From assembly GCA_019456075.1 (NCBI GenBank), contig VRUN01000001.1, positions 1,561 through 65,560 of the forward strand: a DNA stretch of 64,000 nucleotides, given 5' to 3'. The position numbers and the translations under genes are program-made. The DNA comes from Candidatus Methylomirabilota bacterium (GTDB lineage: Bacteria; Methylomirabilota; Methylomirabilia; Methylomirabilales; CSP1-5). Shown piece by piece: positions 1 to 64,000 of the stretch. The notes under the pieces were generated by a model. It was given only the letters and a program-made list of their open reading frames with translations. It searched no databases and was not told the origin of the DNA. Each line of letters begins with the position of its first letter. The stretch's first letter is position 1.

Positions 1-312
1 GAGACCGATCCGAGCGGGGCTTGCCTTCCGCCACCCGCAGGGGTGCCGGCACCGACCGACACCGCAGCCACCAACCAGAACGTGATCCGGGACTGGCGGG
101 ACCTCTCGATCGAGTATCCCGGGATTACGATTACCGCGATCCAGGACAATGGCGGGACCCCTCTCGGCGAGCTGATGTTCAACTCACAAGGGGCGTCGGT
201 AAATACCTGTTTTGTGGGCGTCAGCTTTCCGGTAACGGTCACCGTCGGTGATGGATCAGGTGCGCTGCGGACCATTCAGATTCGCAGCGCAGGGAGCGCG
301 AGGATTCAATGA
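1..312 (+). CDS. GspH/FimT-like minor pseudopilin, C-terminal part (5' end outside window)
   Basis: Frame 1 is open from base 1 to TGA 310-312. The stop overlaps the next pilin start (ATGA 309-312). Beta-rich tail ...VTVTVGDGSGALRTIQIRSAGSARIQ. Sits upstream of PilV/W/X-like genes. Confidence 0.4.
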   Translation, partial: ETDPSGACLPPPAGVPAPTDTAATNQNVIRDWRDLSIEYPGITITAIQDNGGTPLGELMFNSQGASVNTCFVGVSFPVTVTVGDGSGALRTIQIRSAGSARIQ

Positions 313-674
313 GAGATGCGAAAGGTTTCTCACTCATCGAGGTCCTGCTCGCGACCGCCATCATCGCCGTTGCCTTCCTGGCCATCGCCAGCATGTTCCC
401 CACCGCGTACCAGAACGTGGACTGGGGCGGCGAGCAGACAACAGCCGCCGCGTTAGCAGAACAGCGGCTCGAGTGGCTCATGAACCAATCCTATACATCA
501 GCCCCCCTGACCGCCGGGACAACGACCGAGAACTTAAACGGCAATTATCTCGGGTATACCCGGACGACGACGATCCAGGATGATACGCCCATGATCGGGG
601 TGAAAGATGTGAGGGTGACGGTGGTGATGCCTACTGGAAGGAACGTGCAGCTCGTCACGGTGATCGCACAATGA
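309..674 (+). CDS. Type IV pilin-like minor pilin (PilV/GspI-like)
   Basis: N-terminal prepilin cleavage/methylation motif KGFSLIEVLLATAIIAVAF; 121 aa; ATGA overlaps at both ends. Confidence 0.75.
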   Translation: MRDAKGFSLIEVLLATAIIAVAFLAIASMFPTAYQNVDWGGEQTTAAALAEQRLEWLMNQSYTSAPLTAGTTTENLNGNYLGYTRTTTIQDDTPMIGVKDVRVTVVMPTGRNVQLVTVIAQ

Positions 675-1264
675 AGATGACAAAACCCATATGGAATCAA
701 AGCGGCTTTACCTTACTGGAGATGCTGATCTCCAGCGCCGTCTTCGCCATCGTCCTTCTTGCCATCTACACCATGCTCACGGCGAGCCAGGTTACCTACG
801 CCCGCGGAGAGAACAAGGTCGAATTGCAGCAGAACGCCCGGGTCGCCATGCGGAGGATGGCCAGAGAGGTCCGGATGGCGGGGTACGACCCACCGAGCGC
901 CATTCCCGCCCAGGCGTCCCAGACGGCCATCCAAGTCGCCAATGCGAACACCATCACCTTCATCGCCGATCTCGATGGCGATGACGTCAGTGATCAGGTG
1001 ACCTACCGCCTCCAGGGGAATCAGATCATCCGAGAGAACGCGTCCTGGGTGGGTGGCGCATGGACCCCCAACCCTCCGACCAGCAGTGAGCTGGCCGATA
1101 GTGTGATTGCGTTGTCCTTCACCTACTTTGATAGCACCGACACGGCGACGGCGACCCTGGCGGACATCCGGAGGATCACCCTTGGGATTACCGTGCAGGA
1201 TACAACGGCTGGCTTCCAGGACACCTTTCCCTTGACGATCGACGTGAGATTGAGGAACCCGTAA
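671..1264 (+). CDS. Type IV pilin-like minor pilin (PilW/GspJ-like)
   Basis: Prepilin motif QSGFTLLEMLISSAVFAIVLLAIY; 197 aa; ATGA overlap with the upstream gene. Confidence 0.7.
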   Translation: MKMTKPIWNQSGFTLLEMLISSAVFAIVLLAIYTMLTASQVTYARGENKVELQQNARVAMRRMAREVRMAGYDPPSAIPAQASQTAIQVANANTITFIADLDGDDVSDQVTYRLQGNQIIRENASWVGGAWTPNPPTSSELADSVIALSFTYFDSTDTATATLADIRRITLGITVQDTTAGFQDTFPLTIDVRLRNP

Positions 1265-1282
1265 TAGAGAGGCAGAGCTTTC

Positions 1283-2512
1283 ATGAAGACCCACGCAAGC
1301 GTGAAAGAGGTGCTGAGGCCGATAGCGGAGGAGAGGGGGGTTGCCCTCGTCATTGCGCTCCTCGTGATGGTACTTCTTTCGATCTTGGGGGTCACCTTTC
1401 TGTCGATGTCCGCGACGGAGATCGCCATCGCCTCAAACGAGGTTGCTGCCTCCCGGGCCTTCTTCCTGACCGAGGCAGGGACCGCGTTGGCGAAACGGAC
1501 GCTGAGGAGTAGCGCCAACTGGAACATCCAGCTGGCAGCTGCGCAGCCCTTCCCCTGTCCAGCCCTTGTGCCGGCCAGCCTCGGCACCTGCAGCTACCGG
1601 ATCGAGAACGACACCGCGGATCCGGGTGGGCCGACCACCGATACGAACAATCTCGTCATCATCAAGGCCACGGGGCAGTCACTGACCGCCGCCAGGGAGG
1701 TCCACCTGGCGTTCGCTCGGCTCGATGGCATCCCAGCTCCGCCGGCATCCCTCCTCTCTGTCGGCGTCTCCAGCAACATCTCTTTCAGCGGAAACGCCTT
1801 CAGCATCGATGGGAACAATTGGATCCCGCCTTCAGACGGGGGTGCGCCCGCAACTCAGGACAACAGTGCCTGCACCTCGACTACCGCGCCGAAGTTCGGC
1901 ATTGGGGTCCCCAACACGACCCATCAGCTTGAAGTGAAGAACAATCTCTCGGACCCCCAGCAGGACAATGTGATCGGAGCATCCCCCAACCCCCCATGGT
2001 CGCCGGCGAGCGCGATCCCAAGCATCGGGGTGGACACCACCTTAACCCAGGACCAACTCGTCGCCCTGGCCGATTACTTGATCCCGCTGGCGGATGTCAC
2101 GTACAGCCCTGGCACCTCGATCAGCTCCGGGACCCTGGGGACCCAGGCATATCCCAAGATTGTGGTCGTGGATGCGACGGGGTACAGCGGCAGTGACCCG
2201 GCCCTGACCTTGAGCGCCACCACGGGGGCGGGAATTCTGATCGTGAAGAACGGAACCCTCAGGTTCACAGGGACTTCCCAATGGGTTGGGGTCGTCATCG
2301 TCGTCGGGAGCAACGTGGCAATCGACGTGAGAGGGGGCGGAGACAAATCCCTCTACGGTGCCACATTGCTCGCCGAGGATGCGAATGTCAGCGCCACTGT
2401 GGCCGCGGGAGGGGGGAACCTGGAAATCCGCTATAGCTGCGATGGGATTGACGTGGCCAACAGCGTCCCCAGCCTCAATGGCACGACCGTCTGGTGGAAG
2501 GAAGTCTTCTGA
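1283..2512 (+). CDS. PilX/GspK-like pilus assembly protein
   Basis: N-terminal ERGVALVIALLVMVLLSILGVTFLSMS...ASRAFFLTEAG resembles the PilX N-terminal domain. Follows the PilV/W-like genes. Confidence 0.55.
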   Translation: MKTHASVKEVLRPIAEERGVALVIALLVMVLLSILGVTFLSMSATEIAIASNEVAASRAFFLTEAGTALAKRTLRSSANWNIQLAAAQPFPCPALVPASLGTCSYRIENDTADPGGPTTDTNNLVIIKATGQSLTAAREVHLAFARLDGIPAPPASLLSVGVSSNISFSGNAFSIDGNNWIPPSDGGAPATQDNSACTSTTAPKFGIGVPNTTHQLEVKNNLSDPQQDNVIGASPNPPWSPASAIPSIGVDTTLTQDQLVALADYLIPLADVTYSPGTSISSGTLGTQAYPKIVVVDATGYSGSDPALTLSATTGAGILIVKNGTLRFTGTSQWVGVVIVVGSNVAIDVRGGGDKSLYGATLLAEDANVSATVAAGGGNLEIRYSCDGIDVANSVPSLNGTTVWWKEVF

Positions 2513-2557
2513 GAAAACCTGGGCGAAGACCGCGACCCTGGACCGGCCATCCCTCCC

Positions 2558-3994
2558 TTACCGAATCTCGCCGACCCGGTGGAGCTTGAGGGCGTTGACG
2601 GTCCCAGGCTTCCACATCGGCGCCCCGGAGATAATGACCAGGGTATCCCCGAGTACGACCCAGCCTTCAGCGAGGAGGAGCCCTTCCATCTCATGAACCA
2701 TCTCTTCGAGCGTCTCCCGCCGCTGAATGAGGAGGGGAACGATTCCCCAATAGAGTGTCATCCGCCGCCGCGCCTCTTCCCACGAGGTCAACGCGAGGAC
2801 CGGGACCTCGGGGCGATCCTGAGACACGAGCCGAGCGGTGTGGCCGGACTCGGTCAAGACGACGATGGCCTTGGCATGGAGGCTCCGCGCAGCCCGACAG
2901 GCGGCATCACTGACGACCACGGGAAAACTCCTCTCATCGGCCTGCGGTATGGGAGGTACACGCAGGTACGGCTCGGCCTTCAGCATAATCCGCGCCATCA
3001 TCTCGACCGCCTCCACCGGATAGCTTCCCGCGGCGGTCTCCGCCGAAAGCATCACCGCGTCGGTCCCATCGAGGATGGCATTGGCAACATCAGAGGCCTC
3101 CGCCCTGGTCGGCCTCGGATGCTCTACCATGGATTCGAGCATCTGGGTCGCGATAATCACCGGGACTTTGTACTGGCGGGCCTGGCGGAGGATAAATTTC
3201 TGAAGGACAGGGACCTCCTCGATCGACATCTCCAACGCCAGATCTCCTCGGGCCACCATGACCCCGGACGCAACATGCAGGATGTCCTCGAGGTTCCGAA
3301 TCGCCTCTGGTTTCTCCAGTTTGGCGATAATCGGGATCTTAGCCCCCCAGGCGCCCAGAAAGTTTTTGACCTCGACCAGATCGGAGGCGCTGCGGACAAA
3401 GGAGGTGGCCACGAAGTCGACTCGCTGGGCGATCCCAAACTCCAGATCCTCCAGATCTTTCTTGGTCAGCGCGGACCTGTGCAGTCGCCCACTGGGGAGA
3501 CCAATCCCCTTATGGCTTCGGAGGATCCCCCCCGTCACCACCTCACAACGCACCTCCACACCATCGGTTGCCAAGACCTTTAGCTGAATCAGGCCGTCAT
3601 CGGCCAGGATCGTATCCCCAACCCGGACCTCCCGGAAGAAGTCGGGGAACGGGGCATGGGCCAGATCAGCGGTGCCCAAGCAGGGCTGGCTCGTAACGAC
3701 AAACTCGCCCCCCGTTCGCAGGAGCGCCGCCCCCCCTTCAAAATCCCCCAGGCGAATCTTGGGGCCAGGGAGATCCTGAATGATGGCCACCGGCTTGTCG
3801 AGCTTCGCCTCGAGGTCTCGAATTCGCTGGATCACCCGGGCGTGCTCCTCGTGGGTGCCATGGGCAAAGTTCAGGCGGGCGACATCCATTCCGGCGAGGA
3901 TCAAACGCTCCAGGATCTCTTCTGACTCGCTGGCTGGCCCGATCGTGCAAATGATCTTTGTCCGCCGCATCTCCTGGTTTTTTCCTGTAGCCAT
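2558..3994 (-). CDS. pyk: Pyruvate kinase
   Basis: RRTKIICTIGPASESEEILERLILAGMDVARLNFAHGTHEEH and full-length 478-aa PK architecture including the C-terminal regulatory domain. Confidence 0.95.
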   Translation of the reverse strand: MATGKNQEMRRTKIICTIGPASESEEILERLILAGMDVARLNFAHGTHEEHARVIQRIRDLEAKLDKPVAIIQDLPGPKIRLGDFEGGAALLRTGGEFVVTSQPCLGTADLAHAPFPDFFREVRVGDTILADDGLIQLKVLATDGVEVRCEVVTGGILRSHKGIGLPSGRLHRSALTKKDLEDLEFGIAQRVDFVATSFVRSASDLVEVKNFLGAWGAKIPIIAKLEKPEAIRNLEDILHVASGVMVARGDLALEMSIEEVPVLQKFILRQARQYKVPVIIATQMLESMVEHPRPTRAEASDVANAILDGTDAVMLSAETAAGSYPVEAVEMMARIMLKAEPYLRVPPIPQADERSFPVVVSDAACRAARSLHAKAIVVLTESGHTARLVSQDRPEVPVLALTSWEEARRRMTLYWGIVPLLIQRRETLEEMVHEMEGLLLAEGWVVLGDTLVIISGAPMWKPGTVNALKLHRVGEIR

Positions 3995-4075
3995 TATTCC
4001 CCCACCACGTCACCGGGCTGTTTAGGATGTATCACAGTCCAGCCGTGGTCACAAACGGAATGGCGACCGGGACTC

Positions 4076-4342
4076 TCACCTTCGCTTCCGCCAGATGGAG
4101 ACCATGGAGGGGAGGACATCCCCGGTCTCGTTATAGGCGGATGCGATCTCGACCTGATATCCTTCCTGCCGAAGCCGCGCCGTAAGCGCCTCCGCATCCT
4201 TGGCCCGGACCCCCTTCGGCGCGGCCGCGGGACGGAACGCATTCGTAACAAACTCATATCCCTTCGCCACCAGGTGCTGGATGGTGATATCCCGGTCCGC
4301 CATCAGCCTCACGTACTCGCCTCGTCCGTAATCCATCGGCAT
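4076..4342 (-). CDS. Small hypothetical protein (88 aa)
   Basis: ATG at 4342 lies 7 nt after the stop of the upstream methyltransferase gene. The longer ORF-track start (4483) would overlap that gene. No family recognised. Confidence 0.4.
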   Translation of the reverse strand: MPMDYGRGEYVRLMADRDITIQHLVAKGYEFVTNAFRPAAAPKGVRAKDAEALTARLRQEGYQVEIASAYNETGDVLPSMVSIWRKRR

Positions 4343-4349
4343 GATCCCT

Positions 4350-4865
4350 TCATCCAGAGTGCAAGGATCGGGGCCGGCGCGGCAACCACCGAGGAACGCG
4401 TTCTTTGTACACGAGGTAGGCGTCGCGAAAGCGCGCTTCCAGTCCCTTTTCTTCAATGGCGATGACGTACCAGCATACGCCACCTATCACGATACCCAGA
4501 TACAAGAGCAGTGCCAACGACTCGGCTAGTATGGCCTCACCGAACAGGACCCCAAAGACGCCAAGCATCATCGGATTCCGGACATACTGATACGGGCCGG
4601 CGAGGACAAACCGCTGGGGCGGATCCCAAGGCGCCGGCGTCCCCTGGCCTCGTGTAACCAAGAGGACAGCCGGCCAGATCCCGAGCATGGCGCCGACGCA
4701 GATCGGAACCAGGCCAAGCCATCGAAAGGGACCAAGGGAGAGTGTGACCGGGCACCAGTGCCATTTCGTGATGAGGAGAGGAACAAGGACTACGACCGTA
4801 AGCGGGAGGAACGACCCAAACAGCAGCGTCCACCGTCGGGAGGGTATCTGCCCGTCGGCATTCAC
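4350..4865 (-). CDS. Isoprenylcysteine carboxyl methyltransferase (ICMT/PEMT) family membrane protein
   Basis: C-terminal LAGPYQYVRNPMMLGVFGVLFGEA...IEEKGLEARFRDAYLVYKERVPRWLP and multiple TM segments. Start set at GTG 4865 because the ORF-track start 4952 overlaps the upstream gene; start uncertain. Confidence 0.65.
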   Translation of the reverse strand: MNADGQIPSRRWTLLFGSFLPLTVVVLVPLLITKWHWCPVTLSLGPFRWLGLVPICVGAMLGIWPAVLLVTRGQGTPAPWDPPQRFVLAGPYQYVRNPMMLGVFGVLFGEAILAESLALLLYLGIVIGGVCWYVIAIEEKGLEARFRDAYLVYKERVPRWLPRRPRSLHSG

Positions 4866-4932
4866 GCGTCCCGGCTCTCCTCGCTCCGCTCTCGGTCGAG
4901 CGACGCGTCGAGGAGGTCCGTATGGATGGGAT

Positions 4933-5163
4933 TCACCTCTGGACCACGACATTGGTCGTGGTCTTCACGACGGCAGGTAAGGCCTGAATCTTGTCCACCA
5001 AGTCCCACAGGGCCCCGAGCTCGTCCACCTCGACCATGGCGATGACATCGAACCGTCCCGTGACAACATCGGCCTGCTTGACGCCAGGTAACGCGGCAAT
5101 CTCTTCCTCCACCTTGAGGTCCCGCGCCTTGTGCGCCTCGATGAAAATATACGCTCGGACCAT
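4933..5163 (-). CDS. Stand-alone Lrp/AsnC-type ligand-binding (RAM) domain protein
   Basis: 76 aa. MVRAYIFIEA...ALPGVKQADVVTGRFDVIAMVEVDELGALWDLV matches the AsnC_trans_reg pattern and has no HTH. Confidence 0.6.
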   Translation of the reverse strand: MVRAYIFIEAHKARDLKVEEEIAALPGVKQADVVTGRFDVIAMVEVDELGALWDLVDKIQALPAVVKTTTNVVVQR

Positions 5164-5330
5164 CCTGCTTCCTCACCTTCCAGGCTTGGCCGGCTTGATC
5201 TTGCGGAGCTTAGGAACCTCCTTCAAAATCTTCCTTTTGTCCTTCATCCGAAGACTCGCAGGCTTGAGTCTACTCGGTCTCCGTGATTTCACCCTATCAC
5301 CCGAGACTCAGGCGGTCAACGTCGGCCCCC

Positions 5331-6368
5331 CTAAGGGACCCAGTCGGCAATAAAAATGTTGAACTCCCGGGGCCCTGTGGCGCGTCGATCCGAGCTAAAG
5401 ACAACCTTCTCTCCATCGGGGGAAAAGAAGGGAAAGCTATTGAAGCCACCGAAGGTAATCCGCTCAAGGCCGGTGCCGTCCCGATTGACCAGATAGAGGT
5501 CAAAATTCCGGGTCCCGGGGTCATGAAGGTTCGACGAGAAGATAATCTGCCGCCCATTGGGATGAAAGGCAGGGGCCCAGTTGGCCGCGCCGTTATGGGT
5601 CAGCTGCTGTTTTTTTCTCCCGTCGGCCTCCATGACAAAGATCTCTGCCCGGCGAGGCCGCAGGAGGTCCCTGGACAAGAGCCGCTCGTATGCGGCGATC
5701 TCTTCCGACGCCTTGGGATGATAGGCCCGGTAGACAATTGTGGTGCCGTCCCAGGAGAAAAACGGTCCTCCGTCAAAGCCCTTCTCAAAGGTGAGCCGCT
5801 TCACGTTTCGCCCCGCGGTGTCCATGGTGTAGATATCCAGGTCCCCTGCTCTGAGCGATGTGAAAACGATTGTCTTGCCGTCGGGGGATAGGGCCCCTTC
5901 GGCGTCGTATCGGGGGTTGTCGGTGAGGCGCCTGAGGCCACTTCCATCGGCATTGCCGATATGGATATCGTAATCATAGAGGGCCCAGACGTACCCGTGA
6001 GAACGGTCCGGCTTGGGCGGGCAGGCCGGGCCACGCGCATGGGTCGAGGCATAGATAATCTGCTGGTTCCCCGGGAGGAAGAAGGAGCAGGTCGTCCGTC
6101 CGCGGCCGGTGCTGACCAGGCGGACGTGGGTTCCGTCCACATTCATGAGAAAGATCTGGTCGCACGCATAACCATCGCGGGTCGATTGAAAGATCAATGC
6201 CTTGCCGTCCCAGGAAAAATAGGCTTCCGCGTTCGACCCTCCCAACGTGAGCGGCCGAAGATTTCTGAGATGCCGTCCCTCTCGCCGATCCAGGAGCGTA
6301 TCTTCTCCTCGGGCGATACCCGCCCCCAGGGCGAACAGCAAAGGGACCACAAGGAGACTCCTCTTCAC
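5331..6368 (-). CDS. TolB-like periplasmic beta-propeller (PD40 repeat) protein
   Basis: Signal peptide MKRSLLVVPLLFALGAGIARG. Repeated PD40-like units (YFSWDGKALIFQSTRDG, LSPDGKTIVFTS, FSWDGTTIVY, FHPNGRQIIFSS, FSPDGEKVVFSS). Confidence 0.75.
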   Translation of the reverse strand: MKRSLLVVPLLFALGAGIARGEDTLLDRREGRHLRNLRPLTLGGSNAEAYFSWDGKALIFQSTRDGYACDQIFLMNVDGTHVRLVSTGRGRTTCSFFLPGNQQIIYASTHARGPACPPKPDRSHGYVWALYDYDIHIGNADGSGLRRLTDNPRYDAEGALSPDGKTIVFTSLRAGDLDIYTMDTAGRNVKRLTFEKGFDGGPFFSWDGTTIVYRAYHPKASEEIAAYERLLSRDLLRPRRAEIFVMEADGRKKQQLTHNGAANWAPAFHPNGRQIIFSSNLHDPGTRNFDLYLVNRDGTGLERITFGGFNSFPFFSPDGEKVVFSSDRRATGPREFNIFIADWVP

Positions 6369-6823
6369 GATTCACTCCCCGGACCGAAATCGAGATTATC
6401 CGGCGGCCGCGCCGGAAGGCGGTAGCGGATGAAAGCGTATCCGAGGCGGCGGTGCACCTCGTCGCTCTCCGCAATCCCTCTTTCAACCGCGCCCATGAAC
6501 GTTTCGACGTTCTTCTCTCGAATCGCCTTCTCGATCGGCCCAAGATATTCCCGGTCGAAGGCCTCGAGCTCGGTGCGGTATTTGGGACGCGTCGTCGCGG
6601 CAACCAGAAAGATTCCTCGCAGTTGTCTCAGTGCATAGTGTCCCAGCTCCCAGTTTCCCCCCTTACAGGCATGGATCATCATGGAGTACCGATGGCCCAC
6701 CTCCGCCATGAGACGCGCCATCCCCGGCTGGATGCTGGCCAGCTGATCGAGGGTCAGTTCTCCATGCTTTGTCCGCCCGACAAGCTTTTCTTCTTGCAAT
6801 TTTCCTCCCGAGGTCTCATTCAC
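6365..6823 (-). CDS. Hypothetical protein (152 aa)
   Basis: Coherent ORF with 4-nt overlaps to both neighbours. No family recognised. Confidence 0.5.
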   Translation of the reverse strand: MNETSGGKLQEEKLVGRTKHGELTLDQLASIQPGMARLMAEVGHRYSMMIHACKGGNWELGHYALRQLRGIFLVAATTRPKYRTELEAFDREYLGPIEKAIREKNVETFMGAVERGIAESDEVHRRLGYAFIRYRLPARPPDNLDFGPGSES

Positions 6824-7332
6824 CTCGCAGGGGTCGCTGACAGGAGGGCCAGCCAGCTTACCCCGAGTGTGGCGGTTGTGACCACACTTGCCGCGATCAG
6901 AACCCCGATCGTGATGAGGAAGAAACTCCGCCCCGGGGAAATGCCGAAGAGGAACGCGGCCACGGAACCGGTCCAGGCCCCAGTAATGGGAAGGGGCACA
7001 GCAACGAACAAAACCAAGCCGAGTTCTTTATAGACCCGGAAATAGTGTTCCCCCTTCCGACGGGTGCGTGCGAAAAGCCAGAGGAAGAACCCTTCCCAGA
7101 TCCGCGACCGCTCCCGGAGGAAGTTCGACACCGGCTCCAGGAGCTTGAGGATGATGGGAATGGGTGCCAGATTGCCGAGGATCGCCCACAGCAGAGCAGA
7201 CCAGAGGGGGAGTTTATAGATCCCGAGGGCGACCGGGATCGCACCCCTGAGTTCCGAGATGGGAAGGCTAGCGATGACAAACGTGGCAAGCTCTGGCGGA
7301 AGCCCCCGCACCCAGTGCACCAGGTCCATCAT
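6820..7332 (-). CDS. Small multidrug-export-like membrane protein (COG2426-type)
   Basis: LPISELRGAIPVALGIYKLPLWSALLWAILGNLAPIPIILKLLEPV and about 4 TM segments. Confidence 0.6.
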   Translation of the reverse strand: MMDLVHWVRGLPPELATFVIASLPISELRGAIPVALGIYKLPLWSALLWAILGNLAPIPIILKLLEPVSNFLRERSRIWEGFFLWLFARTRRKGEHYFRVYKELGLVLFVAVPLPITGAWTGSVAAFLFGISPGRSFFLITIGVLIAASVVTTATLGVSWLALLSATPAR

Positions 7333-7670
7333 CCGGCTCCCAAACGGCAGGCCTCACACGGGCAGAGCTCACGGAGGAAATCGAAGGAGTAAATGCCGGT
7401 GCTGTGCCCGTCACTCCACCTGAAACCCAAGGCATACCGGCCGACAGGCGAGATCGCAACGATCCGGATCTCCCCCCGGCGCACCACCGGACCGGTGAGA
7501 ACCTGGAGGCCCCCCCGGGGCTCTTCAGCTGTCCGACAATCGGCGCAGGGGCACACCTTGCGCAAATCGTCGAAGGAATAGCGGCTCTCGTGGCCATCCC
7601 GCCATCGGACCACCAGGAGGTGCTGGGCCTCGTCTAGACGATAGTCCGCAGGGTCCGCCTTGAACCGCAC
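7329..7670 (-). CDS. DUF971 (gamma-butyrobetaine hydroxylase N-terminal-like) protein
   Basis: Two repeats ending in CPCADCR / CPCEACR with the WRDGHESRYSFDDLR / WSDGHSTGIYSFDFLR pattern. Confidence 0.7.
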   Translation of the reverse strand: MRFKADPADYRLDEAQHLLVVRWRDGHESRYSFDDLRKVCPCADCRTAEEPRGGLQVLTGPVVRRGEIRIVAISPVGRYALGFRWSDGHSTGIYSFDFLRELCPCEACRLGAG

Positions 7671-7800
7671 CCTACTCCTCCCGAAACCGTTTCAGGAAAT
7701 CCTCCCACGACACCGGCGGCCATTAGGCCACTTGCAGATTCTCCCCAGTATGTGAACGTAGCACCAAATCGCGTGGAGGACAAGATTCTGATTCATAGCG

Positions 7801-7830
7801 TTGACAATGAGCTGCACGCTATGATATTAT
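7801..7830 (+). promoter_or_regulatory. Sigma70-like promoter candidate for the ferredoxin gene
   Basis: TTGACA (7801-7806), 18-nt spacer, TATTAT (7825-7830), in a divergent intergenic region. Confidence 0.35.
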
Positions 7831-7869
7831 TACACTTACAGGCCGCCCTATAACCGAAGAGAGGACACC

Positions 7870-8235
7870 TTGTACGAGGAAATCCCCCACCACAACAAGA
7901 AGACCATCAAGAAAAAGCGGCCGCGCCTCATGGCCGTCGTCAACGACTCCTGCACCGGATGTGAGGCCTGCATCCCGTTCTGCCCCGTGGACTGCATCGA
8001 TCATGAACCACCTGCGCAGTCCACCGGGGCGATCATCCCCCCTGTCCGGATCCGGTGGCACGAGTGCATCGGCTGCCAGATCTGCGCCCGCGTCTGTGAC
8101 GGCATGGCGTGGAACGCGATCGATATGATCTCCATCGATCAATTTGAGACCGATTTCGGGATCCAGGTAGGGAACCAGCTCCATCCTCCCGAGGAAACCC
8201 TCCAGGAAGCGGTGGCTGCCGACACTTCCGGTTAG
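7870..8235 (+). CDS. 2x[4Fe-4S] ferredoxin-like protein
   Basis: CTGCEACIPFCP and CIGCQICARVCD cluster motifs. TTG start preceded by GAGAGGA; alternative ATG at 7930. Confidence 0.8.
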   Translation: MYEEIPHHNKKTIKKKRPRLMAVVNDSCTGCEACIPFCPVDCIDHEPPAQSTGAIIPPVRIRWHECIGCQICARVCDGMAWNAIDMISIDQFETDFGIQVGNQLHPPEETLQEAVAADTSG

Positions 8236-8366
8236 ACCTCTCTGGCACCCGTCACCTCGAACTGCGTAAACCCGGCCGACACAAGCATCTCCGCCATGAC
8301 CGCCCTCGCCTGCTCCGCCGAGGCAGCGTCAATCTCGAAAAAGTCGACCGTCACCGTATAGATCAT
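8232..8366 (-). CDS. Tiny hypothetical protein (44 aa)
   Basis: ATG 8366 preceded by GGAGGGGG. No family recognised. Weak call. Confidence 0.25.
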   Translation of the reverse strand: MIYTVTVDFFEIDAASAEQARAVMAEMLVSAGFTQFEVTGAREV

Positions 8367-8377
8367 CACGCCCCCTC

Positions 8378-8791
8378 CTACCTCAGGCTGTAACGAATAG
8401 CCCGGTTTAGCCACAACTCTTCTTGCTGCGAAAGCTCAAAAAATGTCAGCTTCGTAAGCAGACCCTCGAGGGAATAGCGTCGGGCCAGGGGGCCAAAAGC
8501 CCCGTAAAAGAAGCGAAAGCTAGTGGTTTCTACCCCCAGAAAATTCAATTGGATCGTTTCATATCGATCCCAGATTGTCTCGAGATACGAGCGAAGCTGG
8601 TCCCCTTCCTCGCTCCCCCCACAGTAGGGGCCTACGACCTGCCGCACGAAAATCAGCACCCGATCGAGCATGTCTCCTTGGATGACCACGCGCGGGCACG
8701 AGCGCCGTCGCCGAAAGGAGTTCTCATGTGGGGATTCGCACCGGGCACCCAGGACTTCGGACATTGGACCTGGGACGGCGGACTCGTCCAC
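8378..8791 (-). CDS. Hypothetical protein, possibly STAS-like (DUF4325-like)
   Basis: Core ...LRSYLETIWDRYETIQLNFLGVETTSFRFFYGAFGPLARRY resembles STAS-like DUF4325 proteins. Lower local GC (the 60-nt line at 8401 has 28 G+C). Confidence 0.4.
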   Translation of the reverse strand: MDESAVPGPMSEVLGARCESPHENSFRRRRSCPRVVIQGDMLDRVLIFVRQVVGPYCGGSEEGDQLRSYLETIWDRYETIQLNFLGVETTSFRFFYGAFGPLARRYSLEGLLTKLTFFELSQQEELWLNRAIRYSLR

Positions 8792-8874
8792 CTGGCAAAG
8801 AGCTTGACGACGGGCAGCCAGAGCGGTAGCGTAGGCCCGGATACCCTTGTCAGAATTGTCGTCGAGGAATCCCT

Positions 8875-9885
8875 GTGTCTGAGCCCTCCCCTCTGCAACC
8901 GACCATCTCCGCGGTCGAGCCCTCGACAGGTGTCGAGGGAGGAACCATCGTCATCGCCGGGACCGGCCTTCTGGGCAGCGGGACCCCCCCCCTGGTCTTT
9001 CTCGGCGATACTGAAGTCCGACCCTCGATCGCCTCGAACACCCGCCTGGTCCTCCGCATTCCTTCCAACGCCCGGACTGGCCCCATCACCCTGATGATCG
9101 ATGCCCAAGAGATCAGCAGTCCCTTCACTCTCGGGGAGAAGTTAGCCGTCGATCTTCACCCGGTGGCCAATCCGGTCGTGGACGCGGAGGGGATTATCTA
9201 TACCACCATCAGCGGCCGCCGGGGACAGAAGGTGTCCGCCCCCCTGGTGCGAATCACTCCCGCCGGAGCCGTGGAGCCCCTTCCTGCTGCCCCGATAAAT
9301 CCCACCGGTCTTGTGCTCCACCCGGATGGGTCTCTCTTGATCTCGAGCCGATACGAGGGATCCGTGTACCGCCTCTTCCTGCCCATCGGGGATATGGAGA
9401 TCATCGCGCAAGACTTGGGGATTGCCACGGGTCTCTGTCTGGACGCCGCCGGGGTCCTCTACATCGGAGATCGAACCGGAACCGTATACCGCCTGCCGCC
9501 AGGGGGCCGGGTAGAGCCCTTTGCCTCCCTTCCCCCCAGCGTCGCTGCCTTCCACCTGGCACCCGGCCCGGACGGCCAGCTGTTCGCCACTGCCCCCACC
9601 CTCTCGAACGAGGATGTCATCTACCGAATAAACCGGTTTGGCGATGCGGAGCCTTATTGGGGACCCCTAGAAAGACCACAAGGACTTGCCTTCGACCGGC
9701 AAGGGCGTCTCTGGGTGGCCGCCGGGATCAGAGGACAGCGAGGCATCTACCAGTTTGAGGGTCCGCGGTCTCCCCGGCTCGTGGTGACTGGGGCAAACCT
9801 TGTCGGCCTCGCGTTCGCCTCCGACGAGCAGGTCATCCTGGCCAGCACGGCTGCTATCTTCCGCGTTTCCTTTCCCCCCGAATAA
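8875..9885 (+). CDS. IPT/TIG domain + six-bladed beta-propeller (NHL/SMP-30-like) protein
   Basis: N-terminal PTISAVEPSTGVEGGTIVIAGTGL...GPITL (IPT/TIG), followed by repeated LxxDxxGxLYI-type propeller blades. Confidence 0.65.
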   Translation: MSEPSPLQPTISAVEPSTGVEGGTIVIAGTGLLGSGTPPLVFLGDTEVRPSIASNTRLVLRIPSNARTGPITLMIDAQEISSPFTLGEKLAVDLHPVANPVVDAEGIIYTTISGRRGQKVSAPLVRITPAGAVEPLPAAPINPTGLVLHPDGSLLISSRYEGSVYRLFLPIGDMEIIAQDLGIATGLCLDAAGVLYIGDRTGTVYRLPPGGRVEPFASLPPSVAAFHLAPGPDGQLFATAPTLSNEDVIYRINRFGDAEPYWGPLERPQGLAFDRQGRLWVAAGIRGQRGIYQFEGPRSPRLVVTGANLVGLAFASDEQVILASTAAIFRVSFPPE

Positions 9886-9946
9886 GCCTTCCCGAGTGTC
9901 CCCCGTCCCCGGACCTCGCTCTGGCGCCTGACGCCCCCTTTTCCCA

Positions 9947-10336
9947 TCAACCCTTCTCCAACAGGGCCACCAGCTCGATCTCTACAAGGGCCTCCAAAGG
10001 GAGCTGGGCCACCCCGACGGTTGAACGGGCTGGGCTGTGCCCCTCAAAATACGCAGCGTAAATCTGGTTCATGGCCTGGAAGTGGCTCAAGTCCGTGAGG
10101 TAGACCGTCGTCTTCACCACCTGCGTGAAGGAGCCCCCGGCGGCCTCGACCACAGCCTTAAGATTCTCCAGCACGCGTCGCGTCTGGGCCTCAATCCCCC
10201 CCTCAGCAAGTTTGCCCGTGGCCGGATCCAATCCGATCTGTCCCGCGGTAAAAAGAAACCCGTGCCCCTTCACTCCCTGCACATAGGGCCCCACCGCCTT
10301 GGGGGCCTTTTCTGTCGTCACGACCTCAAGCTTCAT
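9947..10336 (-). CDS. ridA: RidA/YjgF family reactive-intermediate deaminase
   Basis: MKLEVVTTEKAPKAVGPYVQGV...FTAGQIGLDP...PARSTVGVAQLPLEALVEIE. ATG 10336 preceded by AGGAGGGG. Confidence 0.9.
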   Translation of the reverse strand: MKLEVVTTEKAPKAVGPYVQGVKGHGFLFTAGQIGLDPATGKLAEGGIEAQTRRVLENLKAVVEAAGGSFTQVVKTTVYLTDLSHFQAMNQIYAAYFEGHSPARSTVGVAQLPLEALVEIELVALLEKG

Positions 10337-10497
10337 CGACCCCTCCTGGCCTCGTACCCCATCTGACCTCCCGCCCACTCCCGCGGGTTAAAAAACAGGG
10401 CCGTGGCCTCCTCGCTCATCACGGACCACGACCCAGGGGACTTCCCCATGGAGAACGCGTACAACCCTACTTGCCCCCTCGCTTCTTGGGGCCCCGC

Positions 10498-10791
10498 TCA
10501 ATTTCGGTTACTATCCGCCCCCCTTTGAAAGAGTGCAGCCAGCTTGATCTGCTGGATCCGTTTCAGATTCACCGGCGGCAGGTGAAGAATCTTCTCGGTT
10601 ACGCCCTCGAGCTCGGGTCTTAGCCGCCGTGTCCGGGTGAAGAGGATCACCTCCGTCTCACCGAATATCCCCGTGAGCTGGGTTGGATCGGGGACCAAGT
10701 CGGCGTTGAGGAACACAGCCCGGACTCCCGCCTCTTTGGCGATGTTCCGCGCCCCCTCGATGACTGCCCTGGTGAGTTCTCCTGGCTTCAT
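10498..10791 (-). CDS. Hypothetical protein (97 aa)
   Basis: ORF only. The 3' end is uncertain: a G6 run lies just before the stop and an alternative frame continues. Confidence 0.4.
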   Translation of the reverse strand: MKPGELTRAVIEGARNIAKEAGVRAVFLNADLVPDPTQLTGIFGETEVILFTRTRRLRPELEGVTEKILHLPPVNLKRIQQIKLAALFQRGADSNRN

Positions 10792-10855
10792 AGGTCTCTT
10801 ACCCTACCATATGTCTTGAAACCCGGCAACGGGCCATCCCAGAAGGAATGAACAA

Positions 10856-12661
10856 CTACTCAGTGACGGCCTGCAGAAAATCGTGCACGGCGGCCGCAGC
10901 GTGAGAGGGGAGCCCCCCCACCTTTCGGATCTCTTCAATGCTGGCCTTCTGGATGGCCTTGAGAGAACCAAAGTGTCTCAGGAGGGCCTGCCGCCGCTTT
11001 TCCCCGACGCCAGGGATCTCCTCGAGCAGCGAGAAAAGGCTCTGCTTCCCCCGAAGCTTCTTGTGGTACGTGAGGGCGAAACGATGGGCCTCGTCCCGAA
11101 TCTGCTGGAGTAGGTTCCTGGCTCGGGACCCTTCGGGGAGTGCAATCGGCGCGGGCCGACGCGGGTGGTGAATGACTTCCTCCTCCTTGGCCAGCGCGAT
11201 GATGGGGAGATCCCGCTGCCCCAACTCCCGGGCCACCTTGCGTGCCACGTTGAGATGTCCCCGCCCCCCGTCGATGAGGATCAGATCGGGCAGGGGCCAC
11301 GCTTCCGCCCGGGCGAACCGCCGCCGCAGGACTTCTTCGAGCATGGCGTAGTCATCGGCCCCCCTCACCGTCTTGATCCGATAGCGTCTGTAGTCCGAGC
11401 GGCTGGATAAGGCATCCTGAAAGACCACCTGCGACCCGACGCCGAGCATCCCCTGGATGTTCGAGATGTCGAAGCCCTCGATCCGGTGGAGAGGATGGGG
11501 AAGGTCCAGTACATCCTGCAGTTCTTTTAGCGCGGCCGCGCGGCCAGCCGCCGATTTCATGCTCGCCATCAGGGCGATCTGGGCGTTCTGTACGGCCAGT
11601 TCGGCCAGGCGCGCCTTACGGCCCCGCCGGGGATGGTGGAATACCACGCGGTGCCCGGCCCGCTCCGAAAGCCACCGGGCAATCACATCCGCATCCTCCA
11701 CCGCGTGCGACGTGAGGACCTCAAGGGGGACGGTGCGTCGTCGGAGATAGAATTGCCTGATCAAGGCATCCAGGAGGTCTCCCGGCCCGCGGGCGAGTCC
11801 CTCACCAACGGTGAAGGATTCCCGGCCGACGAGTCGTCCGCGGCGGATGAGGAGGACTTGGACATTCGCCTCGCCGCCTTCAATACTCACCCCAAAGATG
11901 TCCTGCTCCCCACCACCTGGCGAGAAAACCTTCTGCCCGGCCACCGCTTCCCGCAAGGTGAAGAGTTGATCCCGAAACTTGGCCGCCCGCTCGAACTCGA
12001 GTTTCTCCGCCGCCTGGCGCATACTCCCGTCGATCTGCTTGGCCAGCTCCCGGTCCCGGCCCTCGAGGACCAGGCGGACACGCTCCACTACCTGATCATA
12101 CTCCGCCGTGCTCACCGATCCCTCGCACGGACCGAGACAACGGCCCAGGTGGTAGTCCAGGCAGTGCCGGCGTCCTCTGATATCGGTACACTTCCGTAAG
12201 GGGAACGTCCTGTTGACCAGGTGGAGGAGTTGCCACATCGTGGCGGCAGGAACATAGGGACCGAAGTAGAGGGCCTTGTCTTCTTTCACCTGCCGGACCA
12301 CCTGCAGACGCGGCCAGGGATCCTGGAGGTCGAGCTTGAGGAAGGGGTAATGCTTGTCATCTTTGAGCACAATGTTATATCTGGGCTGACACTCCTTGAC
12401 GAGATTCGACTCCAAGATGAGGGCCTCGAGCTCATTGTCGGTGACGATGATCTCCAGATCTAGGACCTGAGAGAGAAGTTTCGCCATGCGCTCCGATGCC
12501 AGTTCCCGCCCCTGAAAGTACGACTGGACCCGCTTCCTGAGGGAGAGCGCCTTGCCGATGTAGAGGACTTCCCCGCGCCCCCCTTTAAAGAGATAGACCC
12601 CGGGTCGATCGGGCAAGCCCTTCACTTTCGCCGAAAGATCCATGTCTTGATCTTCGTTCAA
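10856..12661 (-). CDS. uvrC: Excinuclease ABC subunit C
   Basis: GIY-YIG N-terminus (PGVYLFKGGRGEVLYIGKA), UVR domain, endonuclease V-like domain and C-terminal (HhH)2 (IPGVGEKRRQALLRHFGSLKAI). Confidence 0.95.
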   Translation of the reverse strand: MNEDQDMDLSAKVKGLPDRPGVYLFKGGRGEVLYIGKALSLRKRVQSYFQGRELASERMAKLLSQVLDLEIIVTDNELEALILESNLVKECQPRYNIVLKDDKHYPFLKLDLQDPWPRLQVVRQVKEDKALYFGPYVPAATMWQLLHLVNRTFPLRKCTDIRGRRHCLDYHLGRCLGPCEGSVSTAEYDQVVERVRLVLEGRDRELAKQIDGSMRQAAEKLEFERAAKFRDQLFTLREAVAGQKVFSPGGGEQDIFGVSIEGGEANVQVLLIRRGRLVGRESFTVGEGLARGPGDLLDALIRQFYLRRRTVPLEVLTSHAVEDADVIARWLSERAGHRVVFHHPRRGRKARLAELAVQNAQIALMASMKSAAGRAAALKELQDVLDLPHPLHRIEGFDISNIQGMLGVGSQVVFQDALSSRSDYRRYRIKTVRGADDYAMLEEVLRRRFARAEAWPLPDLILIDGGRGHLNVARKVARELGQRDLPIIALAKEEEVIHHPRRPAPIALPEGSRARNLLQQIRDEAHRFALTYHKKLRGKQSLFSLLEEIPGVGEKRRQALLRHFGSLKAIQKASIEEIRKVGGLPSHAAAAVHDFLQAVTE

Positions 12662-12739
12662 TGCGCTGAGGGTGTCAAGCGGCAGGGGGAAAGCCAGACG
12701 GAAGCCTCCCTAGTGTAGGCCTCGGCGCCCATGAATCCC

Positions 12740-12769
12740 TTGACTCTCGTGATCGTCTCACGTTATAAG
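12740..12769 (+). promoter_or_regulatory. Sigma70-like promoter candidate for the proC operon
   Basis: TTGACT (12740-12745), 18-nt spacer, TATAAG (12764-12769), about 25 nt before the GTG start. Confidence 0.35.
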
Positions 12770-12791
12770 TCAGGGCATTGGAGGGACATCG

Positions 12792-13613
12792 GTGACGGCA
12801 CTGCAAGACAAACGGATCGCGTTCATCGGCGCTGGGAACATGGGCGAGGCCTTGATCAAAGGCCTCCTCCAGGCAGGGAGGGTTCGCCCGGAACAGCTGA
12901 TTGCGACCGACGTCCGAAAGAATCGGCTCGAGGCGATCCGCAAGGCGTATCAGATTGAAACCATCATCAACAATCGGGAGGCGGTCACCAAGGCTCAGAT
13001 CCTGATCCTTGCGGTCAAGCCCCAGGTGATGGATGAAGTCCTGGTCGAGCTCCGTGGTGCCGTGGCAGAGGATCATCTCCTCCTCTCTGTCGCCGCTGGG
13101 ATCCGAACCGCCTTCATCGAAGCCAGATTTTCCCAACCGACCCGGGTTGTCCGCATCATGCCCAACACGCCAGCCCTCGTCTTGGATGGCGCGAGCGCCA
13201 TCGCGCCGGGACATCACGCCACCACAGAGGATCTCGAGGTCGCGCGGCAGATCTTCCAGGCCGTCGGTCGGGTGGTTGACATCGAGGAAAAGTTCATGGA
13301 TGCCGTGACCGGCTTGAGCGGGAGCGGCCCAGCCTACATCTTTGTCGTAATCGAGGCACTCTCGGATGCTGGGGTCCAGATGGGCCTCTCTCGAGACGTC
13401 GCCACGCTGCTCGCGGCCCAAACGGTCCTGGGAGCAGCCCGCATGGTTCTCGAGACCGGAGAACACCCGGCGACGCTCAGGGATACCGTCACCTCGCCCG
13501 GCGGGACTACCATCGCCGGGCTCCACGTCTTGGAAGAGGCAGGGTTCCGCGGAACCCTCATGTCCGCGGTCGAAGCGGCGACCCGGCGCTCCTGCGAGCT
13601 CGGAAAGGGTTAG
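12792..13613 (+). CDS. proC: Pyrroline-5-carboxylate reductase
   Basis: IAFIGAGNMGEALIKGLL Rossmann motif plus C-terminal ...VTSPGGTTIAGLHVLEE... signature. Confidence 0.93.
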   Translation: MTALQDKRIAFIGAGNMGEALIKGLLQAGRVRPEQLIATDVRKNRLEAIRKAYQIETIINNREAVTKAQILILAVKPQVMDEVLVELRGAVAEDHLLLSVAAGIRTAFIEARFSQPTRVVRIMPNTPALVLDGASAIAPGHHATTEDLEVARQIFQAVGRVVDIEEKFMDAVTGLSGSGPAYIFVVIEALSDAGVQMGLSRDVATLLAAQTVLGAARMVLETGEHPATLRDTVTSPGGTTIAGLHVLEEAGFRGTLMSAVEAATRRSCELGKG

Positions 13614-13616
13614 GCC

Positions 13617-13913
13617 ATGTTCGTCTTCGCCAACTTGCTGAGTGCGCTCGCGCAACTGTTGGGCATTGCCCTCAACATCTATATGTGGATCATCATCATT
13701 CGGGCCCTCATCTCTTGGGTCGCCCCGGACCCGTATAACCCGATCGTCCAGTTGCTCTACCGCGCGACCGAGCCGGTCCTGCGACCGGTTCGCCGGTTCC
13801 TGCCCGTGGCCTGGGGGATTGACTTCTCGCCTGTGGTCGTGATCCTCGGGATCATCTTCCTGGAACAATTCCTCGTCGCCTCCCTGCGGGATCTGGCGTG
13901 GAGGCTCCGATGA
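13617..13913 (+). CDS. yggT: YggT family membrane protein
   Basis: LNIYMWIIIIRALISWVAPDPYNPIVQLLYRATEPVLRPVRRFLP. Confidence 0.85.
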   Translation: MFVFANLLSALAQLLGIALNIYMWIIIIRALISWVAPDPYNPIVQLLYRATEPVLRPVRRFLPVAWGIDFSPVVVILGIIFLEQFLVASLRDLAWRLR

Positions 13914-14407
13914 CGGATCTGACGCCTATCGATATCACCCAGCGGGAATTTACGCGGAGTTTCCGTGGACTGGATCCGGTCGAGGTCAAGAGCTTTCTGG
14001 ACACGGTTGCCGAGGAGCTCCAGCGCCTGCTGAAAGCGAATGTCTCTCAGGAGGAGCGGATCCGGAATCTTGAGATCCGACTCCAGATGCATCAGCAGCG
14101 GGAGAGGGAAGTCAATGAGGCCCTTTTCGCTGTCCAGCGCATGGCAGACGAGATGAAGGACAAATCCCGCAAGGAATCCGAGCTGATCCTCAAAGACGCT
14201 GAGATCAAGGCACAAAAACTCCTCGAGCACGCCCACCTGATGTTAGGCCAAATGCAGGCAAAGATTGGCGACCTGAAGCGGCAGAAGGCCCTCTTCGAGG
14301 GGAGGATCCGGGCGGCCATCAAGCTCCATCAGGATCTGCTGGCCGCCGAGGCGGCCGAGGATATGAGTGGACCCATCGACCCTAAACCTCCATACGCGGG
14401 GGGCTGA
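13910..14407 (+). CDS. DivIVA domain protein
   Basis: MTDLTPIDITQREFTRSFRGLDPVEVKSFLDTVAEEL, then coiled coil. ATG 13910 overlaps the yggT stop (ATGA). Confidence 0.85.
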   Translation: MTDLTPIDITQREFTRSFRGLDPVEVKSFLDTVAEELQRLLKANVSQEERIRNLEIRLQMHQQREREVNEALFAVQRMADEMKDKSRKESELILKDAEIKAQKLLEHAHLMLGQMQAKIGDLKRQKALFEGRIRAAIKLHQDLLAAEAAEDMSGPIDPKPPYAGG

Positions 14408-14675
14408 CCTTCTCCTTTCCGTTCTCGTCAAGCCGGGGGCCCGGCGGGATGAGATCATTGGGGTTCAGGAGGGGTTCCTGAAAGTTTCCGTCAGTGCCCC
14501 ACCCGTGGAGGGCAAGGCCAACGCCGCCTGCCGCCGCCTGCTCGCCGACGTCTTGAGGGTTCCCATCAGCCGCGTCGAGGTCGTTGCTGGATCGAACACC
14601 CCCCGTAAGCGCATCCGGATTCGAAATGCCGACCTCGCCACCCTCAGGGCGCGCCTTGCCTCCTTCCTGAAATAG
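14367..14675 (+). CDS. DUF167 (YggU) family protein
   Basis: LSVLVKPGARRDEIIGVQEGFLKVSVSAPPVEGKANAACRRLLADVLRVP. Confidence 0.8.
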   Translation: MDPSTLNLHTRGADLLLSVLVKPGARRDEIIGVQEGFLKVSVSAPPVEGKANAACRRLLADVLRVPISRVEVVAGSNTPRKRIRIRNADLATLRARLASFLK

Positions 14676-14690
14676 CAGCTATCAGCAGCC

Positions 14691-14793
14691 GGCAATCAAC
14701 TATCAGTGCGAAGAATTTCGGATTTGGGATTGCGAATTGGGGATTGTGTGGGAAAGCCGGTGGATTTTCAAATTCGAAATGAGTTGATAGCCG
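14691..14793. repeat. Nested imperfect inverted repeat (about 100 nt structured element) in a convergent intergenic region
   Basis: Outer arms GGCAATCAACT (14691-) / AGTTGATAGCC (-14793). Inner arms ATTTCGGATTT (14715-14725) / AAATTCGAAAT (14770-14780; 10 Watson-Crick pairs + 1 G-U). AT-richer centre with GATTGGGG-like repeats. Confidence 0.4.
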
Positions 14794-14819
14794 ACGGCGG
14801 ACAGCCGACTGCCGTTTTT
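14794..14819 (+). terminator. Candidate intrinsic terminator of the proC-yggT-divIVA-yggU operon
   Basis: Stem CGGCGG (14795-14800) / CTGCCG (14809-14814), 8-nt loop, then TTTTT (14815-14819). Confidence 0.45.
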
Positions 14820-14821
14820 CG

Positions 14822-16471
14822 CTAGCTCCCCAGTGAGGGCCGCCGGGTGTGCCACGCACTCGCCTGCTGGTAGGCATACGCCCCTCGAAGCAGTGTCGCC
14901 TCATCGAAGGGTTGCCCGATCAACTGGAGACCCACGGGAAGCCCGTCGGCATCCGAACCGCAAGGGAGAGAGATGGCGGGAAGCCCCGTCAGATTCACAA
15001 AGCTGGTACAGCGGGTGAGGGTGGGCTGGACTCTTTTCTCGACCCCGTGAATCGTGAGGGTCTGGTCACCGATAGGGGGGGCGACCACGGGGAGGGTCGG
15101 CGTGATCAAGAGGTCTACCCGTCGGAAGACTGCGGCAAGCTCTTGCATGAGCAGCCGACGCCCCTGTTGGGCCCGGACATACTGAGGGGCCGTGATGAAT
15201 TCTCCAAGTTCTAGGCGCCGTCGAACATCCAGTCCGAGCTCGCGGCCGCGGGTCCTGAGGAGCCGAGCGTGGTTCGCGCTCGCCTCGGTCGCGAGGGTTA
15301 TATACTGGATGGCGGGCGCATGCCGGAGGAAGGGGACCGAGACCTCTTCAACTCTCGCCCCCACACTCTCCATAGTCTGGAGCGCTTCCCGGACCGCCGC
15401 CATCACCGAGGGATCGACCTCTGCCGGATCGGTGAAGAACGCACTGACCAGTCCGATTCTGAGCCCCTTCAGATCACCCCCCAACAACCGAGCGTAGTCG
15501 GGAACCGGCAGCGCACTTGTGGTGACGTCTCGTGAATCCTCGCCGGCCAAGACCTGGAGCATCAAGGCCGCATCCTCGACTGTTCTCGTGATCGGGCCGA
15601 CATGATCCAAGGACCAGGCCAAGGGGAGGATGCCGTTACGGCTCACCCGACCGTATGTCGGCTTCAAGCCCACGACCCCACAGCAGGATGCCGGGATCCG
15701 GATCGAACCCCCGGTGTCGGTCCCCAGGGAGGCGAGACAGAGGGACGCAGCCACCGCCGCGGCAGAGCCTCCGCTACTTCCTCCCGAGATCCGGTTGAGG
15801 TTCCAGGGATTTCGCACCGGTCCGAAATGCGGGTTCTCATTGGTGACGCCATACGCGAGCTCGTGGAGGTTGAGCTTTCCCAAGAGGATCGCGCCTGCCT
15901 CCTTGAGACGGTGAATGACTGTCGCGTCCTCCTGGGGGACAAAATCTGCCAGGACCCGGGCCCCCGCAGTAGTGGGAAGTCCTGCCGTGAAGAAGAGATC
16001 CTTGACCGCGACAGGAACGCCGTGCAGCGGCCCGACAGGGCGCCCGCGCGCGAGGGCATCCTCTGCCTTCCGCGCTTGCTGAACCGCCTGCTCAGGATAC
16101 CAAGCAATATACGCATTCAGGGTCTTGCCGTATGCGTCGATCCGGTCCACCATCGCCTGGACCAGTTCGACAGGTGAAAGCTCCCGTCGGCGAATGCGGT
16201 CGGCCGCCGCGGTGAGAGATATCTCGGAGATCTCGTCGTCCCTGGGGTCAAGTCCTGCTCTCCCCCGCGTCCGTTCTCGCGAGGCCAGCTCCCACCCCCC
16301 GTGCAGGAAGCCGAGGGCCGGCTCCACCGCGTTCAGCTCCGCCTCGTCGAGGGCGGCAAGGGCATCCTCACCGACTTCATATGCCTTCTGCCAGGCCTCC
16401 CAATCTTCCTCCCCACTGGGCAGGCGTCTCGCCTCTGCCAGCACTCGGAACAGTTCTGGACGGACGGACAT
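14822..16471 (-). CDS. Amidase-signature family amidase (GatA-like)
   Basis: GGSSGGSAAAVAASLCLASLGTDTGGSIRIPASCCGVVGLKPTYG amidase signature; 549 aa. Confidence 0.85.
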   Translation of the reverse strand: MSVRPELFRVLAEARRLPSGEEDWEAWQKAYEVGEDALAALDEAELNAVEPALGFLHGGWELASRERTRGRAGLDPRDDEISEISLTAAADRIRRRELSPVELVQAMVDRIDAYGKTLNAYIAWYPEQAVQQARKAEDALARGRPVGPLHGVPVAVKDLFFTAGLPTTAGARVLADFVPQEDATVIHRLKEAGAILLGKLNLHELAYGVTNENPHFGPVRNPWNLNRISGGSSGGSAAAVAASLCLASLGTDTGGSIRIPASCCGVVGLKPTYGRVSRNGILPLAWSLDHVGPITRTVEDAALMLQVLAGEDSRDVTTSALPVPDYARLLGGDLKGLRIGLVSAFFTDPAEVDPSVMAAVREALQTMESVGARVEEVSVPFLRHAPAIQYITLATEASANHARLLRTRGRELGLDVRRRLELGEFITAPQYVRAQQGRRLLMQELAAVFRRVDLLITPTLPVVAPPIGDQTLTIHGVEKRVQPTLTRCTSFVNLTGLPAISLPCGSDADGLPVGLQLIGQPFDEATLLRGAYAYQQASAWHTRRPSLGS

Positions 16472-16496
16472 ATGGCACCTTCTCGCTCTGAAAGAC

Positions 16497-17165
16497 TTAC
16501 TCTTTTGACTCCTCCGGGACGACGGTGAACTCGAAGATGAGGGGGTAGGGTGTGGGCCCGGCGTAGAGGGAGGTAAATTGAAGGAAGAGCGCCTCGGCGT
16601 CTTTGGGAAAGGCAGGGAAGACCAGGAGTCCTTCGCGGCTCTTCTGGGGGAGAACGATGACGTAACTGACGAACACGCCCTTCAGGGCGGCCTGAAGCAG
16701 CGCCTGCCTGTCGCCAAACATGTCGTACAGGTCGGTCACACCCAACGCACCGAAGGGACGATCCTCATTGTCCTTGAGGATCGCCCCACCCGGATCAAAC
16801 GCCACCTGGTCCTTTGACCGATTCTCGATCCGAACAAAGAAGGGGGTAATCTTATCCCCCATCTCCTGAAAGGGATTCACCCTGCTGGGGCGGCTGCGGA
16901 AATACCTGTGCACCTCCTCGGGGACCAGAGGCTGCACCGCCACATTGATCGGCCCGGGCGTCGCGAAGATGGTTTGACCACTGACCGTGTACGTCGGCAG
17001 GCGGGAGGGCGCCGGACGGAGGCTCACATTCTCGGGAGGGGCGGACGCGAAATACGCACAGCCGCTCAAGACAACGGCCACACCTATCACAAAGAGCAAC
17101 CACGTGAAAAAGGGCGGGGTCGAGTTGCCCGCCCTTTCTCTCTCTCGTGAACAATGCCCAGTCAA
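16497..17165 (-). CDS. Hypothetical lipoprotein
   Basis: Hydrophobic leader ending in the lipobox-like VVLSGC. No family recognised. Confidence 0.5.
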   Translation of the reverse strand: MTGHCSRERERAGNSTPPFFTWLLFVIGVAVVLSGCAYFASAPPENVSLRPAPSRLPTYTVSGQTIFATPGPINVAVQPLVPEEVHRYFRSRPSRVNPFQEMGDKITPFFVRIENRSKDQVAFDPGGAILKDNEDRPFGALGVTDLYDMFGDRQALLQAALKGVFVSYVIVLPQKSREGLLVFPAFPKDAEALFLQFTSLYAGPTPYPLIFEFTVVPEESKE

Positions 17166-17171
17166 CGTGCT

Positions 17172-18020
17172 CTAGACCTGCAGGGCCCGGAGGCGTTTCA
17201 CCCGCTCCTCAACGGGAGGATGGGTGGAGAAGAACCGCAGGAGGCTCCTCCCCGATAGGGGATTCACAATGAAAAGATGGGACGTCGCCGGATTGGCATT
17301 CAAAGGCATGCGCTCTGCAGCCACCTGAAGTTGCTCAAGCGCCGAGGCTAGCGCATAGGGTTTCTTCGTGAGACGACCGGCCGTCGCATCCGCGAGAAAC
17401 TCCCGAGTACGGGAGATGGCCATCTGAATGACGACGGCAGCGAGGGGAGCGAGGATCGACATGACGAGAAGGCCCAGGATGCCACCCCCCTCGTCGTCGT
17501 CTCTGCCACCGACCCCCCCAAAAATGGCGGCCCACCGAGCCATGTAGGCTAGCATCATGATCACGCCGGCCAGCGTAGCGGCGATAGCGCTGACCAGGGT
17601 GTCCCGATTTTTTACATGACCTAACTCGTGGGCCACCACCCCCTCGAGCTGGTCGTAGTCCATGATCCGCAGGATCCCCTCGGTCACCGCCACGGCAGCA
17701 TGTTGCGGATTCCGACCGGTGGCAAAGGCATTAGGCGTTGCGACAGGAACGATATACACCCGAGGCATGGGGAGGTGCGCCCGCTGGCTGAGGGATCGGA
17801 CCATGCCCACCAGCTCGGGGGCCTCTGCCTCGGTCACCTCCCGGGCCCGATACATCCTCAGGACGATCTTGTCGGAATACCAGTAGGAACCAAAGTTCAT
17901 CAGGAGGGCGAAGAGGAAAGCAATGACCATCCCCTGTCTCCCCCCGAAAAAGTCTCCGAAGACAACGAGGAGGCCTGTCATGGCCCCCAAAAGTAGTACC
18001 GTCTTGAATGTGTTTCGCAC
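17172..18020 (-). CDS. htpX: Zinc metalloprotease HtpX (M48)
   Basis: [10 protein letters not shown] zinc motif, 4 TM segments, typical N-terminus [14 protein letters not shown]. Confidence 0.92.
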
Positions 18021-18098
18021 GGTTGATTTCTCTCCCTGAGCAGCCTCCGTGCGCTCTGTTGAGGCCGCGAATCACCGTAAAGTATCACGTAAAGTGTG

Positions 18099-18509
18099 TC
18101 AAGGGGATTCGGCCCGCGGAGGCGCAACCCGCCGGCTCAAACCGCGCCGCCCAACCGGGACCAGGCCTGGGCTCTGCCTCCGATGGAGGAGCTCCTCCCC
18201 CACGGCCCGGAGGACTGCCTCGAAGGCCTCGGCCGTCTCCCGACGCATTTTTTCCATCTGCTCGCGCATGTTGAGGATAACCTCCACGCCTGCCAGATTC
18301 ACCCTCAGCTCATTGGTAAGACGCAGGATGAGTTCGATTCGTTCCAGGTCCTCCTGAGAATAGAGGCGGGTGTTTCCCTGGGTCCTGGCAGGTCGAATCA
18401 GCCCCTCCCGCTCGTACGTCCTGAGGGTTTGGGGGTGGACGTTAAACATCTCTGCCACGACGCTGATCATGTAGAAGGGTCTCTTCCTTTTTTTCAGCAT
18501 ATCCGCCAC
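18099..18509 (-). CDS. hspR: MerR-family heat-shock repressor HspR
   Basis: FYMISVVAEMFNVHPQTLRTYEREGLIRPARTQGNTRLYSQEDLERIELI. Last gene of the dnaK operon. Confidence 0.8.
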   Translation of the reverse strand: MADMLKKRKRPFYMISVVAEMFNVHPQTLRTYEREGLIRPARTQGNTRLYSQEDLERIELILRLTNELRVNLAGVEVILNMREQMEKMRRETAEAFEAVLRAVGEELLHRRQSPGLVPVGRRGLSRRVAPPRAESP

Positions 18510-18602
18510 CCTCCCCGGACCTATCCGGTCCGATGTCCTACGCGGCTGTCCGGCCTTTACGTGGTCCGGCCGATTGCTGACCGCCGACGGCTGACAGCTT
18601 TC

Positions 18603-19712
18603 TCATATCTTCAGATCCCCCCTAGGGTCCATCGGATTCAGCCGGCTGAACTCACGGAGGAGCTGTTGAGACCGCTCATCCAGATTCTGCGGAACAACCA
18701 CCTGGACCGTCACATACTGATCCCCCCGGCCCCCTCCCTTGAGATACGGGACCCCCTTGTCCCTGAGGCGGAAGATCCGTCCACTCGGGGTCCCGGCAGG
18801 GATCGTCATGGTGGCCTTCCCGTCCACCGTGGGAACTTCGACGCGTGCCCCAAGCGCGGCCTCGGTTATGGTGACGGAGATCGTACAGTAGATGTTGTCC
18901 CCCTTCCGCTCGAAGAAGCGATGGGGGTGGACCCGGGTGGTGACATAGAGATCCCCCGGAGGGCCGCCGTTTTTCCCCGGCTCCCCCTTGCCAGTCAGGC
19001 GAATTCGCGAGCCGGTGTCCACCCCTGGCGGAATCTTGACCTTAATTCGTTCAGTCCGGTAGACCATCCCCCTCCCACCACAGGTCCGACAGGGTTTGAG
19101 AACCACCTTTCCACCCCCGTGACACCTGGGGCAGGTAGACGTCATGCTCAGCGTCCCGCGAGAGATCTGCCGTCGCCCGCTGCCGCCGCACTCGGGACAG
19201 GGCTGGGGAGCCGATCCGGGCTCCGCCCCACTCCCCTGGCAGATGTCACAGAGGACATGTTTCTGCAGAACGATCTCCGTGGAGAGTCCCCGGATGGCGT
19301 CATCAAAATCTACATCGATGGAGTAGTGAAGGTCTTCGCCCTTCTGCGGCGCCGTTGGTGTTCCTGGCTGGCCCCCAAAGAGATCCGAAAAGATATCCCT
19401 AATGCCGCCCAAGCCACCCCGGCCGAATTCGGTGAAGGGGCCAAAGTCGAAACCGAATCCCGGACCGGCGCCCTCTGCGGTGGCCGAGGCAGACGGCTGA
19501 TGGCCAAACTGATCGTACTGGCGGCGCTTCTTCGGATCACTCAGAGCCTCGTACGCCTCCGTAACCTCCTTGAACTTCGCCTCGGCCTCCGAATCGCCTG
19601 GGTTGACGTCGGGATGATACTTCCGGGCAAGTTTGCGATACACCCGCTTGATCTCCCGCTCCGACGCCTTGCGAGAAACCCCCAGGACGTCATAGTAATC
19701 CCGCTTGGCCAT
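18603..19712 (-). CDS. dnaJ: Chaperone DnaJ (type I, with zinc-finger domain)
   Basis: [36 protein letters not shown]-domain, G/F region, four CxxCxGxG repeats. The ATG at 19712 is chosen over the longer ORF-track start. Confidence 0.93.
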
Positions 19713-19836
19713 CTCGACCACCCTATCTCTCAAAGGACAAAGGGACCCGTTCCCCCTTACCGGGGATCGCGAGCCCCTGATTGCCTCCACTACCCAGACC
19801 GTGATGGTTCGCGGCCTCGCCCCCTCCCGCAGAACA

Positions 19837-20286
19837 TCACTTCACTTCGATCTTGATCTGCTTCGGCTTCGCCTCCTCATCCCTTGGGAAACTCACCTTG
19901 AGGACTCCATATTTGAACACGGCGCGGATCTTGTCGGGATGGATCGCATTCGGCAAGGCAACGACCCGCTGGAATGTCCCATGGGCTCGCTCCATTCGGA
20001 GAGCGGTCTCCTGCTTGACCTCTTTCTCCAGGCGCCGTTCCCCCTTGAGGGTCAGAGTATTGTCCCGGACCTGAATATCGATGTCTTCCTTGGTGAGACC
20101 AGGGAGTTCTACCTGGAAAACGATATCCTCGGCCGTCTCGTAGATGTCCACGAGGGGTGACCAGGTTGTCGCCGCCACTCCCTCCCGCTCCCCGCGGGTG
20201 CGGGACACCGTCTGCTCGAAGAGCCGGTTCATCCGGTCTTGGAGCGAGATCAAATCCTGAAATGGATCCCCGCGTACAAACGCCAT
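19837..20286 (-). CDS. Hsp20/alpha-crystallin small heat-shock protein
   Basis: [32 protein letters not shown]...[10 protein letters not shown]...VLKVSFP. Confidence 0.9.
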
Positions 20287-20317
20287 GGATACTCACCTCC
20301 TTGAACAATGAGCGGCA

Positions 20318-22246
20318 TCAACTGTCCGCCTTCTTTCCTCCGCCAAGATCCTCGAATTCGGCGTCCACTACCTCTCCTTCCGCTGGGCGGTCCCCACTCG
20401 GGGGCTCTTCCCCGGCCGTTTGAGCACCGGTCGGGTGCTGCTGGTCCTGGGCCCGCTGATACATGGCCTCGGCCATCTTGTGAGAGGCCTTGGTGATCCG
20501 GTCGATGGCTTGACGGATTTGATCGGTGTCGTTTGACTCGAGGGCTTTCTTCCCCTCCTGGAGGGCCTCTTCAACGCTCGAGATGTCGCCCACCGGGATC
20601 TTCTCGCGGTTTTCGTTGAGCAACTTTTCCGTCGTATAGGCCAGAGAATCGAGCTGGTTCCGGGACTCGATCTCTTGCCGCCGCTTCCTATCCTCCTCGG
20701 CGTGCGCATCGGCATCCTTCACCATCCGATCGATCTCGTCCTTAATCAGGCCGCTCGAATGGGTGATGGTGATCTTTTGCTCCTTCCCGGTGGCTGTATC
20801 CTTCGCTCCGACATTCAGGATGCCATTGGCATCGATATCGAAGGTCACCTCGATCTGGGGAATCCCCCGGGGGGCTGGCGGGATCCCGACCAAGTGGAAC
20901 CGGCCAAGGACTCGGTTATCTCTGGCCATTTCCCGCTCGCCTTGAAGCACGTGGATCTCTACCGAAGTCTGATTGTCCGCCGCCGTAGTGAAGATCTCAC
21001 TCTTGCGCGAGGGAATGGTGGTGTTCCGCTCGATGAGCCTCGTCATCACGCTGCCCAGCGTTTCGATCCCGAGGGACAGCGGGGTCACATCGAGCAGGAC
21101 CACATCCCGGACATCGCCGGCCAGCACCCCGGCCTGGATGGCAGCACCGAATGCCACCACCTCGTCGGGATTGACCCCCTTGTGGGGTTCCTTGCCGAAA
21201 AGATCCTTCACCACCTGCTGCACCCGCGGCATCCGGGTCTGCCCCCCGACCATGATGACCTCATCGATCTGTCCAGGCTTCAGCTTGGAATCCTCCAGGC
21301 ACTGCCGCACGGGGCCCAACGTCCGATCGACAAGGTCCTCCACCAGCTGCTCCAGTTTAGCCCGGGTGAGCTTCATGCTGAGGTGCTTCGGTCCCGAGGC
21401 ATCGGCGGTGATGAAGGGAAGATTGATTTCCGTCTCCATAATGGTCGACAGCTCACATTTGGCCTTCTCCGCCGCCTCCTTCAGGCGCTGGAGCGCCATC
21501 CGATCCTTGCTGAGGTCGATCCCCTGATCCTTCTTAAACTCGGCCACGATCCACTCGATCACACGCTGGTCGAAGTCGTCGCCGCCCAGGTGGGTATCCC
21601 CATTAGTCGCCTTGACCTCGAAGACCCCATCCCCGATCTCGAGGATCGAGATATCGAACGTGCCACCCCCTAAATCGAAGACGGCGATCTTCTCGTCCTT
21701 TTTCTTATCGAAGCCATAGGCCAATGAGGCTGCCGTCGGCTCGTTGATGATCCGGAGGACCTCGAGCCCGGCGATCACCCCGGCATCCTTGGTCGCCTGG
21801 CGCTGACCATCGTTAAAGTAGGCGGGTACGGTAATGACTGCCTTGGTGACCTTGTCTCCGAGGTACGCCTCGGCGTCGGTCTTGAGCTTCTGGAGAACCA
21901 TGGCCGAGATCTCCGGAGGCGAGTACTGTTTCTCACGGGCCTCGACCCGCGCATCTCCCCCGGGACCCTTTACCACCTGGTAGGGAACTAGCTTCATCTC
22001 GTGGAGCACCTCATCATATCGGCGTCCCATCAATCGCTTGATGGAGAAGATCGTATTCTCGGGGTTCGTGATGGCCTGACGCTTGGCCACTTGGCCCACC
22101 AGCCTTTCCCCATCCTTCGAGAACGCCACGACGGACGGGGTCAGCCTCCCTCCCTCTGCGTTCGCGATAACGCCAGGCTCGCCCCCCTCCATGACTGATA
22201 CGACCGAATTCGTCGTCCCCAGATCAATTCCAATAACTTTAGCCAC
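20318..22246 (-). CDS. dnaK: Chaperone DnaK (Hsp70)
   Basis: (M)[21 protein letters not shown]... full-length Hsp70. GTG 22246 lies 7 nt after AAGGAGG; the ORF-track start 22285 is an upstream extension. Confidence 0.97.
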
Positions 22247-22314
22247 CTCAGGACCTCCTTCTGACAGAGATTGTTGATTAAACAATGGCGGCAGCCGTTA
22301 GGCTGACACACTCT

Positions 22315-22345
22315 ATAATATGAAACTTGAGTCGAACATTGTCAA
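22315..22345 (-). promoter_or_regulatory. Sigma70-like promoter of the dnaK operon
   Basis: Minus strand: TTGACA (22345-22340), 17-nt spacer, CATATT (22322-17), or 19 nt to TATTAT. Confidence 0.5.
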
Positions 22346-22348
22346 GTT
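22324..22348 (-). promoter_or_regulatory. HAIR-like HspR operator
   Basis: Minus strand reads AACTTGACA-ATGTTCG-ACTCAAGTT, against the HAIR consensus CTTGAGT-N7-ACTCAAG. The right half is perfect and the outer 7-nt arms AACTTGA/TCAAGTT are perfectly complementary. Overlaps the -35 box. Confidence 0.65.
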
Positions 22349-22584
22349 TTTTTGATGGTTGTAACTATTTATTTCTAATGTTTTTTGCGTCTTGTAGGCC
22401 TTCCCAAGACTCCCTCACGACACTGTTACTCATACCTGTCACCCATACAGCATCACGGCCGACCCGGCACCTTGGGCGAGGCCGAGATCAGCACCGGGGA
22501 GGAGACTACCTTGACAGCCCGTCCTCTTTTGCCTAGAGTAGGGCCACTCATTCGGAAAAAGCAGATTCAGAGGTTCGACTGCGC

Positions 22585-22935
22585 ATGTCTGAACTCGAAG
22601 AGCCGGCCAAGCACGTCGTCTTTTTCATTGCCGCCGCCTCTGCCGAAGAGGGAGAGAGAATCGCCAGGTCCCTTTTGGAGGAGCGTCTTGCCGCCTGCGT
22701 GAACATCGTCCCCGGCGTTCGATCCTTTTTCTGGTGGGAGGGGAAAGTCCAAGAGGAGGCAGAGGTGTTACTCATCGGCAAGGGACGGGCCGATCTCTTC
22801 CCAAAGGTACAGGCCTTGGTGCGGGCCCTCCACTCGTATACCCTTCCTGAGATCATCTCCATTCCGATCACCTCGGGCCTTCCCGATTACCTCGCCTGGA
22901 TCGACGACTCCACCCTCCCCCCCGGGTCCCGTTGA
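22585..22935 (+). CDS. cutA: Divalent-cation tolerance protein CutA
   Basis: EEGERIARSLLEERLAACVNIVPGVRSFFWWEGKVQEEAEVLLIGK...HSYTLPEIISIPI. Confidence 0.88.
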   Translation: MSELEEPAKHVVFFIAAASAEEGERIARSLLEERLAACVNIVPGVRSFFWWEGKVQEEAEVLLIGKGRADLFPKVQALVRALHSYTLPEIISIPITSGLPDYLAWIDDSTLPPGSR

Positions 22936-23846
22936 GCCCCCGTCAGTCTTCACCCCAGTTGCCGAAGCCCTCCTCCCGATTCAGCCTCATTTTGGCTGGC
23001 GGCCTCGCCCGGGGGGCCGCACACTTGGGCGCTTGGCGTGCCCTCTCGGACGCTCAACTCGTACCAGAGCGGGTCGTGGGAGTCAGTATTGGGGCGATAG
23101 TCGGAGCCTGGCTCTGCAAGGAGGGGTGTACAGAGGAGACCTCGGCGCGCTTGCGCTACTTGGCACGGTCGGTGCATAAAGATCTGTCCGCCAACAAGAG
23201 GAATATAAAGAGTTTTTGGGATGTGCGGCACCTTATGTCCTTTGGGCAGCGCCGCTCGTTTGTGGAAGAAAAACTGGGCATGAAGGGATTAACCTTCGGA
23301 GAATTACCGCTCCCCCTGTACGTCGCAGCGACTCGGCTCATTCCCCCTGGCCGAGTGGTCTTTGGGGATGACCCGGACGGGTCGGTGGCGGAGGCGATCC
23401 TCGCCAGCACCGCCGTTCCTTCCCACCTGCCAGTGCGCGCGGGCCACTCATACTACTTGGACGGCGGCCTCAGCGGGAACCTCCCGGTCTCGGAAGCGGC
23501 GAAAAGGGGGGCTCGGGTCGTCTTGGCGGTCAGCCTTGGCTCCCCAGTCAGGGATGGGCGGGGAAAGGCGAGAAAGGTCCTGTGGCGCGTCTGCCGAGAC
23601 ATTTATCGGCTCTCAACTCTGCGGGAGATAGAGGGCTCGAGGGCTCGGGGTATCACCGTCCTCCAAGTCAGCTCTCCGGAGATTGAGTCGCACGGGCTGT
23701 TTTCCTTTGAAAAGCTTGACATGATCGAGGAACACGGGTATAAGGCCACCCAATGCGTCCTTCCCGCCCTCCTCCAAGCGCTCGGGCGCCCGGGCGGCAA
23801 CGAGCCGTCCACCTCGGAACTTCAGGGAGGAACGGGTGGATCGTAA
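22932..23846 (+). CDS. Patatin-like phospholipase
   Basis: LILAGGLARGAAHLG (GGxRG), GVSIG (GxSxG nucleophile elbow), DGG catalytic Asp motif (YYLDGGLSGNLP). TTGA overlap with cutA. Confidence 0.85.
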   Translation: MSPRQSSPQLPKPSSRFSLILAGGLARGAAHLGAWRALSDAQLVPERVVGVSIGAIVGAWLCKEGCTEETSARLRYLARSVHKDLSANKRNIKSFWDVRHLMSFGQRRSFVEEKLGMKGLTFGELPLPLYVAATRLIPPGRVVFGDDPDGSVAEAILASTAVPSHLPVRAGHSYYLDGGLSGNLPVSEAAKRGARVVLAVSLGSPVRDGRGKARKVLWRVCRDIYRLSTLREIEGSRARGITVLQVSSPEIESHGLFSFEKLDMIEEHGYKATQCVLPALLQALGRPGGNEPSTSELQGGTGGS

Positions 23847-25713
23847 TCGCTCAGTCACTTGGTTGATCCCGATTACCGGCATCGTTTTCCTTGCCAGCTG
23901 TACTTCACTCTCTTCGCTGCAGCACCCCTCCGCATCACCACACGAGGGTTCGTCCTCGGCCCCCGCTGCGTCGGATGCTCTTGATCCCACATTCCATCCC
24001 CCTCAACCGCCGAGGCTCACGGTGGCCACACCCCCGCCTGACCCCTTCTCGTCCTTCCCCAACGGGGAGGATGTCCTTTCGGACGATCCCATCCTGGCTG
24101 AGGCAAAGGAGCTCCTCCGCGACGCCGAACGTCACGTGGAAGAGGGCGAGGACGATCCGGCGATGACGCTCCTCACCCGGGTCCGGGCTCTCCTCTTGAG
24201 CGATGGGACCGCTTTGTCACCGGAAGCCAGACGCCGCCGAGAACAAACTTTGGAGGAAATGGAGGCCCTCCTAGAAGAGATAATCGTTATCCGCGCGATG
24301 GGCGCAACTCCCTCGGAAGGGGAAGCGTCGCTGGTGAGCCCTGAGGATGCCGCCCTCTTAGAGAAGGTAACCCCCGAAATGCCGTCATGGGGGAAGCCGG
24401 AGATCATCCACGACATCCCCATTGAGATAAACCCACCCGTGCAGGCGTACATCGAGCTCTTCACCACCGAAAGGCGGAACCAAATTGCGGAGGCCCTCGA
24501 GCGTTCAGGGCCATACCTTCCCATGATGCGCCAGATCTTCGCAGACAAGGGGTTACCCCAGGACCTCGTAAACCTGGCCTATATCGAGAGCAGCTTCAAA
24601 CTCTACGCCTACTCCCGGGCGAGGGCGGTAGGAGTCTGGCAGTTCATGAAAGGGACGGCCCGGAAATACGGGTTGAAAAGAAATTGGTGGGTCGATGAAC
24701 GCCGGGACCCGGTGAAAGCTACGATGGCGGCGGCGGAGTACCTTGCGGATCTGCACGCGATGTTTGAGTCCTGGCCTTTAGCCATTGCCGCCTATAATGC
24801 AGGGGAAGGAAAGGTCCTCCGAGCCATCCGCCGCCAGAAGACGACCGACTTCTGGAAGCTCAGGCTGCCCAGGGAGACCAAGTTCCACGTCCCTGCCTTT
24901 CTGGCAATGACCATAATCACCAAGGACCCCGAAGCTCATGGATTCGCTCGACCCAATGAGCAGCCCTGGCAGGTGGATCAGGTCGCCCTGCCTGAGCCTG
25001 CGGATCTTCGGCTTCTCGCGAAGGCCGCCGGGGTAAGCATCGAGGAATTGAGACGCTTAAACCCCGAGCTCAGGCGTCTCGTGACTCCGCCCCAGGAGGA
25101 TTACCTCCTGAATCTCCCCTCCGAAAGTACAGCGACTTTCCGCGAAGCGCTTGCAGAGCTCCCCCAGGTGCGTCGGGTCGGATGGCGACAGCGGCGGATT
25201 CGGCGGGGAGAGACCCTTTCCACCATCGCCCAGCGTTATGGAACGACCATCGCAACCCTGATGGAGATGAACCAGCTGAAAAGCCCCCACCGAATCCGCG
25301 CTGGCACCCGCATCACCATCCCGGTCCCAGCCCTCACCCTCGCCGAGACCTCGACCCCCAGACGACGCGGGAACGGGACAGGGACTTCCCATTATGTGGT
25401 CCAATATGGAGACACCCTCTCGGAGATCGCCCGCGCCCATCGGGTAAGCACTCGCGACCTCAAGCGCTGGAATCGCCTCCGAGGCTCACGTATCTATCCC
25501 GGGCACACGCTCCGGATTTACCCTGAGTTCCCCCTGGAGCGTGGGGTCGCAAGGGGACACCACCGGATTCGGCGGGGAGAGACCCTTTCCACCATCGCCC
25601 AGCGGTATGGCACGACCGTGGCAACCCTGATTGAGATGAACCGGCTGAAGAGCCCCCACCGGATCCGCGCTGGCACCCGCATCACCGTCCCGGTCTCGGG
25701 CGAGTCACCATAA
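23836..25713 (+). CDS. Lipoprotein lytic transglycosylase (MltD-like SLT domain) with three LysM domains
   Basis: Lipobox FLASC. SLT core AYIESSFKLYAYSRARAVGVWQFMKGTARKYGL...AAYNAGEG. LysM units (two RRGETLSTIAQRYG..., one YGDTLSEIARAH...). Confidence 0.85.
   Translation: MDRNRSVTWLIPITGIVFLASCTSLSSLQHPSASPHEGSSSAPAASDALDPTFHPPQPPRLTVATPPPDPFSSFPNGEDVLSDDPILAEAKELLRDAERHVEEGEDDPAMTLLTRVRALLLSDGTALSPEARRRREQTLEEMEALLEEIIVIRAMGATPSEGEASLVSPEDAALLEKVTPEMPSWGKPEIIHDIPIEINPPVQAYIELFTTERRNQIAEALERSGPYLPMMRQIFADKGLPQDLVNLAYIESSFKLYAYSRARAVGVWQFMKGTARKYGLKRNWWVDERRDPVKATMAAAEYLADLHAMFESWPLAIAAYNAGEGKVLRAIRRQKTTDFWKLRLPRETKFHVPAFLAMTIITKDPEAHGFARPNEQPWQVDQVALPEPADLRLLAKAAGVSIEELRRLNPELRRLVTPPQEDYLLNLPSESTATFREALAELPQVRRVGWRQRRIRRGETLSTIAQRYGTTIATLMEMNQLKSPHRIRAGTRITIPVPALTLAETSTPRRRGNGTGTSHYVVQYGDTLSEIARAHRVSTRDLKRWNRLRGSRIYPGHTLRIYPEFPLERGVARGHHRIRRGETLSTIAQRYGTTVATLIEMNRLKSPHRIRAGTRITVPVSGESP
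25195..25326 (+). repeat. Intragenic direct repeat copy 1 (LysM module)
   Basis: About 132 nt, nearly identical to 25564-25695 (offset 369 nt), with only a handful of substitutions. Confidence 0.8.
25564..25695 (+). repeat. Intragenic direct repeat copy 2 (LysM module)
   Basis: See copy 1. Encodes RIRRGETLSTIAQRYGTTVATLIEMNRLKSPHRIRAGTRITVPV. Confidence 0.8.
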
Positions 25714-26023
25714 CCTGGGCCGCTGGAATAACCACCCACCATTCCCCATCCCGAGCGCGCGCTCCGGATCCATGAGGAGTAGCTGTCACTACAGGGTTCT
25801 CCCTTCTGTAATCCAGCCAAAGAAACAACCGGAAAGATTCCATCTGCCTGAGCTTCGGTTATGACGTTGACTGCCCCATATCCCTATGATATGGGGAGGG
25901 CGGGAGGATGATAGGGGAGGAGAAGGAGGAAGAGCGAAAGGTCACAGAAGTCGTCGAGAAGATTCGCGACGGGCAGTACCTGGAAGATCAGGGACGAAGC
26001 GGTTGAGAAAAAGGAGCTAAGCG

Positions 26024-26608
26024 GTGTCGTTTGCGTCCTTCGAATGGGCACGCAAGGGCGTTCACCTCGTTGGCGGCCTCATTCCCCTCATCTACCTGTT
26101 CCTGGACCTCACCAAGTTCGAGGCTCTCCTCATTCTGGGCAGCATTGCTTTCCCTTACATCGGCGCAGATTTCCTGCGCCTGCGCTGGCCTGCCTTGAAC
26201 CAGTGGTTCCTCGATTTGTTTCAAGGAGCGATGCGACCTGGCGAGGAGAACCGCCCCACAGGAGCCTCGTATTACTTTCTGGCCTGCTGGGTGACCATCT
26301 TGGTATTTGACCGGACCGTCGCTGTAGCCGCCTTATTGGTCCTCGCCTGTGGGGATACCGCCGCATCAGTCGTCGGCAAGACCCTCGGAGGCTACCGGCT
26401 GAGCAAGGAGAAAACCCTGTCGGGAACGGCAGCTTTCCTGCTGGCGGCCCTGCTGGTCGCCCTCCCTTTCTTCCCTCTCGCCACGGCTTTCGGGGGGGCG
26501 GTCATCGCCGCAGTGACAGAGTGCCTCCCCCTGCCCCTGGATGATAACGTCACGGTTCCCCTGGTGGCTGGCCTCTCCTTTACCCTCTTGCGTCCTCTTT
26601 CCGTCTGA
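26024..26608 (+). CDS. Polyprenol/dolichol/phytol kinase-family (CTP-dependent, CDS-like) membrane protein
   Basis: Polytopic membrane protein with LACGDTAASVVGKTLGGYRL...KTLSGTAAFLLAA. GTG start. Confidence 0.55.
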   Translation: MSFASFEWARKGVHLVGGLIPLIYLFLDLTKFEALLILGSIAFPYIGADFLRLRWPALNQWFLDLFQGAMRPGEENRPTGASYYFLACWVTILVFDRTVAVAALLVLACGDTAASVVGKTLGGYRLSKEKTLSGTAAFLLAALLVALPFFPLATAFGGAVIAAVTECLPLPLDDNVTVPLVAGLSFTLLRPLSV

Positions 26609-26610
26609 GG

Positions 26611-27042
26611 CTATCTCGCCTCGGCTCCCTCGCCATACGACCGGATCAGAGCCGCCATGACATTCTCCGCCTCAGGGGACAGTTCGAGAAACTCCAAGCC
26701 TGTGCGATAGAAAAGGAGACCTTCCCCCGGGGGGCCTGTCGCCCGGTGGTCAACGGTGCTGTGGGCCACCTGGCACTTGATGCGCACGGCCGTCTCAGCC
26801 ACCATGAAGGTCAGCGTGCACTGGGATCCGACCCGCAACGTGCCCTGGTGTTCTACCAACGCTCCCCCCATGCTCAGGTTTACGACATCTGCCTCTGCGG
26901 GCGGGATAATGTAGCCCCCGACCTCGGTCGTCCGGAACCTGGGTAACTTACGCCGATCGTCCCCGCCTTTCCTCACGTGGCTTCCTCTGCTCTCTCCCAC
27001 AAGTTGTCCGAGCCCACGCCCGGAGCCCAGGGACCATTCCAT
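26611..27042 (-). CDS. PilZ domain protein (predicted c-di-GMP receptor), last gene of the Ubl cassette
   Basis: RRKLPR (RxxxR) and NLSMGG (D/NxSxxG) motifs. The ATG directly abuts the Ubl stop (TGAATG at 27045-27040). Confidence 0.75.
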   Translation of the reverse strand: MEWSLGSGRGLGQLVGESRGSHVRKGGDDRRKLPRFRTTEVGGYIIPPAEADVVNLSMGGALVEHQGTLRVGSQCTLTFMVAETAVRIKCQVAHSTVDHRATGPPGEGLLFYRTGLEFLELSPEAENVMAALIRSYGEGAEAR

Positions 27043-27357
27043 TCACGGTGTCTGCGGTGAGACGCCCAGGTCCGGCACCAGACTTCCCGAGCCTTTTTCG
27101 CCAGCCAGTCGGACAAACTCCAAAATCTCACCAGTCTGGAGGATATGGCTTTCCATCACTTCGCGGCCATCGACGATCGCGATGGCTCGAGGGCCGATGT
27201 TTAATGCCTGCTTCAACGAGTCGCGGACCTCGGCAACGCTTCGCCCCGCGATGTCGACCTCGAGGGAATGGACCCCATAGATGATCTTCACCGTCCCTTG
27301 AGTTCGTGTTGGGGACTCCGGGCGGATCCGCGGCGCCTGCTTGAGTGGTTCGGTCAT
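27043..27357 (-). CDS. Ubiquitin-like beta-grasp protein (ThiS/MoaD/Prok_Ub-like) with a 15-aa C-terminal extension
   Basis: ATG 27357 overlaps the E1 stop (ATGA 27357-27354). 104 aa. Core VKIIYGVHSLEVDIAGRSVAEVRDSLKQALNIGPRAIAIVDGREVMESHILQTGEILEFVRLAGEKG, then SGSLVPDLGVSPQTP. The ORF-track start 27537 is an out-of-context extension. Confidence 0.6.
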   Translation of the reverse strand: MTEPLKQAPRIRPESPTRTQGTVKIIYGVHSLEVDIAGRSVAEVRDSLKQALNIGPRAIAIVDGREVMESHILQTGEILEFVRLAGEKGSGSLVPDLGVSPQTP

Positions 27358-28037
27358 CGCTCTCTCTCTCCCTCGCGCTTGACCGGGTTGCTCTTGCCCT
27401 CGACAATATCGAGGTAGACCTCGCCGAATTGGAGCTTCGCCTCGCACACGCCATAGAAGGCGTTGAGCATGGCCGAGGCAACGGCGAGATTCGTAAAAAG
27501 CAGCTGGGGCGCTCCGCGCTCCATCAGCTCCTCGCACGACATCTCCGCCGGCGAGCGATCCCTGGGGCTCTGGATCTCTGGGTGAAACCGCGTGATCGGC
27601 GCGGTCCGGTCCTGACCGTCCTCGCGGATATGGATTTGAACATTCCCATCGATGAAATCGTTCCCCCCGGAAATCAGGGTCACCGCCGCAAGCTTTTCGC
27701 AGTATTCACTCACTAGCTTCCGTGTTTTGTGGTTATCGACCGCCAGAAATATCGTGTCTCCGCCGAGGATGTATGGCGCGATGTTGGCCTCCGTAATGTA
27801 CTCGGGCACGGCCCGGAAGGAGAGTCCCTGAAACTCCCGAGCCATCTCGGCAGCCTTGACCTTCGCTTTGTTCCCGAGCGTCCCAAACGCTTGCCTGTCC
27901 GCATTCCCCCGCTCAAACTCATCCCCATCAATGAGGGTGATCCGAGCTCGGTCGTCCCCGTAATTTAGATACCGGGCCAGAAACGGGAGGAGGGCGCAGC
28001 CAATCCCGCCCATACCAATTATCTTAATCTCTCGCAT
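27354..28037 (-). CDS. Minimal E1-like (ThiF/MoeB/Uba family) adenylyltransferase
   Basis: IKIIGMGGIGCALL (GxGxxG), LIDGDEFERGNADRQ, FLAVDNHKTR. 227 aa, with no rhodanese or UFD domain. Confidence 0.85.
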   Translation of the reverse strand: MREIKIIGMGGIGCALLPFLARYLNYGDDRARITLIDGDEFERGNADRQAFGTLGNKAKVKAAEMAREFQGLSFRAVPEYITEANIAPYILGGDTIFLAVDNHKTRKLVSEYCEKLAAVTLISGGNDFIDGNVQIHIREDGQDRTAPITRFHPEIQSPRDRSPAEMSCEELMERGAPQLLFTNLAVASAMLNAFYGVCEAKLQFGEVYLDIVEGKSNPVKREGERER

Positions 28038-28048
28038 TATAGATATTA

Positions 28049-28104
28049 GCGGTCAGCCGTCAGCTTTTCCAAGACTTCAAGGCGAGTAGCTGACTGCCGA
28101 CCGC
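28049..28104 (-). promoter_or_regulatory. Intercistronic stem-loop between the JAB and E1-like genes
   Basis: 17-nt arms GCGGTCAGCCGTCAGCT (28049-28065) and AGCTGACTGCCGACCGC (28088-28104), 15/17 complementary, 22-nt loop. Fills most of the 71-nt spacer. No Shine-Dalgarno visible before the E1 ATG. Confidence 0.5.
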
Positions 28105-28108
28105 TTCT

Positions 28109-28777
28109 TTAAATGGCGGAGGGCCGACCGCTTGAATCCGAATCCCCGGGTAGCGGTTCGGCGGTCACGTCCTCCGCATCCTCAAGCCGGATCGTCGGGT
28201 CTAACTGCCAGGGCATCACCTCGAGGGCCACCTCGGGTCGGAGGTCGAACCGCCGACCGTCCACGACGAGGGAGCAGGAGACGCTGGGTTTAGCGTGGAG
28301 GGACCCGATGGTGACATGAAACCCATCGTCATATTGCTCGTCGGTATCATCCAGCTCCGAATGAAAGGCTTCGGCCGCTCCGTGGCTGTGAATGGTCCCA
28401 ACGCGGAGACAGCCGGCCGGGTTTGGACCAATTTCATACTGGCAATGGCCTCCCGACACCCGCTGCGGTGGAATCCGGATCTCGTACTCTCCCGCCCCCT
28501 CCCTGAGATAGAGGAGGACGGCAGCCTCGGCACGGTACTTGCGAAAGATTTCCCGGAAGAAGGCCATGGTTTCCGCTAAGATCTTCGCCGGGATGGCCGG
28601 AAGGAGGAACTCCGCCGCCTCCTCCTCGTTCTCAAGCCATAAGAGCCCCGGAACCCTGATCCTGGAGCGGAAGAGAGGGGTCCGTTTGACCTGGAAGATC
28701 CCGTTCCTAGTCAGCAGATAGTAGATCGGCTCCTCGGGCTCGCGAAACCCCGGCTCCTTCACATAAATCGGGAACAC
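28109..28777 (-). CDS. JAB/MPN (JAMM) metallopeptidase
   Basis: Complete JAMM signature: upstream Glu (RAEAAVLLY) and HSHGAAEAFHSELD (HxHx7Sx2D). The GTG start lies 3 nt after the upstream stop. Confidence 0.85.
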   Translation of the reverse strand: MFPIYVKEPGFREPEEPIYYLLTRNGIFQVKRTPLFRSRIRVPGLLWLENEEEAAEFLLPAIPAKILAETMAFFREIFRKYRAEAAVLLYLREGAGEYEIRIPPQRVSGGHCQYEIGPNPAGCLRVGTIHSHGAAEAFHSELDDTDEQYDDGFHVTIGSLHAKPSVSCSLVVDGRRFDLRPEVALEVMPWQLDPTIRLEDAEDVTAEPLPGDSDSSGRPSAI

Positions 28778-28780
28778 CCC

Positions 28781-29575
28781 TTACCCCTCCGGAAGACGAT
28801 AAATCAGGTCCACGAGCTCCGCCCCATCCTCAATCCGAGCCGGAATCCCCCGCCAGGCCATGAGTCCATCCGCTGTCTCACTGAGACCCATCCCCACTGG
28901 CTCCCAATCCACTTCCAGCGGAAAAAGGGGATCCCGCCGGCTCGCCATCTCCCATGCCTCCAGAGTGTCAATCCGACTATCGCGCTTTGCCGCCCGCTGA
29001 AAGCAACTCTCGTCGATCGCCGTATTGAAGCCGGTCCCCCAGAAGAACTCGATGACGCTTTGCACCTTCGCAGTGAGGGCCAGCTCGTCGAACGGGGGCC
29101 GGCCCTGAAGGCATGCCCGACACCTGGCCATGGGAGTGTCAGTGGCAGAAACATTCCAGAGGTTTGACAGGTAAAGAGGGTCGGCATCCGACGTCAGGGG
29201 AGCGGGACGGTAGTAGATCCGCATCTCCTCGAAAGACCCTTGGTGGAAAAGGACGAGGTAGAGGATGTAGGGAAAAGCCAATGCATAATCCCGGGCCGAT
29301 CCCTGCGGCCCGCCGGGGCGCCAGGAGAAGTGGCGGACCTGCGGGGGTTGCTCCACCGTAATCAAGAGGTCCGACCCCCGGCTGAGAACGAAGCGCGTCC
29401 CGATGGGAAGAAGGGGAAGACGGGAGACCCCATCCGTGGCAAAGGGGAGGGCCTGAAGAAACGCAGAGAGGGACACCTCTCGGTCCATCGCTGGCCCCTC
29501 CCGGGAACCATGCCGGAGGAGCCGGACTACCCTTCCCTCGATCTCAATATACTCCCCCATGGATGCCTTCCCCAC
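28781..29575 (-). CDS. Hypothetical 264-aa protein (ORFan; speculative non-canonical E2-like/adaptor)
   Basis: Coherent ORF wedged 3 nt from both neighbours. Alternative ATG at 29560 with GGGGAAGG upstream. Segment FPYILYLVLF...MRIYYRPAPL...LYLSNLWNVSATDTPMARCRAC loosely recalls an E2 beta-meander + Asn + Cys. No family recognised. Confidence 0.6.
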   Translation of the reverse strand: MGKASMGEYIEIEGRVVRLLRHGSREGPAMDREVSLSAFLQALPFATDGVSRLPLLPIGTRFVLSRGSDLLITVEQPPQVRHFSWRPGGPQGSARDYALAFPYILYLVLFHQGSFEEMRIYYRPAPLTSDADPLYLSNLWNVSATDTPMARCRACLQGRPPFDELALTAKVQSVIEFFWGTGFNTAIDESCFQRAAKRDSRIDTLEAWEMASRRDPLFPLEVDWEPVGMGLSETADGLMAWRGIPARIEDGAELVDLIYRLPEG

Positions 29576-29578
29576 ACC

Positions 29579-31324
29579 CTATCCGATGAATCGCGCCTCC
29601 CCAGCCGCGAGGTCCCGGTATCGTTCAGGGAGAAACCGACGGGAGGAACAGTGGGCGACCGTCATCAGCTCCTGATGACGGATCATCTCAGCCGACTGCG
29701 AGGGGATGAAGTCCTCGATCGCCCAGCGGTAATCCTTTTCCCCCACCGTCTTCACCCCCCGAACCCTGGCATGTCGGTACGCCCTGAGCGAAATCTCCTC
29801 GATGTCTGCGCCGGTGATCCGGCCCGGGAACCGCTCCTCACATAGCTCCGCCATGGCGGCAAAATTGACGGCCGCGACGGCAAACCCGTGCTTTTTCGGC
29901 ATGAGCTTAAAGATGGCGACCCGCTCCCCCGCGTCCGGCATGAGGAGAGGAATCCGCTCACTGAATCGGCCCGAACGACGCTCTGCGGGATCGAGCTTGT
30001 CTGGGCGGTTCGTGATCCGGACCCAGAGAACCCTTCCCTGGATTGTAGGATCCCCCGTGAACTCAAAGCGCATCTGACGCAGTCGGTTCGTCACGCCAGA
30101 GTCGCCACTGATTTCATCCCGGGACTGCTCGCTCTGATCTGCCTCGTCCTCGAGAACCACGAGAGGTGTCAACGATCGGAGGGATTGAAGGATTTTCCAA
30201 AAATTTCGCTCGGAGGCCCCCACCCACTTCTCCCGAGGGTTGGTAATCTTGACGAAGTTAAAGCCGCACTCCTTTGCTAAGGCCTCGGCCACGGCGGTCT
30301 TTCCGACGCCAGGCGGCCCCACGAGAGTGACCCCGCGGGGTACCATCTTCAGATCTCCATCCCGAATGGCCTGAATCACCTCCCGGAAAAACTGCTTGAC
30401 CGCCGTGAGCCCCCCGATGGCCTCGAGGCCAAACTCCGGCTCAACGAGCTCGACCATCCCGTAGAGTTCGTGCCGGAGGATCTCCCGCTTCCGCTGTTTG
30501 ATCTCTTCAAACGTCACGGGAGACCCCTTCGCCTTGGCCTGGCGACAGAGCTGCTCGAGATGGAGCCGGGTCAGCCCGGCGGTTGCTCGCGCCAGTTCCT
30601 CTGCGCTCATTGTGAGCCGCACGCCGTCTTCTGCCAGGAGGTGCTCGACATACTGGAGTCGTTCCACCTCATCGGGGAGGGGGACCTCGACCACCTCGAC
30701 CCGGACACCCGGTTGCCGGAGCGCCGGATGCAGGTCGGCCAGATTGCTGACGGTGAGGAGGAGCACCCCGCCCTGCTCGTGCACGGTGCCGTCGGCTGCG
30801 AGGCTGAGGAGGGCCACCAAGTTGGTTCGATCATCCTCATTCATGCAGGAAAAATCTGTGTTTGGGGCGATGGTCTCGGCATACTCCAGGACCGCGATCG
30901 CGCGCCGTTGCCCGTTCCGGAGACGCCCCGACCGCAGGGCTTGACCAATGAGCGGAACAACCTTACTGGGATGAGTGGGGAGCGGGGGAGGCCCGACGCT
31001 TGCCGCCTCACCTAATGCCATCAACGCCCGTTGCCGCTGCTCTTCCAGGTGAACCTCTTGCGGGTCATGAGCGACCTTGAGACCCGTGGCCTCCCGAAAT
31101 CGGTGCTGGGTCTCCTCGTCGGGAAAGCGAAGGCCGGTGGACCGATTGTAGAGAATGACGGGGCTCGTCTCTCCCAGCCACTGGGCGAGAAAGGTGGAAA
31201 AGGGCAGAAACGCCTGGCCGAGGGGGACGTAATCGGCAATATTGTGATGAAGGACGAAGAGGCTCGAGGTCTCTGCCTCGATCCGCTCAGAGAGATCCTG
31301 CGCCCACGGCAGGGTCGGTTTCAT
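29579..31324 (-). CDS. Tandem AAA+ ATPase (degenerate N-terminal AAA-like module + classical AAA module)
   Basis: C-terminal module: GPPGVGKT (Walker A), LVVLEDEAD (Walker B), TNRPDKLDPAERRSGRF (SRH/Arg fingers). N-terminal about 260 aa are AAA-like (AIAVLEYAE, LLLTVSN, VEVPLPDEVERLQY) but lack a P-loop. Confidence 0.9.
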   Translation of the reverse strand: MKPTLPWAQDLSERIEAETSSLFVLHHNIADYVPLGQAFLPFSTFLAQWLGETSPVILYNRSTGLRFPDEETQHRFREATGLKVAHDPQEVHLEEQRQRALMALGEAASVGPPPLPTHPSKVVPLIGQALRSGRLRNGQRRAIAVLEYAETIAPNTDFSCMNEDDRTNLVALLSLAADGTVHEQGGVLLLTVSNLADLHPALRQPGVRVEVVEVPLPDEVERLQYVEHLLAEDGVRLTMSAEELARATAGLTRLHLEQLCRQAKAKGSPVTFEEIKQRKREILRHELYGMVELVEPEFGLEAIGGLTAVKQFFREVIQAIRDGDLKMVPRGVTLVGPPGVGKTAVAEALAKECGFNFVKITNPREKWVGASERNFWKILQSLRSLTPLVVLEDEADQSEQSRDEISGDSGVTNRLRQMRFEFTGDPTIQGRVLWVRITNRPDKLDPAERRSGRFSERIPLLMPDAGERVAIFKLMPKKHGFAVAAVNFAAMAELCEERFPGRITGADIEEISLRAYRHARVRGVKTVGEKDYRWAIEDFIPSQSAEMIRHQELMTVAHCSSRRFLPERYRDLAAGEARFIG

Positions 31325-31369
31325 CGCGACCGCCTTCCTTGCACCACCTGTCTCCTCGCGAACCTACCT

Positions 31370-31398
31370 ATTCTAGGAGATGCGCCGGGGGCTGTCAA
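31370..31398 (-). promoter_or_regulatory. Sigma70-like promoter of the AAA+/JAB/E1/Ubl/PilZ cassette
   Basis: Minus strand: TTGACA (31398-31393), exactly 17 nt, TAGAAT (31375-31370). About 45 nt upstream of the AAA+ ATG, with GGAAGG as RBS. Confidence 0.55.
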
Positions 31399-31562
31399 TG
31401 GAGGCCTCATGCAGCGCTTCCCGCCAAGCCTTGAGTTACTTGCCGAGGGACAAAAACGGCTGACACGAAAGGCTGGAAATCATGCCGCCTCGCCGGCGGG
31501 ACAATCTCGGCGCGTGAGGAAAGGGGAGGAATGCGATGGGGCAGAGGGGGGAATAGCCGTGA

Positions 31563-32012
31563 TTAGGAGCGAGTCCCCTTCACCTGATCGACGGCCGGGG
31601 GGACGACTAGGGCAGAGCCATCAATCACCTGCTCCCCCCGCTGATTGTGAAGGGTCGTCTTGAGCCGAACGCGGTTCTTTTCTTTGATGATGTCGGTCAC
31701 TTCAATCCGGGCAATAACCGTATCGCCGACCTTCACGGGCCTGAGAAACCGAAGCTCCTGGGTCAGATAGATCGTCCCAGGACCTGGCAGGCGGCTGCCG
31801 ATGCACGCAGAGATCACGCTGGCCGAAAACATCCCCTGAGCGATGGGTTCACCGAACTGCGTCTTCTTGGCGAAGGCGCGATCGGTGTGAAGCGGGTTCG
31901 TATCTCCCGTCAGCACGGAGTATTGCTGAATGTCCGCGGCCGTCATGGTCTTGACGATGACGGCCTTCTGCCCCACCTTCAGCCCGTTAATATTTTCTTC
32001 GCGCGTTGGCAT
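31563..32012 (-). CDS. phaJ: MaoC-like (R)-specific enoyl-CoA hydratase
   Basis: ADIQQYSVLTGDTNPLHTDRAFAKKTQFGEPIAQGMF hot-dog hydratase motif. ATG 32012 after GGAGGGGGGAG. Confidence 0.85.
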   Translation of the reverse strand: MPTREENINGLKVGQKAVIVKTMTAADIQQYSVLTGDTNPLHTDRAFAKKTQFGEPIAQGMFSASVISACIGSRLPGPGTIYLTQELRFLRPVKVGDTVIARIEVTDIIKEKNRVRLKTTLHNQRGEQVIDGSALVVPPAVDQVKGTRS

Positions 32013-32130
32013 TGCGGCTCCCCCCTCCGATCCCCTGATCACGGTCGAGGACATTTTCGGTGGCCGCCGGAATTCAGTTTCTCGCGTCTTGCCATACTAG
32101 AGAAAGGGCGGTCTTCTGTCAAGGTGCTTT

Positions 32131-32161
32131 TAGCAGTTGCGTCATAGCAGTTGCGTCATAG
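32131..32161. repeat. 14-bp tandem direct repeat (2.2 copies) in the phaJ / fabG divergent intergenic region
   Basis: TAGCAGTTGCGTCA at 32131-32144 and 32145-32158, followed by TAG. Confidence 0.85.
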
Positions 32162-32334
32162 GACACAAAACAGAGAAATTTTCACCCCTACCTTTGCTTG
32201 AAGGCACCAATGCTGGCTTTTGAAATTAAAAGGTTACTGGGTTCGGATTATACATTGCCTCGGAAGTCAAAACGATGGTATATTCCTTCGGGAGAGGGGG
32301 CCGAACCATGGCGTCAGCGGGTAAGGGGGATGCG

Positions 32335-33078
32335 ATGAGGCTGAAAGGGCGGGTTGCGGTGGTCACCGGGGGCTCCCGGGGGATCGGCCGGGCGATTGCG
32401 TTAGCCTTGGCCGAGGGGGGGGCCGCCGTGGCCATCAACTACCAGCGGAACAAGGCTGCGGCTGAGGTGGTTGCCCAGGCGATCGAAAAGATGGGGAGGG
32501 CGGCCGAGGTCTGCCAGGCGGATATCAGCAATCCTGAGCAAGTTCTCCGCATGCGGGATGCGATCCTCCAGCGATTCGACCGCGTCGACATTTTGGTCAA
32601 CAACGCCGGTATTCATCGCGACAAAAGCTTTATCAATATGGACTATGAGACCTGGAAGGCCGTGGTCTCGGTGGATCTGGACGGCGCCTTCCACTGCACA
32701 AAGGCTTTCGCCGGGGCGATGAAGGCCAGAGGCCATGGCAGGATCATTAACATCTCGTCCGTCGTTGGTCAGATGGGGAACTTCGGCCAAGCGAACTATG
32801 CGGCGGCCAAGGCAGCGCTCCTCGGCTTCACGAAAACCTTGGCCAAGGAGTTCGCCTCGAAAGGGGTCACCGTCAACGCCGTCGCGCCCGGGTTCATCGA
32901 GACCGAGATGGTGACTGGTACCCCCGACGAAGTCAAACAGCAGGTCCTCGCTCAGATTCCCATGCACCGGTTCGGCAAGCCGGAGGACGTAGCGAGAGCA
33001 GTGGTCTTTCTGGCCTCCGATGATACGGGCTACATCACGGGTCACGTTCTGAACGTGAACGGCGGGTTGTACGTGTGA
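32335..33078 (+). CDS. fabG: 3-oxoacyl-ACP / acetoacetyl-CoA reductase (SDR)
   Basis: GRVAVVTGGSRGIGRAIALALA, NNAG, S...YAAAK catalytic motif. Alternative ATG at 32308. Confidence 0.85.
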   Translation: MRLKGRVAVVTGGSRGIGRAIALALAEGGAAVAINYQRNKAAAEVVAQAIEKMGRAAEVCQADISNPEQVLRMRDAILQRFDRVDILVNNAGIHRDKSFINMDYETWKAVVSVDLDGAFHCTKAFAGAMKARGHGRIINISSVVGQMGNFGQANYAAAKAALLGFTKTLAKEFASKGVTVNAVAPGFIETEMVTGTPDEVKQQVLAQIPMHRFGKPEDVARAVVFLASDDTGYITGHVLNVNGGLYV

Positions 33079-33148
33079 GGTAGGGTCCGCCCTTTCCCCC
33101 AAGAAGCGGAGGCGGACCTCGTGAGCGAATCCTGGGAAAGGGCATTCG

Positions 33149-33676
33149 ATGACGGAGGCTCCACTGCTTATCAAAAAGTATAGCAACCGGAAGCTCTACG
33201 ACCTGAGCCGGCGATGCTACATCACGCTCGAGGAGATCGCACGACTCATCCGCGAGGGCAAGCAGGTGAAGGTGGTCAACTCCACTTCGAACCAAGACTT
33301 GACCACGGTGACGCTGGCGCAAATCATCCTAGACGAAGAGAAGAAGCGAAGAAACCTCTTGCCGGTCAGCTTCCTCCACCAGTTGATTCAATACGGGGAG
33401 TCCCTTCGCGGTTCCTGGCAGCAACATCTCTCATCCAGCCTGGAGGCCGTTCTCGCCACCCAGGCGGAGACCGGGAAACTCTGGACGGAATGGGCGATGA
33501 GAGAATGGATGCCTCCGGATCGAAAGTTCGACCAGGGCCGGACGACCGCAAGAGAGCACGCCGAGGGGCACACTGAGGATGCGTTGAAGGCCGAGCTAGA
33601 GTCCGTGAAGGAGAAGCTTCAGCAGCTCGAGGAGAAGATCCGAGAGACGGAGAAGGAGATGACCGAGACCGCCTAA
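33149..33676 (+). CDS. phaR: PHA synthesis repressor PhaR
   Basis: LIKKYSNRKLYDLSRRCYITLEEIARLIREGKQVKVVNSTSNQDLTTVTLAQIILDEE (PHB/PHA accumulation regulator DNA-binding domain). Confidence 0.8.
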   Translation: MTEAPLLIKKYSNRKLYDLSRRCYITLEEIARLIREGKQVKVVNSTSNQDLTTVTLAQIILDEEKKRRNLLPVSFLHQLIQYGESLRGSWQQHLSSSLEAVLATQAETGKLWTEWAMREWMPPDRKFDQGRTTAREHAEGHTEDALKAELESVKEKLQQLEEKIRETEKEMTETA

Positions 33677-33795
33677 TGCGGCCACCAGGCGTTCGGCCCG
33701 CTCGGTGGCTCGGTGAGAGAGTCTGAAGGGCGAAGGATTACCATCCCAAGTGGAGACTCCAAACAAGATTATACCCTGAAAGGAGGGATTGGAGG

Positions 33796-34662
33796 ATGGA
33801 TATCAAGGTCATCGCCGTAGTGGGAGGGGGGACCATGGGGCACGGGATCGCCCAAGTCGCCCTGCAGGCCGGCTTTCAGGTCCTCCTCGAGGATGTGGCA
33901 AAGGAAATCCTTGAAAGGGCCAAAAGCCGGATCGCCTTCGGGCTCGCCAAAGGGGTGGAGAAAGGAAGGTTTAGCGAGGCGCAAAAGGAAGAGATGCTCA
34001 AGAACCTCACCTTGACCACCACCCTCTCCGATTTGGCGAGCGCCGACTATGTCATCGAAGCCGTCGCTGAAGACTTCTCAATTAAAAAGGGTGTCTTCGA
34101 AGAACTCAACCGGGTGTGTAGACCCGATGTGATTCTGGCCACGAACACGTCGTCCATTTCGATCACCAAGATCGCTGCGACCACGTCAACCCCTTCTCGG
34201 GTCATCGGGATGCATTTTTTCAACCCAGTCCCCTTTATGCGGTTGGTAGAGATCATCCCGGGCTTCGCCACCGAAGAAAAAACAGTCGCCGTCACCCACC
34301 AACTGGCCGAGCGGATAGGCAAGACCCCCGTGCGGGCCACCGATTTTCCCGGTTTCCTGGCGAACCGCATCCTATTGCCCATGATTAACGAGGCAATCTA
34401 CGCTTTGATGGAGGGGGTAGGAACCGCCGAGGCCATCGACAATGTGATGAAGCTCGGGGCGAACCACCCTATGGGGCCTCTGGCCTTGGCTGATCTGGTC
34501 GGCCTCGACGTCTGCCTGGCCATCTTGCACACCCTTCACGAGGGTTTTGGGGAACCCAAGTACAGTCCCTGTCCTCTTCTGGTCCGCATGGTGGAAGCTG
34601 GGTTCCTCGGCCAAAAGACCGGCCGGGGCTTTTACACCTATGAACAGACGAGAAAGGGATAA
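33796..34662 (+). CDS. hbd: 3-hydroxybutyryl-CoA dehydrogenase
   Basis: IAVVGGGTMGHGIAQVALQAGFQVLLEDV, NTSSISIT, HFFNPVPFMRLVEI. Confidence 0.92.
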   Translation: MDIKVIAVVGGGTMGHGIAQVALQAGFQVLLEDVAKEILERAKSRIAFGLAKGVEKGRFSEAQKEEMLKNLTLTTTLSDLASADYVIEAVAEDFSIKKGVFEELNRVCRPDVILATNTSSISITKIAATTSTPSRVIGMHFFNPVPFMRLVEIIPGFATEEKTVAVTHQLAERIGKTPVRATDFPGFLANRILLPMINEAIYALMEGVGTAEAIDNVMKLGANHPMGPLALADLVGLDVCLAILHTLHEGFGEPKYSPCPLLVRMVEAGFLGQKTGRGFYTYEQTRKG

Positions 34663-35448
34663 ATGATGACGCATCAGACGCTCAAGTACGAGGTCACAGA
34701 TGGAGTTGCCCTCATCACCTTGAATCGTCCCAAGGCGCTAAATGCGATTAATCGGATGATGATCCAGGAGCTGGCCCGGGTGTTGAACCAGGCCGAGGAA
34801 GACGAGGCAGTCCGGGTCTTGATTCTGACGGGGGCAGAAGAGAAGGCGTTCGCCGCTGGAGCCGACATCACCGAGTTCCAGCATATGAACCCCCTAGAGG
34901 CCCTCCATTCCTCTCAGGTCTTCCAGGCCCTCTTCAACCGGATCGATCACCTCAAGAAACCAATCCTCGCAGCCGTCAATGGCTTTTGTCTGGGAGCCGG
35001 GTGCGAGCTGGCCCTCGCCTGCGACCTCATCTTCGCGTCGGATCGGGCCCGGTTCGGCCAGCCGGAGGTGAATCTGGGGTTCATTCCTGGAGGGGGAGGC
35101 ACGCAACGCCTCGCCCGCCTGATTGGCAGGGCGCGGGCAAAAGAACTAATCTACACTGGCGAGATGATCGATGCCCAGGAGGCTTACAGGATCGGTCTCG
35201 CCAACAAGGTTTTCCCGGCCCCCGAGTTGATGACGGCCGTGCAGAAATTCGCCCAGAAAGTCATGAGCAAGGGTGCGGTCGCTCTCGAGCTGGCCAAGCA
35301 GGTTATCAATGAAGGTTATGAGACTGATCTGACGAGTGCATTGGGGCTCGAGGCACAGGCCTTCGCCCTCTGCTTTGGCACCGAGGACAAAACGGAGGGG
35401 GTCAGCGCCTTTCTGGAGAAGCGGCAACCCCAGTTCAGGGGGAGGTAG
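34663..35448 (+). CDS. crt: Enoyl-CoA hydratase (crotonase)
   Basis: ITLNRPKALNAIN, FAAGADI, AAVNGFCLGAGCELALACD, GQPEVNLGFIPGGGGTQRL. Confidence 0.9.
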   Translation: MMTHQTLKYEVTDGVALITLNRPKALNAINRMMIQELARVLNQAEEDEAVRVLILTGAEEKAFAAGADITEFQHMNPLEALHSSQVFQALFNRIDHLKKPILAAVNGFCLGAGCELALACDLIFASDRARFGQPEVNLGFIPGGGGTQRLARLIGRARAKELIYTGEMIDAQEAYRIGLANKVFPAPELMTAVQKFAQKVMSKGAVALELAKQVINEGYETDLTSALGLEAQAFALCFGTEDKTEGVSAFLEKRQPQFRGR

Positions 35449-35515
35449 GAGGGGGTCTAGACCTGAACCGAGGTTGGGGTGAGAAGAGCCCCGTCCTCGT
35501 GACGATCCGGCCCCT

Positions 35516-36583
35516 TCACACAGCGTTCGATCGGGCCGCGATCCAATCGCCCAGGGCCGGCCAGAGGAATTGTGAGGCCACCCCCCCCGACACAATCCCC
35601 ACATGACCACTAGGGAGGACGACGACCTGCTTCTCGGCGCTTGAAACCAAGTCTTGCAGAATCGTGGCTGAGTCCGGAGGGCAGATGTGGTCCTTCGCCG
35701 CGGCAATAATCAGCAGCGCGGAGGTGATCCTCTTCAGGTCGACGAGCTGGCCACCGACCTCCATTTTGTTTTGACAGAGGAGGTTTTCCTGATAGCAGTC
35801 CCGGATATACTTCCTGAAGGCTTCCCCTGGGAAAGGGATGGTATCGTTGACCCAGGTCTCCATCGCAAAGAACTGTTCCACAAAATCATTGTCGTGGAGC
35901 TTATCGGCAAGGCTCACGAGTTTGGAGAACTGGTTCATCGGCTTCAACATCGTGAAGACTCCCTGCATCAGATGGGGCGGGACGTTGCCTAGGACGTCGA
36001 CAACCTTGTCTACGTTGAAATATTCCTTCTTGGTCCAGAGGCTGAGCAGGCCGCTATCGTGGAAATTCACCGGCGCCGTCAAGGTAATCAGGTTTTTCAC
36101 CACGTTGGGATAGAAGCTGGCGTAGATGACTGTCATGGTGCCGCCCATGCAGTATCCCAGCAGGGAAACCCGCTTTGCCTTGGACACCTTCTTCATCTGT
36201 TTGACCACGTTGTGGAGATACACAGTAATGTAGTGATCCCATGTCAGGATCCGGTCCTCACTCCCGGGGACCCCCCAGTCGAGCATGTAGACGTCGATGC
36301 CGCGACCGAGGAGGTACTCGACGAGACTTCTCCCCGGTTTTAGATCCAGGACGTAATATCGGTTGATCATCGCCGGGACCATGAGCAGAGGGATGGGGGA
36401 GACCTTCTTGGTTACCGGGCGGTAGCGGAGCACGCGGAGCTTGTTCTCCTCATAGACGACATCGTGGGGGGTTGTGCCGACCTCAACCTCCGGAGGACTG
36501 AGAACCATCTCCATCGCCTTTTCGACCCGGCGTTCAGCCTTCTCGAAGTCGTCCCTCAACCGCCGCTGCAGGTCCTCTGCCAT
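35516..36583 (-). CDS. phaC: Class III-type PHA synthase catalytic subunit PhaC
   Basis: 355 aa alpha/beta hydrolase with lipase-box variant LLGYCMGG (GxCxG). N-terminus typical of the short PhaC class. Confidence 0.85.
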   Translation of the reverse strand: MAEDLQRRLRDDFEKAERRVEKAMEMVLSPPEVEVGTTPHDVVYEENKLRVLRYRPVTKKVSPIPLLMVPAMINRYYVLDLKPGRSLVEYLLGRGIDVYMLDWGVPGSEDRILTWDHYITVYLHNVVKQMKKVSKAKRVSLLGYCMGGTMTVIYASFYPNVVKNLITLTAPVNFHDSGLLSLWTKKEYFNVDKVVDVLGNVPPHLMQGVFTMLKPMNQFSKLVSLADKLHDNDFVEQFFAMETWVNDTIPFPGEAFRKYIRDCYQENLLCQNKMEVGGQLVDLKRITSALLIIAAAKDHICPPDSATILQDLVSSAEKQVVVLPSGHVGIVSGGVASQFLWPALGDWIAARSNAV

Positions 36584-36669
36584 CCGAACGCCTCCTGGAA
36601 GTCTTCACGGGTCCCTGAGGACCCGTGAAGAGACTGCTCTTTCCTTTGGCCGCCGACTCGGTCCGCCGA

Positions 36670-37851
36670 TCAGATGCGTTCTACCACCAAGGCGTTCCCT
36701 TCTCCGCCGCCGGCCCCCATGGTGGCCACACCGTATCGCAAACCCCGGTCCTCGAGGGCGTACAAGAGCGTCACGAAGATCCTGGTCCCGCAGGCCCCGA
36801 TCGGATGCCCGATCGCGATGGATCCCCCGTGGACGTTGATCTTCGCGTTCTCTATCTTCAGTTCGCGCTCGCAGCCGACGACCTTGATGGCGAAGGCCTC
36901 GTTGATTTCGAATAGGTCGATCTCTTCCATCTTGAGCTCAGCCTTCTGTACTGCATTTCGCGTCGCCGGGACGGGACTAATGGCCATAATGGCCGGTTCG
37001 ACGTTGCCATGGGCCCAGGAGCGGATGAGGTACCACGGCTTCAGGCCCAACTCTTTTGCCTTGCGCATGGACATGACGACGACAGCCGCCGCCCCATCGG
37101 TGATCCCCGAAGAATTCCCCGCCGTGACCGTCCCCCCCTTCTGAAAGCTTGGCTTAAGCTTTGCCAGCTTCTCCATGGTGGTGTCGGGTCGCGGATGCTC
37201 GTCCTGGGTCAAGAGGACTGGATCGCCCTTTGATTGGGGGACGGAAACCGGAATAATCTCCTCCTTGAATTTCCCCGCCTTCATCGCTTCGGCTGCCCGC
37301 TGCTGGCTCACGAAGGCTTGGTAGTCCTGATCCTCCCGGCTGATCTGGAATCTTTCTGCCATCATGTCGGCAAGGGCACCCATGCGTTCCCCGGTTCCGG
37401 GACAGGTGAGTCCGTCATGGATCATGTGATCCAGGGCCTCGAAGGAGCCCATCCGATGCCCCCAGCGGGCCTGGGGGATCATGAAGGGGGTCCGGCTCAT
37501 GTTCTCCATCCCCCCGGCCACAACAACTTCGGCTGTACCTGCCCAGATTGCCTGGGCGGCCAGTCCCACCGTCTCGATCCCGGTGACACTTGCCTTATTG
37601 ACCGTATAGCTCGAGACCGCGGTGGGAAGCCCCGCCTCCAGCATCGCTTTCCGTGCCGGCCCCAAACCCAGGGTGGCCTGAAGCGCGCTGCCCATGATTA
37701 CCCACTCGACCTGCGTCGGCTTCAGGTTGGCCCGCTTGATAGCCTCATTGATGACGACGGCCCCGAGTTTGGTCGCGGAGATGTCCTTCAAGCTTCCGCC
37801 AAACTTCCCGACCGGAGTCCTCGCTGCACTGACGACCACCGCTTGTTCCAT
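36670..37851 (-). CDS. Acetyl-CoA C-acetyltransferase (thiolase II)
   Basis: MEQAVVVSAARTPVGKFGGSL...VNKASVTG...NVHGGSIAIGHPIGACG. ATG 37851 after AAGGAG; the ORF-track start is an extension. Confidence 0.93.
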   Translation of the reverse strand: MEQAVVVSAARTPVGKFGGSLKDISATKLGAVVINEAIKRANLKPTQVEWVIMGSALQATLGLGPARKAMLEAGLPTAVSSYTVNKASVTGIETVGLAAQAIWAGTAEVVVAGGMENMSRTPFMIPQARWGHRMGSFEALDHMIHDGLTCPGTGERMGALADMMAERFQISREDQDYQAFVSQQRAAEAMKAGKFKEEIIPVSVPQSKGDPVLLTQDEHPRPDTTMEKLAKLKPSFQKGGTVTAGNSSGITDGAAAVVVMSMRKAKELGLKPWYLIRSWAHGNVEPAIMAISPVPATRNAVQKAELKMEEIDLFEINEAFAIKVVGCERELKIENAKINVHGGSIAIGHPIGACGTRIFVTLLYALEDRGLRYGVATMGAGGGEGNALVVERI

Positions 37852-37897
37852 CGCCCACTCCTTTGCCAGGCCCATCCATCGCCCAGGCCATCTACCC

Positions 37898-39568
37898 CTA
37901 GAGGCCCGTCGGCGGCTTATACTCTCCAAAGACCTCCCGCAGCAGGCCGCAGATCTCGCCGATCGTCGCATACGCCTTGACCGCATCCAAGATAGGCTCC
38001 ATCAGGTTCTCCCCACCAAGAGCGGCTTCCCGGAGTCGGATCAGGGCCTGCCCCACGGCTTGGCTACTGCGCCGGGCCCGAACCGCGGCGAGCTTCGCCA
38101 TCTGATTCGCGGCTGCCTCGGGGTTCACACGAAAGATTGGGGTGCGCTGCTCCTCGCTGTCGCTGAAGCGGTTCACCCCCACAATGACCCGTTTGCTGTC
38201 CTCAACCTCACGCTGGAACCGGTACGCTTCCTCCTGGATTGTTCGCTGCATATAGCCACGCTCGATGGACGGAACAGATCCACCCATCGCCTCGATCTCT
38301 TCGAGAATTTCCCAGGCCTTTTGCTCCAGCTGATCAGTGAGGGCCTCAACGTGGTAGGAGCCCGCCAGCGGGTCCACGGTATCGACGACGCCGGTCTCAT
38401 AGGCGATGATCTGCTGCGTCCTGAGGGCGATGCGCTGGGCCTCCTCGGTCGGAATGGCTAATGCTTCATCGAAGCAGCTGAGCGCCATTGACTGTACACC
38501 GCCCAAGACCGCCGCGAGGGCTTGCAAGGCCGCCCGGACAATGTTGTTTTCCGGTTGCTGCGCCGTCAGCGTCGAGCCGCCAGTCTGGGTGTGCGTCCGA
38601 AACATCCAGGACCGAGGATCTTTAGCCTGAAACCGCTCCCGCATCAGCTTCGCCCACATCCGCCGTAAGGCCCGGTACTTGGCAACCTCCTCGAAGAAAT
38701 CGTTGTGCGTGTTGAAAATCCAAGAGAGGCGCGGGGCAAACTCGTCAACCGCGATACCCTGTTGTCGAACCGCCTCGACATAGGCGATGGCGTTGGCAAA
38801 GGTAAAAGCCATCTCTTGGGCGGCGGAGGCACCGGCATCACGGATATGGTACCCGCTGATGCTGATGGGGTTCCACCGGGGGATATGTTTTGCACAGTAC
38901 ACGATCAGGTCGGCCGCGAGGCGAAGCGAGGGACCCGGCGGAAAGATGTAGGTCCCCCGAGCGACATACTCCTTCAGCACATCATTCTGGACTGTTCCAG
39001 CCAGCCGCTCCCTCGACACCTGCTGCGTATCGCCGACGGCGATGTACATCGCAACCAGGATCGCCGCCGGGGCGTTGATGGTCATCGAGGTGGTGACCCG
39101 ATCCAGGGGAATGCCGTTGAAGAGGGTCTCCATATCGGCCAGAGAGTCGATGGCCACTCCGACCTGCCCGACTTCCCCCTCCGCCAGGGGGTCATCCGTG
39201 TCCAGGCCCATCTGGGTGGGGAGGTCAAAGGCGACACTCAAACCGGTCTGTCCCTCTTTCAATAGGTACTGAAATCTCTCGTTGCTTTCCTCCGCCGTCC
39301 CCATTCCGGCGTACTGGCGCATCGTCCAAAGCTGGCCGCGGTACATCGTGGGGTAAATCCCCCGGGTGTAAGGGTACTGCCCCGGAAAACCCAAGCTGTC
39401 CACGACATCGAGATCGGCTGTTTCCTCCGGCGTATACAGACGATTCACCGGGATCCCCGACGAGGTGAAAAACTCTCCCCGCTCTTTGAACCGTGCCAGA
39501 GCAGGTTTCAAGACCTGCTCCTCCCAGGCTTTTTTGGCCTCGGCTATCCCCTTGTCCTTATCCGTCAT
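37898..39568 (-). CDS. Methylmalonyl-CoA mutase family, large (catalytic, TIM-barrel) subunit
   Basis: FPGQYPYTRGIYPTMYRGQLWTMRQYAGMGTAEESNERFQYLLKEGQTGLSVAFDLPTQMG. The Tyr in RQYAG is MCM-type. 556 aa without a B12-binding domain. Confidence 0.88.
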   Translation of the reverse strand: MTDKDKGIAEAKKAWEEQVLKPALARFKERGEFFTSSGIPVNRLYTPEETADLDVVDSLGFPGQYPYTRGIYPTMYRGQLWTMRQYAGMGTAEESNERFQYLLKEGQTGLSVAFDLPTQMGLDTDDPLAEGEVGQVGVAIDSLADMETLFNGIPLDRVTTSMTINAPAAILVAMYIAVGDTQQVSRERLAGTVQNDVLKEYVARGTYIFPPGPSLRLAADLIVYCAKHIPRWNPISISGYHIRDAGASAAQEMAFTFANAIAYVEAVRQQGIAVDEFAPRLSWIFNTHNDFFEEVAKYRALRRMWAKLMRERFQAKDPRSWMFRTHTQTGGSTLTAQQPENNIVRAALQALAAVLGGVQSMALSCFDEALAIPTEEAQRIALRTQQIIAYETGVVDTVDPLAGSYHVEALTDQLEQKAWEILEEIEAMGGSVPSIERGYMQRTIQEEAYRFQREVEDSKRVIVGVNRFSDSEEQRTPIFRVNPEAAANQMAKLAAVRARRSSQAVGQALIRLREAALGGENLMEPILDAVKAYATIGEICGLLREVFGEYKPPTGL

Positions 39569-39601
39569 CCCGATCGTCCTTCCGCCCCGAGACGTGCAAA
39601 G

Positions 39602-40759
39602 CTAACCTTCGACCAACCGCTTGCCGATGACGTCCCGCTGAATCTCGCTGGTTCCTTCGAAGACCCGAAACAGCCTGGCATCGCGCCAGTAGCGCTGGAT
39701 AGAATACTCTTTGGAGTAGCCGTAACCGCCGTGGACTTGCAAGGCCTCAGAGGCGACGCGTTCCACCATGTCCGCGGCAAACAGTTTGGCCATTCCGGCC
39801 TCAACGTCGCACCGGCGACCCGTGTCCTTCATCGTCGCTGCGTAATATGTAAGATGCCTCGCCGCCTGGATCTCAGTGGCCATGTCGGCCAACTTGTGAC
39901 GAATCGCCTGAAAGTTGGAAATCGGCTGCCCGAATTGGTACCGTTCCTTTGCATACTTCAACGCGAGATCGAATGCCCCCTGCGCCACGCCGACCGCCCG
40001 CGCCGCGGTCTGGATTCTTGCGGACTCGTACGCCGCCATGAGCTGGTAGAACCCTTTGTTCTCGACGCCACCAATCAGGTTCTCGGCCGGGACGGCGCAA
40101 TCCTGAAAGCCCAGAGTGAAGCAATGCATCCCGTGGTAGCCCACCGTGGGAATCGGTTCACCAGCGATCCGGGGAGGATCAAAGTCGTTCCCCGGCTCTT
40201 TCTCGACCAGGAAGAGGCTCAATCCCTTGTGGCGCTTCGCCGGATCAGGATCCGTCCTCGCCAAAACGGTAAGGACATGGGCGCAGTTAGCAAAGGTACA
40301 CCACGTCTTGGCCCCGCTCATGAGATAGCGATTCCCATCGCGCCGCGCCCGAGTCTTGATTCCCGCCGTATCGGAACCCGCATCTGGCTCGGTAAAGGCG
40401 GCAGCACTCAGAATTTCGCCTGAGGCAATTCCCGGCAGATACCGTTGCTTCTGCTCCTCGGTCCCGTGGGCCTGGATCAAAATGCCGGTGATGAGGTTAC
40501 GCGTGAGGACACTTCCCACACTCAGCCATCCCCGTGAAAGCTCTTCCGAAACGACGGCCAGTGCCACGTGGTCAAGGCCTGCGCCTCCACTCTCAGCCGG
40601 GAACACGAGACCAAAGTAGCCCAGCTCGGCCATCTTTTTGATGATCTCATCGGGGATTTCTTTCTCCTCCCGATCGAGCACGTCAGCGACGGGGAGGACT
40701 TCCTTCGCCACGAAATCCCGGACAGACCGACGAAGCTCCTCGTGAAACTCACTCAGCAT
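39602..40759 (-). CDS. Acyl-CoA dehydrogenase
   Basis: Full-length 385-aa ACAD with C-terminal ...YEGTSEIQRDVIGKRL. Confidence 0.92.
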   Translation of the reverse strand: MLSEFHEELRRSVRDFVAKEVLPVADVLDREEKEIPDEIIKKMAELGYFGLVFPAESGGAGLDHVALAVVSEELSRGWLSVGSVLTRNLITGILIQAHGTEEQKQRYLPGIASGEILSAAAFTEPDAGSDTAGIKTRARRDGNRYLMSGAKTWCTFANCAHVLTVLARTDPDPAKRHKGLSLFLVEKEPGNDFDPPRIAGEPIPTVGYHGMHCFTLGFQDCAVPAENLIGGVENKGFYQLMAAYESARIQTAARAVGVAQGAFDLALKYAKERYQFGQPISNFQAIRHKLADMATEIQAARHLTYYAATMKDTGRRCDVEAGMAKLFAADMVERVASEALQVHGGYGYSKEYSIQRYWRDARLFRVFEGTSEIQRDVIGKRLVEG

Positions 40760-41067
40760 CGGTTCTTCGCTCCGTAGGCGATGAGGGTCAGACCCTTACC
40801 AATCTCTGAGGCACCACCGATAAAAATAGCCACGGGAACCCTGATGTCTGCCCCGGTGGCTTCACAGACCCGTGGGAAAGGCGCCTTAACGGCCACCCCG
40901 CCGAGGGCAGAGACCGCTAAATCTTACTACCACGATGGAAGACATGAACCACGATTGCATGTTCGAGATGCGGGATGATCATTCGATGTGCCAAGAACAA
41001 ACACGGTTTCCTTACCACACAATTCTTCAGTTTGTCAAGCAAAAATCGAGATATGAGGAGCCAAGTG

Positions 41068-41685
41068 TTAGCGGAGAAGCCGCATCAGGAGCTGCTCGTA
41101 CTCCTCAAGAGGAACCGCCCCTACGATCGGCGGTCCCTCGCCGATGACGACGGTCGGGATGGCCCGCACGCCATACTGTGACACTGCCTGTTTATGTTCC
41201 TCTAAAATGCGGTTCCGCTGACTCCCGTGCTCGTAATCCTTGAGAAACTGTTCCATGTCCAGACCAGCCCGCCGGGCTACCTCGATCACTTCCGCAGGTT
41301 GTCCGATGTTGAGCCCCTCCTCAAAGAAGGCCCTGAAGAGGCTGAGGTGCATTCGCTCAAAGGCCTCGACCCCTTGCAGCTCGGCGCACTTGGCCGCCTC
41401 GAGCGCGGGCAGGCTCCACTGGGGGAAGTCGGACCGCGTCCACATCCGAAAGGCGATGCCCACATCCGCCGAAAGGGAAGACGCTTGTCTCCACGCGGCC
41501 TCGCGGTAGGTCCCTTGAAAGGCCGCCGTCGGATCCGGCTCTGGCCGCAGGGCGAAGCTCCACCGGTTGAGATGGATGCGGCCGGGATATCGCTCGTGAA
41601 GCCGCTGCAGGCGGACCGCCGCAGGATAACACCAGGGTCACAAGTAATCAGAGAACTCCAGGATTGGTAGGGGGCTTTCCGGCAT
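41068..41685 (-). CDS. DsbA/FrnE-family thiol-disulfide oxidoreductase, candidate selenoprotein (in-frame TGA at 41640-41638)
   Basis: Frame open from ATG 41685 to TAA 41068 apart from one TGA at codon 16. Translation MPESPLPILEFSDYL-U-PWCYPAAVRLQRL... puts the TGA at the first Cys of the FSDxxCPWCY motif. The ORF track only reports the 3' 131 codons. Confidence 0.65.
41605..41624 (-). promoter_or_regulatory. SECIS-like hairpin 3' of the in-frame UGA
   Basis: mRNA CUGCGGC-GGUCC-GCC(U)GCAG: 7 bp GC-rich stem, one bulged U, apical loop GGUCC starting 21 nt after the UGA. Confidence 0.45.
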
Positions 41686-41729
41686 GATAGCTGATTATAC
41701 CGAGGTCCTCACACGGCGTCCACCGGAGA

Positions 41730-42869
41730 TCATCGTGCGTCCCGCAACCGGTACGAGATGGGGACCCGGATCGTGCCGCGAATCGGTGGGAAGGGCGCGG
41801 CGCGCTTGATGGTCTCCACCGAGGCTTGATCCAAGACGGGAAATCCGGAGGACTTCACCACCGTCACGCCTTCGACGGTCCCATCGCCGGCAATTCGAAA
41901 CTGTACCTCCGCGATCCCCTCTATTCGCAGCCGCCGTGCTCGGGCCGGATACCGCTTGGCGCCTTCGATCCTCCGGAGCAAAAGAACCCGCCAGTCTCCT
42001 CCTCCCCTCCCGATGCCTTCCCCTCTCCCCATCCAGGAACCGCCTTCAATCATCCCCCGAAAGCCCTTTCCATCCCCTTCGCCGGGGTCCGACCCCGAGT
42101 CACCTCTGCCCCCGACCCCGCTTTCCGGGCGGTGTTCCCCTGCCGGCAAGCCGTCGCCCCTTTTTTCCGACTCGGCCCCTGTCGAATCCTTTCCTGTACT
42201 CCCCTCGAGACGACCCCGTTCCTCGGCCGGTGTGGATGGGTTGGGGGACTCGCCTCCGGAGATCTCCTGGAAGGGGACTCGAGGAACCACCGTGAATACG
42301 GCCTTCGCGAGGAGTGAGGGGATCGGAGACGTTGGCCGTTCTAGTTCCATCTGCGCAGGGTGAGGCTCGATGACAACGGATGAGCGTGGAGCAGATGCCG
42401 TCGTGGGCTCCTGGGCTGCGGTTTCGGGTTGCTCCCGTACCGTCGCAATCGGTTCCGGCGGCTTCGTCACGTCCTTCCGTGGAGACTCATGTGATGAGTC
42501 TTTCCTGCGGGCTCGCGGAGAAGCTGACCGATCCGCAGGAGCCCGTCCCTGACGCGAGCGAACCTCTGACGCCCTCGTGCCACTCGCCACACGCTCGCCC
42601 AGAGACCTACTCTGTCTCACCCGCCCCGAGCCGGATGCTCCCCCACCCCCGGGAACGCCACCCACGAGCCAGACCCCTACTGCTCCCTGACCAGGGACGA
42701 GCGGGACCACACCCCACCAGAGCACGAGGAGGAAGATCACCGCGTGAAGAATGAGAGAAGAGATCCACGCATGCGAATGGTGGCGTAGCCAACGGGCCCA
42801 GTTGCGGATCGAAAGCCGCCTCGTTCCGTTCCAACTATTTGTGCCAACTTTATCGCTGCACTCGCTCAT
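41730..42869 (-). CDS. TonB family energy transducer
   Basis: N-terminal TM (WISSLILHAVIFLLVLWWG), long Pro/Ser/Gly/Glu-rich spacer, TonB C-terminal domain (RIEGIAEVQFRIAGDGTVEGVTVVKSSGFPVLDQASVETIKRA). ATG 42869 chosen to avoid overlap with the receptor gene. Confidence 0.8.
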   Translation of the reverse strand: MSECSDKVGTNSWNGTRRLSIRNWARWLRHHSHAWISSLILHAVIFLLVLWWGVVPLVPGQGAVGVWLVGGVPGGGGASGSGRVRQSRSLGERVASGTRASEVRSRQGRAPADRSASPRARRKDSSHESPRKDVTKPPEPIATVREQPETAAQEPTTASAPRSSVVIEPHPAQMELERPTSPIPSLLAKAVFTVVPRVPFQEISGGESPNPSTPAEERGRLEGSTGKDSTGAESEKRGDGLPAGEHRPESGVGGRGDSGSDPGEGDGKGFRGMIEGGSWMGRGEGIGRGGGDWRVLLLRRIEGAKRYPARARRLRIEGIAEVQFRIAGDGTVEGVTVVKSSGFPVLDQASVETIKRAAPFPPIRGTIRVPISYRLRDAR

Positions 42870-42922
42870 GTCCCTTGCACCAAGGCAGGCCACCGAAGTC
42901 GGCTTATCAAGATGGAACGGCA

Positions 42923-45007
42923 CTACTCATAGAACCCCGACAATTCCAAAACGGCGCCTGCCAGGAAGCTAATCCCGGGAGCTGGCATAAAGCGCGGGCC
43001 AAACGCAAGACCCCACGTTTCATATTCACTATTTGTAATGTTATTTCCCTGCAGGAAGAGGGTAAGCGGTCCCCACCGGTACCGTACTTTCCCGTTCATC
43101 ACGTAATAGGCAGGCAGTGGCTGCCCCTGGTTCGCCTCGTCCCCCGAGAGAAACTGCGAACCCACGTACAGACCGGTGAGCGACACCGTCAGGCCCTCGA
43201 TCGGATAGACGTTCACCCCCCAGCCGACGCGATTCCGCGGGACGAGGGGAATGTCATTTCCTTCGCGGGCCAGCCCCGAGACTAATAACGCGTCGGTCTC
43301 GAAGGTCGCCTGGATATAGGAATAGTTGACAAACCCGTCAACCAGCTCCCCGTATCGTCCCCGCAGCGTCAGCTCAACCCCCCGACGCCGAGTCTCATCC
43401 ACGTTCTCATTCATCCCGGTGAACGGACCGGTGGGCACGAACAAGATTTCATCTTTCACATCGGTCTGAAAAAGCGCCATCGTTCCCTGAAAGGACTCTC
43501 CCACGCGCACCCGTGTCCCCAGTTCGAAGGTGCGGGATGTGGGTGCCTCCAGGGTCGGGTTCGACGAAAAGGGAGCAAAAGCGAAAAGTTCATTCACCGT
43601 CGGGCTGCGGGATCCCTCCGAGTAACTGAAATAGACCACGACCTCCGGATCCGGATTCGTCGCAACCCAGGTCAATCCCGCCATGGGATTGAATCGTCCG
43701 AAGGTCCGGAGGCGATCCTTCGTGGGGTCGAGCTTATCGCTGAAGTCAATCCTGTCATAGTCGTAACGTCCCCCGGCGCTGAGGATGAGGACTTCCGGGA
43801 TAAGATCGAAGCTGTCTTGGAAGAAGACGCCCAGGGTCTTCCCGTCGGTCTCCTGGTCGCTCGGAAAGGTGCCGGAGTCAGTGCCCATAGTGTCGCTCTG
43901 CGTATACTCAACGCCGACCACAAAGACGTTCCGACGATCGAAGGGGGTCGCCTCGTGTGTCACTTGGGCTATTCCGCCGCCGGTGGTGATGTCGGTCTTA
44001 GTCTGACTTGTCCCCCCACTGAGGAAGACATCAAAGCTATCCTGCTGCACATTCCGGATGAAGGCGTTGAGCGCGACTGAAAAGCCAGCCGGAAGATTCT
44101 GTCGCACGTTAAGGGTGCCTGCGTGAAGCGTGCGCTCGATGGAGTCGCCCGGGGGCAGGTTGGCGCTCTGGGTCCGGTCCTGCGCCAATTGAGCTTCCGT
44201 GAGGGAGCCAGGCCGCCCCAGGCTATCGTCCACGAAGAGGTAGGACAGGGTGACGTCGGTCCCCGGATTGCCAATGCGGCGGCCGACCTTGGTAAAGAAC
44301 TGTGTCACATCGGAGTCGGAGTCGTCCCGGAAACCGTCCGCCAGCTCTTGGGTAAATCCGAGGTAGTAGTCGAAGTCCCCGACGGGACCGCCGACACTCC
44401 CCCGATATCGCTGGTGGCCAAAACTGCCGCCGGCCACCTCGAACGTGGCCTCGGGCACCGGTCCTCCCCGCTTCGTCTGCAGATTGACGACCCCCGCCAA
44501 GGTGTTCCTTCCAAAGATGGACTGGGTCCCGGGAATGACTTGAATCCCTTGTAGGTCTTTCACCGGGATCAGACTCCAGTCAACGGAGTTGAGTCCGGGG
44601 TTGTTGACGCGGACCCCGTCGAGGATCACCGTGGTCGTCGTGATCGGTTCACCGCTGAAGCCCCGCATGTCCAGGGTCGGTTCAAAGGAATTCCCGGTGA
44701 GGTTGTACAGGGTAATCCCAGGCTCAGTCTTGATGATCTCTGGAACCGTGTCTGCCCCTGACGTCTCGATCTCCTTCTCGGTCACGGAGCGGACCTGCCC
44801 CGGATACCGGCGGAGATCGAGGGGGACGTCCGGAAGGCGCGTCGTGGAGACGGTCACCCTAGGAAGCTGGACGACTTCCTCTCCCTCATTGGTTTTCTGT
44901 TCTTTGGTTTTCTCTTCCCCGGACTTTTCCTGGGCCGAGGCCGCCCCGACCAGCAATCCGATCACCACCACGCAAAGCAGCCAAGTCCTAAAAGCATTGG
45001 AACCCAT
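42923..45007 (-). CDS. TonB-dependent outer-membrane receptor (BtuB-like by riboswitch context)
   Basis: Signal peptide, TonB-box-like VVQLPRVTVS, plug domain and long beta-barrel. Cobalamin riboswitch in the 5' leader. Confidence 0.9.
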   Translation of the reverse strand: MGSNAFRTWLLCVVVIGLLVGAASAQEKSGEEKTKEQKTNEGEEVVQLPRVTVSTTRLPDVPLDLRRYPGQVRSVTEKEIETSGADTVPEIIKTEPGITLYNLTGNSFEPTLDMRGFSGEPITTTTVILDGVRVNNPGLNSVDWSLIPVKDLQGIQVIPGTQSIFGRNTLAGVVNLQTKRGGPVPEATFEVAGGSFGHQRYRGSVGGPVGDFDYYLGFTQELADGFRDDSDSDVTQFFTKVGRRIGNPGTDVTLSYLFVDDSLGRPGSLTEAQLAQDRTQSANLPPGDSIERTLHAGTLNVRQNLPAGFSVALNAFIRNVQQDSFDVFLSGGTSQTKTDITTGGGIAQVTHEATPFDRRNVFVVGVEYTQSDTMGTDSGTFPSDQETDGKTLGVFFQDSFDLIPEVLILSAGGRYDYDRIDFSDKLDPTKDRLRTFGRFNPMAGLTWVATNPDPEVVVYFSYSEGSRSPTVNELFAFAPFSSNPTLEAPTSRTFELGTRVRVGESFQGTMALFQTDVKDEILFVPTGPFTGMNENVDETRRRGVELTLRGRYGELVDGFVNYSYIQATFETDALLVSGLAREGNDIPLVPRNRVGWGVNVYPIEGLTVSLTGLYVGSQFLSGDEANQGQPLPAYYVMNGKVRYRWGPLTLFLQGNNITNSEYETWGLAFGPRFMPAPGISFLAGAVLELSGFYE

Positions 45008-45038
45008 GGAACACCTCCCCTTCCGCGAAAGTGATGTT

Positions 45039-45201
45039 CGCCTTCCCCCGGAAAAGGTTTCCTGGCTCGTGGATCATCGCCCCCCTGCGCCTTCCCATCC
45101 CTCGATAAACTCGGGACAGTGGCATGTTGCAGGGTGGCTCCCCACTTACAGTGGCGGGACCGTGCTGGACTTGCACCAGCTTCCCTTTGATCCGGGGGCG
45201 T
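45039..45201 (-). promoter_or_regulatory. Cobalamin riboswitch 1 (leader of the TonB-dependent receptor operon)
   Basis: Minus strand: AAAGGGAAGCUGGUGCAAGUCCAGCACGGUCCCGCCACUGUAAGUGGGGAG ... GCCACUGUCCC...GGGAUGGGAAGGCG ... B12 box GAGCCAGGAAACC. P1-like pairing CGCCCCCGG / CCGGGGGAAGGCG. No terminator follows. Confidence 0.85.
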
Positions 45202-45203
45202 AC

Positions 45204-45224
45204 TGGTTCATGGTTCATGGTTCA
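45204..45224. repeat. Perfect heptamer tandem repeat x3
   Basis: TGGTTCA TGGTTCA TGGTTCA on plus (TGAACCA x3 on minus), immediately 5' of riboswitch 1 and 25 nt after the ABC ATPase stop. Confidence 0.9.
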
Positions 45225-45249
45225 GAGTCGACGGCCACGGCAAGGCGCG

Positions 45250-46026
45250 TTACAGACGGGGAAGGATGCGGATCTTGCCCGTCTCTGGATCAGTGTCGAT
45301 CCAGACGGCGCAGCCATACGCCTTTTCTATGATCTCCGGCTGCATCACCTCCTCTGGTAAGCCGGCGGTAAGGACCGTCCCCTCCTTGAGCAGGACGAGC
45401 CGGTCCGAAACCGCCGCCGCCGCGTTGAGATCGTGTGAGACCAAGATGATGGTCAGTCCGCGTTCAGCCTGTAGTCGCTTGAGCAGCCCCAAGATCTCGA
45501 CCTGATGGCTGAGGTCGAGATGAGTCGTGGGCTCATCGAGCAGCAGGAGTTGGGGCTGCTGGGCCAAGGCGCGCGCAATAACCACCCGCTGCTTCTCGCC
45601 GCTCGAGAGTTGATCGAGATACTTGGCTGCTAGGTGAGCCGTCACTGTCTCGTCCATCGCGTGCTCCGTCGCCCGGCGATCCTCCGCCGTCTCGAGGCCG
45701 ATCCCCCGAGCGTGCGGGTACCGCCCCATGGCGACGACCTGCTCTACGGTAAAGGGAAAGGCCACCTGAAATTCCTGAGGAACCACCGCCACGGTTCGCG
45801 CGACTTCCCGTTTAGTGAGAGCGTTGAGGTCGCGGCCATAGAGGGAAATCGTCCCCGCCTCGCCAATGAGGACCCGACTGAGCAAACGCAAGAGGGTCGT
45901 CTTGCCCGCGCTGTTGGGCCCGATGATTCCCAAGACCTCCCCCGCCTCGACGGTTAACGAAATCCCATTCAGGACGCGCCCATTGCGATAGCTGAAGTAC
46001 AGATCGTGAACCTCGACCGCCTTCAT
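45250..46026 (-). CDS. ABC transporter ATPase (BtuD/FepC-like, iron-siderophore/cobalamin family)
   Basis: GPNSAGKTTLLRLLS (Walker A), LSSGEKQRVVIARAL (signature), LLLLDEPTTHLD (Walker B). ATG 46026 overlaps the permease stop (ATGA). The 620-aa ORF in the track is a frame-run-on artefact. Confidence 0.9.
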   Translation of the reverse strand: MKAVEVHDLYFSYRNGRVLNGISLTVEAGEVLGIIGPNSAGKTTLLRLLSRVLIGEAGTISLYGRDLNALTKREVARTVAVVPQEFQVAFPFTVEQVVAMGRYPHARGIGLETAEDRRATEHAMDETVTAHLAAKYLDQLSSGEKQRVVIARALAQQPQLLLLDEPTTHLDLSHQVEILGLLKRLQAERGLTIILVSHDLNAAAAVSDRLVLLKEGTVLTAGLPEEVMQPEIIEKAYGCAVWIDTDPETGKIRILPRL

Positions 46027-47051
46027 GGAGAGACACTCCGATACCGGCTCCGGAGCAAGTAGGCAAAGAAGGGAGCACCCAGAAACGCAGTGATGGCCCC
46101 GACCGGGATCTCTGTCGGTGCCACCACCGTCCGGGCCACGATATCCGCCAGGATGAGAAAGATCGCCCCGGCAAGGAGAGAGGCGGGGATGACCACCCGG
46201 TTGTCCGGGCCAAGGCAGAGACGCACGGCGTGAGGAACCATGAGGCCGACGAAGGCAATCGAGCCGCTCGCCGAGACGGCGGCACCTGTGACCAGACTGC
46301 AGGCCACAAAAATGATCCGTTTTACGCGCTCTGGTTCCACGCCGAGCTGGGCCGCCGCCTCTTCCCCTGCCGACAGGAGGTTCAGGGGAAGGACTTGCGC
46401 ATAGATCAGCGCGGTGCCGATGAGCAGGCAGCCCACGACGATGCCGATGGTGGGATAGCTCACAACGCGGAGATTCCCCATGAGGTAGAACACGACCCCC
46501 TGAAGCTCTTCCGCTTGCATCAAGGCCGAGGCCAGCATGATGGCCGAGCTGAAGAACAGAGAGACCACCACTCCGGCGAGGAGCAGCGTGTGAACGGGAA
46601 GGCGACCGTCGATGCTCGCGATGCCATAAACCACGACTGCGGCCACCAGTGCCCCCACAAAGCCGAAAAGGGGCAAGAAGAGGATGCCGGCCCCGGCGCC
46701 CAGGCCCGTCAGGACCCCGAGCACGACCCCGAAAGCTGCCCCACTCGAGACGCCGAGGACATAGGGATCGGCCAGAGGGTTGCGCGAGATCGCTTGAAAT
46801 CCCGCGCCCGCTAACGCCAGGGCAGACCCCACAATGCCGGCGAGGAGCGTTCTGGGGAGTCGCAGGCTCAGCACGATGGTCTCGTGCGTCTCTGTCCAGG
46901 AAACGGGATTGGGCAAAAGCTTCCCAAAGAAGATTCCCACGATCTCGCCCAATCCTACCTGGACCGTCCCCACCGACAGGGCGAGGACGATCGACCCCAC
47001 AAGCCCGGCGGTCAGGATCCCCATGACCGTCAGCAGCCGGGTGGGCGTCAT
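46023..47051 (-). CDS. FecCD-family ABC permease (BtuC-like)
   Basis: 342 aa, about 9-10 TM. RLPRTLLAGIVGSALALAGAGFQAISRNPLADPYVLGVSSGAA. Confidence 0.9.
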   Translation of the reverse strand: MTPTRLLTVMGILTAGLVGSIVLALSVGTVQVGLGEIVGIFFGKLLPNPVSWTETHETIVLSLRLPRTLLAGIVGSALALAGAGFQAISRNPLADPYVLGVSSGAAFGVVLGVLTGLGAGAGILFLPLFGFVGALVAAVVVYGIASIDGRLPVHTLLLAGVVVSLFFSSAIMLASALMQAEELQGVVFYLMGNLRVVSYPTIGIVVGCLLIGTALIYAQVLPLNLLSAGEEAAAQLGVEPERVKRIIFVACSLVTGAAVSASGSIAFVGLMVPHAVRLCLGPDNRVVIPASLLAGAIFLILADIVARTVVAPTEIPVGAITAFLGAPFFAYLLRSRYRSVSP

Positions 47052-47941
47052 GAACTCCTCCCACCAAAGGCCCCCGGGTGGAGGAGATGCCCCAAGAGTT
47101 CCACGGCCTCAACGATCCTGGGCCCAGGACGATTGATCAGGTTGGCGTCAATTACGCGAACGGCCCCTTCCCGAACCGCCCGCATCTCTCTCCACCCTGG
47201 CAAGCGACGAAGGACCTCCCGGTCTTCAGGGACGCCACCGTCTAAGGCCAGGAGGATCACATTGGGTGCCTGGACCACGACCCGTTCAAGGCTGTACCGA
47301 GAAAACCCGGGTGTCCGCACGACGTTCACTCCCCCCGCCACGGCGATAAGTCCATCAATGACGGTCCCTCGGCCGGCCACAATAAGGGGATCGATCCAGA
47401 CCACATACAGGACTTCGGGTCGTGGAAGGTCTTGAACCTTCTCGGAAACCGTCGCCATGCGTCGCCGCATGTCGGCGATCAATCGCCCTGCCTCCTGCCG
47501 CCTCCCGACCACCTCCCCGACTTTTGCGATGGAGACAAAGACCCCTTCCACTCCCACCGGCTTTACTCCGAAGACCGGGATCTGGAGCTGCTCGAGTTGG
47601 GTGATGGTATCCCAGCGGTTCGCATCAGCGGAGACAAGAACCAGATCCGGTCTGAGGGCGACGATCACCTCCAGATTCGGGTTGATGCCGCCGCCCACGC
47701 TCGGCTTTGCCTCGACCTCGGGCGGATAGGTGGCATAGTCGGTCACCCCCACCACCGCATCACCCGCGCCGAGCGCATAGAGGATCTCGGTCAGGCTCGG
47801 CGCCAATGAGATGATGCGATGGGGTGGCCCGTGAAGTGCCACGCGCCGTCCCACCATATCGACAAGGGTGGCCGCGTGAACCGGAAGTCCCACGACGAGG
47901 AGCAAGAGAATCCAGGACGTCTTTGCCCCCGGTTTCCCCAT
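47048..47941 (-). CDS. Periplasmic substrate-binding protein (BtuF-like, cluster A-2)
   Basis: Signal peptide MGKPGAKTSWILLLLVVGLPVHA, then RIISLAPSLTEILYALGAGDAVVGVTDY. ATG 47941 overlaps the cobQ stop (TGATG). Confidence 0.85.
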   Translation of the reverse strand: MGKPGAKTSWILLLLVVGLPVHAATLVDMVGRRVALHGPPHRIISLAPSLTEILYALGAGDAVVGVTDYATYPPEVEAKPSVGGGINPNLEVIVALRPDLVLVSADANRWDTITQLEQLQIPVFGVKPVGVEGVFVSIAKVGEVVGRRQEAGRLIADMRRRMATVSEKVQDLPRPEVLYVVWIDPLIVAGRGTVIDGLIAVAGGVNVVRTPGFSRYSLERVVVQAPNVILLALDGGVPEDREVLRRLPGWREMRAVREGAVRVIDANLINRPGPRIVEAVELLGHLLHPGAFGGRSS

Positions 47942-49446
47942 CACTTCTCCCCTTCGAGCAATTGATAGATAGCGACCATATCGAGGTGGGTGCGGACCAA
48001 ATCCGCCATGCGATCGAACTCGCGGTCCAGGTTCCAATCCTGGATGCCGACCGGGCAGGGAAGTCCCTTGGCCTCCCACAGCTCTTTGAGAAACCGGTGC
48101 CGGAAGGATGCGTTATCGAAGAGACCATGAATGTTACTCCCCCAGATCCTTCCGCTGACGCTTCGAGCCCCATCGGAGATGCGGACCGGCTGCCCCGAGC
48201 GCTCCAAGACCTCAAAAGCGGGCGTGGTTCCATCCAATGGAACGGAGACCCCGTGGTGGATTTCGTATCCCGTCACCTCATCGCCGCTCCACCGGCACCT
48301 AGCCCGGACCTGATGGGTAACCTTTTCTCGGCAAAAGAGGGTCGCGACCTGGAGGAGTCCAAGACCTACGACGTGGTCCCGCTCTGACTCCACCTGATCC
48401 GGGTCAGCGATGTACGTTCCAAGCATTTGATAGCCGCCACAGATGCCGACGACGACCTTTCCACTCGCCGCTGCCCGCCTGATGGCATCGGCGAGACCCC
48501 GTTCCCGCAAGTAGTCGAGATCCGCCACGGTACTTTTGCTCCCCGGCAGGATCAGGCAATCGCTCTCGGCAATCTCTTCGGGACCCCGAACAAATGTGAG
48601 CGTAACCTCGGGCTGTGCGGCGATGGGGTCAAAATCGGTGAAGTTTGACAAGTGAGGAAGGGCAACGACACCAATCCGAACGCGGTGGTTGTTCGTCTCC
48701 GCTCCGCCTGGCTTCAAGCGCTCCGGGAGAGCATCTTCCTCGGGGAGACGCAGGTCCCGGCAAAAGGGGATGACCCCGAAGACGGGCTTGCCGGTCCTCG
48801 CCGTGAGGAAGATCAGGCCGGGATCCAGGAGCGCTTTATCTCCTCGGAATTTGTTGATGACGAACCCGGCCACCCGGTCCCGCTCTTCCGGTTCGAGCAG
48901 CTCCAGGGTGCCGACGAGTGCGGCGAAGACGCCGCCTTTGTCGATATCCCCAACCAGGAGGACCGGCGCATCTGCGATCTCGGCGACCGGCATGTTCACC
49001 AAATCCCGGTCGCGAAGGTTGACCTCGGCCGGAGACCCCGCCCCTTCAATGAGGACGACATCGTACTCCGCCGCCAGGCGCTCAAAAGCCTCGTGGACCA
49101 CACGGCGAAGCGCCGGAATCTGCTCGACGCCGTATGCAGCCGCCGAGAAGGTCCCAATCGGCCGGCCCAAGACAATCACTTGAGCGTCGGTGTCGTTCGT
49201 CGGCTTGAGCAGGATCGGATTCATCTGGACCGAGGGCACGACGCGGGCAGCCTGCGCTTGCACTGCTTGGGCTCGGCCAATCTCGCCCCCGTCAGGCGTG
49301 ACGAAGGAGTTTAAGGCCATGTTCTGCGCCTTGAAGGGCGCAACGCGGTAGCCGTCTTGAGCGAGGACGCGACACAGCGCCGCCACCAGGACACTCTTGC
49401 CGACGTGCGAGGCGGTCCCCTGCACCATGAGGCTTCGCGCTGGCAT
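47941..49446 (-). CDS. cobQ: Cobyric acid synthase
   Basis: SLMVQGTASHVGKSVLVAALCRVLAQDGYRVAPFKAQNMALNS plus a C-terminal GATase1-like domain (ICGGYQMLG). Confidence 0.93.
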   Translation of the reverse strand: MPARSLMVQGTASHVGKSVLVAALCRVLAQDGYRVAPFKAQNMALNSFVTPDGGEIGRAQAVQAQAARVVPSVQMNPILLKPTNDTDAQVIVLGRPIGTFSAAAYGVEQIPALRRVVHEAFERLAAEYDVVLIEGAGSPAEVNLRDRDLVNMPVAEIADAPVLLVGDIDKGGVFAALVGTLELLEPEERDRVAGFVINKFRGDKALLDPGLIFLTARTGKPVFGVIPFCRDLRLPEEDALPERLKPGGAETNNHRVRIGVVALPHLSNFTDFDPIAAQPEVTLTFVRGPEEIAESDCLILPGSKSTVADLDYLRERGLADAIRRAAASGKVVVGICGGYQMLGTYIADPDQVESERDHVVGLGLLQVATLFCREKVTHQVRARCRWSGDEVTGYEIHHGVSVPLDGTTPAFEVLERSGQPVRISDGARSVSGRIWGSNIHGLFDNASFRHRFLKELWEAKGLPCPVGIQDWNLDREFDRMADLVRTHLDMVAIYQLLEGEK

Positions 49447-49449
49447 CGT

Positions 49450-50826
49450 TTAACCCTTTCGCCCTGCAAACATAGACCGGAGCCGGCTTGGGAGGTCTTG
49501 GAGAAGCGATGGATTTGAGGCGAGGTGTAGATGGGTATATGAGGCGAACACTCCATTCTTCACCACGCCTTCCTCCTCCACCCGCCCCATCGAATCGACC
49601 GACCTGAGAGCACGCAGTCCCGCCTCGGCGGTGAGATGTGAGTAGTGGAATTCATGTCCCTTCAAGCGATCCCCGGCGCGGAAGAAAAAACCAGGCCTCA
49701 GCACCTCGACCTCTTTATACTTCAGGGCCTGCAGGCGCTCGGTCATGGCGGTCTGGATCGGCAGGAGACCCGCCATCGGGAAGGATCGTCCCTCGGAGGT
49801 TGTTAGGGTCTCCCCGAGGTACATGAATCCGCCGCACTCGCCGTAAACAAGCCCGCCCTCCCTCTCGAACCGACGGACCGCCTCTCTCATCGCCACGTTG
49901 CGGGAAAGCGGCTCGGCAAAGAGCTCGGGAAAGCCCCCACCGAGGTAGAGGAGATCGGCTGCCGGAAGGGCCGTGTCGTGCAGGGGGGAGAACTCCACCA
50001 CCCGAAAGCCCCAACGCCGAAGCAGATCGAGATTATCTTCATAATAGAAGGTAAACGCCTCATCTCGGGCCACCGCGAGGCGAAACTCCGGACGCCTCGG
50101 GGGGGAAGCAAAGAGGATTGGGGCGGGGTCAGGGAGGGGAGAAGCCTGGCGTGCAATCCCAAGGATCTGCGGGAGATCGAGGTGGTCTCGCACGTGTTCA
50201 GTAATCTGCCGACATCGTTCCTCTGCCCCCTTTCCCTCCTGAAAGGGGACAAGTCCCAAATGCCGTTCGGGTAGCCGGATCTCTGGCAGGAACGGAATCG
50301 CCCCCACGACCGGCAGGCCCGCTCGTTCAACCGCCTGGCGGACGGCCCGCTCGTGCGCCTCGCCGGCAATCCCGTTCAAGATCACCCCGTCAAGCCGTAC
50401 CGCAGGATCGAAGGTCCGAAAGCCTAATGCCTTCGCCCCGAGTGAAGAGGAAGAGCGCCACGCATCCAGCACGAGAAGCACCGGTGTCTGAAGTACCTTG
50501 GCCAGATGTGCGGTGCTCCCTGTGTCGTCGGGATAGGCCCCGTCGAAGAGTCCCATCACCCCCTCAATCACTGCCACGTCGGCCGGCGCCCCATGATGGA
50601 TGAAAAGTTCCAGGACCGCCGCTTGCGAAAGCATCCACAAGTCCAGATTCCGTCCCGGACGACCGGTGACCGCCCCATAGTACGAGGGGTCGATGTAATC
50701 TGGGCCGGTCTTGAATCCCTGCACCGTGAGCCCAGTGGCGGCGAGGGCCCCCATCAGACCAATGGCGACAGTGCTCTTGCCGCACCCGCTCTCCTCCCCG
50801 GCCACCATCACCCGCGCCATCGGCAT
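49450..50826 (-). CDS. cbiA: Cobyrinic acid a,c-diamide synthase
   Basis: VMVAGEESGCGKSTVAIGLMGALAATGLTVQGFKTGPDYIDPSYY plus C-terminal GATase (YGECGGFMYLG). ATG 50826 lies downstream of the leader terminator; the ORF-track start 50925 runs into the riboswitch. Confidence 0.9.
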   Translation of the reverse strand: MPMARVMVAGEESGCGKSTVAIGLMGALAATGLTVQGFKTGPDYIDPSYYGAVTGRPGRNLDLWMLSQAAVLELFIHHGAPADVAVIEGVMGLFDGAYPDDTGSTAHLAKVLQTPVLLVLDAWRSSSSLGAKALGFRTFDPAVRLDGVILNGIAGEAHERAVRQAVERAGLPVVGAIPFLPEIRLPERHLGLVPFQEGKGAEERCRQITEHVRDHLDLPQILGIARQASPLPDPAPILFASPPRRPEFRLAVARDEAFTFYYEDNLDLLRRWGFRVVEFSPLHDTALPAADLLYLGGGFPELFAEPLSRNVAMREAVRRFEREGGLVYGECGGFMYLGETLTTSEGRSFPMAGLLPIQTAMTERLQALKYKEVEVLRPGFFFRAGDRLKGHEFHYSHLTAEAGLRALRSVDSMGRVEEEGVVKNGVFASYTHLHLASNPSLLQDLPSRLRSMFAGRKG

Positions 50827-50841
50827 CTTTTCGTCAGCCCC

Positions 50842-50875
50842 AAAACAAAAAGCCCCAACCTTTCCCGGTTGGGGC
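50842..50875 (-). terminator. Intrinsic terminator forming the expression platform of riboswitch 2
   Basis: Minus strand GCCCCAACC-GGGAAA-GGUUGGGGC followed by UUUUUGUUUUG, ending 16 nt before the cbiA ATG. Confidence 0.7.
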
Positions 50876-51127
50876 TCCCGTCGCCCTGAGATTTCTGGTG
50901 TCCTTGGACACCGCTCCCAGCTCACGCGGTGGCCTCTCCCTCGAAAGGCCTAAACAATTCCGCAGGGCTGGGCAGGTTTCCTGGCTCGCGGGTCCTCTTA
51001 CTCTCCGCGCCTTCCCATCCCGCATCGCGGGACAGTGGCCTGTGCGGATTTCATCACCGCTCACAGTTGCGGGGCAGCAGTGGATTCCTCCCGATGATTC
51101 GGGAATACGCCACTTTCCCTAACACCC
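50842..51127 (-). promoter_or_regulatory. Cobalamin riboswitch 2 (leader of cbiA-cobQ-btuFCD-like operon)
   Basis: Minus strand: UUAGGGAAAGUGGCG...GGGAGGAAUCCACUGCUGCCCCGCAACUGUGAGCGG...GCCACUGUCCCGCGAUGCGGGAUGGGAAGGCGC... B12 box GAGCCAGGAAACCUGCC, then a terminator hairpin. Confidence 0.85.
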
Positions 51128-51152
51128 AGCCCGCTATTCAAATGTGGATTGA

Positions 51153-51182
51153 TACATACTCTGAGGAACTGATCCCTGTCAA
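51153..51182 (-). promoter_or_regulatory. Sigma70-like promoter candidate upstream of riboswitch 2
   Basis: Minus strand: TTGACA (51182-51177), 18 nt, TATGTA (51158-51153). Confidence 0.4.
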
Positions 51183-51189
51183 GGAGGAT

Positions 51190-52086
51190 TTACAGGGCGT
51201 GCGGGAGAAAGCGCCAGATGCGGGCGAGCAGGTCGTCCGGCTGGAAAGGCTTGACAATATACTCATCTGCGCCGTGCACCCCGAGGGCCTCTCGTTGATG
51301 GTGCGGCCGCGTGTACACTTGGGTCATCAAGATGACCGGCAGTGAAGCAGTCTCTGGTCGGTCCTTGATCCTGCGGCACAGCTCGAATCCATTCATCCGC
51401 GGCATGAGCACATCGGTGATAACAAGATCGGGGCACTCACGACTCAAATATTCCAAGGCCTCGACCCCGTCCTGGGCCAAGATGACCTGAAACCCCGCCT
51501 TGGCCAGCAGATCGCTCAGGTAGGCCCGGAAGAATTTGGTATCCTCCACCACCAGGATCTTGGCCTGGCCCATGGGAGTGGGAACGTGCGTGACCTCCTC
51601 CGGCCCTCGGTGCAGCAAGCCGATAAGAAAATCGCACTGGGGACACTGCGCCTCCATCCGCGTGCCCGGGACCGGCATCTGTCGTATGTAAAAGACGGTT
51701 TGACATTCGGGGCAGGTCAGCGAGTGATCAGCTAATGCCTCCTCCAGAAATTTGGAAATTTCCTCCACGCTGTGGATCTCCGGGATCACCTCATCTGCAC
51801 CGGCTTCGAGGCCTAACGCCGCCTCCTCGGCAGTCGGGCCCTCCTCGATGTAGAGGACGATCTTCGCCTTGGGGCAAAACCGTCTAAGATCACGACAGAC
51901 ACTCCATCCCTTTTCCCGTGAGCGGCTAATATTTAGGAAGACGAGATCCGGAGACTCGGGCTTGGCCAAAGGGAGGGCCATCTCTAGGTTGGATGCACTG
52001 GTCACAGTAAACCCCTGCTCCTCAAGGATTTCTTGCAATCGTGCCCGAGAATCTCGTTGGTCATCCGCTATCAGGATATTTCCCAC
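51190..52086 (-). CDS. Response regulator with degenerate REC - zinc ribbon - canonical REC
   Basis: REC1 has DLVFLNI (Asn at the phospho-acceptor position). Linker CPECQ...CPQCDF. REC2 has VED, DLVITDVLMP, VILMTQ, YIVKPF. Confidence 0.8.
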   Translation of the reverse strand: MGNILIADDQRDSRARLQEILEEQGFTVTSASNLEMALPLAKPESPDLVFLNISRSREKGWSVCRDLRRFCPKAKIVLYIEEGPTAEEAALGLEAGADEVIPEIHSVEEISKFLEEALADHSLTCPECQTVFYIRQMPVPGTRMEAQCPQCDFLIGLLHRGPEEVTHVPTPMGQAKILVVEDTKFFRAYLSDLLAKAGFQVILAQDGVEALEYLSRECPDLVITDVLMPRMNGFELCRRIKDRPETASLPVILMTQVYTRPHHQREALGVHGADEYIVKPFQPDDLLARIWRFLPHAL

Positions 52087-52251
52087 CTACGCTGCCCCCT
52101 TAGAGACCAGTAATTCTGCATATCTAGTGCCATGAAGGGAAGGCACCAAAGAGCAAGTAAACCAATCCACTGGTTTCCCGACTGGCGAGGGCTCCGGAAC
52201 CGAGACTGATCACACCTTCAACCCAACCGAATCGGCCAGAGCTGTTCAACA

Positions 52252-52280
52252 ATCGTAGGAGGTTGCTCTATGGCTGTCAA
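52252..52280 (-). promoter_or_regulatory. Sigma70-like promoter candidate for the response-regulator gene
   Basis: Minus strand: TTGACA (52280-52275), 17 nt, TACGAT (52257-52252). Implies a 5' UTR of about 160 nt. Confidence 0.4.
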
Positions 52281-52353
52281 GGAAAGTCGCTGCAAATCCC
52301 TCGTCTCTGCCCGTCCGGCCGTCTCCGGGGAGGCTGTGCACGGCTCGCCATGC

Positions 52354-53589
52354 TCAGGAGCCGTCGAGCGGACCCGCTGCCGGCTCGTCGCCAAGGAGGA
52401 GGACCCGCACCTCGCTCCCCGGCGTGATTTCGGTCTCGCCCGGGACACAGGCAAGCCCATCAGCATAGGCCATGGAATGAAGCATCGCCGAGCCCTGATC
52501 CCCGGTGAGGCGCGCGGTGTATCCTGCACGCGTCGGCGTCAAGATCACCCGCAAGTAGGCCGGCCGGCGATCCTTATTGCGAATGGGCTGAACCGTGGTA
52601 GCCGTGATCTCCGGGTGAAACACACTCCGCTGATCCTGCATCTTCCTCAGGGCCGGCCGAACAAAAAGTTCGAAGGTCACCATGCAAGAGATGGGATTCC
52701 CCGGCAGCGCAAAGACCGGTTTCCCTTCGAGGAGAGCAAAGGTGAAGGGCTTGCCTGGCCGCATGTGGACCCCCCGGACCCGAACATCGGCCCCCAGCTC
52801 GTGCAGGGTGTCAGCCATGAGGTCGAAGTCTCCGACCGACACCCCGCCGGACGTCAGGAGCAGATCCGACCGGACTCCCTCCCGCAGGTGTCGGGCCAGC
52901 AGGTCTTTCCTGTCGGCCACCGGCCCGAGGAGAACCGGCAGCCCTCCGGCTTGAAGCACCTGGGCCCCCAAGGCGTAGCTGTTGCTGTTGTGAATCTTTC
53001 CCGGCGCAGGCATCTCGTCCCATCGCAGGAGCTCATCCCCGGTGGCAAAGATACCCGCGCGGGGGCGGTGATAGACCGCTACCCGCCTCTTCCCCAGAGC
53101 AGCCAAAAGCCCAATGACCCCCGGCCGACAGAAAGCTCCTGTGGGAAGGACCTGCTCTCCCGCTTTGACATCCTCCCCCCCGTAGCGAACATTCTGGCCG
53201 GGCCCGACTTGCCGAAGGATCAAAACCCCCTGATCAGAAGCCTGGGTGTCCTCCTGCCGAATGACGGCATCGGCACCCCGAGGCAATGGGGCCCCCGTCA
53301 TGATCCTGATGACCTGTCCGTTTTCGAGAACGCCATCAAAAATCTGACCCGCCCCGACGGTCCCGATGAGCCGCAGCATGACCGGCTGCTCATGACTCGC
53401 CCCACGGCTATCTTCAGCCCGGAGGGCGAATCCGTCCATGGCCGAGTTGTCCCAAGGGGGGATCGGTTCCGGCGCAATGACGTCTTCGGCCAAAACCCGA
53501 CCGAGAGCATCGAGGAGCTCCACATACTCCCAACCGACCTTCTCGACCGAGTCGAGCACTATCTGTTGAGCCTGCTCAACCGAAATCAT
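52354..53589 (-). CDS. moeA: Molybdopterin molybdenumtransferase MoeA
   Basis: MISVEQAQQIVL...APEPIPPWDNSAMDGFA...SGGVSVGDFD...FALPGNPISCMVTFELFVRPAL. Confidence 0.92.
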   Translation of the reverse strand: MISVEQAQQIVLDSVEKVGWEYVELLDALGRVLAEDVIAPEPIPPWDNSAMDGFALRAEDSRGASHEQPVMLRLIGTVGAGQIFDGVLENGQVIRIMTGAPLPRGADAVIRQEDTQASDQGVLILRQVGPGQNVRYGGEDVKAGEQVLPTGAFCRPGVIGLLAALGKRRVAVYHRPRAGIFATGDELLRWDEMPAPGKIHNSNSYALGAQVLQAGGLPVLLGPVADRKDLLARHLREGVRSDLLLTSGGVSVGDFDLMADTLHELGADVRVRGVHMRPGKPFTFALLEGKPVFALPGNPISCMVTFELFVRPALRKMQDQRSVFHPEITATTVQPIRNKDRRPAYLRVILTPTRAGYTARLTGDQGSAMLHSMAYADGLACVPGETEITPGSEVRVLLLGDEPAAGPLDGS

Positions 53590-53740
53590 CCCCTATACTC
53601 TCCAACACCGGCTATCGTGCCGATCATTGGCCATCGTATAACCGACGGGACACCATGGCAAGGCGGAATTTCTGGAGAATCCGTGTTGGCGGGGTGCTAG
53701 GAAAAAAGCCATGTGGCCTGAGTCTTGAACTTACTTCATG

Positions 53741-54637
53741 TCACTTCTCTTTCGGTTCAAAGACGAGAAACTTTGGGCCGAGCCACTCCCTCTTCTGAAA
53801 AGTTGCTTCCGAGATCACGATGAGATAGCCGTCTTTAAGGAGAGTCTGTATGCCCTTCTTCGTACTCCCTGGAATGTCGAAGCGATCCAAGTCTTCCTTG
53901 CCGACCAGGATTTCTATTGGATATTCCCGATACCAACCAGCCGCAAGCCATTTATTGACATATAACTCATATACGATCTCATCAATATTAAATCTCTTCT
54001 CATAGGGCAGTAACATGGATTCGCCGCCAACCACCCCCTCCTTTTTTTCAAGGGCGCCAATCTCTTGCTTGGCCTTGTCCGCATAGGGGTGCAGAGGATA
54101 CCTGTTAATAAACCTTTGATACTCGCTGATCAGAGCGAGGCGACCGTCTTCACCCATACCACCCTCTGAAAACGCAGCGTAGTCGTATTCGATTAACTCG
54201 AAAAGCAGAGTGCCCGTGTATTCACTGCGGGGAAACCGGGCTTTGAGTTCCTCGTAGCGCTTGCGTGTAGGAATATATTCACCTCCGAACACTTCATCGT
54301 AGGTGAGGTATGCTGGATGATTCTGGGCATACCGGTAATACTTGTGCTGTGGACTCGCAGGGTCTCTCGAAGTCGGATCTGCCAGGCGTCCAACCGCTTT
54401 CTCATTTTTCCAGAGCCAATAGATGACTTCAGCGGTTCTGGGCTCGAATGTCTCGAGGATCTCCACGGACGAAATATAGTCTGCTTCTTCATACAATTCC
54501 TTGGCCACGACTAATGGTCCCTCGTCCTCGGACGACGCCGCAACGCTAGAGACGGTAACTCCGAGAATGAGGATCAGTATGAGCGCAGCCTTACCTCTTC
54601 TTGTGTATCCGTTCACCTTACCCATGCGTATTGTCAC
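53741..54637 (-). CDS. Hypothetical secreted protein (ORFan) in the lower-GC island
   Basis: 298 aa with hydrophobic leader AALILILILGVTVSSVAASS. No family recognised. Low GC (the 60-nt line at 53941 has 19 G+C). Confidence 0.55.
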   Translation of the reverse strand: MTIRMGKVNGYTRRGKAALILILILGVTVSSVAASSEDEGPLVVAKELYEEADYISSVEILETFEPRTAEVIYWLWKNEKAVGRLADPTSRDPASPQHKYYRYAQNHPAYLTYDEVFGGEYIPTRKRYEELKARFPRSEYTGTLLFELIEYDYAAFSEGGMGEDGRLALISEYQRFINRYPLHPYADKAKQEIGALEKKEGVVGGESMLLPYEKRFNIDEIVYELYVNKWLAAGWYREYPIEILVGKEDLDRFDIPGSTKKGIQTLLKDGYLIVISEATFQKREWLGPKFLVFEPKEK

Positions 54638-54670
54638 GTTCTCAACAATTCAGAGGATCACGTTGAAGGA

Positions 54671-55663
54671 CTATTGTAGCAGGGCTTGCATTTCCCTGGG
54701 CGTCATCAGGAAGTTTAGGCCGCGGCTACGGTCACGGACCGCCGTAATGAGTTCCTTAGAATCCTTCTGGCTCAGGTCTCGAAAATGCATCAGGTATACT
54801 TTCCTCGTCCCGTCCTTGTTCGAAAGCACCAATCCGACCCGGCTCTTGACGCCTGCGGCCTCCCCGTGGCGAGACGACTCCATCTTCCTCAGCTTCTTGA
54901 GGTTAATCTTGGTCACCAGGAAAGGACTTCCCTCCGATGCATCAAGGGTGGAGAACTCGTCCCGAATCCTCTCCAGGTCTCGCGCATCGACGGGATACGA
55001 ATTTAGTTTTTCCTGGATGGTCTCGAAGGTGAGGCGCTCGTCTTTCTCCAGCGCCTCGCAGATCTCTCTCGTCGTCCTCTGGGAAACTCCATTCCGCTCA
55101 CACACGTCCTCCACTTCGAGTATGACGCCCGTCGCGGTTGTATCATTCAATGTCTTCTGCGTGCTCCGCTCGAACTCCTCGAGCACGCTTTCAGGAACCC
55201 GGTACTTGGCCAGGAGATTGCCCTTCCGATAATCGCGCTCGGTCGCGGGCACGTTGTATGGTTTCAGCTTTTTGAGCAGCTTCATCAACAGATGCGCCTC
55301 CGTGTCCACGTAGAAGCAATAATCAACATCTGCAAAGCTAATCTCCCGGCGCCCGCGTGACCTAACCGAGGGGTCCGAGGCACGGTCGATCACGACAAGC
55401 CGGTCCGCAAAAATCTGGTACTGAACGGAAAAGTGGTAGACGGAGCGAAAGAGGATGGGTAGGCCAGGAAAAACGGCCAGAATGATGAGGGGCAGGACAA
55501 TCACGACTGGATTTCCGAGGACCACCCCGGCTCCAGCTACGCTCAGCCCGACCACCAGCGGGTATATGACCATCTTCTTATTGTCGGGCAGCATCGCCGG
55601 CCTCAGCGTCAGCACGCAAACAGCTCCTTTCACCACACTGTTCTCTGTCCTCAACTCCTGCAA
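54671..55663 (-). CDS. Hypothetical membrane protein (two TM + possible bacterial PH-like domain) in the lower-GC island
   Basis: IYPLVVGLSVAGAGVVLGNPVVIVLPLIILAVFPGLPILF, then YQIFADRLVVIDRAS...REISFADV (bPH/DUF304-like pattern). The rest is unrecognised. Confidence 0.5.
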   Translation of the reverse strand: MQELRTENSVVKGAVCVLTLRPAMLPDNKKMVIYPLVVGLSVAGAGVVLGNPVVIVLPLIILAVFPGLPILFRSVYHFSVQYQIFADRLVVIDRASDPSVRSRGRREISFADVDYCFYVDTEAHLLMKLLKKLKPYNVPATERDYRKGNLLAKYRVPESVLEEFERSTQKTLNDTTATGVILEVEDVCERNGVSQRTTREICEALEKDERLTFETIQEKLNSYPVDARDLERIRDEFSTLDASEGSPFLVTKINLKKLRKMESSRHGEAAGVKSRVGLVLSNKDGTRKVYLMHFRDLSQKDSKELITAVRDRSRGLNFLMTPREMQALLQ

Positions 55664-55742
55664 TTTCCGGACCCCAAGCGTTCCCTGCCATCTCCCGCCG
55701 GAACAAGTGCACTGACAAGGGGGTGGGATGTCGATTATCTGG

Positions 55743-56627
55743 TTATCTGGTGGACGGCTTGGCCGGGGACTCGGTGCGGGGACGGCCCATGGACGAGCGC
55801 ACCTGATCCAGGAGGCGCCTGGCCGTCAAGGCATATTCATTGTCGGGGGGTGTGGTCTTGATGAGGTGCTCCCAAACCTTGACTCCCTTCCGCGGCTGGA
55901 CCTTGCCCTGGAACAAGACCAGCCCCTTCTCGAAAAGGGCCTTTGGGTGATCGGGTTGAATGGTCAAGGCCCGATCGAAAGCCAAGATGGCTTCATCGTG
56001 ATGCTGCCCGCGGGCCAGCAGCACCCCAATCTGGGTCAGGGCTTCCACGTTCCGCTGGTCTTCGTCCAAGACCCTTCTGTATCCCTCCAAGGCCCCACGC
56101 AAGTCTCCCCGATTGAACGCCGCGTTGGCCTCCTCGAGGGGAGAGAGAGTCGGCGTCAGGGAATTCGCGAGAAATAACCCTAAGCCTGTACCAACGACAA
56201 GGATGAGGAGAGCTGGGATGATCAGGCCAATGCGATGCGACAGGGGAGCGGTCGAAGGCGCGGCCTTCGTTGCGATAGGCCTGCGCACTTCCCTGACCTG
56301 GCGTTCCTCTTCCTGAAGCAGAGCTGCTGCCTGCATCTCGTACGTGGTCCGGATCTTCTCATGTTCTTCCTGCGAGACGGTGCCCGAATCACGCTCCAAG
56401 TCGAGCTCCCGGACCGCGTCGTAAAGCTTCTCCCGCCGTATCCTCAGATCCTCAGACCCCTCATCCGTTTCAGGCTCTACAGATCGATCCCTCTGGCGAA
56501 CAAAGGGGTAGGCGACCGCGAAGATCGCCACGGCAATGATGACGAGAGTAACGAACGTAATCACGGCAGCTCTAGCGTTGATCCTCGGCGAGCTCGCGGC
56601 GGACCCGATCGAGATGGGCGGGGTCAA
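55743..56627 (-). CDS. ccmI: Cytochrome c biogenesis TPR protein (CcmI/CycH/NrfG-like)
   Basis: N-terminal TM segments plus TPR repeats (AAFNRGDLRGALEGYRRVLDEDQRNVEALTQIGVLLARGQHHDEAILAFDRALTIQPDHPKAL). Alternative GTG start at 56564, 7 nt after the ccmH stop. Confidence 0.7.
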   Translation of the reverse strand: MTPPISIGSAASSPRINARAAVITFVTLVIIAVAIFAVAYPFVRQRDRSVEPETDEGSEDLRIRREKLYDAVRELDLERDSGTVSQEEHEKIRTTYEMQAAALLQEEERQVREVRRPIATKAAPSTAPLSHRIGLIIPALLILVVGTGLGLFLANSLTPTLSPLEEANAAFNRGDLRGALEGYRRVLDEDQRNVEALTQIGVLLARGQHHDEAILAFDRALTIQPDHPKALFEKGLVLFQGKVQPRKGVKVWEHLIKTTPPDNEYALTARRLLDQVRSSMGRPRTESPAKPSTR

Positions 56628-57081
56628 TCGTCAGCGAAGCGTCCGCGGTCGGCTGCCTCTTCCACCGCCTCACCACGATCACAAGAGCCATCGCCCCAGC
56701 CCCGAGGCCAAGGAAAGGAAGGACCCACACCAGCAGATTGAACCCCTCCCGCTTGGGAGCGAGCAGGATCCATTCTCCATAGCGCTCCACGAAGTACGCC
56801 TTGACGGCCTCAGGACTCTCCCCGGCGCTCAGCCGCTCCCGGATCAGGTCCCGCATCTGGTTCGCCATCTGGGAGGGCGAGTCGGCCACCGAGAGACCCT
56901 GGCAGACCGGGCAGCGGAGCTCGCTGGTGATCTGTTGAACCTGCTGCTCCACCGAAGAGGCGCTGAGCGGCAGGGCAACGACTATCGCAAGCACAAAAAC
57001 CACCAGGGGCGTTCCTCTGCTGCCGCGCACCCTGGTCCGTTCAGACCGCTCAACTGGCCGTCGTCTAAGTTTTCCGTTCAT
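56572..57081 (-). CDS. ccmH: Cytochrome c-type biogenesis protein CcmH
   Basis: ITSELRCPVCQGLSVADSPSQMANQMRDLIRERLSAGESPEAVKAYFVERYGEWILL. Confidence 0.88.
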   Translation of the reverse strand: MNGKLRRRPVERSERTRVRGSRGTPLVVFVLAIVVALPLSASSVEQQVQQITSELRCPVCQGLSVADSPSQMANQMRDLIRERLSAGESPEAVKAYFVERYGEWILLAPKREGFNLLVWVLPFLGLGAGAMALVIVVRRWKRQPTADASLTIDPAHLDRVRRELAEDQR

Positions 57082-57637
57082 GCCCCTTTCTCCGGTCCTC
57101 CATCCGCGGTGCTTCGCCCAAAAGCCTGTTGATGTGTTCCGAAAGGGTCTCCGCGGTCACGGCACCGATATGCTTGTAGGCGATCCGTCCCTCCTTATCC
57201 AGGATAAAGGTCTCGGGAATGCCGTAGACCCCGTAATCGATGGAGATCTTCCCCCTCGGATCAGGGCCGTTCGGAAAGGAAAACTCAAAGCGCCGCATGA
57301 ACTCCCGAGCCGCCTCTTCTGTATCTTGGACGTTTACCCCGACGATCACGACATCCGAATCGCGGTAGGCGCGCCACGCCGCTTCCAGAACAGGAGCCTC
57401 CTCGTAACAGGCCGGAACGCACCAGGAAGCCCAAAAATTCACTACGACCACCTTCCCCCGAAGCTTCTCGAGACTGAGATGCTCGCCATCGAAGAGGGTC
57501 AGGGCGAATGGTGGTGCCTCCTTCTCGATCAACGGGGAGGGAACCTGCCTGGGGTCGGTCCGGAATCCGTAAGCCAGGAGGAAAAGCACGGGGAGGACCG
57601 AAAGGGGAACGAGGAGCTTTTTCCAGGTCAGGGTCAC
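57065..57637 (-). CDS. ccmG: Thiol:disulfide oxidoreductase CcmG/DsbE (atypical CVPAC motif)
   Basis: GKVVVVNFWASWCVPACYEEAPVLE thioredoxin-fold TlpA/CcmG pattern. GTG 57637 overlaps the ccmF stop (GTGA), preceded by GAGGGGGGAG. Confidence 0.85.
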   Translation of the reverse strand: MTLTWKKLLVPLSVLPVLFLLAYGFRTDPRQVPSPLIEKEAPPFALTLFDGEHLSLEKLRGKVVVVNFWASWCVPACYEEAPVLEAAWRAYRDSDVVIVGVNVQDTEEAAREFMRRFEFSFPNGPDPRGKISIDYGVYGIPETFILDKEGRIAYKHIGAVTAETLSEHINRLLGEAPRMEDRRKGHERKT

Positions 57638-59604
57638 GATCGCTCCCCCCTCACTGCGGCGGAGCGGAATCGCGCAGGCCACAGGGCAAGAAGTGTCCCG
57701 AGCACCATGATCGCCCCACCCATCCAGATCCACGAGACCATCGGATTCACCATGACCTTGATCACGGCCCAGTTCCCTTCCCGATCAAAGCTCCCCAGGA
57801 TGACGTAGAGATCCTCCCAAAAGCCGATCCAGTAATCCACCTCGGCGATGGGTTCCTGCTGCCTGGGATAAAACCGAAGGGCGGGCGTCATCTGCCCCGC
57901 CTCGTGCCGGTCATTGAAGACGGTGAAGATCCCCTGCACTTTCACGTGGGTCGGACCCCGGCTGCCCGTGATCCCGTCGAAGCGTACCCGGTAGCTCCCC
58001 GCCTCAAGCGCTTCGCCTTTTTTGAGCATTTGCTCTCGTTGCACCTGAAAGGTCGAGGAAGAGGCGATCCCGATGGCCAGCAATGCAACCCCCAGATGGA
58101 CGACCAGCCCCCCGTACCGGCGCCGGTTTCTGGCAAAGAGCTGCCCCAGGGCCCGGAGCGGCCCCTCGCCAGCGGTCTTCCGTCTGGCCCGGATCCCCCG
58201 GTAATACTCCTGCACCGCTATGGCCGCGACGAAGACCGCCACGGCATAGGTCGCCACGACCGAGGGGCCTCGAATGCCCAAAACAAATGCGGTGGCTCCC
58301 GCGGCAAGCCCCACAACACCCGGCCCTAGCAGGTTGCGTCCCAGGCCACCCCAAGACCCTCCCCGCCAAGGAATCACCGGTCCCACCCCCATGAGAAAGA
58401 GAAGCCCCAATGCAATGGGGCCTGCCACATAGTTGAAGTAGGGCGCACCCACGCTCACTTTGACCCCACGGACGGCCTCAGCCAGGAGGGGAAAGATGGT
58501 TCCGAGAAACAAGGTAAAACAGAAAGTGATCAGGAGGAGGTTGTTAAAAAGGAAGGCGCTCTCCCGGGAGAGGACCGAGTCAACCGTCCCTTCCGTCTTC
58601 AGCTGGTCCGCCCGCAGGGTGAGCAGCGTCACCGTCGAAAGCAGAATCACCGCCAGAAGGGCGAGAAAGAAATACCCAACGGCCCCCTGCGTGAAGGCGT
58701 GGACCGAGGTCAGGATGCCGCTGCGTGTGAGAAACGTGCCGAAGATAACCAGGGCGAAGGTGAGCGAGATCAGCGCCAGGTTCCAGACCTTGAGCATCCC
58801 CCGCTTCTCTTGCGTCATCACCGAATGAATGTAGGCCGTCCCGGCGAGCCACGGCATGAACGACGCATTCTCCACCGGATCCCAGGCCCAATACCCTCCC
58901 CATCCCAACACATGATACGACCACCAGCCGCCGTAGATGATCCCGGCCGTCAGGAACATCCACGCGGTGACCGCCCACCTTCTAGTGATGTAAAGCCACT
59001 CGGCGCTCAGCCGCCCGGTGATGAGCGCGGCCATGGCAAAGGCGTACGGAACGGTGAAGCCGACATAGCCGGAGTAGAGCAAGAGGGGATGGACCAGCAT
59101 GCTGGTATCTTCCAAGAGGGGGTTCAGTCCCCGCCCCTCGAGAGGGACCGGGAAGTGCTGCGTAAAGGGATTGGCCGGAATCAGCATGACCAGAACGAAG
59201 AAGGCGGATATGCCCATCAGAACGGCAATCACGTAGGGGAGAAAAGCGAGGTGCTTCCGCCAATACAGGAGGACCACCAGCGCCGCCAGTACCGCCTGCA
59301 TCCAGGCCCAGAGCAGCAGGGAGCCCTCTAGGGCGCCCCAGAGGCCGGCGATCTTGTACCACACCGGGTAATTCCGACTGCTGTTAAACACCACGTATTG
59401 GATGCTGAAGTCCGAAGTGATCAGCGCGTATTCCAAGCTGAGCAGCGCCATGGTCACCAGAGCACAGTGGACCAGGACCCCATTGTAGGCGCTGTCGAGG
59501 AGGGCGGGGCGGCCTTGCCGGTGGCCGACGATCGCCGCCACCGCTCCATACACCGCAACGACAAGTGCAATCCAGAGTGCAATATTTCCCAGGTCTGCTG
59601 TCAC
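57634..59604 (-). CDS. ccmF: Cytochrome c heme lyase subunit CcmF
   Basis: About 15 TM segments. W-rich motif WGGYWAWDPVENASFMPWL. GTG 59604 chosen (656 aa); the ORF-track start 59727 overlaps ccmE. Confidence 0.93.
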   Translation of the reverse strand: MTADLGNIALWIALVVAVYGAVAAIVGHRQGRPALLDSAYNGVLVHCALVTMALLSLEYALITSDFSIQYVVFNSSRNYPVWYKIAGLWGALEGSLLLWAWMQAVLAALVVLLYWRKHLAFLPYVIAVLMGISAFFVLVMLIPANPFTQHFPVPLEGRGLNPLLEDTSMLVHPLLLYSGYVGFTVPYAFAMAALITGRLSAEWLYITRRWAVTAWMFLTAGIIYGGWWSYHVLGWGGYWAWDPVENASFMPWLAGTAYIHSVMTQEKRGMLKVWNLALISLTFALVIFGTFLTRSGILTSVHAFTQGAVGYFFLALLAVILLSTVTLLTLRADQLKTEGTVDSVLSRESAFLFNNLLLITFCFTLFLGTIFPLLAEAVRGVKVSVGAPYFNYVAGPIALGLLFLMGVGPVIPWRGGSWGGLGRNLLGPGVVGLAAGATAFVLGIRGPSVVATYAVAVFVAAIAVQEYYRGIRARRKTAGEGPLRALGQLFARNRRRYGGLVVHLGVALLAIGIASSSTFQVQREQMLKKGEALEAGSYRVRFDGITGSRGPTHVKVQGIFTVFNDRHEAGQMTPALRFYPRQQEPIAEVDYWIGFWEDLYVILGSFDREGNWAVIKVMVNPMVSWIWMGGAIMVLGTLLALWPARFRSAAVRGERS

Positions 59605-59650
59605 CGCTCTCTCCGATGACCGAGATCCGACGTCCGACGCCCGTTCACCT

Positions 59651-60094
59651 TCACTGCTCCTTGATGAGCGACCGGTAGAGCTCCTCCGATTTGGGCCGAG
59701 TGCCAGCGGGGGCACGGTACTCTTCATTGTGTTTGGCCATGATCAGGTCGGCCTGGAATACCCCATTGGCCACCATCTGACCCTCTACAATCGCCCCCGC
59801 CCCCTCTTTGAAGAGATCCGGTGGGATCCCCTTGAACTGTACGGGGATCATCGCTGTTCCATCCGTGAGCTGAAATTCGTAGTTCAACGTCTCGGGCTCG
59901 TAATTCAGGGACCCCTCGACCACCAACCCCCCCAGTCGGATCCGCCGACCTGGCCGCCCGATCTCCTCGGCCTGCAGCTCGCTCGGCGTGTAAAAGTAGA
60001 TCAGGGCCTCCTGGGTTCCGGTCCACACCAGGTAGGCGACCGCTGCAAGGATGATCAAGCCTCCGATCAGGACTCGCCGATTCGCACTTCTCAT
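59651..60094 (-). CDS. ccmE: Heme chaperone CcmE
   Basis: MRSANRRVLIGGLIILAAVAYLVW membrane anchor. OB fold. C-terminal LIMAKHNEEY (HxxxY heme-binding motif). Confidence 0.9.
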   Translation of the reverse strand: MRSANRRVLIGGLIILAAVAYLVWTGTQEALIYFYTPSELQAEEIGRPGRRIRLGGLVVEGSLNYEPETLNYEFQLTDGTAMIPVQFKGIPPDLFKEGAGAIVEGQMVANGVFQADLIMAKHNEEYRAPAGTRPKSEELYRSLIKEQ

Positions 60095-60237
60095 GTGATC
60101 GCCTCGACCCGGCCCGCCGCCTCGGTCTCGAGACGCGCTCGGCGTTTCCGGATGCGCACGCCCAGACACAACCCGTACCCCACGAGCGTGAGGGCCGCGA
60201 GACCGTAAGCCAAACCGATGTATCCCCAGGGTCCCAT
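60091..60237 (-). CDS. ccmD: Heme exporter protein CcmD (48 aa; not in ORF track)
   Basis: MGPWGYIGLAYGLAALTLVGYGLCLGVRIRKRRARLETEAAGRVEAIT. The ATG abuts the ccmC stop (TAAATG) and the stop overlaps the ccmE ATG (ATGA). Confidence 0.6.
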   Translation of the reverse strand: MGPWGYIGLAYGLAALTLVGYGLCLGVRIRKRRARLETEAAGRVEAIT

Positions 60238-60918
60238 TTATCCTTCGAGTGCCCGGGCTTCCACGGCCTCGTCGAGAGCCGCGAGGCGCACGCGCCGGAC
60301 CAAAAAGTACGCATACAGCACTAGGAAGGCTATCAGATTCACGTATAGCGGAAACACCAGTGCCGCATCGATCGTCCCCCGCTGCAGCGTCGAGGGCTGG
60401 TGCAGCGTCCGGAACCACTTGACCGCCATATGGGTAAAAATGATGTTAAAGAACCCCACAATACCTACGACCGCCGCATAGCGGCCCGCCCGCTCCCGAT
60501 CATCCACGGCTGAGCGAAGCATCAGATAGCCCACGTAAACCAAGAAGAGGACCGCGGTCCCCGTCAAACGAGCATCCCAGGTCCACCACACTCCCCACGT
60601 CGGTTTGCCCCAAATGGCACCGGTGAAAAGGGTGATCGCGGTAAAGACGACGCCGACCTCGGCCGAGGCGTGGGCGAGGCGATCCCATCCCCGTGTTCCT
60701 CGGAGGAGGAAGGCGACGCTGGCGAAGAGCACGACCGTAAAGGCTACGTAGGCTGCCAGGATACTCGGCACGTGCACGTACATGATCCGCTGGACCTCAC
60801 CCTGAACGGCATCGGGCGGGGCGTTAATCAGCCCCGTCCAGAGACCGAGGACCATTAGCACCCCCGCACCCAGACCGAGCAGTCCTGCGAGGCGATTCAC
60901 CTCAATCCTCCATGACAA
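60238..60918 (-). CDS. ccmC: Heme exporter protein CcmC
   Basis: W-rich motif WGKPTWGVWWTWDARLT; 6 TM. Confidence 0.93.
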   Translation of the reverse strand: MSWRIEVNRLAGLLGLGAGVLMVLGLWTGLINAPPDAVQGEVQRIMYVHVPSILAAYVAFTVVLFASVAFLLRGTRGWDRLAHASAEVGVVFTAITLFTGAIWGKPTWGVWWTWDARLTGTAVLFLVYVGYLMLRSAVDDRERAGRYAAVVGIVGFFNIIFTHMAVKWFRTLHQPSTLQRGTIDAALVFPLYVNLIAFLVLYAYFLVRRVRLAALDEAVEARALEG

Positions 60919-61579
60919 AGGGGAAGGTCAGATACCCCAGGACGAGAAAGACGAGATCAAACACCACCAGAAAGCGGAGCCAATGCGGTTCGGCGCTCAG
61001 ACCCTCTCCGGCCAGGGCAAGGCCCGTCAGCTGGCTCGCGGCAAGCAGAACCGGGATCACAAGCGGAAAGAGGAGCAAGGGCAACATGACCTCACGCGCC
61101 TTCAGCTGCGCAGTGATCGCAGAGAAGAGGGTACCGAGTGCGACAAAGCCGACTGTCCCCAAAATCAGGACCACGACCAGGCGGCCCAAGGCGGCCCACA
61201 GGTCGAGATGAAAGAAGATGCCGAACATGGCGAGGATCGCCAGTTCGGTCGCCAGCATGAGACAGCATCCGACGAGGACTTTCCCGAGATAGATCCCGCC
61301 CAAATCCCCGGGGACGAGCCGGAGGGACTCCAGACAATCATTGTCCCGTTCGATCTGGAACGTGCGGGCCATCCCCCACAGCCCGGTCAGAATGAAGGCC
61401 AACCAAAGCAACCCTGGCGCCGCCTGCCGCACCTGGACCTCGGAGGAGCCGAGAGCAAATCGAAACAGGAAAACGATGAGCACGCTGAAGAAGAGCAGCG
61501 TGTTGAGTCCCTCGCGGCTCCGTGCCTCGATGCGAAGGTCCTTGCGCAGGATGTGTCCCGCGAGCGTCAAGAAGTTCAC
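60902..61579 (-). CDS. ccmB: Heme exporter permease CcmB
   Basis: 225 aa, 6 TM, typical N-terminus ...ILRKDLRIEARSREGLNTLLFF. Confidence 0.9.
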   Translation of the reverse strand: MNFLTLAGHILRKDLRIEARSREGLNTLLFFSVLIVFLFRFALGSSEVQVRQAAPGLLWLAFILTGLWGMARTFQIERDNDCLESLRLVPGDLGGIYLGKVLVGCCLMLATELAILAMFGIFFHLDLWAALGRLVVVLILGTVGFVALGTLFSAITAQLKAREVMLPLLLFPLVIPVLLAASQLTGLALAGEGLSAEPHWLRFLVVFDLVFLVLGYLTFPFVMED

Positions 61580-62310
61580 CGGCCTCCCCCTTCGGCCCGC
61601 AGGGCGTAGAGCTCCTGAAAGGTCTGGAGCGTCATCGCCCCGGACGGCTCGTCCAGAATGAGCCTCCCGCGGGCCAGGATGCCCAGCCGGGTTGCCAGCT
61701 TGAACCCGTCGAGGAAGTTGTGCGTCGCCATCACCGTCATGCCTCCCCGGTCTTGATGCTCCTGGAGGATCGCCTCGAACACCTTACTGCCCTCACGATC
61801 GAGGTTCGTGTACGGCTCGTCCAACAACCACAAGTCTCCGCTTCCAACGAGCAGGCGCGCCAGAGTGATCCGTCGCTTCATCCCGCTCGACAGCGTGCGG
61901 ACCCGCTCATCGGCGACTTCACTGAGCCCCATCCGCTCGAGCGCCGCCGCGATGACGCCCGCCTCTGGCCGGCCGCCCCGCATGGCCGCGGCCAAGGCCA
62001 GATTTTCGCGGGGTGTGAGGTCCTCGTACAGATAGCTCCCGTGCGCCAGGAGCTCGATGAAACGCCGAATGCGGTCGCGATCCCGCACGAGGTCGGCTCC
62101 GTTGACCGCCCCACCTCCCCGGGTCGGTCTGAGCAGCGTCGCGAGGACCTTGAGAAGGGTCGTCTTCCCCGATCCGTTCGGCCCGAAGAGGACCAGTGTT
62201 TCTCCCGGTCCCAGGTCCAGGTCGACCCCCCGCAGAGCCCACGTCTCCCGAAAGGCCTTGCTGAGCCCGCGGACCCTGAGGCCGACCGCTGGTCTCACGC
62301 CATCCACCAC
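61576..62310 (-). CDS. ccmA: Heme exporter ATPase CcmA
   Basis: GPNGSGKTTLLKVLA (Walker A), LSSGMKRRITLARLL (signature), LWLLDEPYTNLD (Walker B). 4-nt overlap with ccmB. Confidence 0.9.
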   Translation of the reverse strand: MVDGVRPAVGLRVRGLSKAFRETWALRGVDLDLGPGETLVLFGPNGSGKTTLLKVLATLLRPTRGGGAVNGADLVRDRDRIRRFIELLAHGSYLYEDLTPRENLALAAAMRGGRPEAGVIAAALERMGLSEVADERVRTLSSGMKRRITLARLLVGSGDLWLLDEPYTNLDREGSKVFEAILQEHQDRGGMTVMATHNFLDGFKLATRLGILARGRLILDEPSGAMTLQTFQELYALRAEGGGR

Positions 62311-62311
62311 C

Positions 62312-63484
62312 TTACCGGTCTGCCTCCCCCATCACGAAATCGATGCTGCCGATGATCGCGATAACATCGGCAATCATGTGCCCCTCGATCATACTGGGTA
62401 GGACTTGGATATTGACGAGCGACGGGGGACGGAGCTTGACCCGCCAGGGTTTGTTCGTCCCATCGCTCACCACGTAGAACCCCATCTCCCCCTTGGGACC
62501 CTCCACCGGGACGTACGCTTCCCCCGGCGGGACATCGAAGCCGTGAGAGTACAGAAGGAAATGATGGATCAAGGCCTCCATGCTTTTTCGGACCACGTGC
62601 TTGGGCGACGGGACAACCTTTGGGTTGTCGATATTGACCGGTCCGCCTGGCATCTCTTTCAGGGCCTGCTCCGCAATCTTGAGTGACTGCCGCATCTCGA
62701 AGACCCGCACCACATACCGGTCGTAGCTATCGCCGGCCTGGCCCAGGGCGATCGTGAAATCGAACTGTTCATAGCCGGAATACGGATGGGACTCCCGCAA
62801 GTCCCACGGGACACCACAGGCCCTCAGATTGGGGCCAGAGAGTCCCCAGTCAATGGCGTCCTCGGCCTTGATGATTCCAATCCCCTTCAGGCGCTGGAGC
62901 CAGAGGGGGTTCCGAGTCAGGAGATCCTCGTACTCATCAAAGCGATGAGGAAACTCCCTGAGGATCTGCTGCACCGCATGGTCGAAGCCCTCCGGGAGAT
63001 CGGCCATCAGTCCTCCCACCCGGAAGTAGCTCGACATCATCCGGGCCCCACTCACCATCTCGTATAGATCGAGGATCTTCTCTCGCTCCCGGAAGCAGTA
63101 AAGAAAGACGCTCTGGGCCCCGATTTCGAGCGCCATGGTCCCCAGGGCCACGAGATGGCTCTTGATCCGCGTCAGTTCCGCGAAGAGAACCCGGATGATC
63201 TTGGCCCGTGAGGGGACCTCGATCCCCAAGAGCTTTTCCACACTCAACACAAAGGCCAAGTTGTTCGACATGGGGGCCAGGTAATCGAAGCGGTCCGTGA
63301 CCGTGAGGGCCTGCTGATACCGCTTCGACTCCATGATCTTCTCCATGCCGGTATGGAGATAGCCGATGTGCGGGGTGACTTTGACGACCACCTCCCCATC
63401 AAGCTCAAGCACGAGCCGCAACACTCCATGGGTCGAGGGGTGCTGCGGGCCCATGTTGATCGTCATGGTCTTCGTCTGGGGCAT
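62312..63484 (-). CDS. nuoD: NADH-quinone oxidoreductase subunit D (orphan copy, no adjacent nuo genes)
   Basis: MTINMGPQHPSTHGVLRLVLELDGEVVVKVTPHIGYLHTGMEKIME... full-length 49-kDa subunit. ATG 63484 chosen. The stop lies 1 nt before the ccmA start. Confidence 0.9.
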   Translation of the reverse strand: MPQTKTMTINMGPQHPSTHGVLRLVLELDGEVVVKVTPHIGYLHTGMEKIMESKRYQQALTVTDRFDYLAPMSNNLAFVLSVEKLLGIEVPSRAKIIRVLFAELTRIKSHLVALGTMALEIGAQSVFLYCFREREKILDLYEMVSGARMMSSYFRVGGLMADLPEGFDHAVQQILREFPHRFDEYEDLLTRNPLWLQRLKGIGIIKAEDAIDWGLSGPNLRACGVPWDLRESHPYSGYEQFDFTIALGQAGDSYDRYVVRVFEMRQSLKIAEQALKEMPGGPVNIDNPKVVPSPKHVVRKSMEALIHHFLLYSHGFDVPPGEAYVPVEGPKGEMGFYVVSDGTNKPWRVKLRPPSLVNIQVLPSMIEGHMIADVIAIIGSIDFVMGEADR

Positions 63485-63693
63485 TCCGAAACCCTCACGC
63501 GGCCCAACGGATACGGTCTGCAATCGGCCGGCCACTGGTGCTCGCTCGATGTACTGATGTCATGATACTCCCCGCATTCAAGGGTTTCAAGGCAGAAAGG
63601 TCGTGCAGTCGTTGACCACTGGATCGGAACCCGGTAGAGTCATGCGTAATCGAGCGGCCACACAGCTCCTTTGTCTATTATGATTGGTATCTC

Positions 63694-64000
63694 ATGGAGA
63701 AACATCTTTCTCTTCTTCTTCCCAGGCCGCAACAGATAAACCGGCTTGACAAGGACTTCGCCGTACCGGCCGAGCCGGTGATCGATCTGGCGTCCTCGGC
63801 TCCGCCGTTGCAGGGTGCCGTCGATCGGCTGGCAGAGACCCTCAGGATCGGTGGACGATCCCCCAGATGGCGGACGTCAGCCGGGGAGGCCCCGAGCACC
63901 CATGAGGCTCACATCACACTCCGCGTCCACCCGACCGTGCTCCCCCAACCCCAGAGCTATCGCCTGGCAATTGACGACGCGGGTATCACGGCCCTCGGCG
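63694..64000 (+). CDS. Partial CDS (3' end outside window), possibly beta-N-acetylhexosaminidase (GH20) N-terminal domain
   Basis: ATG 63694, open to the window end. MEKHLSLLLPRPQQINRLDKDFAVP...AHITLRVHPTVLPQPQSYRLAIDDAGITALG fits the GH20b pattern (LLPxP ... EGYxLxIxxxGIxI). Absent from the ORF track because it has no stop. Confidence 0.4.
   Translation, partial: MEKHLSLLLPRPQQINRLDKDFAVPAEPVIDLASSAPPLQGAVDRLAETLRIGGRSPRWRTSAGEAPSTHEAHITLRVHPTVLPQPQSYRLAIDDAGITALG

Follow-up and report, generated by a model that had tools for sequence, protein, structure and literature searches.

A conserved in-frame UGA at the active site of a DsbA/FrnE-like protein of Methylomirabilota very probably encodes selenocysteine

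In this study, we analysed a 64-kb stretch of DNA from a Methylomirabilota bacterium (hereafter, the window) and focused on a DsbA-like gene encoded on its reverse strand (Table 1). From the ATG at 41685 down to 41068, the frame contains a single in-frame TGA, which falls at codon 16. It is translated as MPESPLPILEFSDYL*PWCYPAAVRLQRL..., also given as MPESPLPILEFSDYL*PWCYPAAVRLQRLHERYPGR..., with the asterisk for the TGA, and is continuous with the annotated 131-aa part. The latter, a GTG-start ORF at 41068..41463 (-), is a mechanical ORF call that corresponds to the C-terminal part of the longer frame. The window also matches contigs of environmental assemblies, in which only 125 aa of the gene are called. 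The TGA stands in the context FSDYL-U-PWC, where the DsbA motif has its first Cys, and once the stop is replaced by Cys, residues 8-200 match the Pfam family DSBA (PF01323) with 85.7 bits for a cut-off of 25.6 (4.6e-24). On re-reading the sequence, the coordinates that the initial annotation had given for the frame, the TGA, the hairpin and the TATAAT box were each found to be correct.

Table 1. Coordinates, in the window, of the DsbA-like gene and of its associated features
Feature	Position	Strand	Remarks
Promoter-like site TGGACG, 17-nt spacer, TATAAT	41694..41722	(-)	Ends 8 nt before the ATG
Predicted DsbA-like selenoprotein CDS	41068..41685	(-)	205 codons + TAA stop (41070-41068); ATG 41685-41683
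UGA, codon 16, predicted to encode Sec	41638..41640	(-)	Takes the place of the first, nucleophilic Cys of CPWC
Cys19 codon TGT, predicted resolving Cys of U-P-W-C	41629..41631	(-)	Invariant; TGC or TGT in all loci
SECIS-like hairpin CUGCGGC-GGUCC-GCC(U)GCAG	41605..41624	(-)	13-33 nt downstream of the UGA
I176-P177-T178 codons, predicted thioredoxin-fold 'cis-Pro' loop	41152..41160	(-)	Invariant in the family alignment; aligned to the IPT of YjbH

The gene is bordered on one side by a TonB-dependent receptor/TonB pair controlled by a B12 riboswitch and on the other side by acyl-CoA dehydrogenase/methylmalonyl-CoA mutase. The Rfam search of the window returned two cobalamin riboswitches and nothing else. 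The TonB/BtuB-ACAD-MCM synteny is restricted to the ~9 closest Methylomirabilales loci, so that no functional link was inferred from it and a functional link to B12 was rejected. Conserved-neighbour clustering over the 80 related loci described below was dominated by spurious high-GC ORFs, and no family-wide partner gene emerged from it.

Upstream of the start codon, a consensus scan detected one -35/-10 site, for 0.2 expected, that matches 10 of the 12 consensus positions and has its TATAAT at 41699-41694. No Shine-Dalgarno sequence is visible upstream of the ATG at 41685. The initial annotation had pointed to a perfect TATAAT 8 nt upstream of the ATG and to the lack of a Shine-Dalgarno sequence, and both are borne out by the sequence. 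The -35/-10 pattern is kept in close Methylomirabilales relatives (L001-L009). More broadly, 49/81 loci have a strong -10-like box (mostly TAGAAT) 4-12 nt ahead of an in-frame start codon, while the same scan on shuffled sequences gave a mean of 0.5 and a maximum of 3. In 44 of the 49 loci having their start marked by such a box, this start is located 13-15 codons before the TGA. With a promoter-like box abutting the ATG, the gene would have a promoter of its own next to its start codon, and the mRNA from which it is translated is probably leaderless or nearly so. Across the family, the -10 boxes suggest leaderless mRNAs in which the Sec codon is only 10-16 codons away from the 5′ end.

Relatives were collected by scanning one genome per GTDB species; 111 were returned and 80 loci, sharing 42-84% identity, were kept. 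A TGA is found at the same codon in 80/80 of these loci, which belong to different species-level genomes; as they were retrieved using peptide motifs typical of the clade, this count applies to the clade and does not extend to the DsbA family or superfamily as a whole. The loci are mostly from Methylomirabilota including Rokubacteria, the others being from Tectomicrobia/Entotheonellaceae, Nitrospinota, Binatia, Acidobacteriota, a Sulfotelmatobacter and a 'Proteobacteria' MAG. The tblastn alignments cross residue 16 in all 80 loci, with (F/Y/H)(S/A/G)D(Y/F)(L/V) as the 5′ flank of the TGA and PWC(Y/F)PAAVRL as its 3′ flank. Moreover, the same arrangement, VFSDYL-TGA-PWCYLAAVRL, is present in a relative that is only 27% identical and whose contig has 43% GC (L085). 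The N-terminus and the position of the start are also kept in relatives.

These comparisons weigh heavily against the possibility that the locus is a pseudogene, that is, a DsbA-family gene carrying a nonsense mutation at its catalytic Cys codon. A single base change is enough to convert TGC or TGT into TGA, and public gene calls do leave the upstream part non-coding. Nonetheless, we consider this origin extremely improbable: the same TGA is shared by all 80 loci and by the 27%-identical relative, and the identity levels and the diversity of taxa tell that these loci are no assembly copies of one sequence. Furthermore, codon periodicity and protein conservation are seen on both sides of the TGA, and no other disruption accompanies it. 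The diverse disruptions by which, according to the initial annotation, a decaying gene would be recognised are thus absent from the alignment of orthologues, both flanks of the TGA being conserved. To judge from the sequences, the UGA, its flanks and the core of the hairpin are under purifying selection across many species, and this comparative signal greatly exceeds what chance would produce.

Over the five codons upstream of the TGA, codon positions 1/2/3 have entropies of 0.36/0.35/0.85, and for the Ser upstream of the TGA, TCN and AGC codons are both in use. This periodicity and this use of the two types of Ser codons indicate that the segment is translated. They argue directly against a start downstream of the TGA, at GTG 41616 (V24) or at GTG 41463, which would yield a truncated product and turn the upstream part into an untranslated leader. 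Those GTGs are the ones picked by gene callers. The 120 best protein matches in a collection of 5.8 billion proteins cover at most 89% of the query and begin with 'MRLQRL...' at the codon matching V24; their truncation just past the CPWC position is accounted for by gene callers stopping at the TGA. A product made from a downstream start would miss β1 and the entire UxxC site of the thioredoxin fold. In addition, the 15 upstream codons are conserved as protein, with variation at third positions and switches between TCN and AGC for Ser, and the conserved promoter-like box sits next to the upstream ATG rather than next to the downstream GTG. A downstream start, which the initial annotation had named as an outcome that would speak against a selenoprotein, is thus very improbable in view of the codon periodicity upstream of the TGA, and we retain the full-length frame starting at the ATG.

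What the UGA stands for can be seen in homologues that have a Cys instead. When 1.84 billion representatives were searched exhaustively with HMMER, using the post-UGA part as a query, this retrieved full-length Cys-form relatives of at most 42% identity that carry (Y/F)SDYL-C-PWC, with the Cys exactly at the position of the UGA; YSDYL-C-PWC is found in P0127, P0134, P0135, P0136, P0142 and others. The closest solved structure by sequence is that of Geobacillus YjbH (6GHB, E = 2.3e-9), whose CPEC motif has its first Cys in the UGA column. The proposal that the TGA occupies the position of the nucleophilic Cys of DsbA/FrnE proteins is consistent with the Cys carried there by the Cys-form homologues and by YjbH. 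The residues that follow the motif vary in the Cys forms (YNAAV, YVAST and FNSQI, among others) and are invariant in the Sec forms. The residue aligned to the UGA in homologues being Cys, and not Trp or Gly, it also argues against a genome-wide reassignment of UGA to one of these amino acids, by which codon 16 would be an ordinary sense codon. Moreover, TGA terminates 12 of the 31 Pfam-supported genes of the window, which indicates that the codon is not reassigned; we regard the probability of such a reassignment as virtually nil.

We then considered the RNA that follows the UGA. The apical loop of the hairpin (41617-41613) starts 20-21 nt after the UGA and harbours an invariant G at 41616 and an invariant U at 41615, and a bulged U lies at 41609 on the 3′ side of the stem. 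In the 2026 review of prokaryotic selenoproteomes (PMC13188914), the consensus bSECIS model of Zhang & Gladyshev is described by an upper stem of 4 bp or more capped by an apical loop of 3-9 nt, a G within the first two positions of the loop (usually GG or GU), a UGA-to-loop distance of 16-37 nt and a minimum free energy of at most -7.5 kcal/mol. With its G(GUC)C loop, its spacing of 20-21 nt and its energy of -11.1 kcal/mol, the hairpin of the window falls within all four bounds. The same is true of 67 of the 78 distinct family sequences upon unconstrained folding. Each of the 78 can adopt one of three registers that give 5-7 canonical base pairs (seven in 58 of the sequences) and leave the invariant G28 and U29 in the loop.

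The strongest signal at the RNA level appears to come from synonymous sites, where variation is suppressed in the stem only. Indeed, Ala22, in the stem, is encoded by GCG in 80/81 loci (H = 0.10), to be compared with 1.0-1.6 for the other conserved Ala columns. For Arg25, also in the stem, the third-position H is 0.42 versus 1.4-1.8 in other conserved Arg columns, while the values are 0.80 for Pro21 (0.88-1.66 in other conserved Pro columns) and 0.79 for Leu26 (0.72-1.69 in other conserved Leu columns), both in the stem. The third positions are free in the loop, with H = 1.05 for Ala23 and H = 1.48 for Val24. Explicit pair counting showed that 88% of the cells are paired in the majority register versus 39-58% with slid partners. 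In the lower stem, U-A and C-G alternate at pair 21-38 (register of the window), and one locus (L010) has a GCA/CGG combination that leads to an A-U pair in a bulge-free stem; strict compensatory (double) changes in the stem are few. The core of the hairpin is kept in the 43%-GC genome of the 27%-identical relative.

Other measures of this structure are less marked. The fold of the single sequence is not better than that of shuffled sequences (z = -0.6), and folding energy compared with that of synonymous recodings of the same peptide gives a mean z of -0.94. RNAalifold, applied to the 78-sequence alignment, did not recover the hairpin and proposed an unrelated 4-bp structure instead, which is explained by the use of shifted lower-stem registers in different clades. 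Finally, of the four Cys-form genes taken as a natural negative control, two keep a similar hairpin with G-U in the loop; some of the pairing therefore either comes with the Ala-Ala-Val-Arg-Leu codons themselves or is the fossil of a former SECIS. Thus, while the SECIS-like hairpin put forward by the initial annotation is present and conserved, its stability is unremarkable.

Regarding the decoding machinery, no SelA, SelB or SelD was identified among the ~40 ORFs of the window that were scanned against Pfam, and ARAGORN detected no tRNA or tmRNA gene in these 64 kb. No tRNA-Sec was detected by ARAGORN within the DNA of 84 related loci; a 99-nt 'tRNA-Met' in one of them (L024) was dismissed, being without Rfam support. 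Window-wide, 150 candidate pairs of ORFs joined by a TGA were listed, a number usual for GC-rich DNA; apart from the DsbA-like gene, no candidate has a UxxC or CxxU context. At the scale of the phylum, PMC13188914 reports, citing Deng et al. 2026, that 63 selenoprotein genes were predicted in one MAG of Methylomirabilota. Sec-type [NiFeSe] hydrogenases were also found in Methylomirabilota in a 2026 study, in which selABCD are present in about 90% of the genomes with Sec-type hydrogenases overall (PMC13582414).

Nothing in the window tells which tRNA reads the UGA. The codon could be recoded to Cys or to another residue by a SelC*-type tRNA(ReC) together with SelB and the SECIS, or be subject to near-cognate read-through at low selenium, and such tRNAs have been discussed for the genomes with Sec-type hydrogenases (PMC13582414). 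We nevertheless hold this reading as improbable: if Cys were the residue needed, TGC would suffice, as in the Cys-form homologues, and the fact that more than 80 species strictly retain both the TGA and a SECIS points to an advantage peculiar to Sec. Moreover, Methylomirabilota are reported as Sec users. Altogether, the gene very probably encodes a genuine Sec-decoded DsbA-like selenoprotein. The preference of the initial annotation for a UxxC selenoprotein over a pseudogene is supported by the TGA shared by the whole set of loci, by the Cys homologues and by the fit to the bSECIS model. Its statement that Sec-containing DsbA-like families are known from comparative genomics is confirmed by the literature (PMC1088965, PMC1794560, PMC13188914).

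The structure predicted by AlphaFold2 covers residues 17-205, the first 16 residues having been left out, and shows a thioredoxin fold into which a helical domain is inserted (pLDDT 85.4, pTM 0.81). The best Foldseek matches, with E values from 2.5e-6 to 1.6e-4, include VP2116, FrnE, YjbH, 2IN3 and SCO1869. Structural matches reach a TM of 0.77 for SCO1869 and 0.76 for FrnE, and also include HCCA isomerase/kappa-GST and the cytosolic reductase DsbM. In the model, helix 1 begins at residue 20 (model residue 4), directly after U-P-W-C. In the thioredoxin fold, the cis-Pro loop packs against the active site. An extra Cys, Cys100, is near-invariant in the family alignment. No NCBIfam model was matched at cut-off, the best one being a thioredoxin-like selenolipoprotein family (56 vs 190).

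By inspection, no export signal was found at the N-terminus, where MPESPLPILEFSDYL has no hydrophobic leader and passes directly to strand 1 and then to the active site, and the absence of a signal peptide suggests that the protein is cytoplasmic. We therefore infer that the gene product is a 205-residue cytoplasmic DsbA/FrnE-like thiol-disulfide oxidoreductase with a predicted U16-P-W-C19 active site. Its role is likely to be cytoplasmic reduction or isomerisation and not periplasmic oxidation.

If decoding follows the mechanism established in Bacteria, a ribosome reaching UGA-16 would be presented with the G-U apical loop of the downstream hairpin. This loop would recruit SelB-GTP-Sec-tRNA(Sec), and Sec would be inserted in place of termination. 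As in the family, Sec16, at the N-terminus of helix α1, would then be the attacking nucleophile, and it may cycle between a selenolate and a selenenylsulfide with Cys19 while substrate disulfides are reduced or isomerised.

On a wider scale, we can tentatively propose, at somewhat less than an even chance, that these proteins form an old, always-Sec clade of cytoplasmic DsbA-like proteins spanning at least five phyla and reaching down to 27% identity. Its SECIS core GCG GCN GUN CGC would be frozen regardless of GC content, its genes would typically be leaderless with the Sec 10-16 codons from the 5′ end, and the 'fossil' hairpins of the Cys forms would reflect Sec-to-Cys reversions. The gene itself is a new, unannotated member of a selenoprotein family known since 2005, in a phylum already reported to be rich in selenoproteins.

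Our results leave the known picture of Sec decoding unchanged, and their main value lies in a correction of annotation and in a clean, deeply conserved example of a Sec/SECIS pair. The annotation error is systematic: hundreds of public Methylomirabilota/Rokubacteria records call a fragment of 125-183 aa devoid of the active site. Given this systematic truncation and the lack of an NCBIfam model reaching its cut-off, selenoproteome and redox inventories are likely to be underestimated for the DsbA-like family, and this underestimate concerns abundant soil and groundwater bacteria. Furthermore, the Sec/Cys pair is well supported and conserved very strictly, so that this cytoplasmic DsbA-like scaffold could serve to study the retention of Sec, and the ultra-conserved hairpin would offer a clean substrate for studies of SelB-SECIS recognition outside Proteobacteria and Firmicutes.

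Among known systems, the classical periplasmic DsbA of E. coli (CPHC) resembles the present protein in its thioredoxin fold, in the helical domain inserted into it and in its CxxC-type active site. The present protein differs from it by the absence of a signal peptide, by sequence matches that are weak and partial, and by the fact that no DsbB-type partner is evident. The likeness is closer with FrnE (DR0659) from Deinococcus radiodurans, SCO1869, VP2116, DsbM from P. aeruginosa and YjbH/SpxH, which share the predicted fold and are also without an export signal. Sequence matches to this group have E values of 2e-9 to 3e-5, with an identity of only ~20-27%; shared features are the placement of the CPxC-type motif where helix 1 begins and the conservation of the cis-Pro loop. 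These proteins have a Cys where the present protein has its predicted Sec, and Cys100 is an extra residue of the latter. In addition, FrnE chains are 260 residues long and have a C-terminal Cys-containing tail (PDB titles mention a C239 mutant), whereas the present protein lacks this tail and ends with ...EQLLMRLLR at residue 205, with no Cys. At the RNA level, the hairpin shares with the SECIS of E. coli fdhF and with the bSECIS model its location directly 3′ of the UGA, a small loop with an early G-U and one unpaired U in the stem. It has no primary-sequence similarity to the fdhF SECIS and differs from SECIS elements of this type by the unpaired U on the 3′ side of the stem and by a lower-stem register that varies between clades.

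The closest known selenoproteins are those with a DsbA-like UxxC site (COG2761/PF01323), first described in the Sargasso Sea by Zhang, Fomenko & Gladyshev in 2005 (PMC1088965), then listed in 2006 for Anaeromyxobacter, Desulfovibrio and Desulfotomaculum (PMC1794560). They appear as 'DsbA-like protein form 1' in a 2026 catalogue (PMC13188914), and published members of this form include Sargasso AACY01178397, NIP15863.1 and Anaeromyxobacter. The present protein has in common with them the PF01323 domain, a UxxC site with Sec for the first Cys, a SECIS within the coding region after the UGA and widespread Cys homologues; its assignment to form 1 is based on PF01323 and UxxC. Unlike form 1 as published, the clade described here goes unrecognised as a selenoprotein in public annotation, where it is called as truncated products of 125-183 aa. 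Its members come mainly from Methylomirabilota/Rokubacteria, and both U-PWC-YPAAVRL and the core of the hairpin are frozen in them.

We identified a strong −10-like box 4-12 nt 5′ of an in-frame start codon in 49 of the 81 members of the Sec-encoding DsbA-like family (shuffle mean of 0.5). Most of these boxes upstream of the DsbA-like starts in the 80 related loci and the window read TAGAAT. The mRNAs of this family thus appear to be leaderless. In the protein itself, a third cysteine, Cys100, which lies in the helical domain (EAAKC), is nearly invariant across the Sec clade.

Among the homologues that carry Cys at the UGA position, two (L086, 301-891, and L087, 55-765) possess a hairpin with G-U in its loop at the place of the SECIS of the Sec forms; their motifs are CPWCWPAAVRL and CPWCYVAAVRL, respectively. 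No such hairpin was found at this position in the Cys forms L088 and L089. The hairpins of L086 and L087 may be fossil SECIS elements left by Sec-to-Cys reversion.

About 2 kb upstream of the DsbA-like gene of the related locus L024, ARAGORN called a 99-nt tRNA-Met (CAT) at 1829-1927 (+). This call is probably a false positive, since Rfam has no match there.

In the window, one of the two cobalamin riboswitches heads the genes for a TonB-dependent receptor (42923-45007) and TonB (41730-42923), and the second heads 45250-50925, which encodes two CobQ/CobB-type amidotransferases, a BtuF-like binding protein and an ABC ATPase. At 52270-55663, none of three successive ORFs (476, 298 and 330 aa) matches a Pfam family at E ≤ 1e-5.

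Features of the window, with their positions and strands
Feature	Position	Strand	Remark
ThiF/E1-like protein, Prok-JAB protein, 264-aa protein, AAA ATPase cluster	27354-31324	-	
B12-dependent methylmalonyl-CoA mutase	37898-39568		
Cys100 codon	41386-41388	-	
Promoter-like site of DsbA-like gene	41694-41722	-	
Cobalamin riboswitch	45033-45211	-	one of two, scores 108 and 103 bits
Cobalamin riboswitch	50954-51144	-	one of two, scores 108 and 103 bits
CcmF, CcmE, CcmB, CcmA-like ABC ATPase (cytochrome c maturation), then NuoD-type complex I subunit	57634-63535	-	

The 264-aa protein of the ThiF/JAB/AAA cluster has no Pfam match either. This cluster may form an operon for ubiquitin-like conjugation or one related to defence; its PADLOC matches, to E1-E2/BilD and IetA/TRIP13, are weak.
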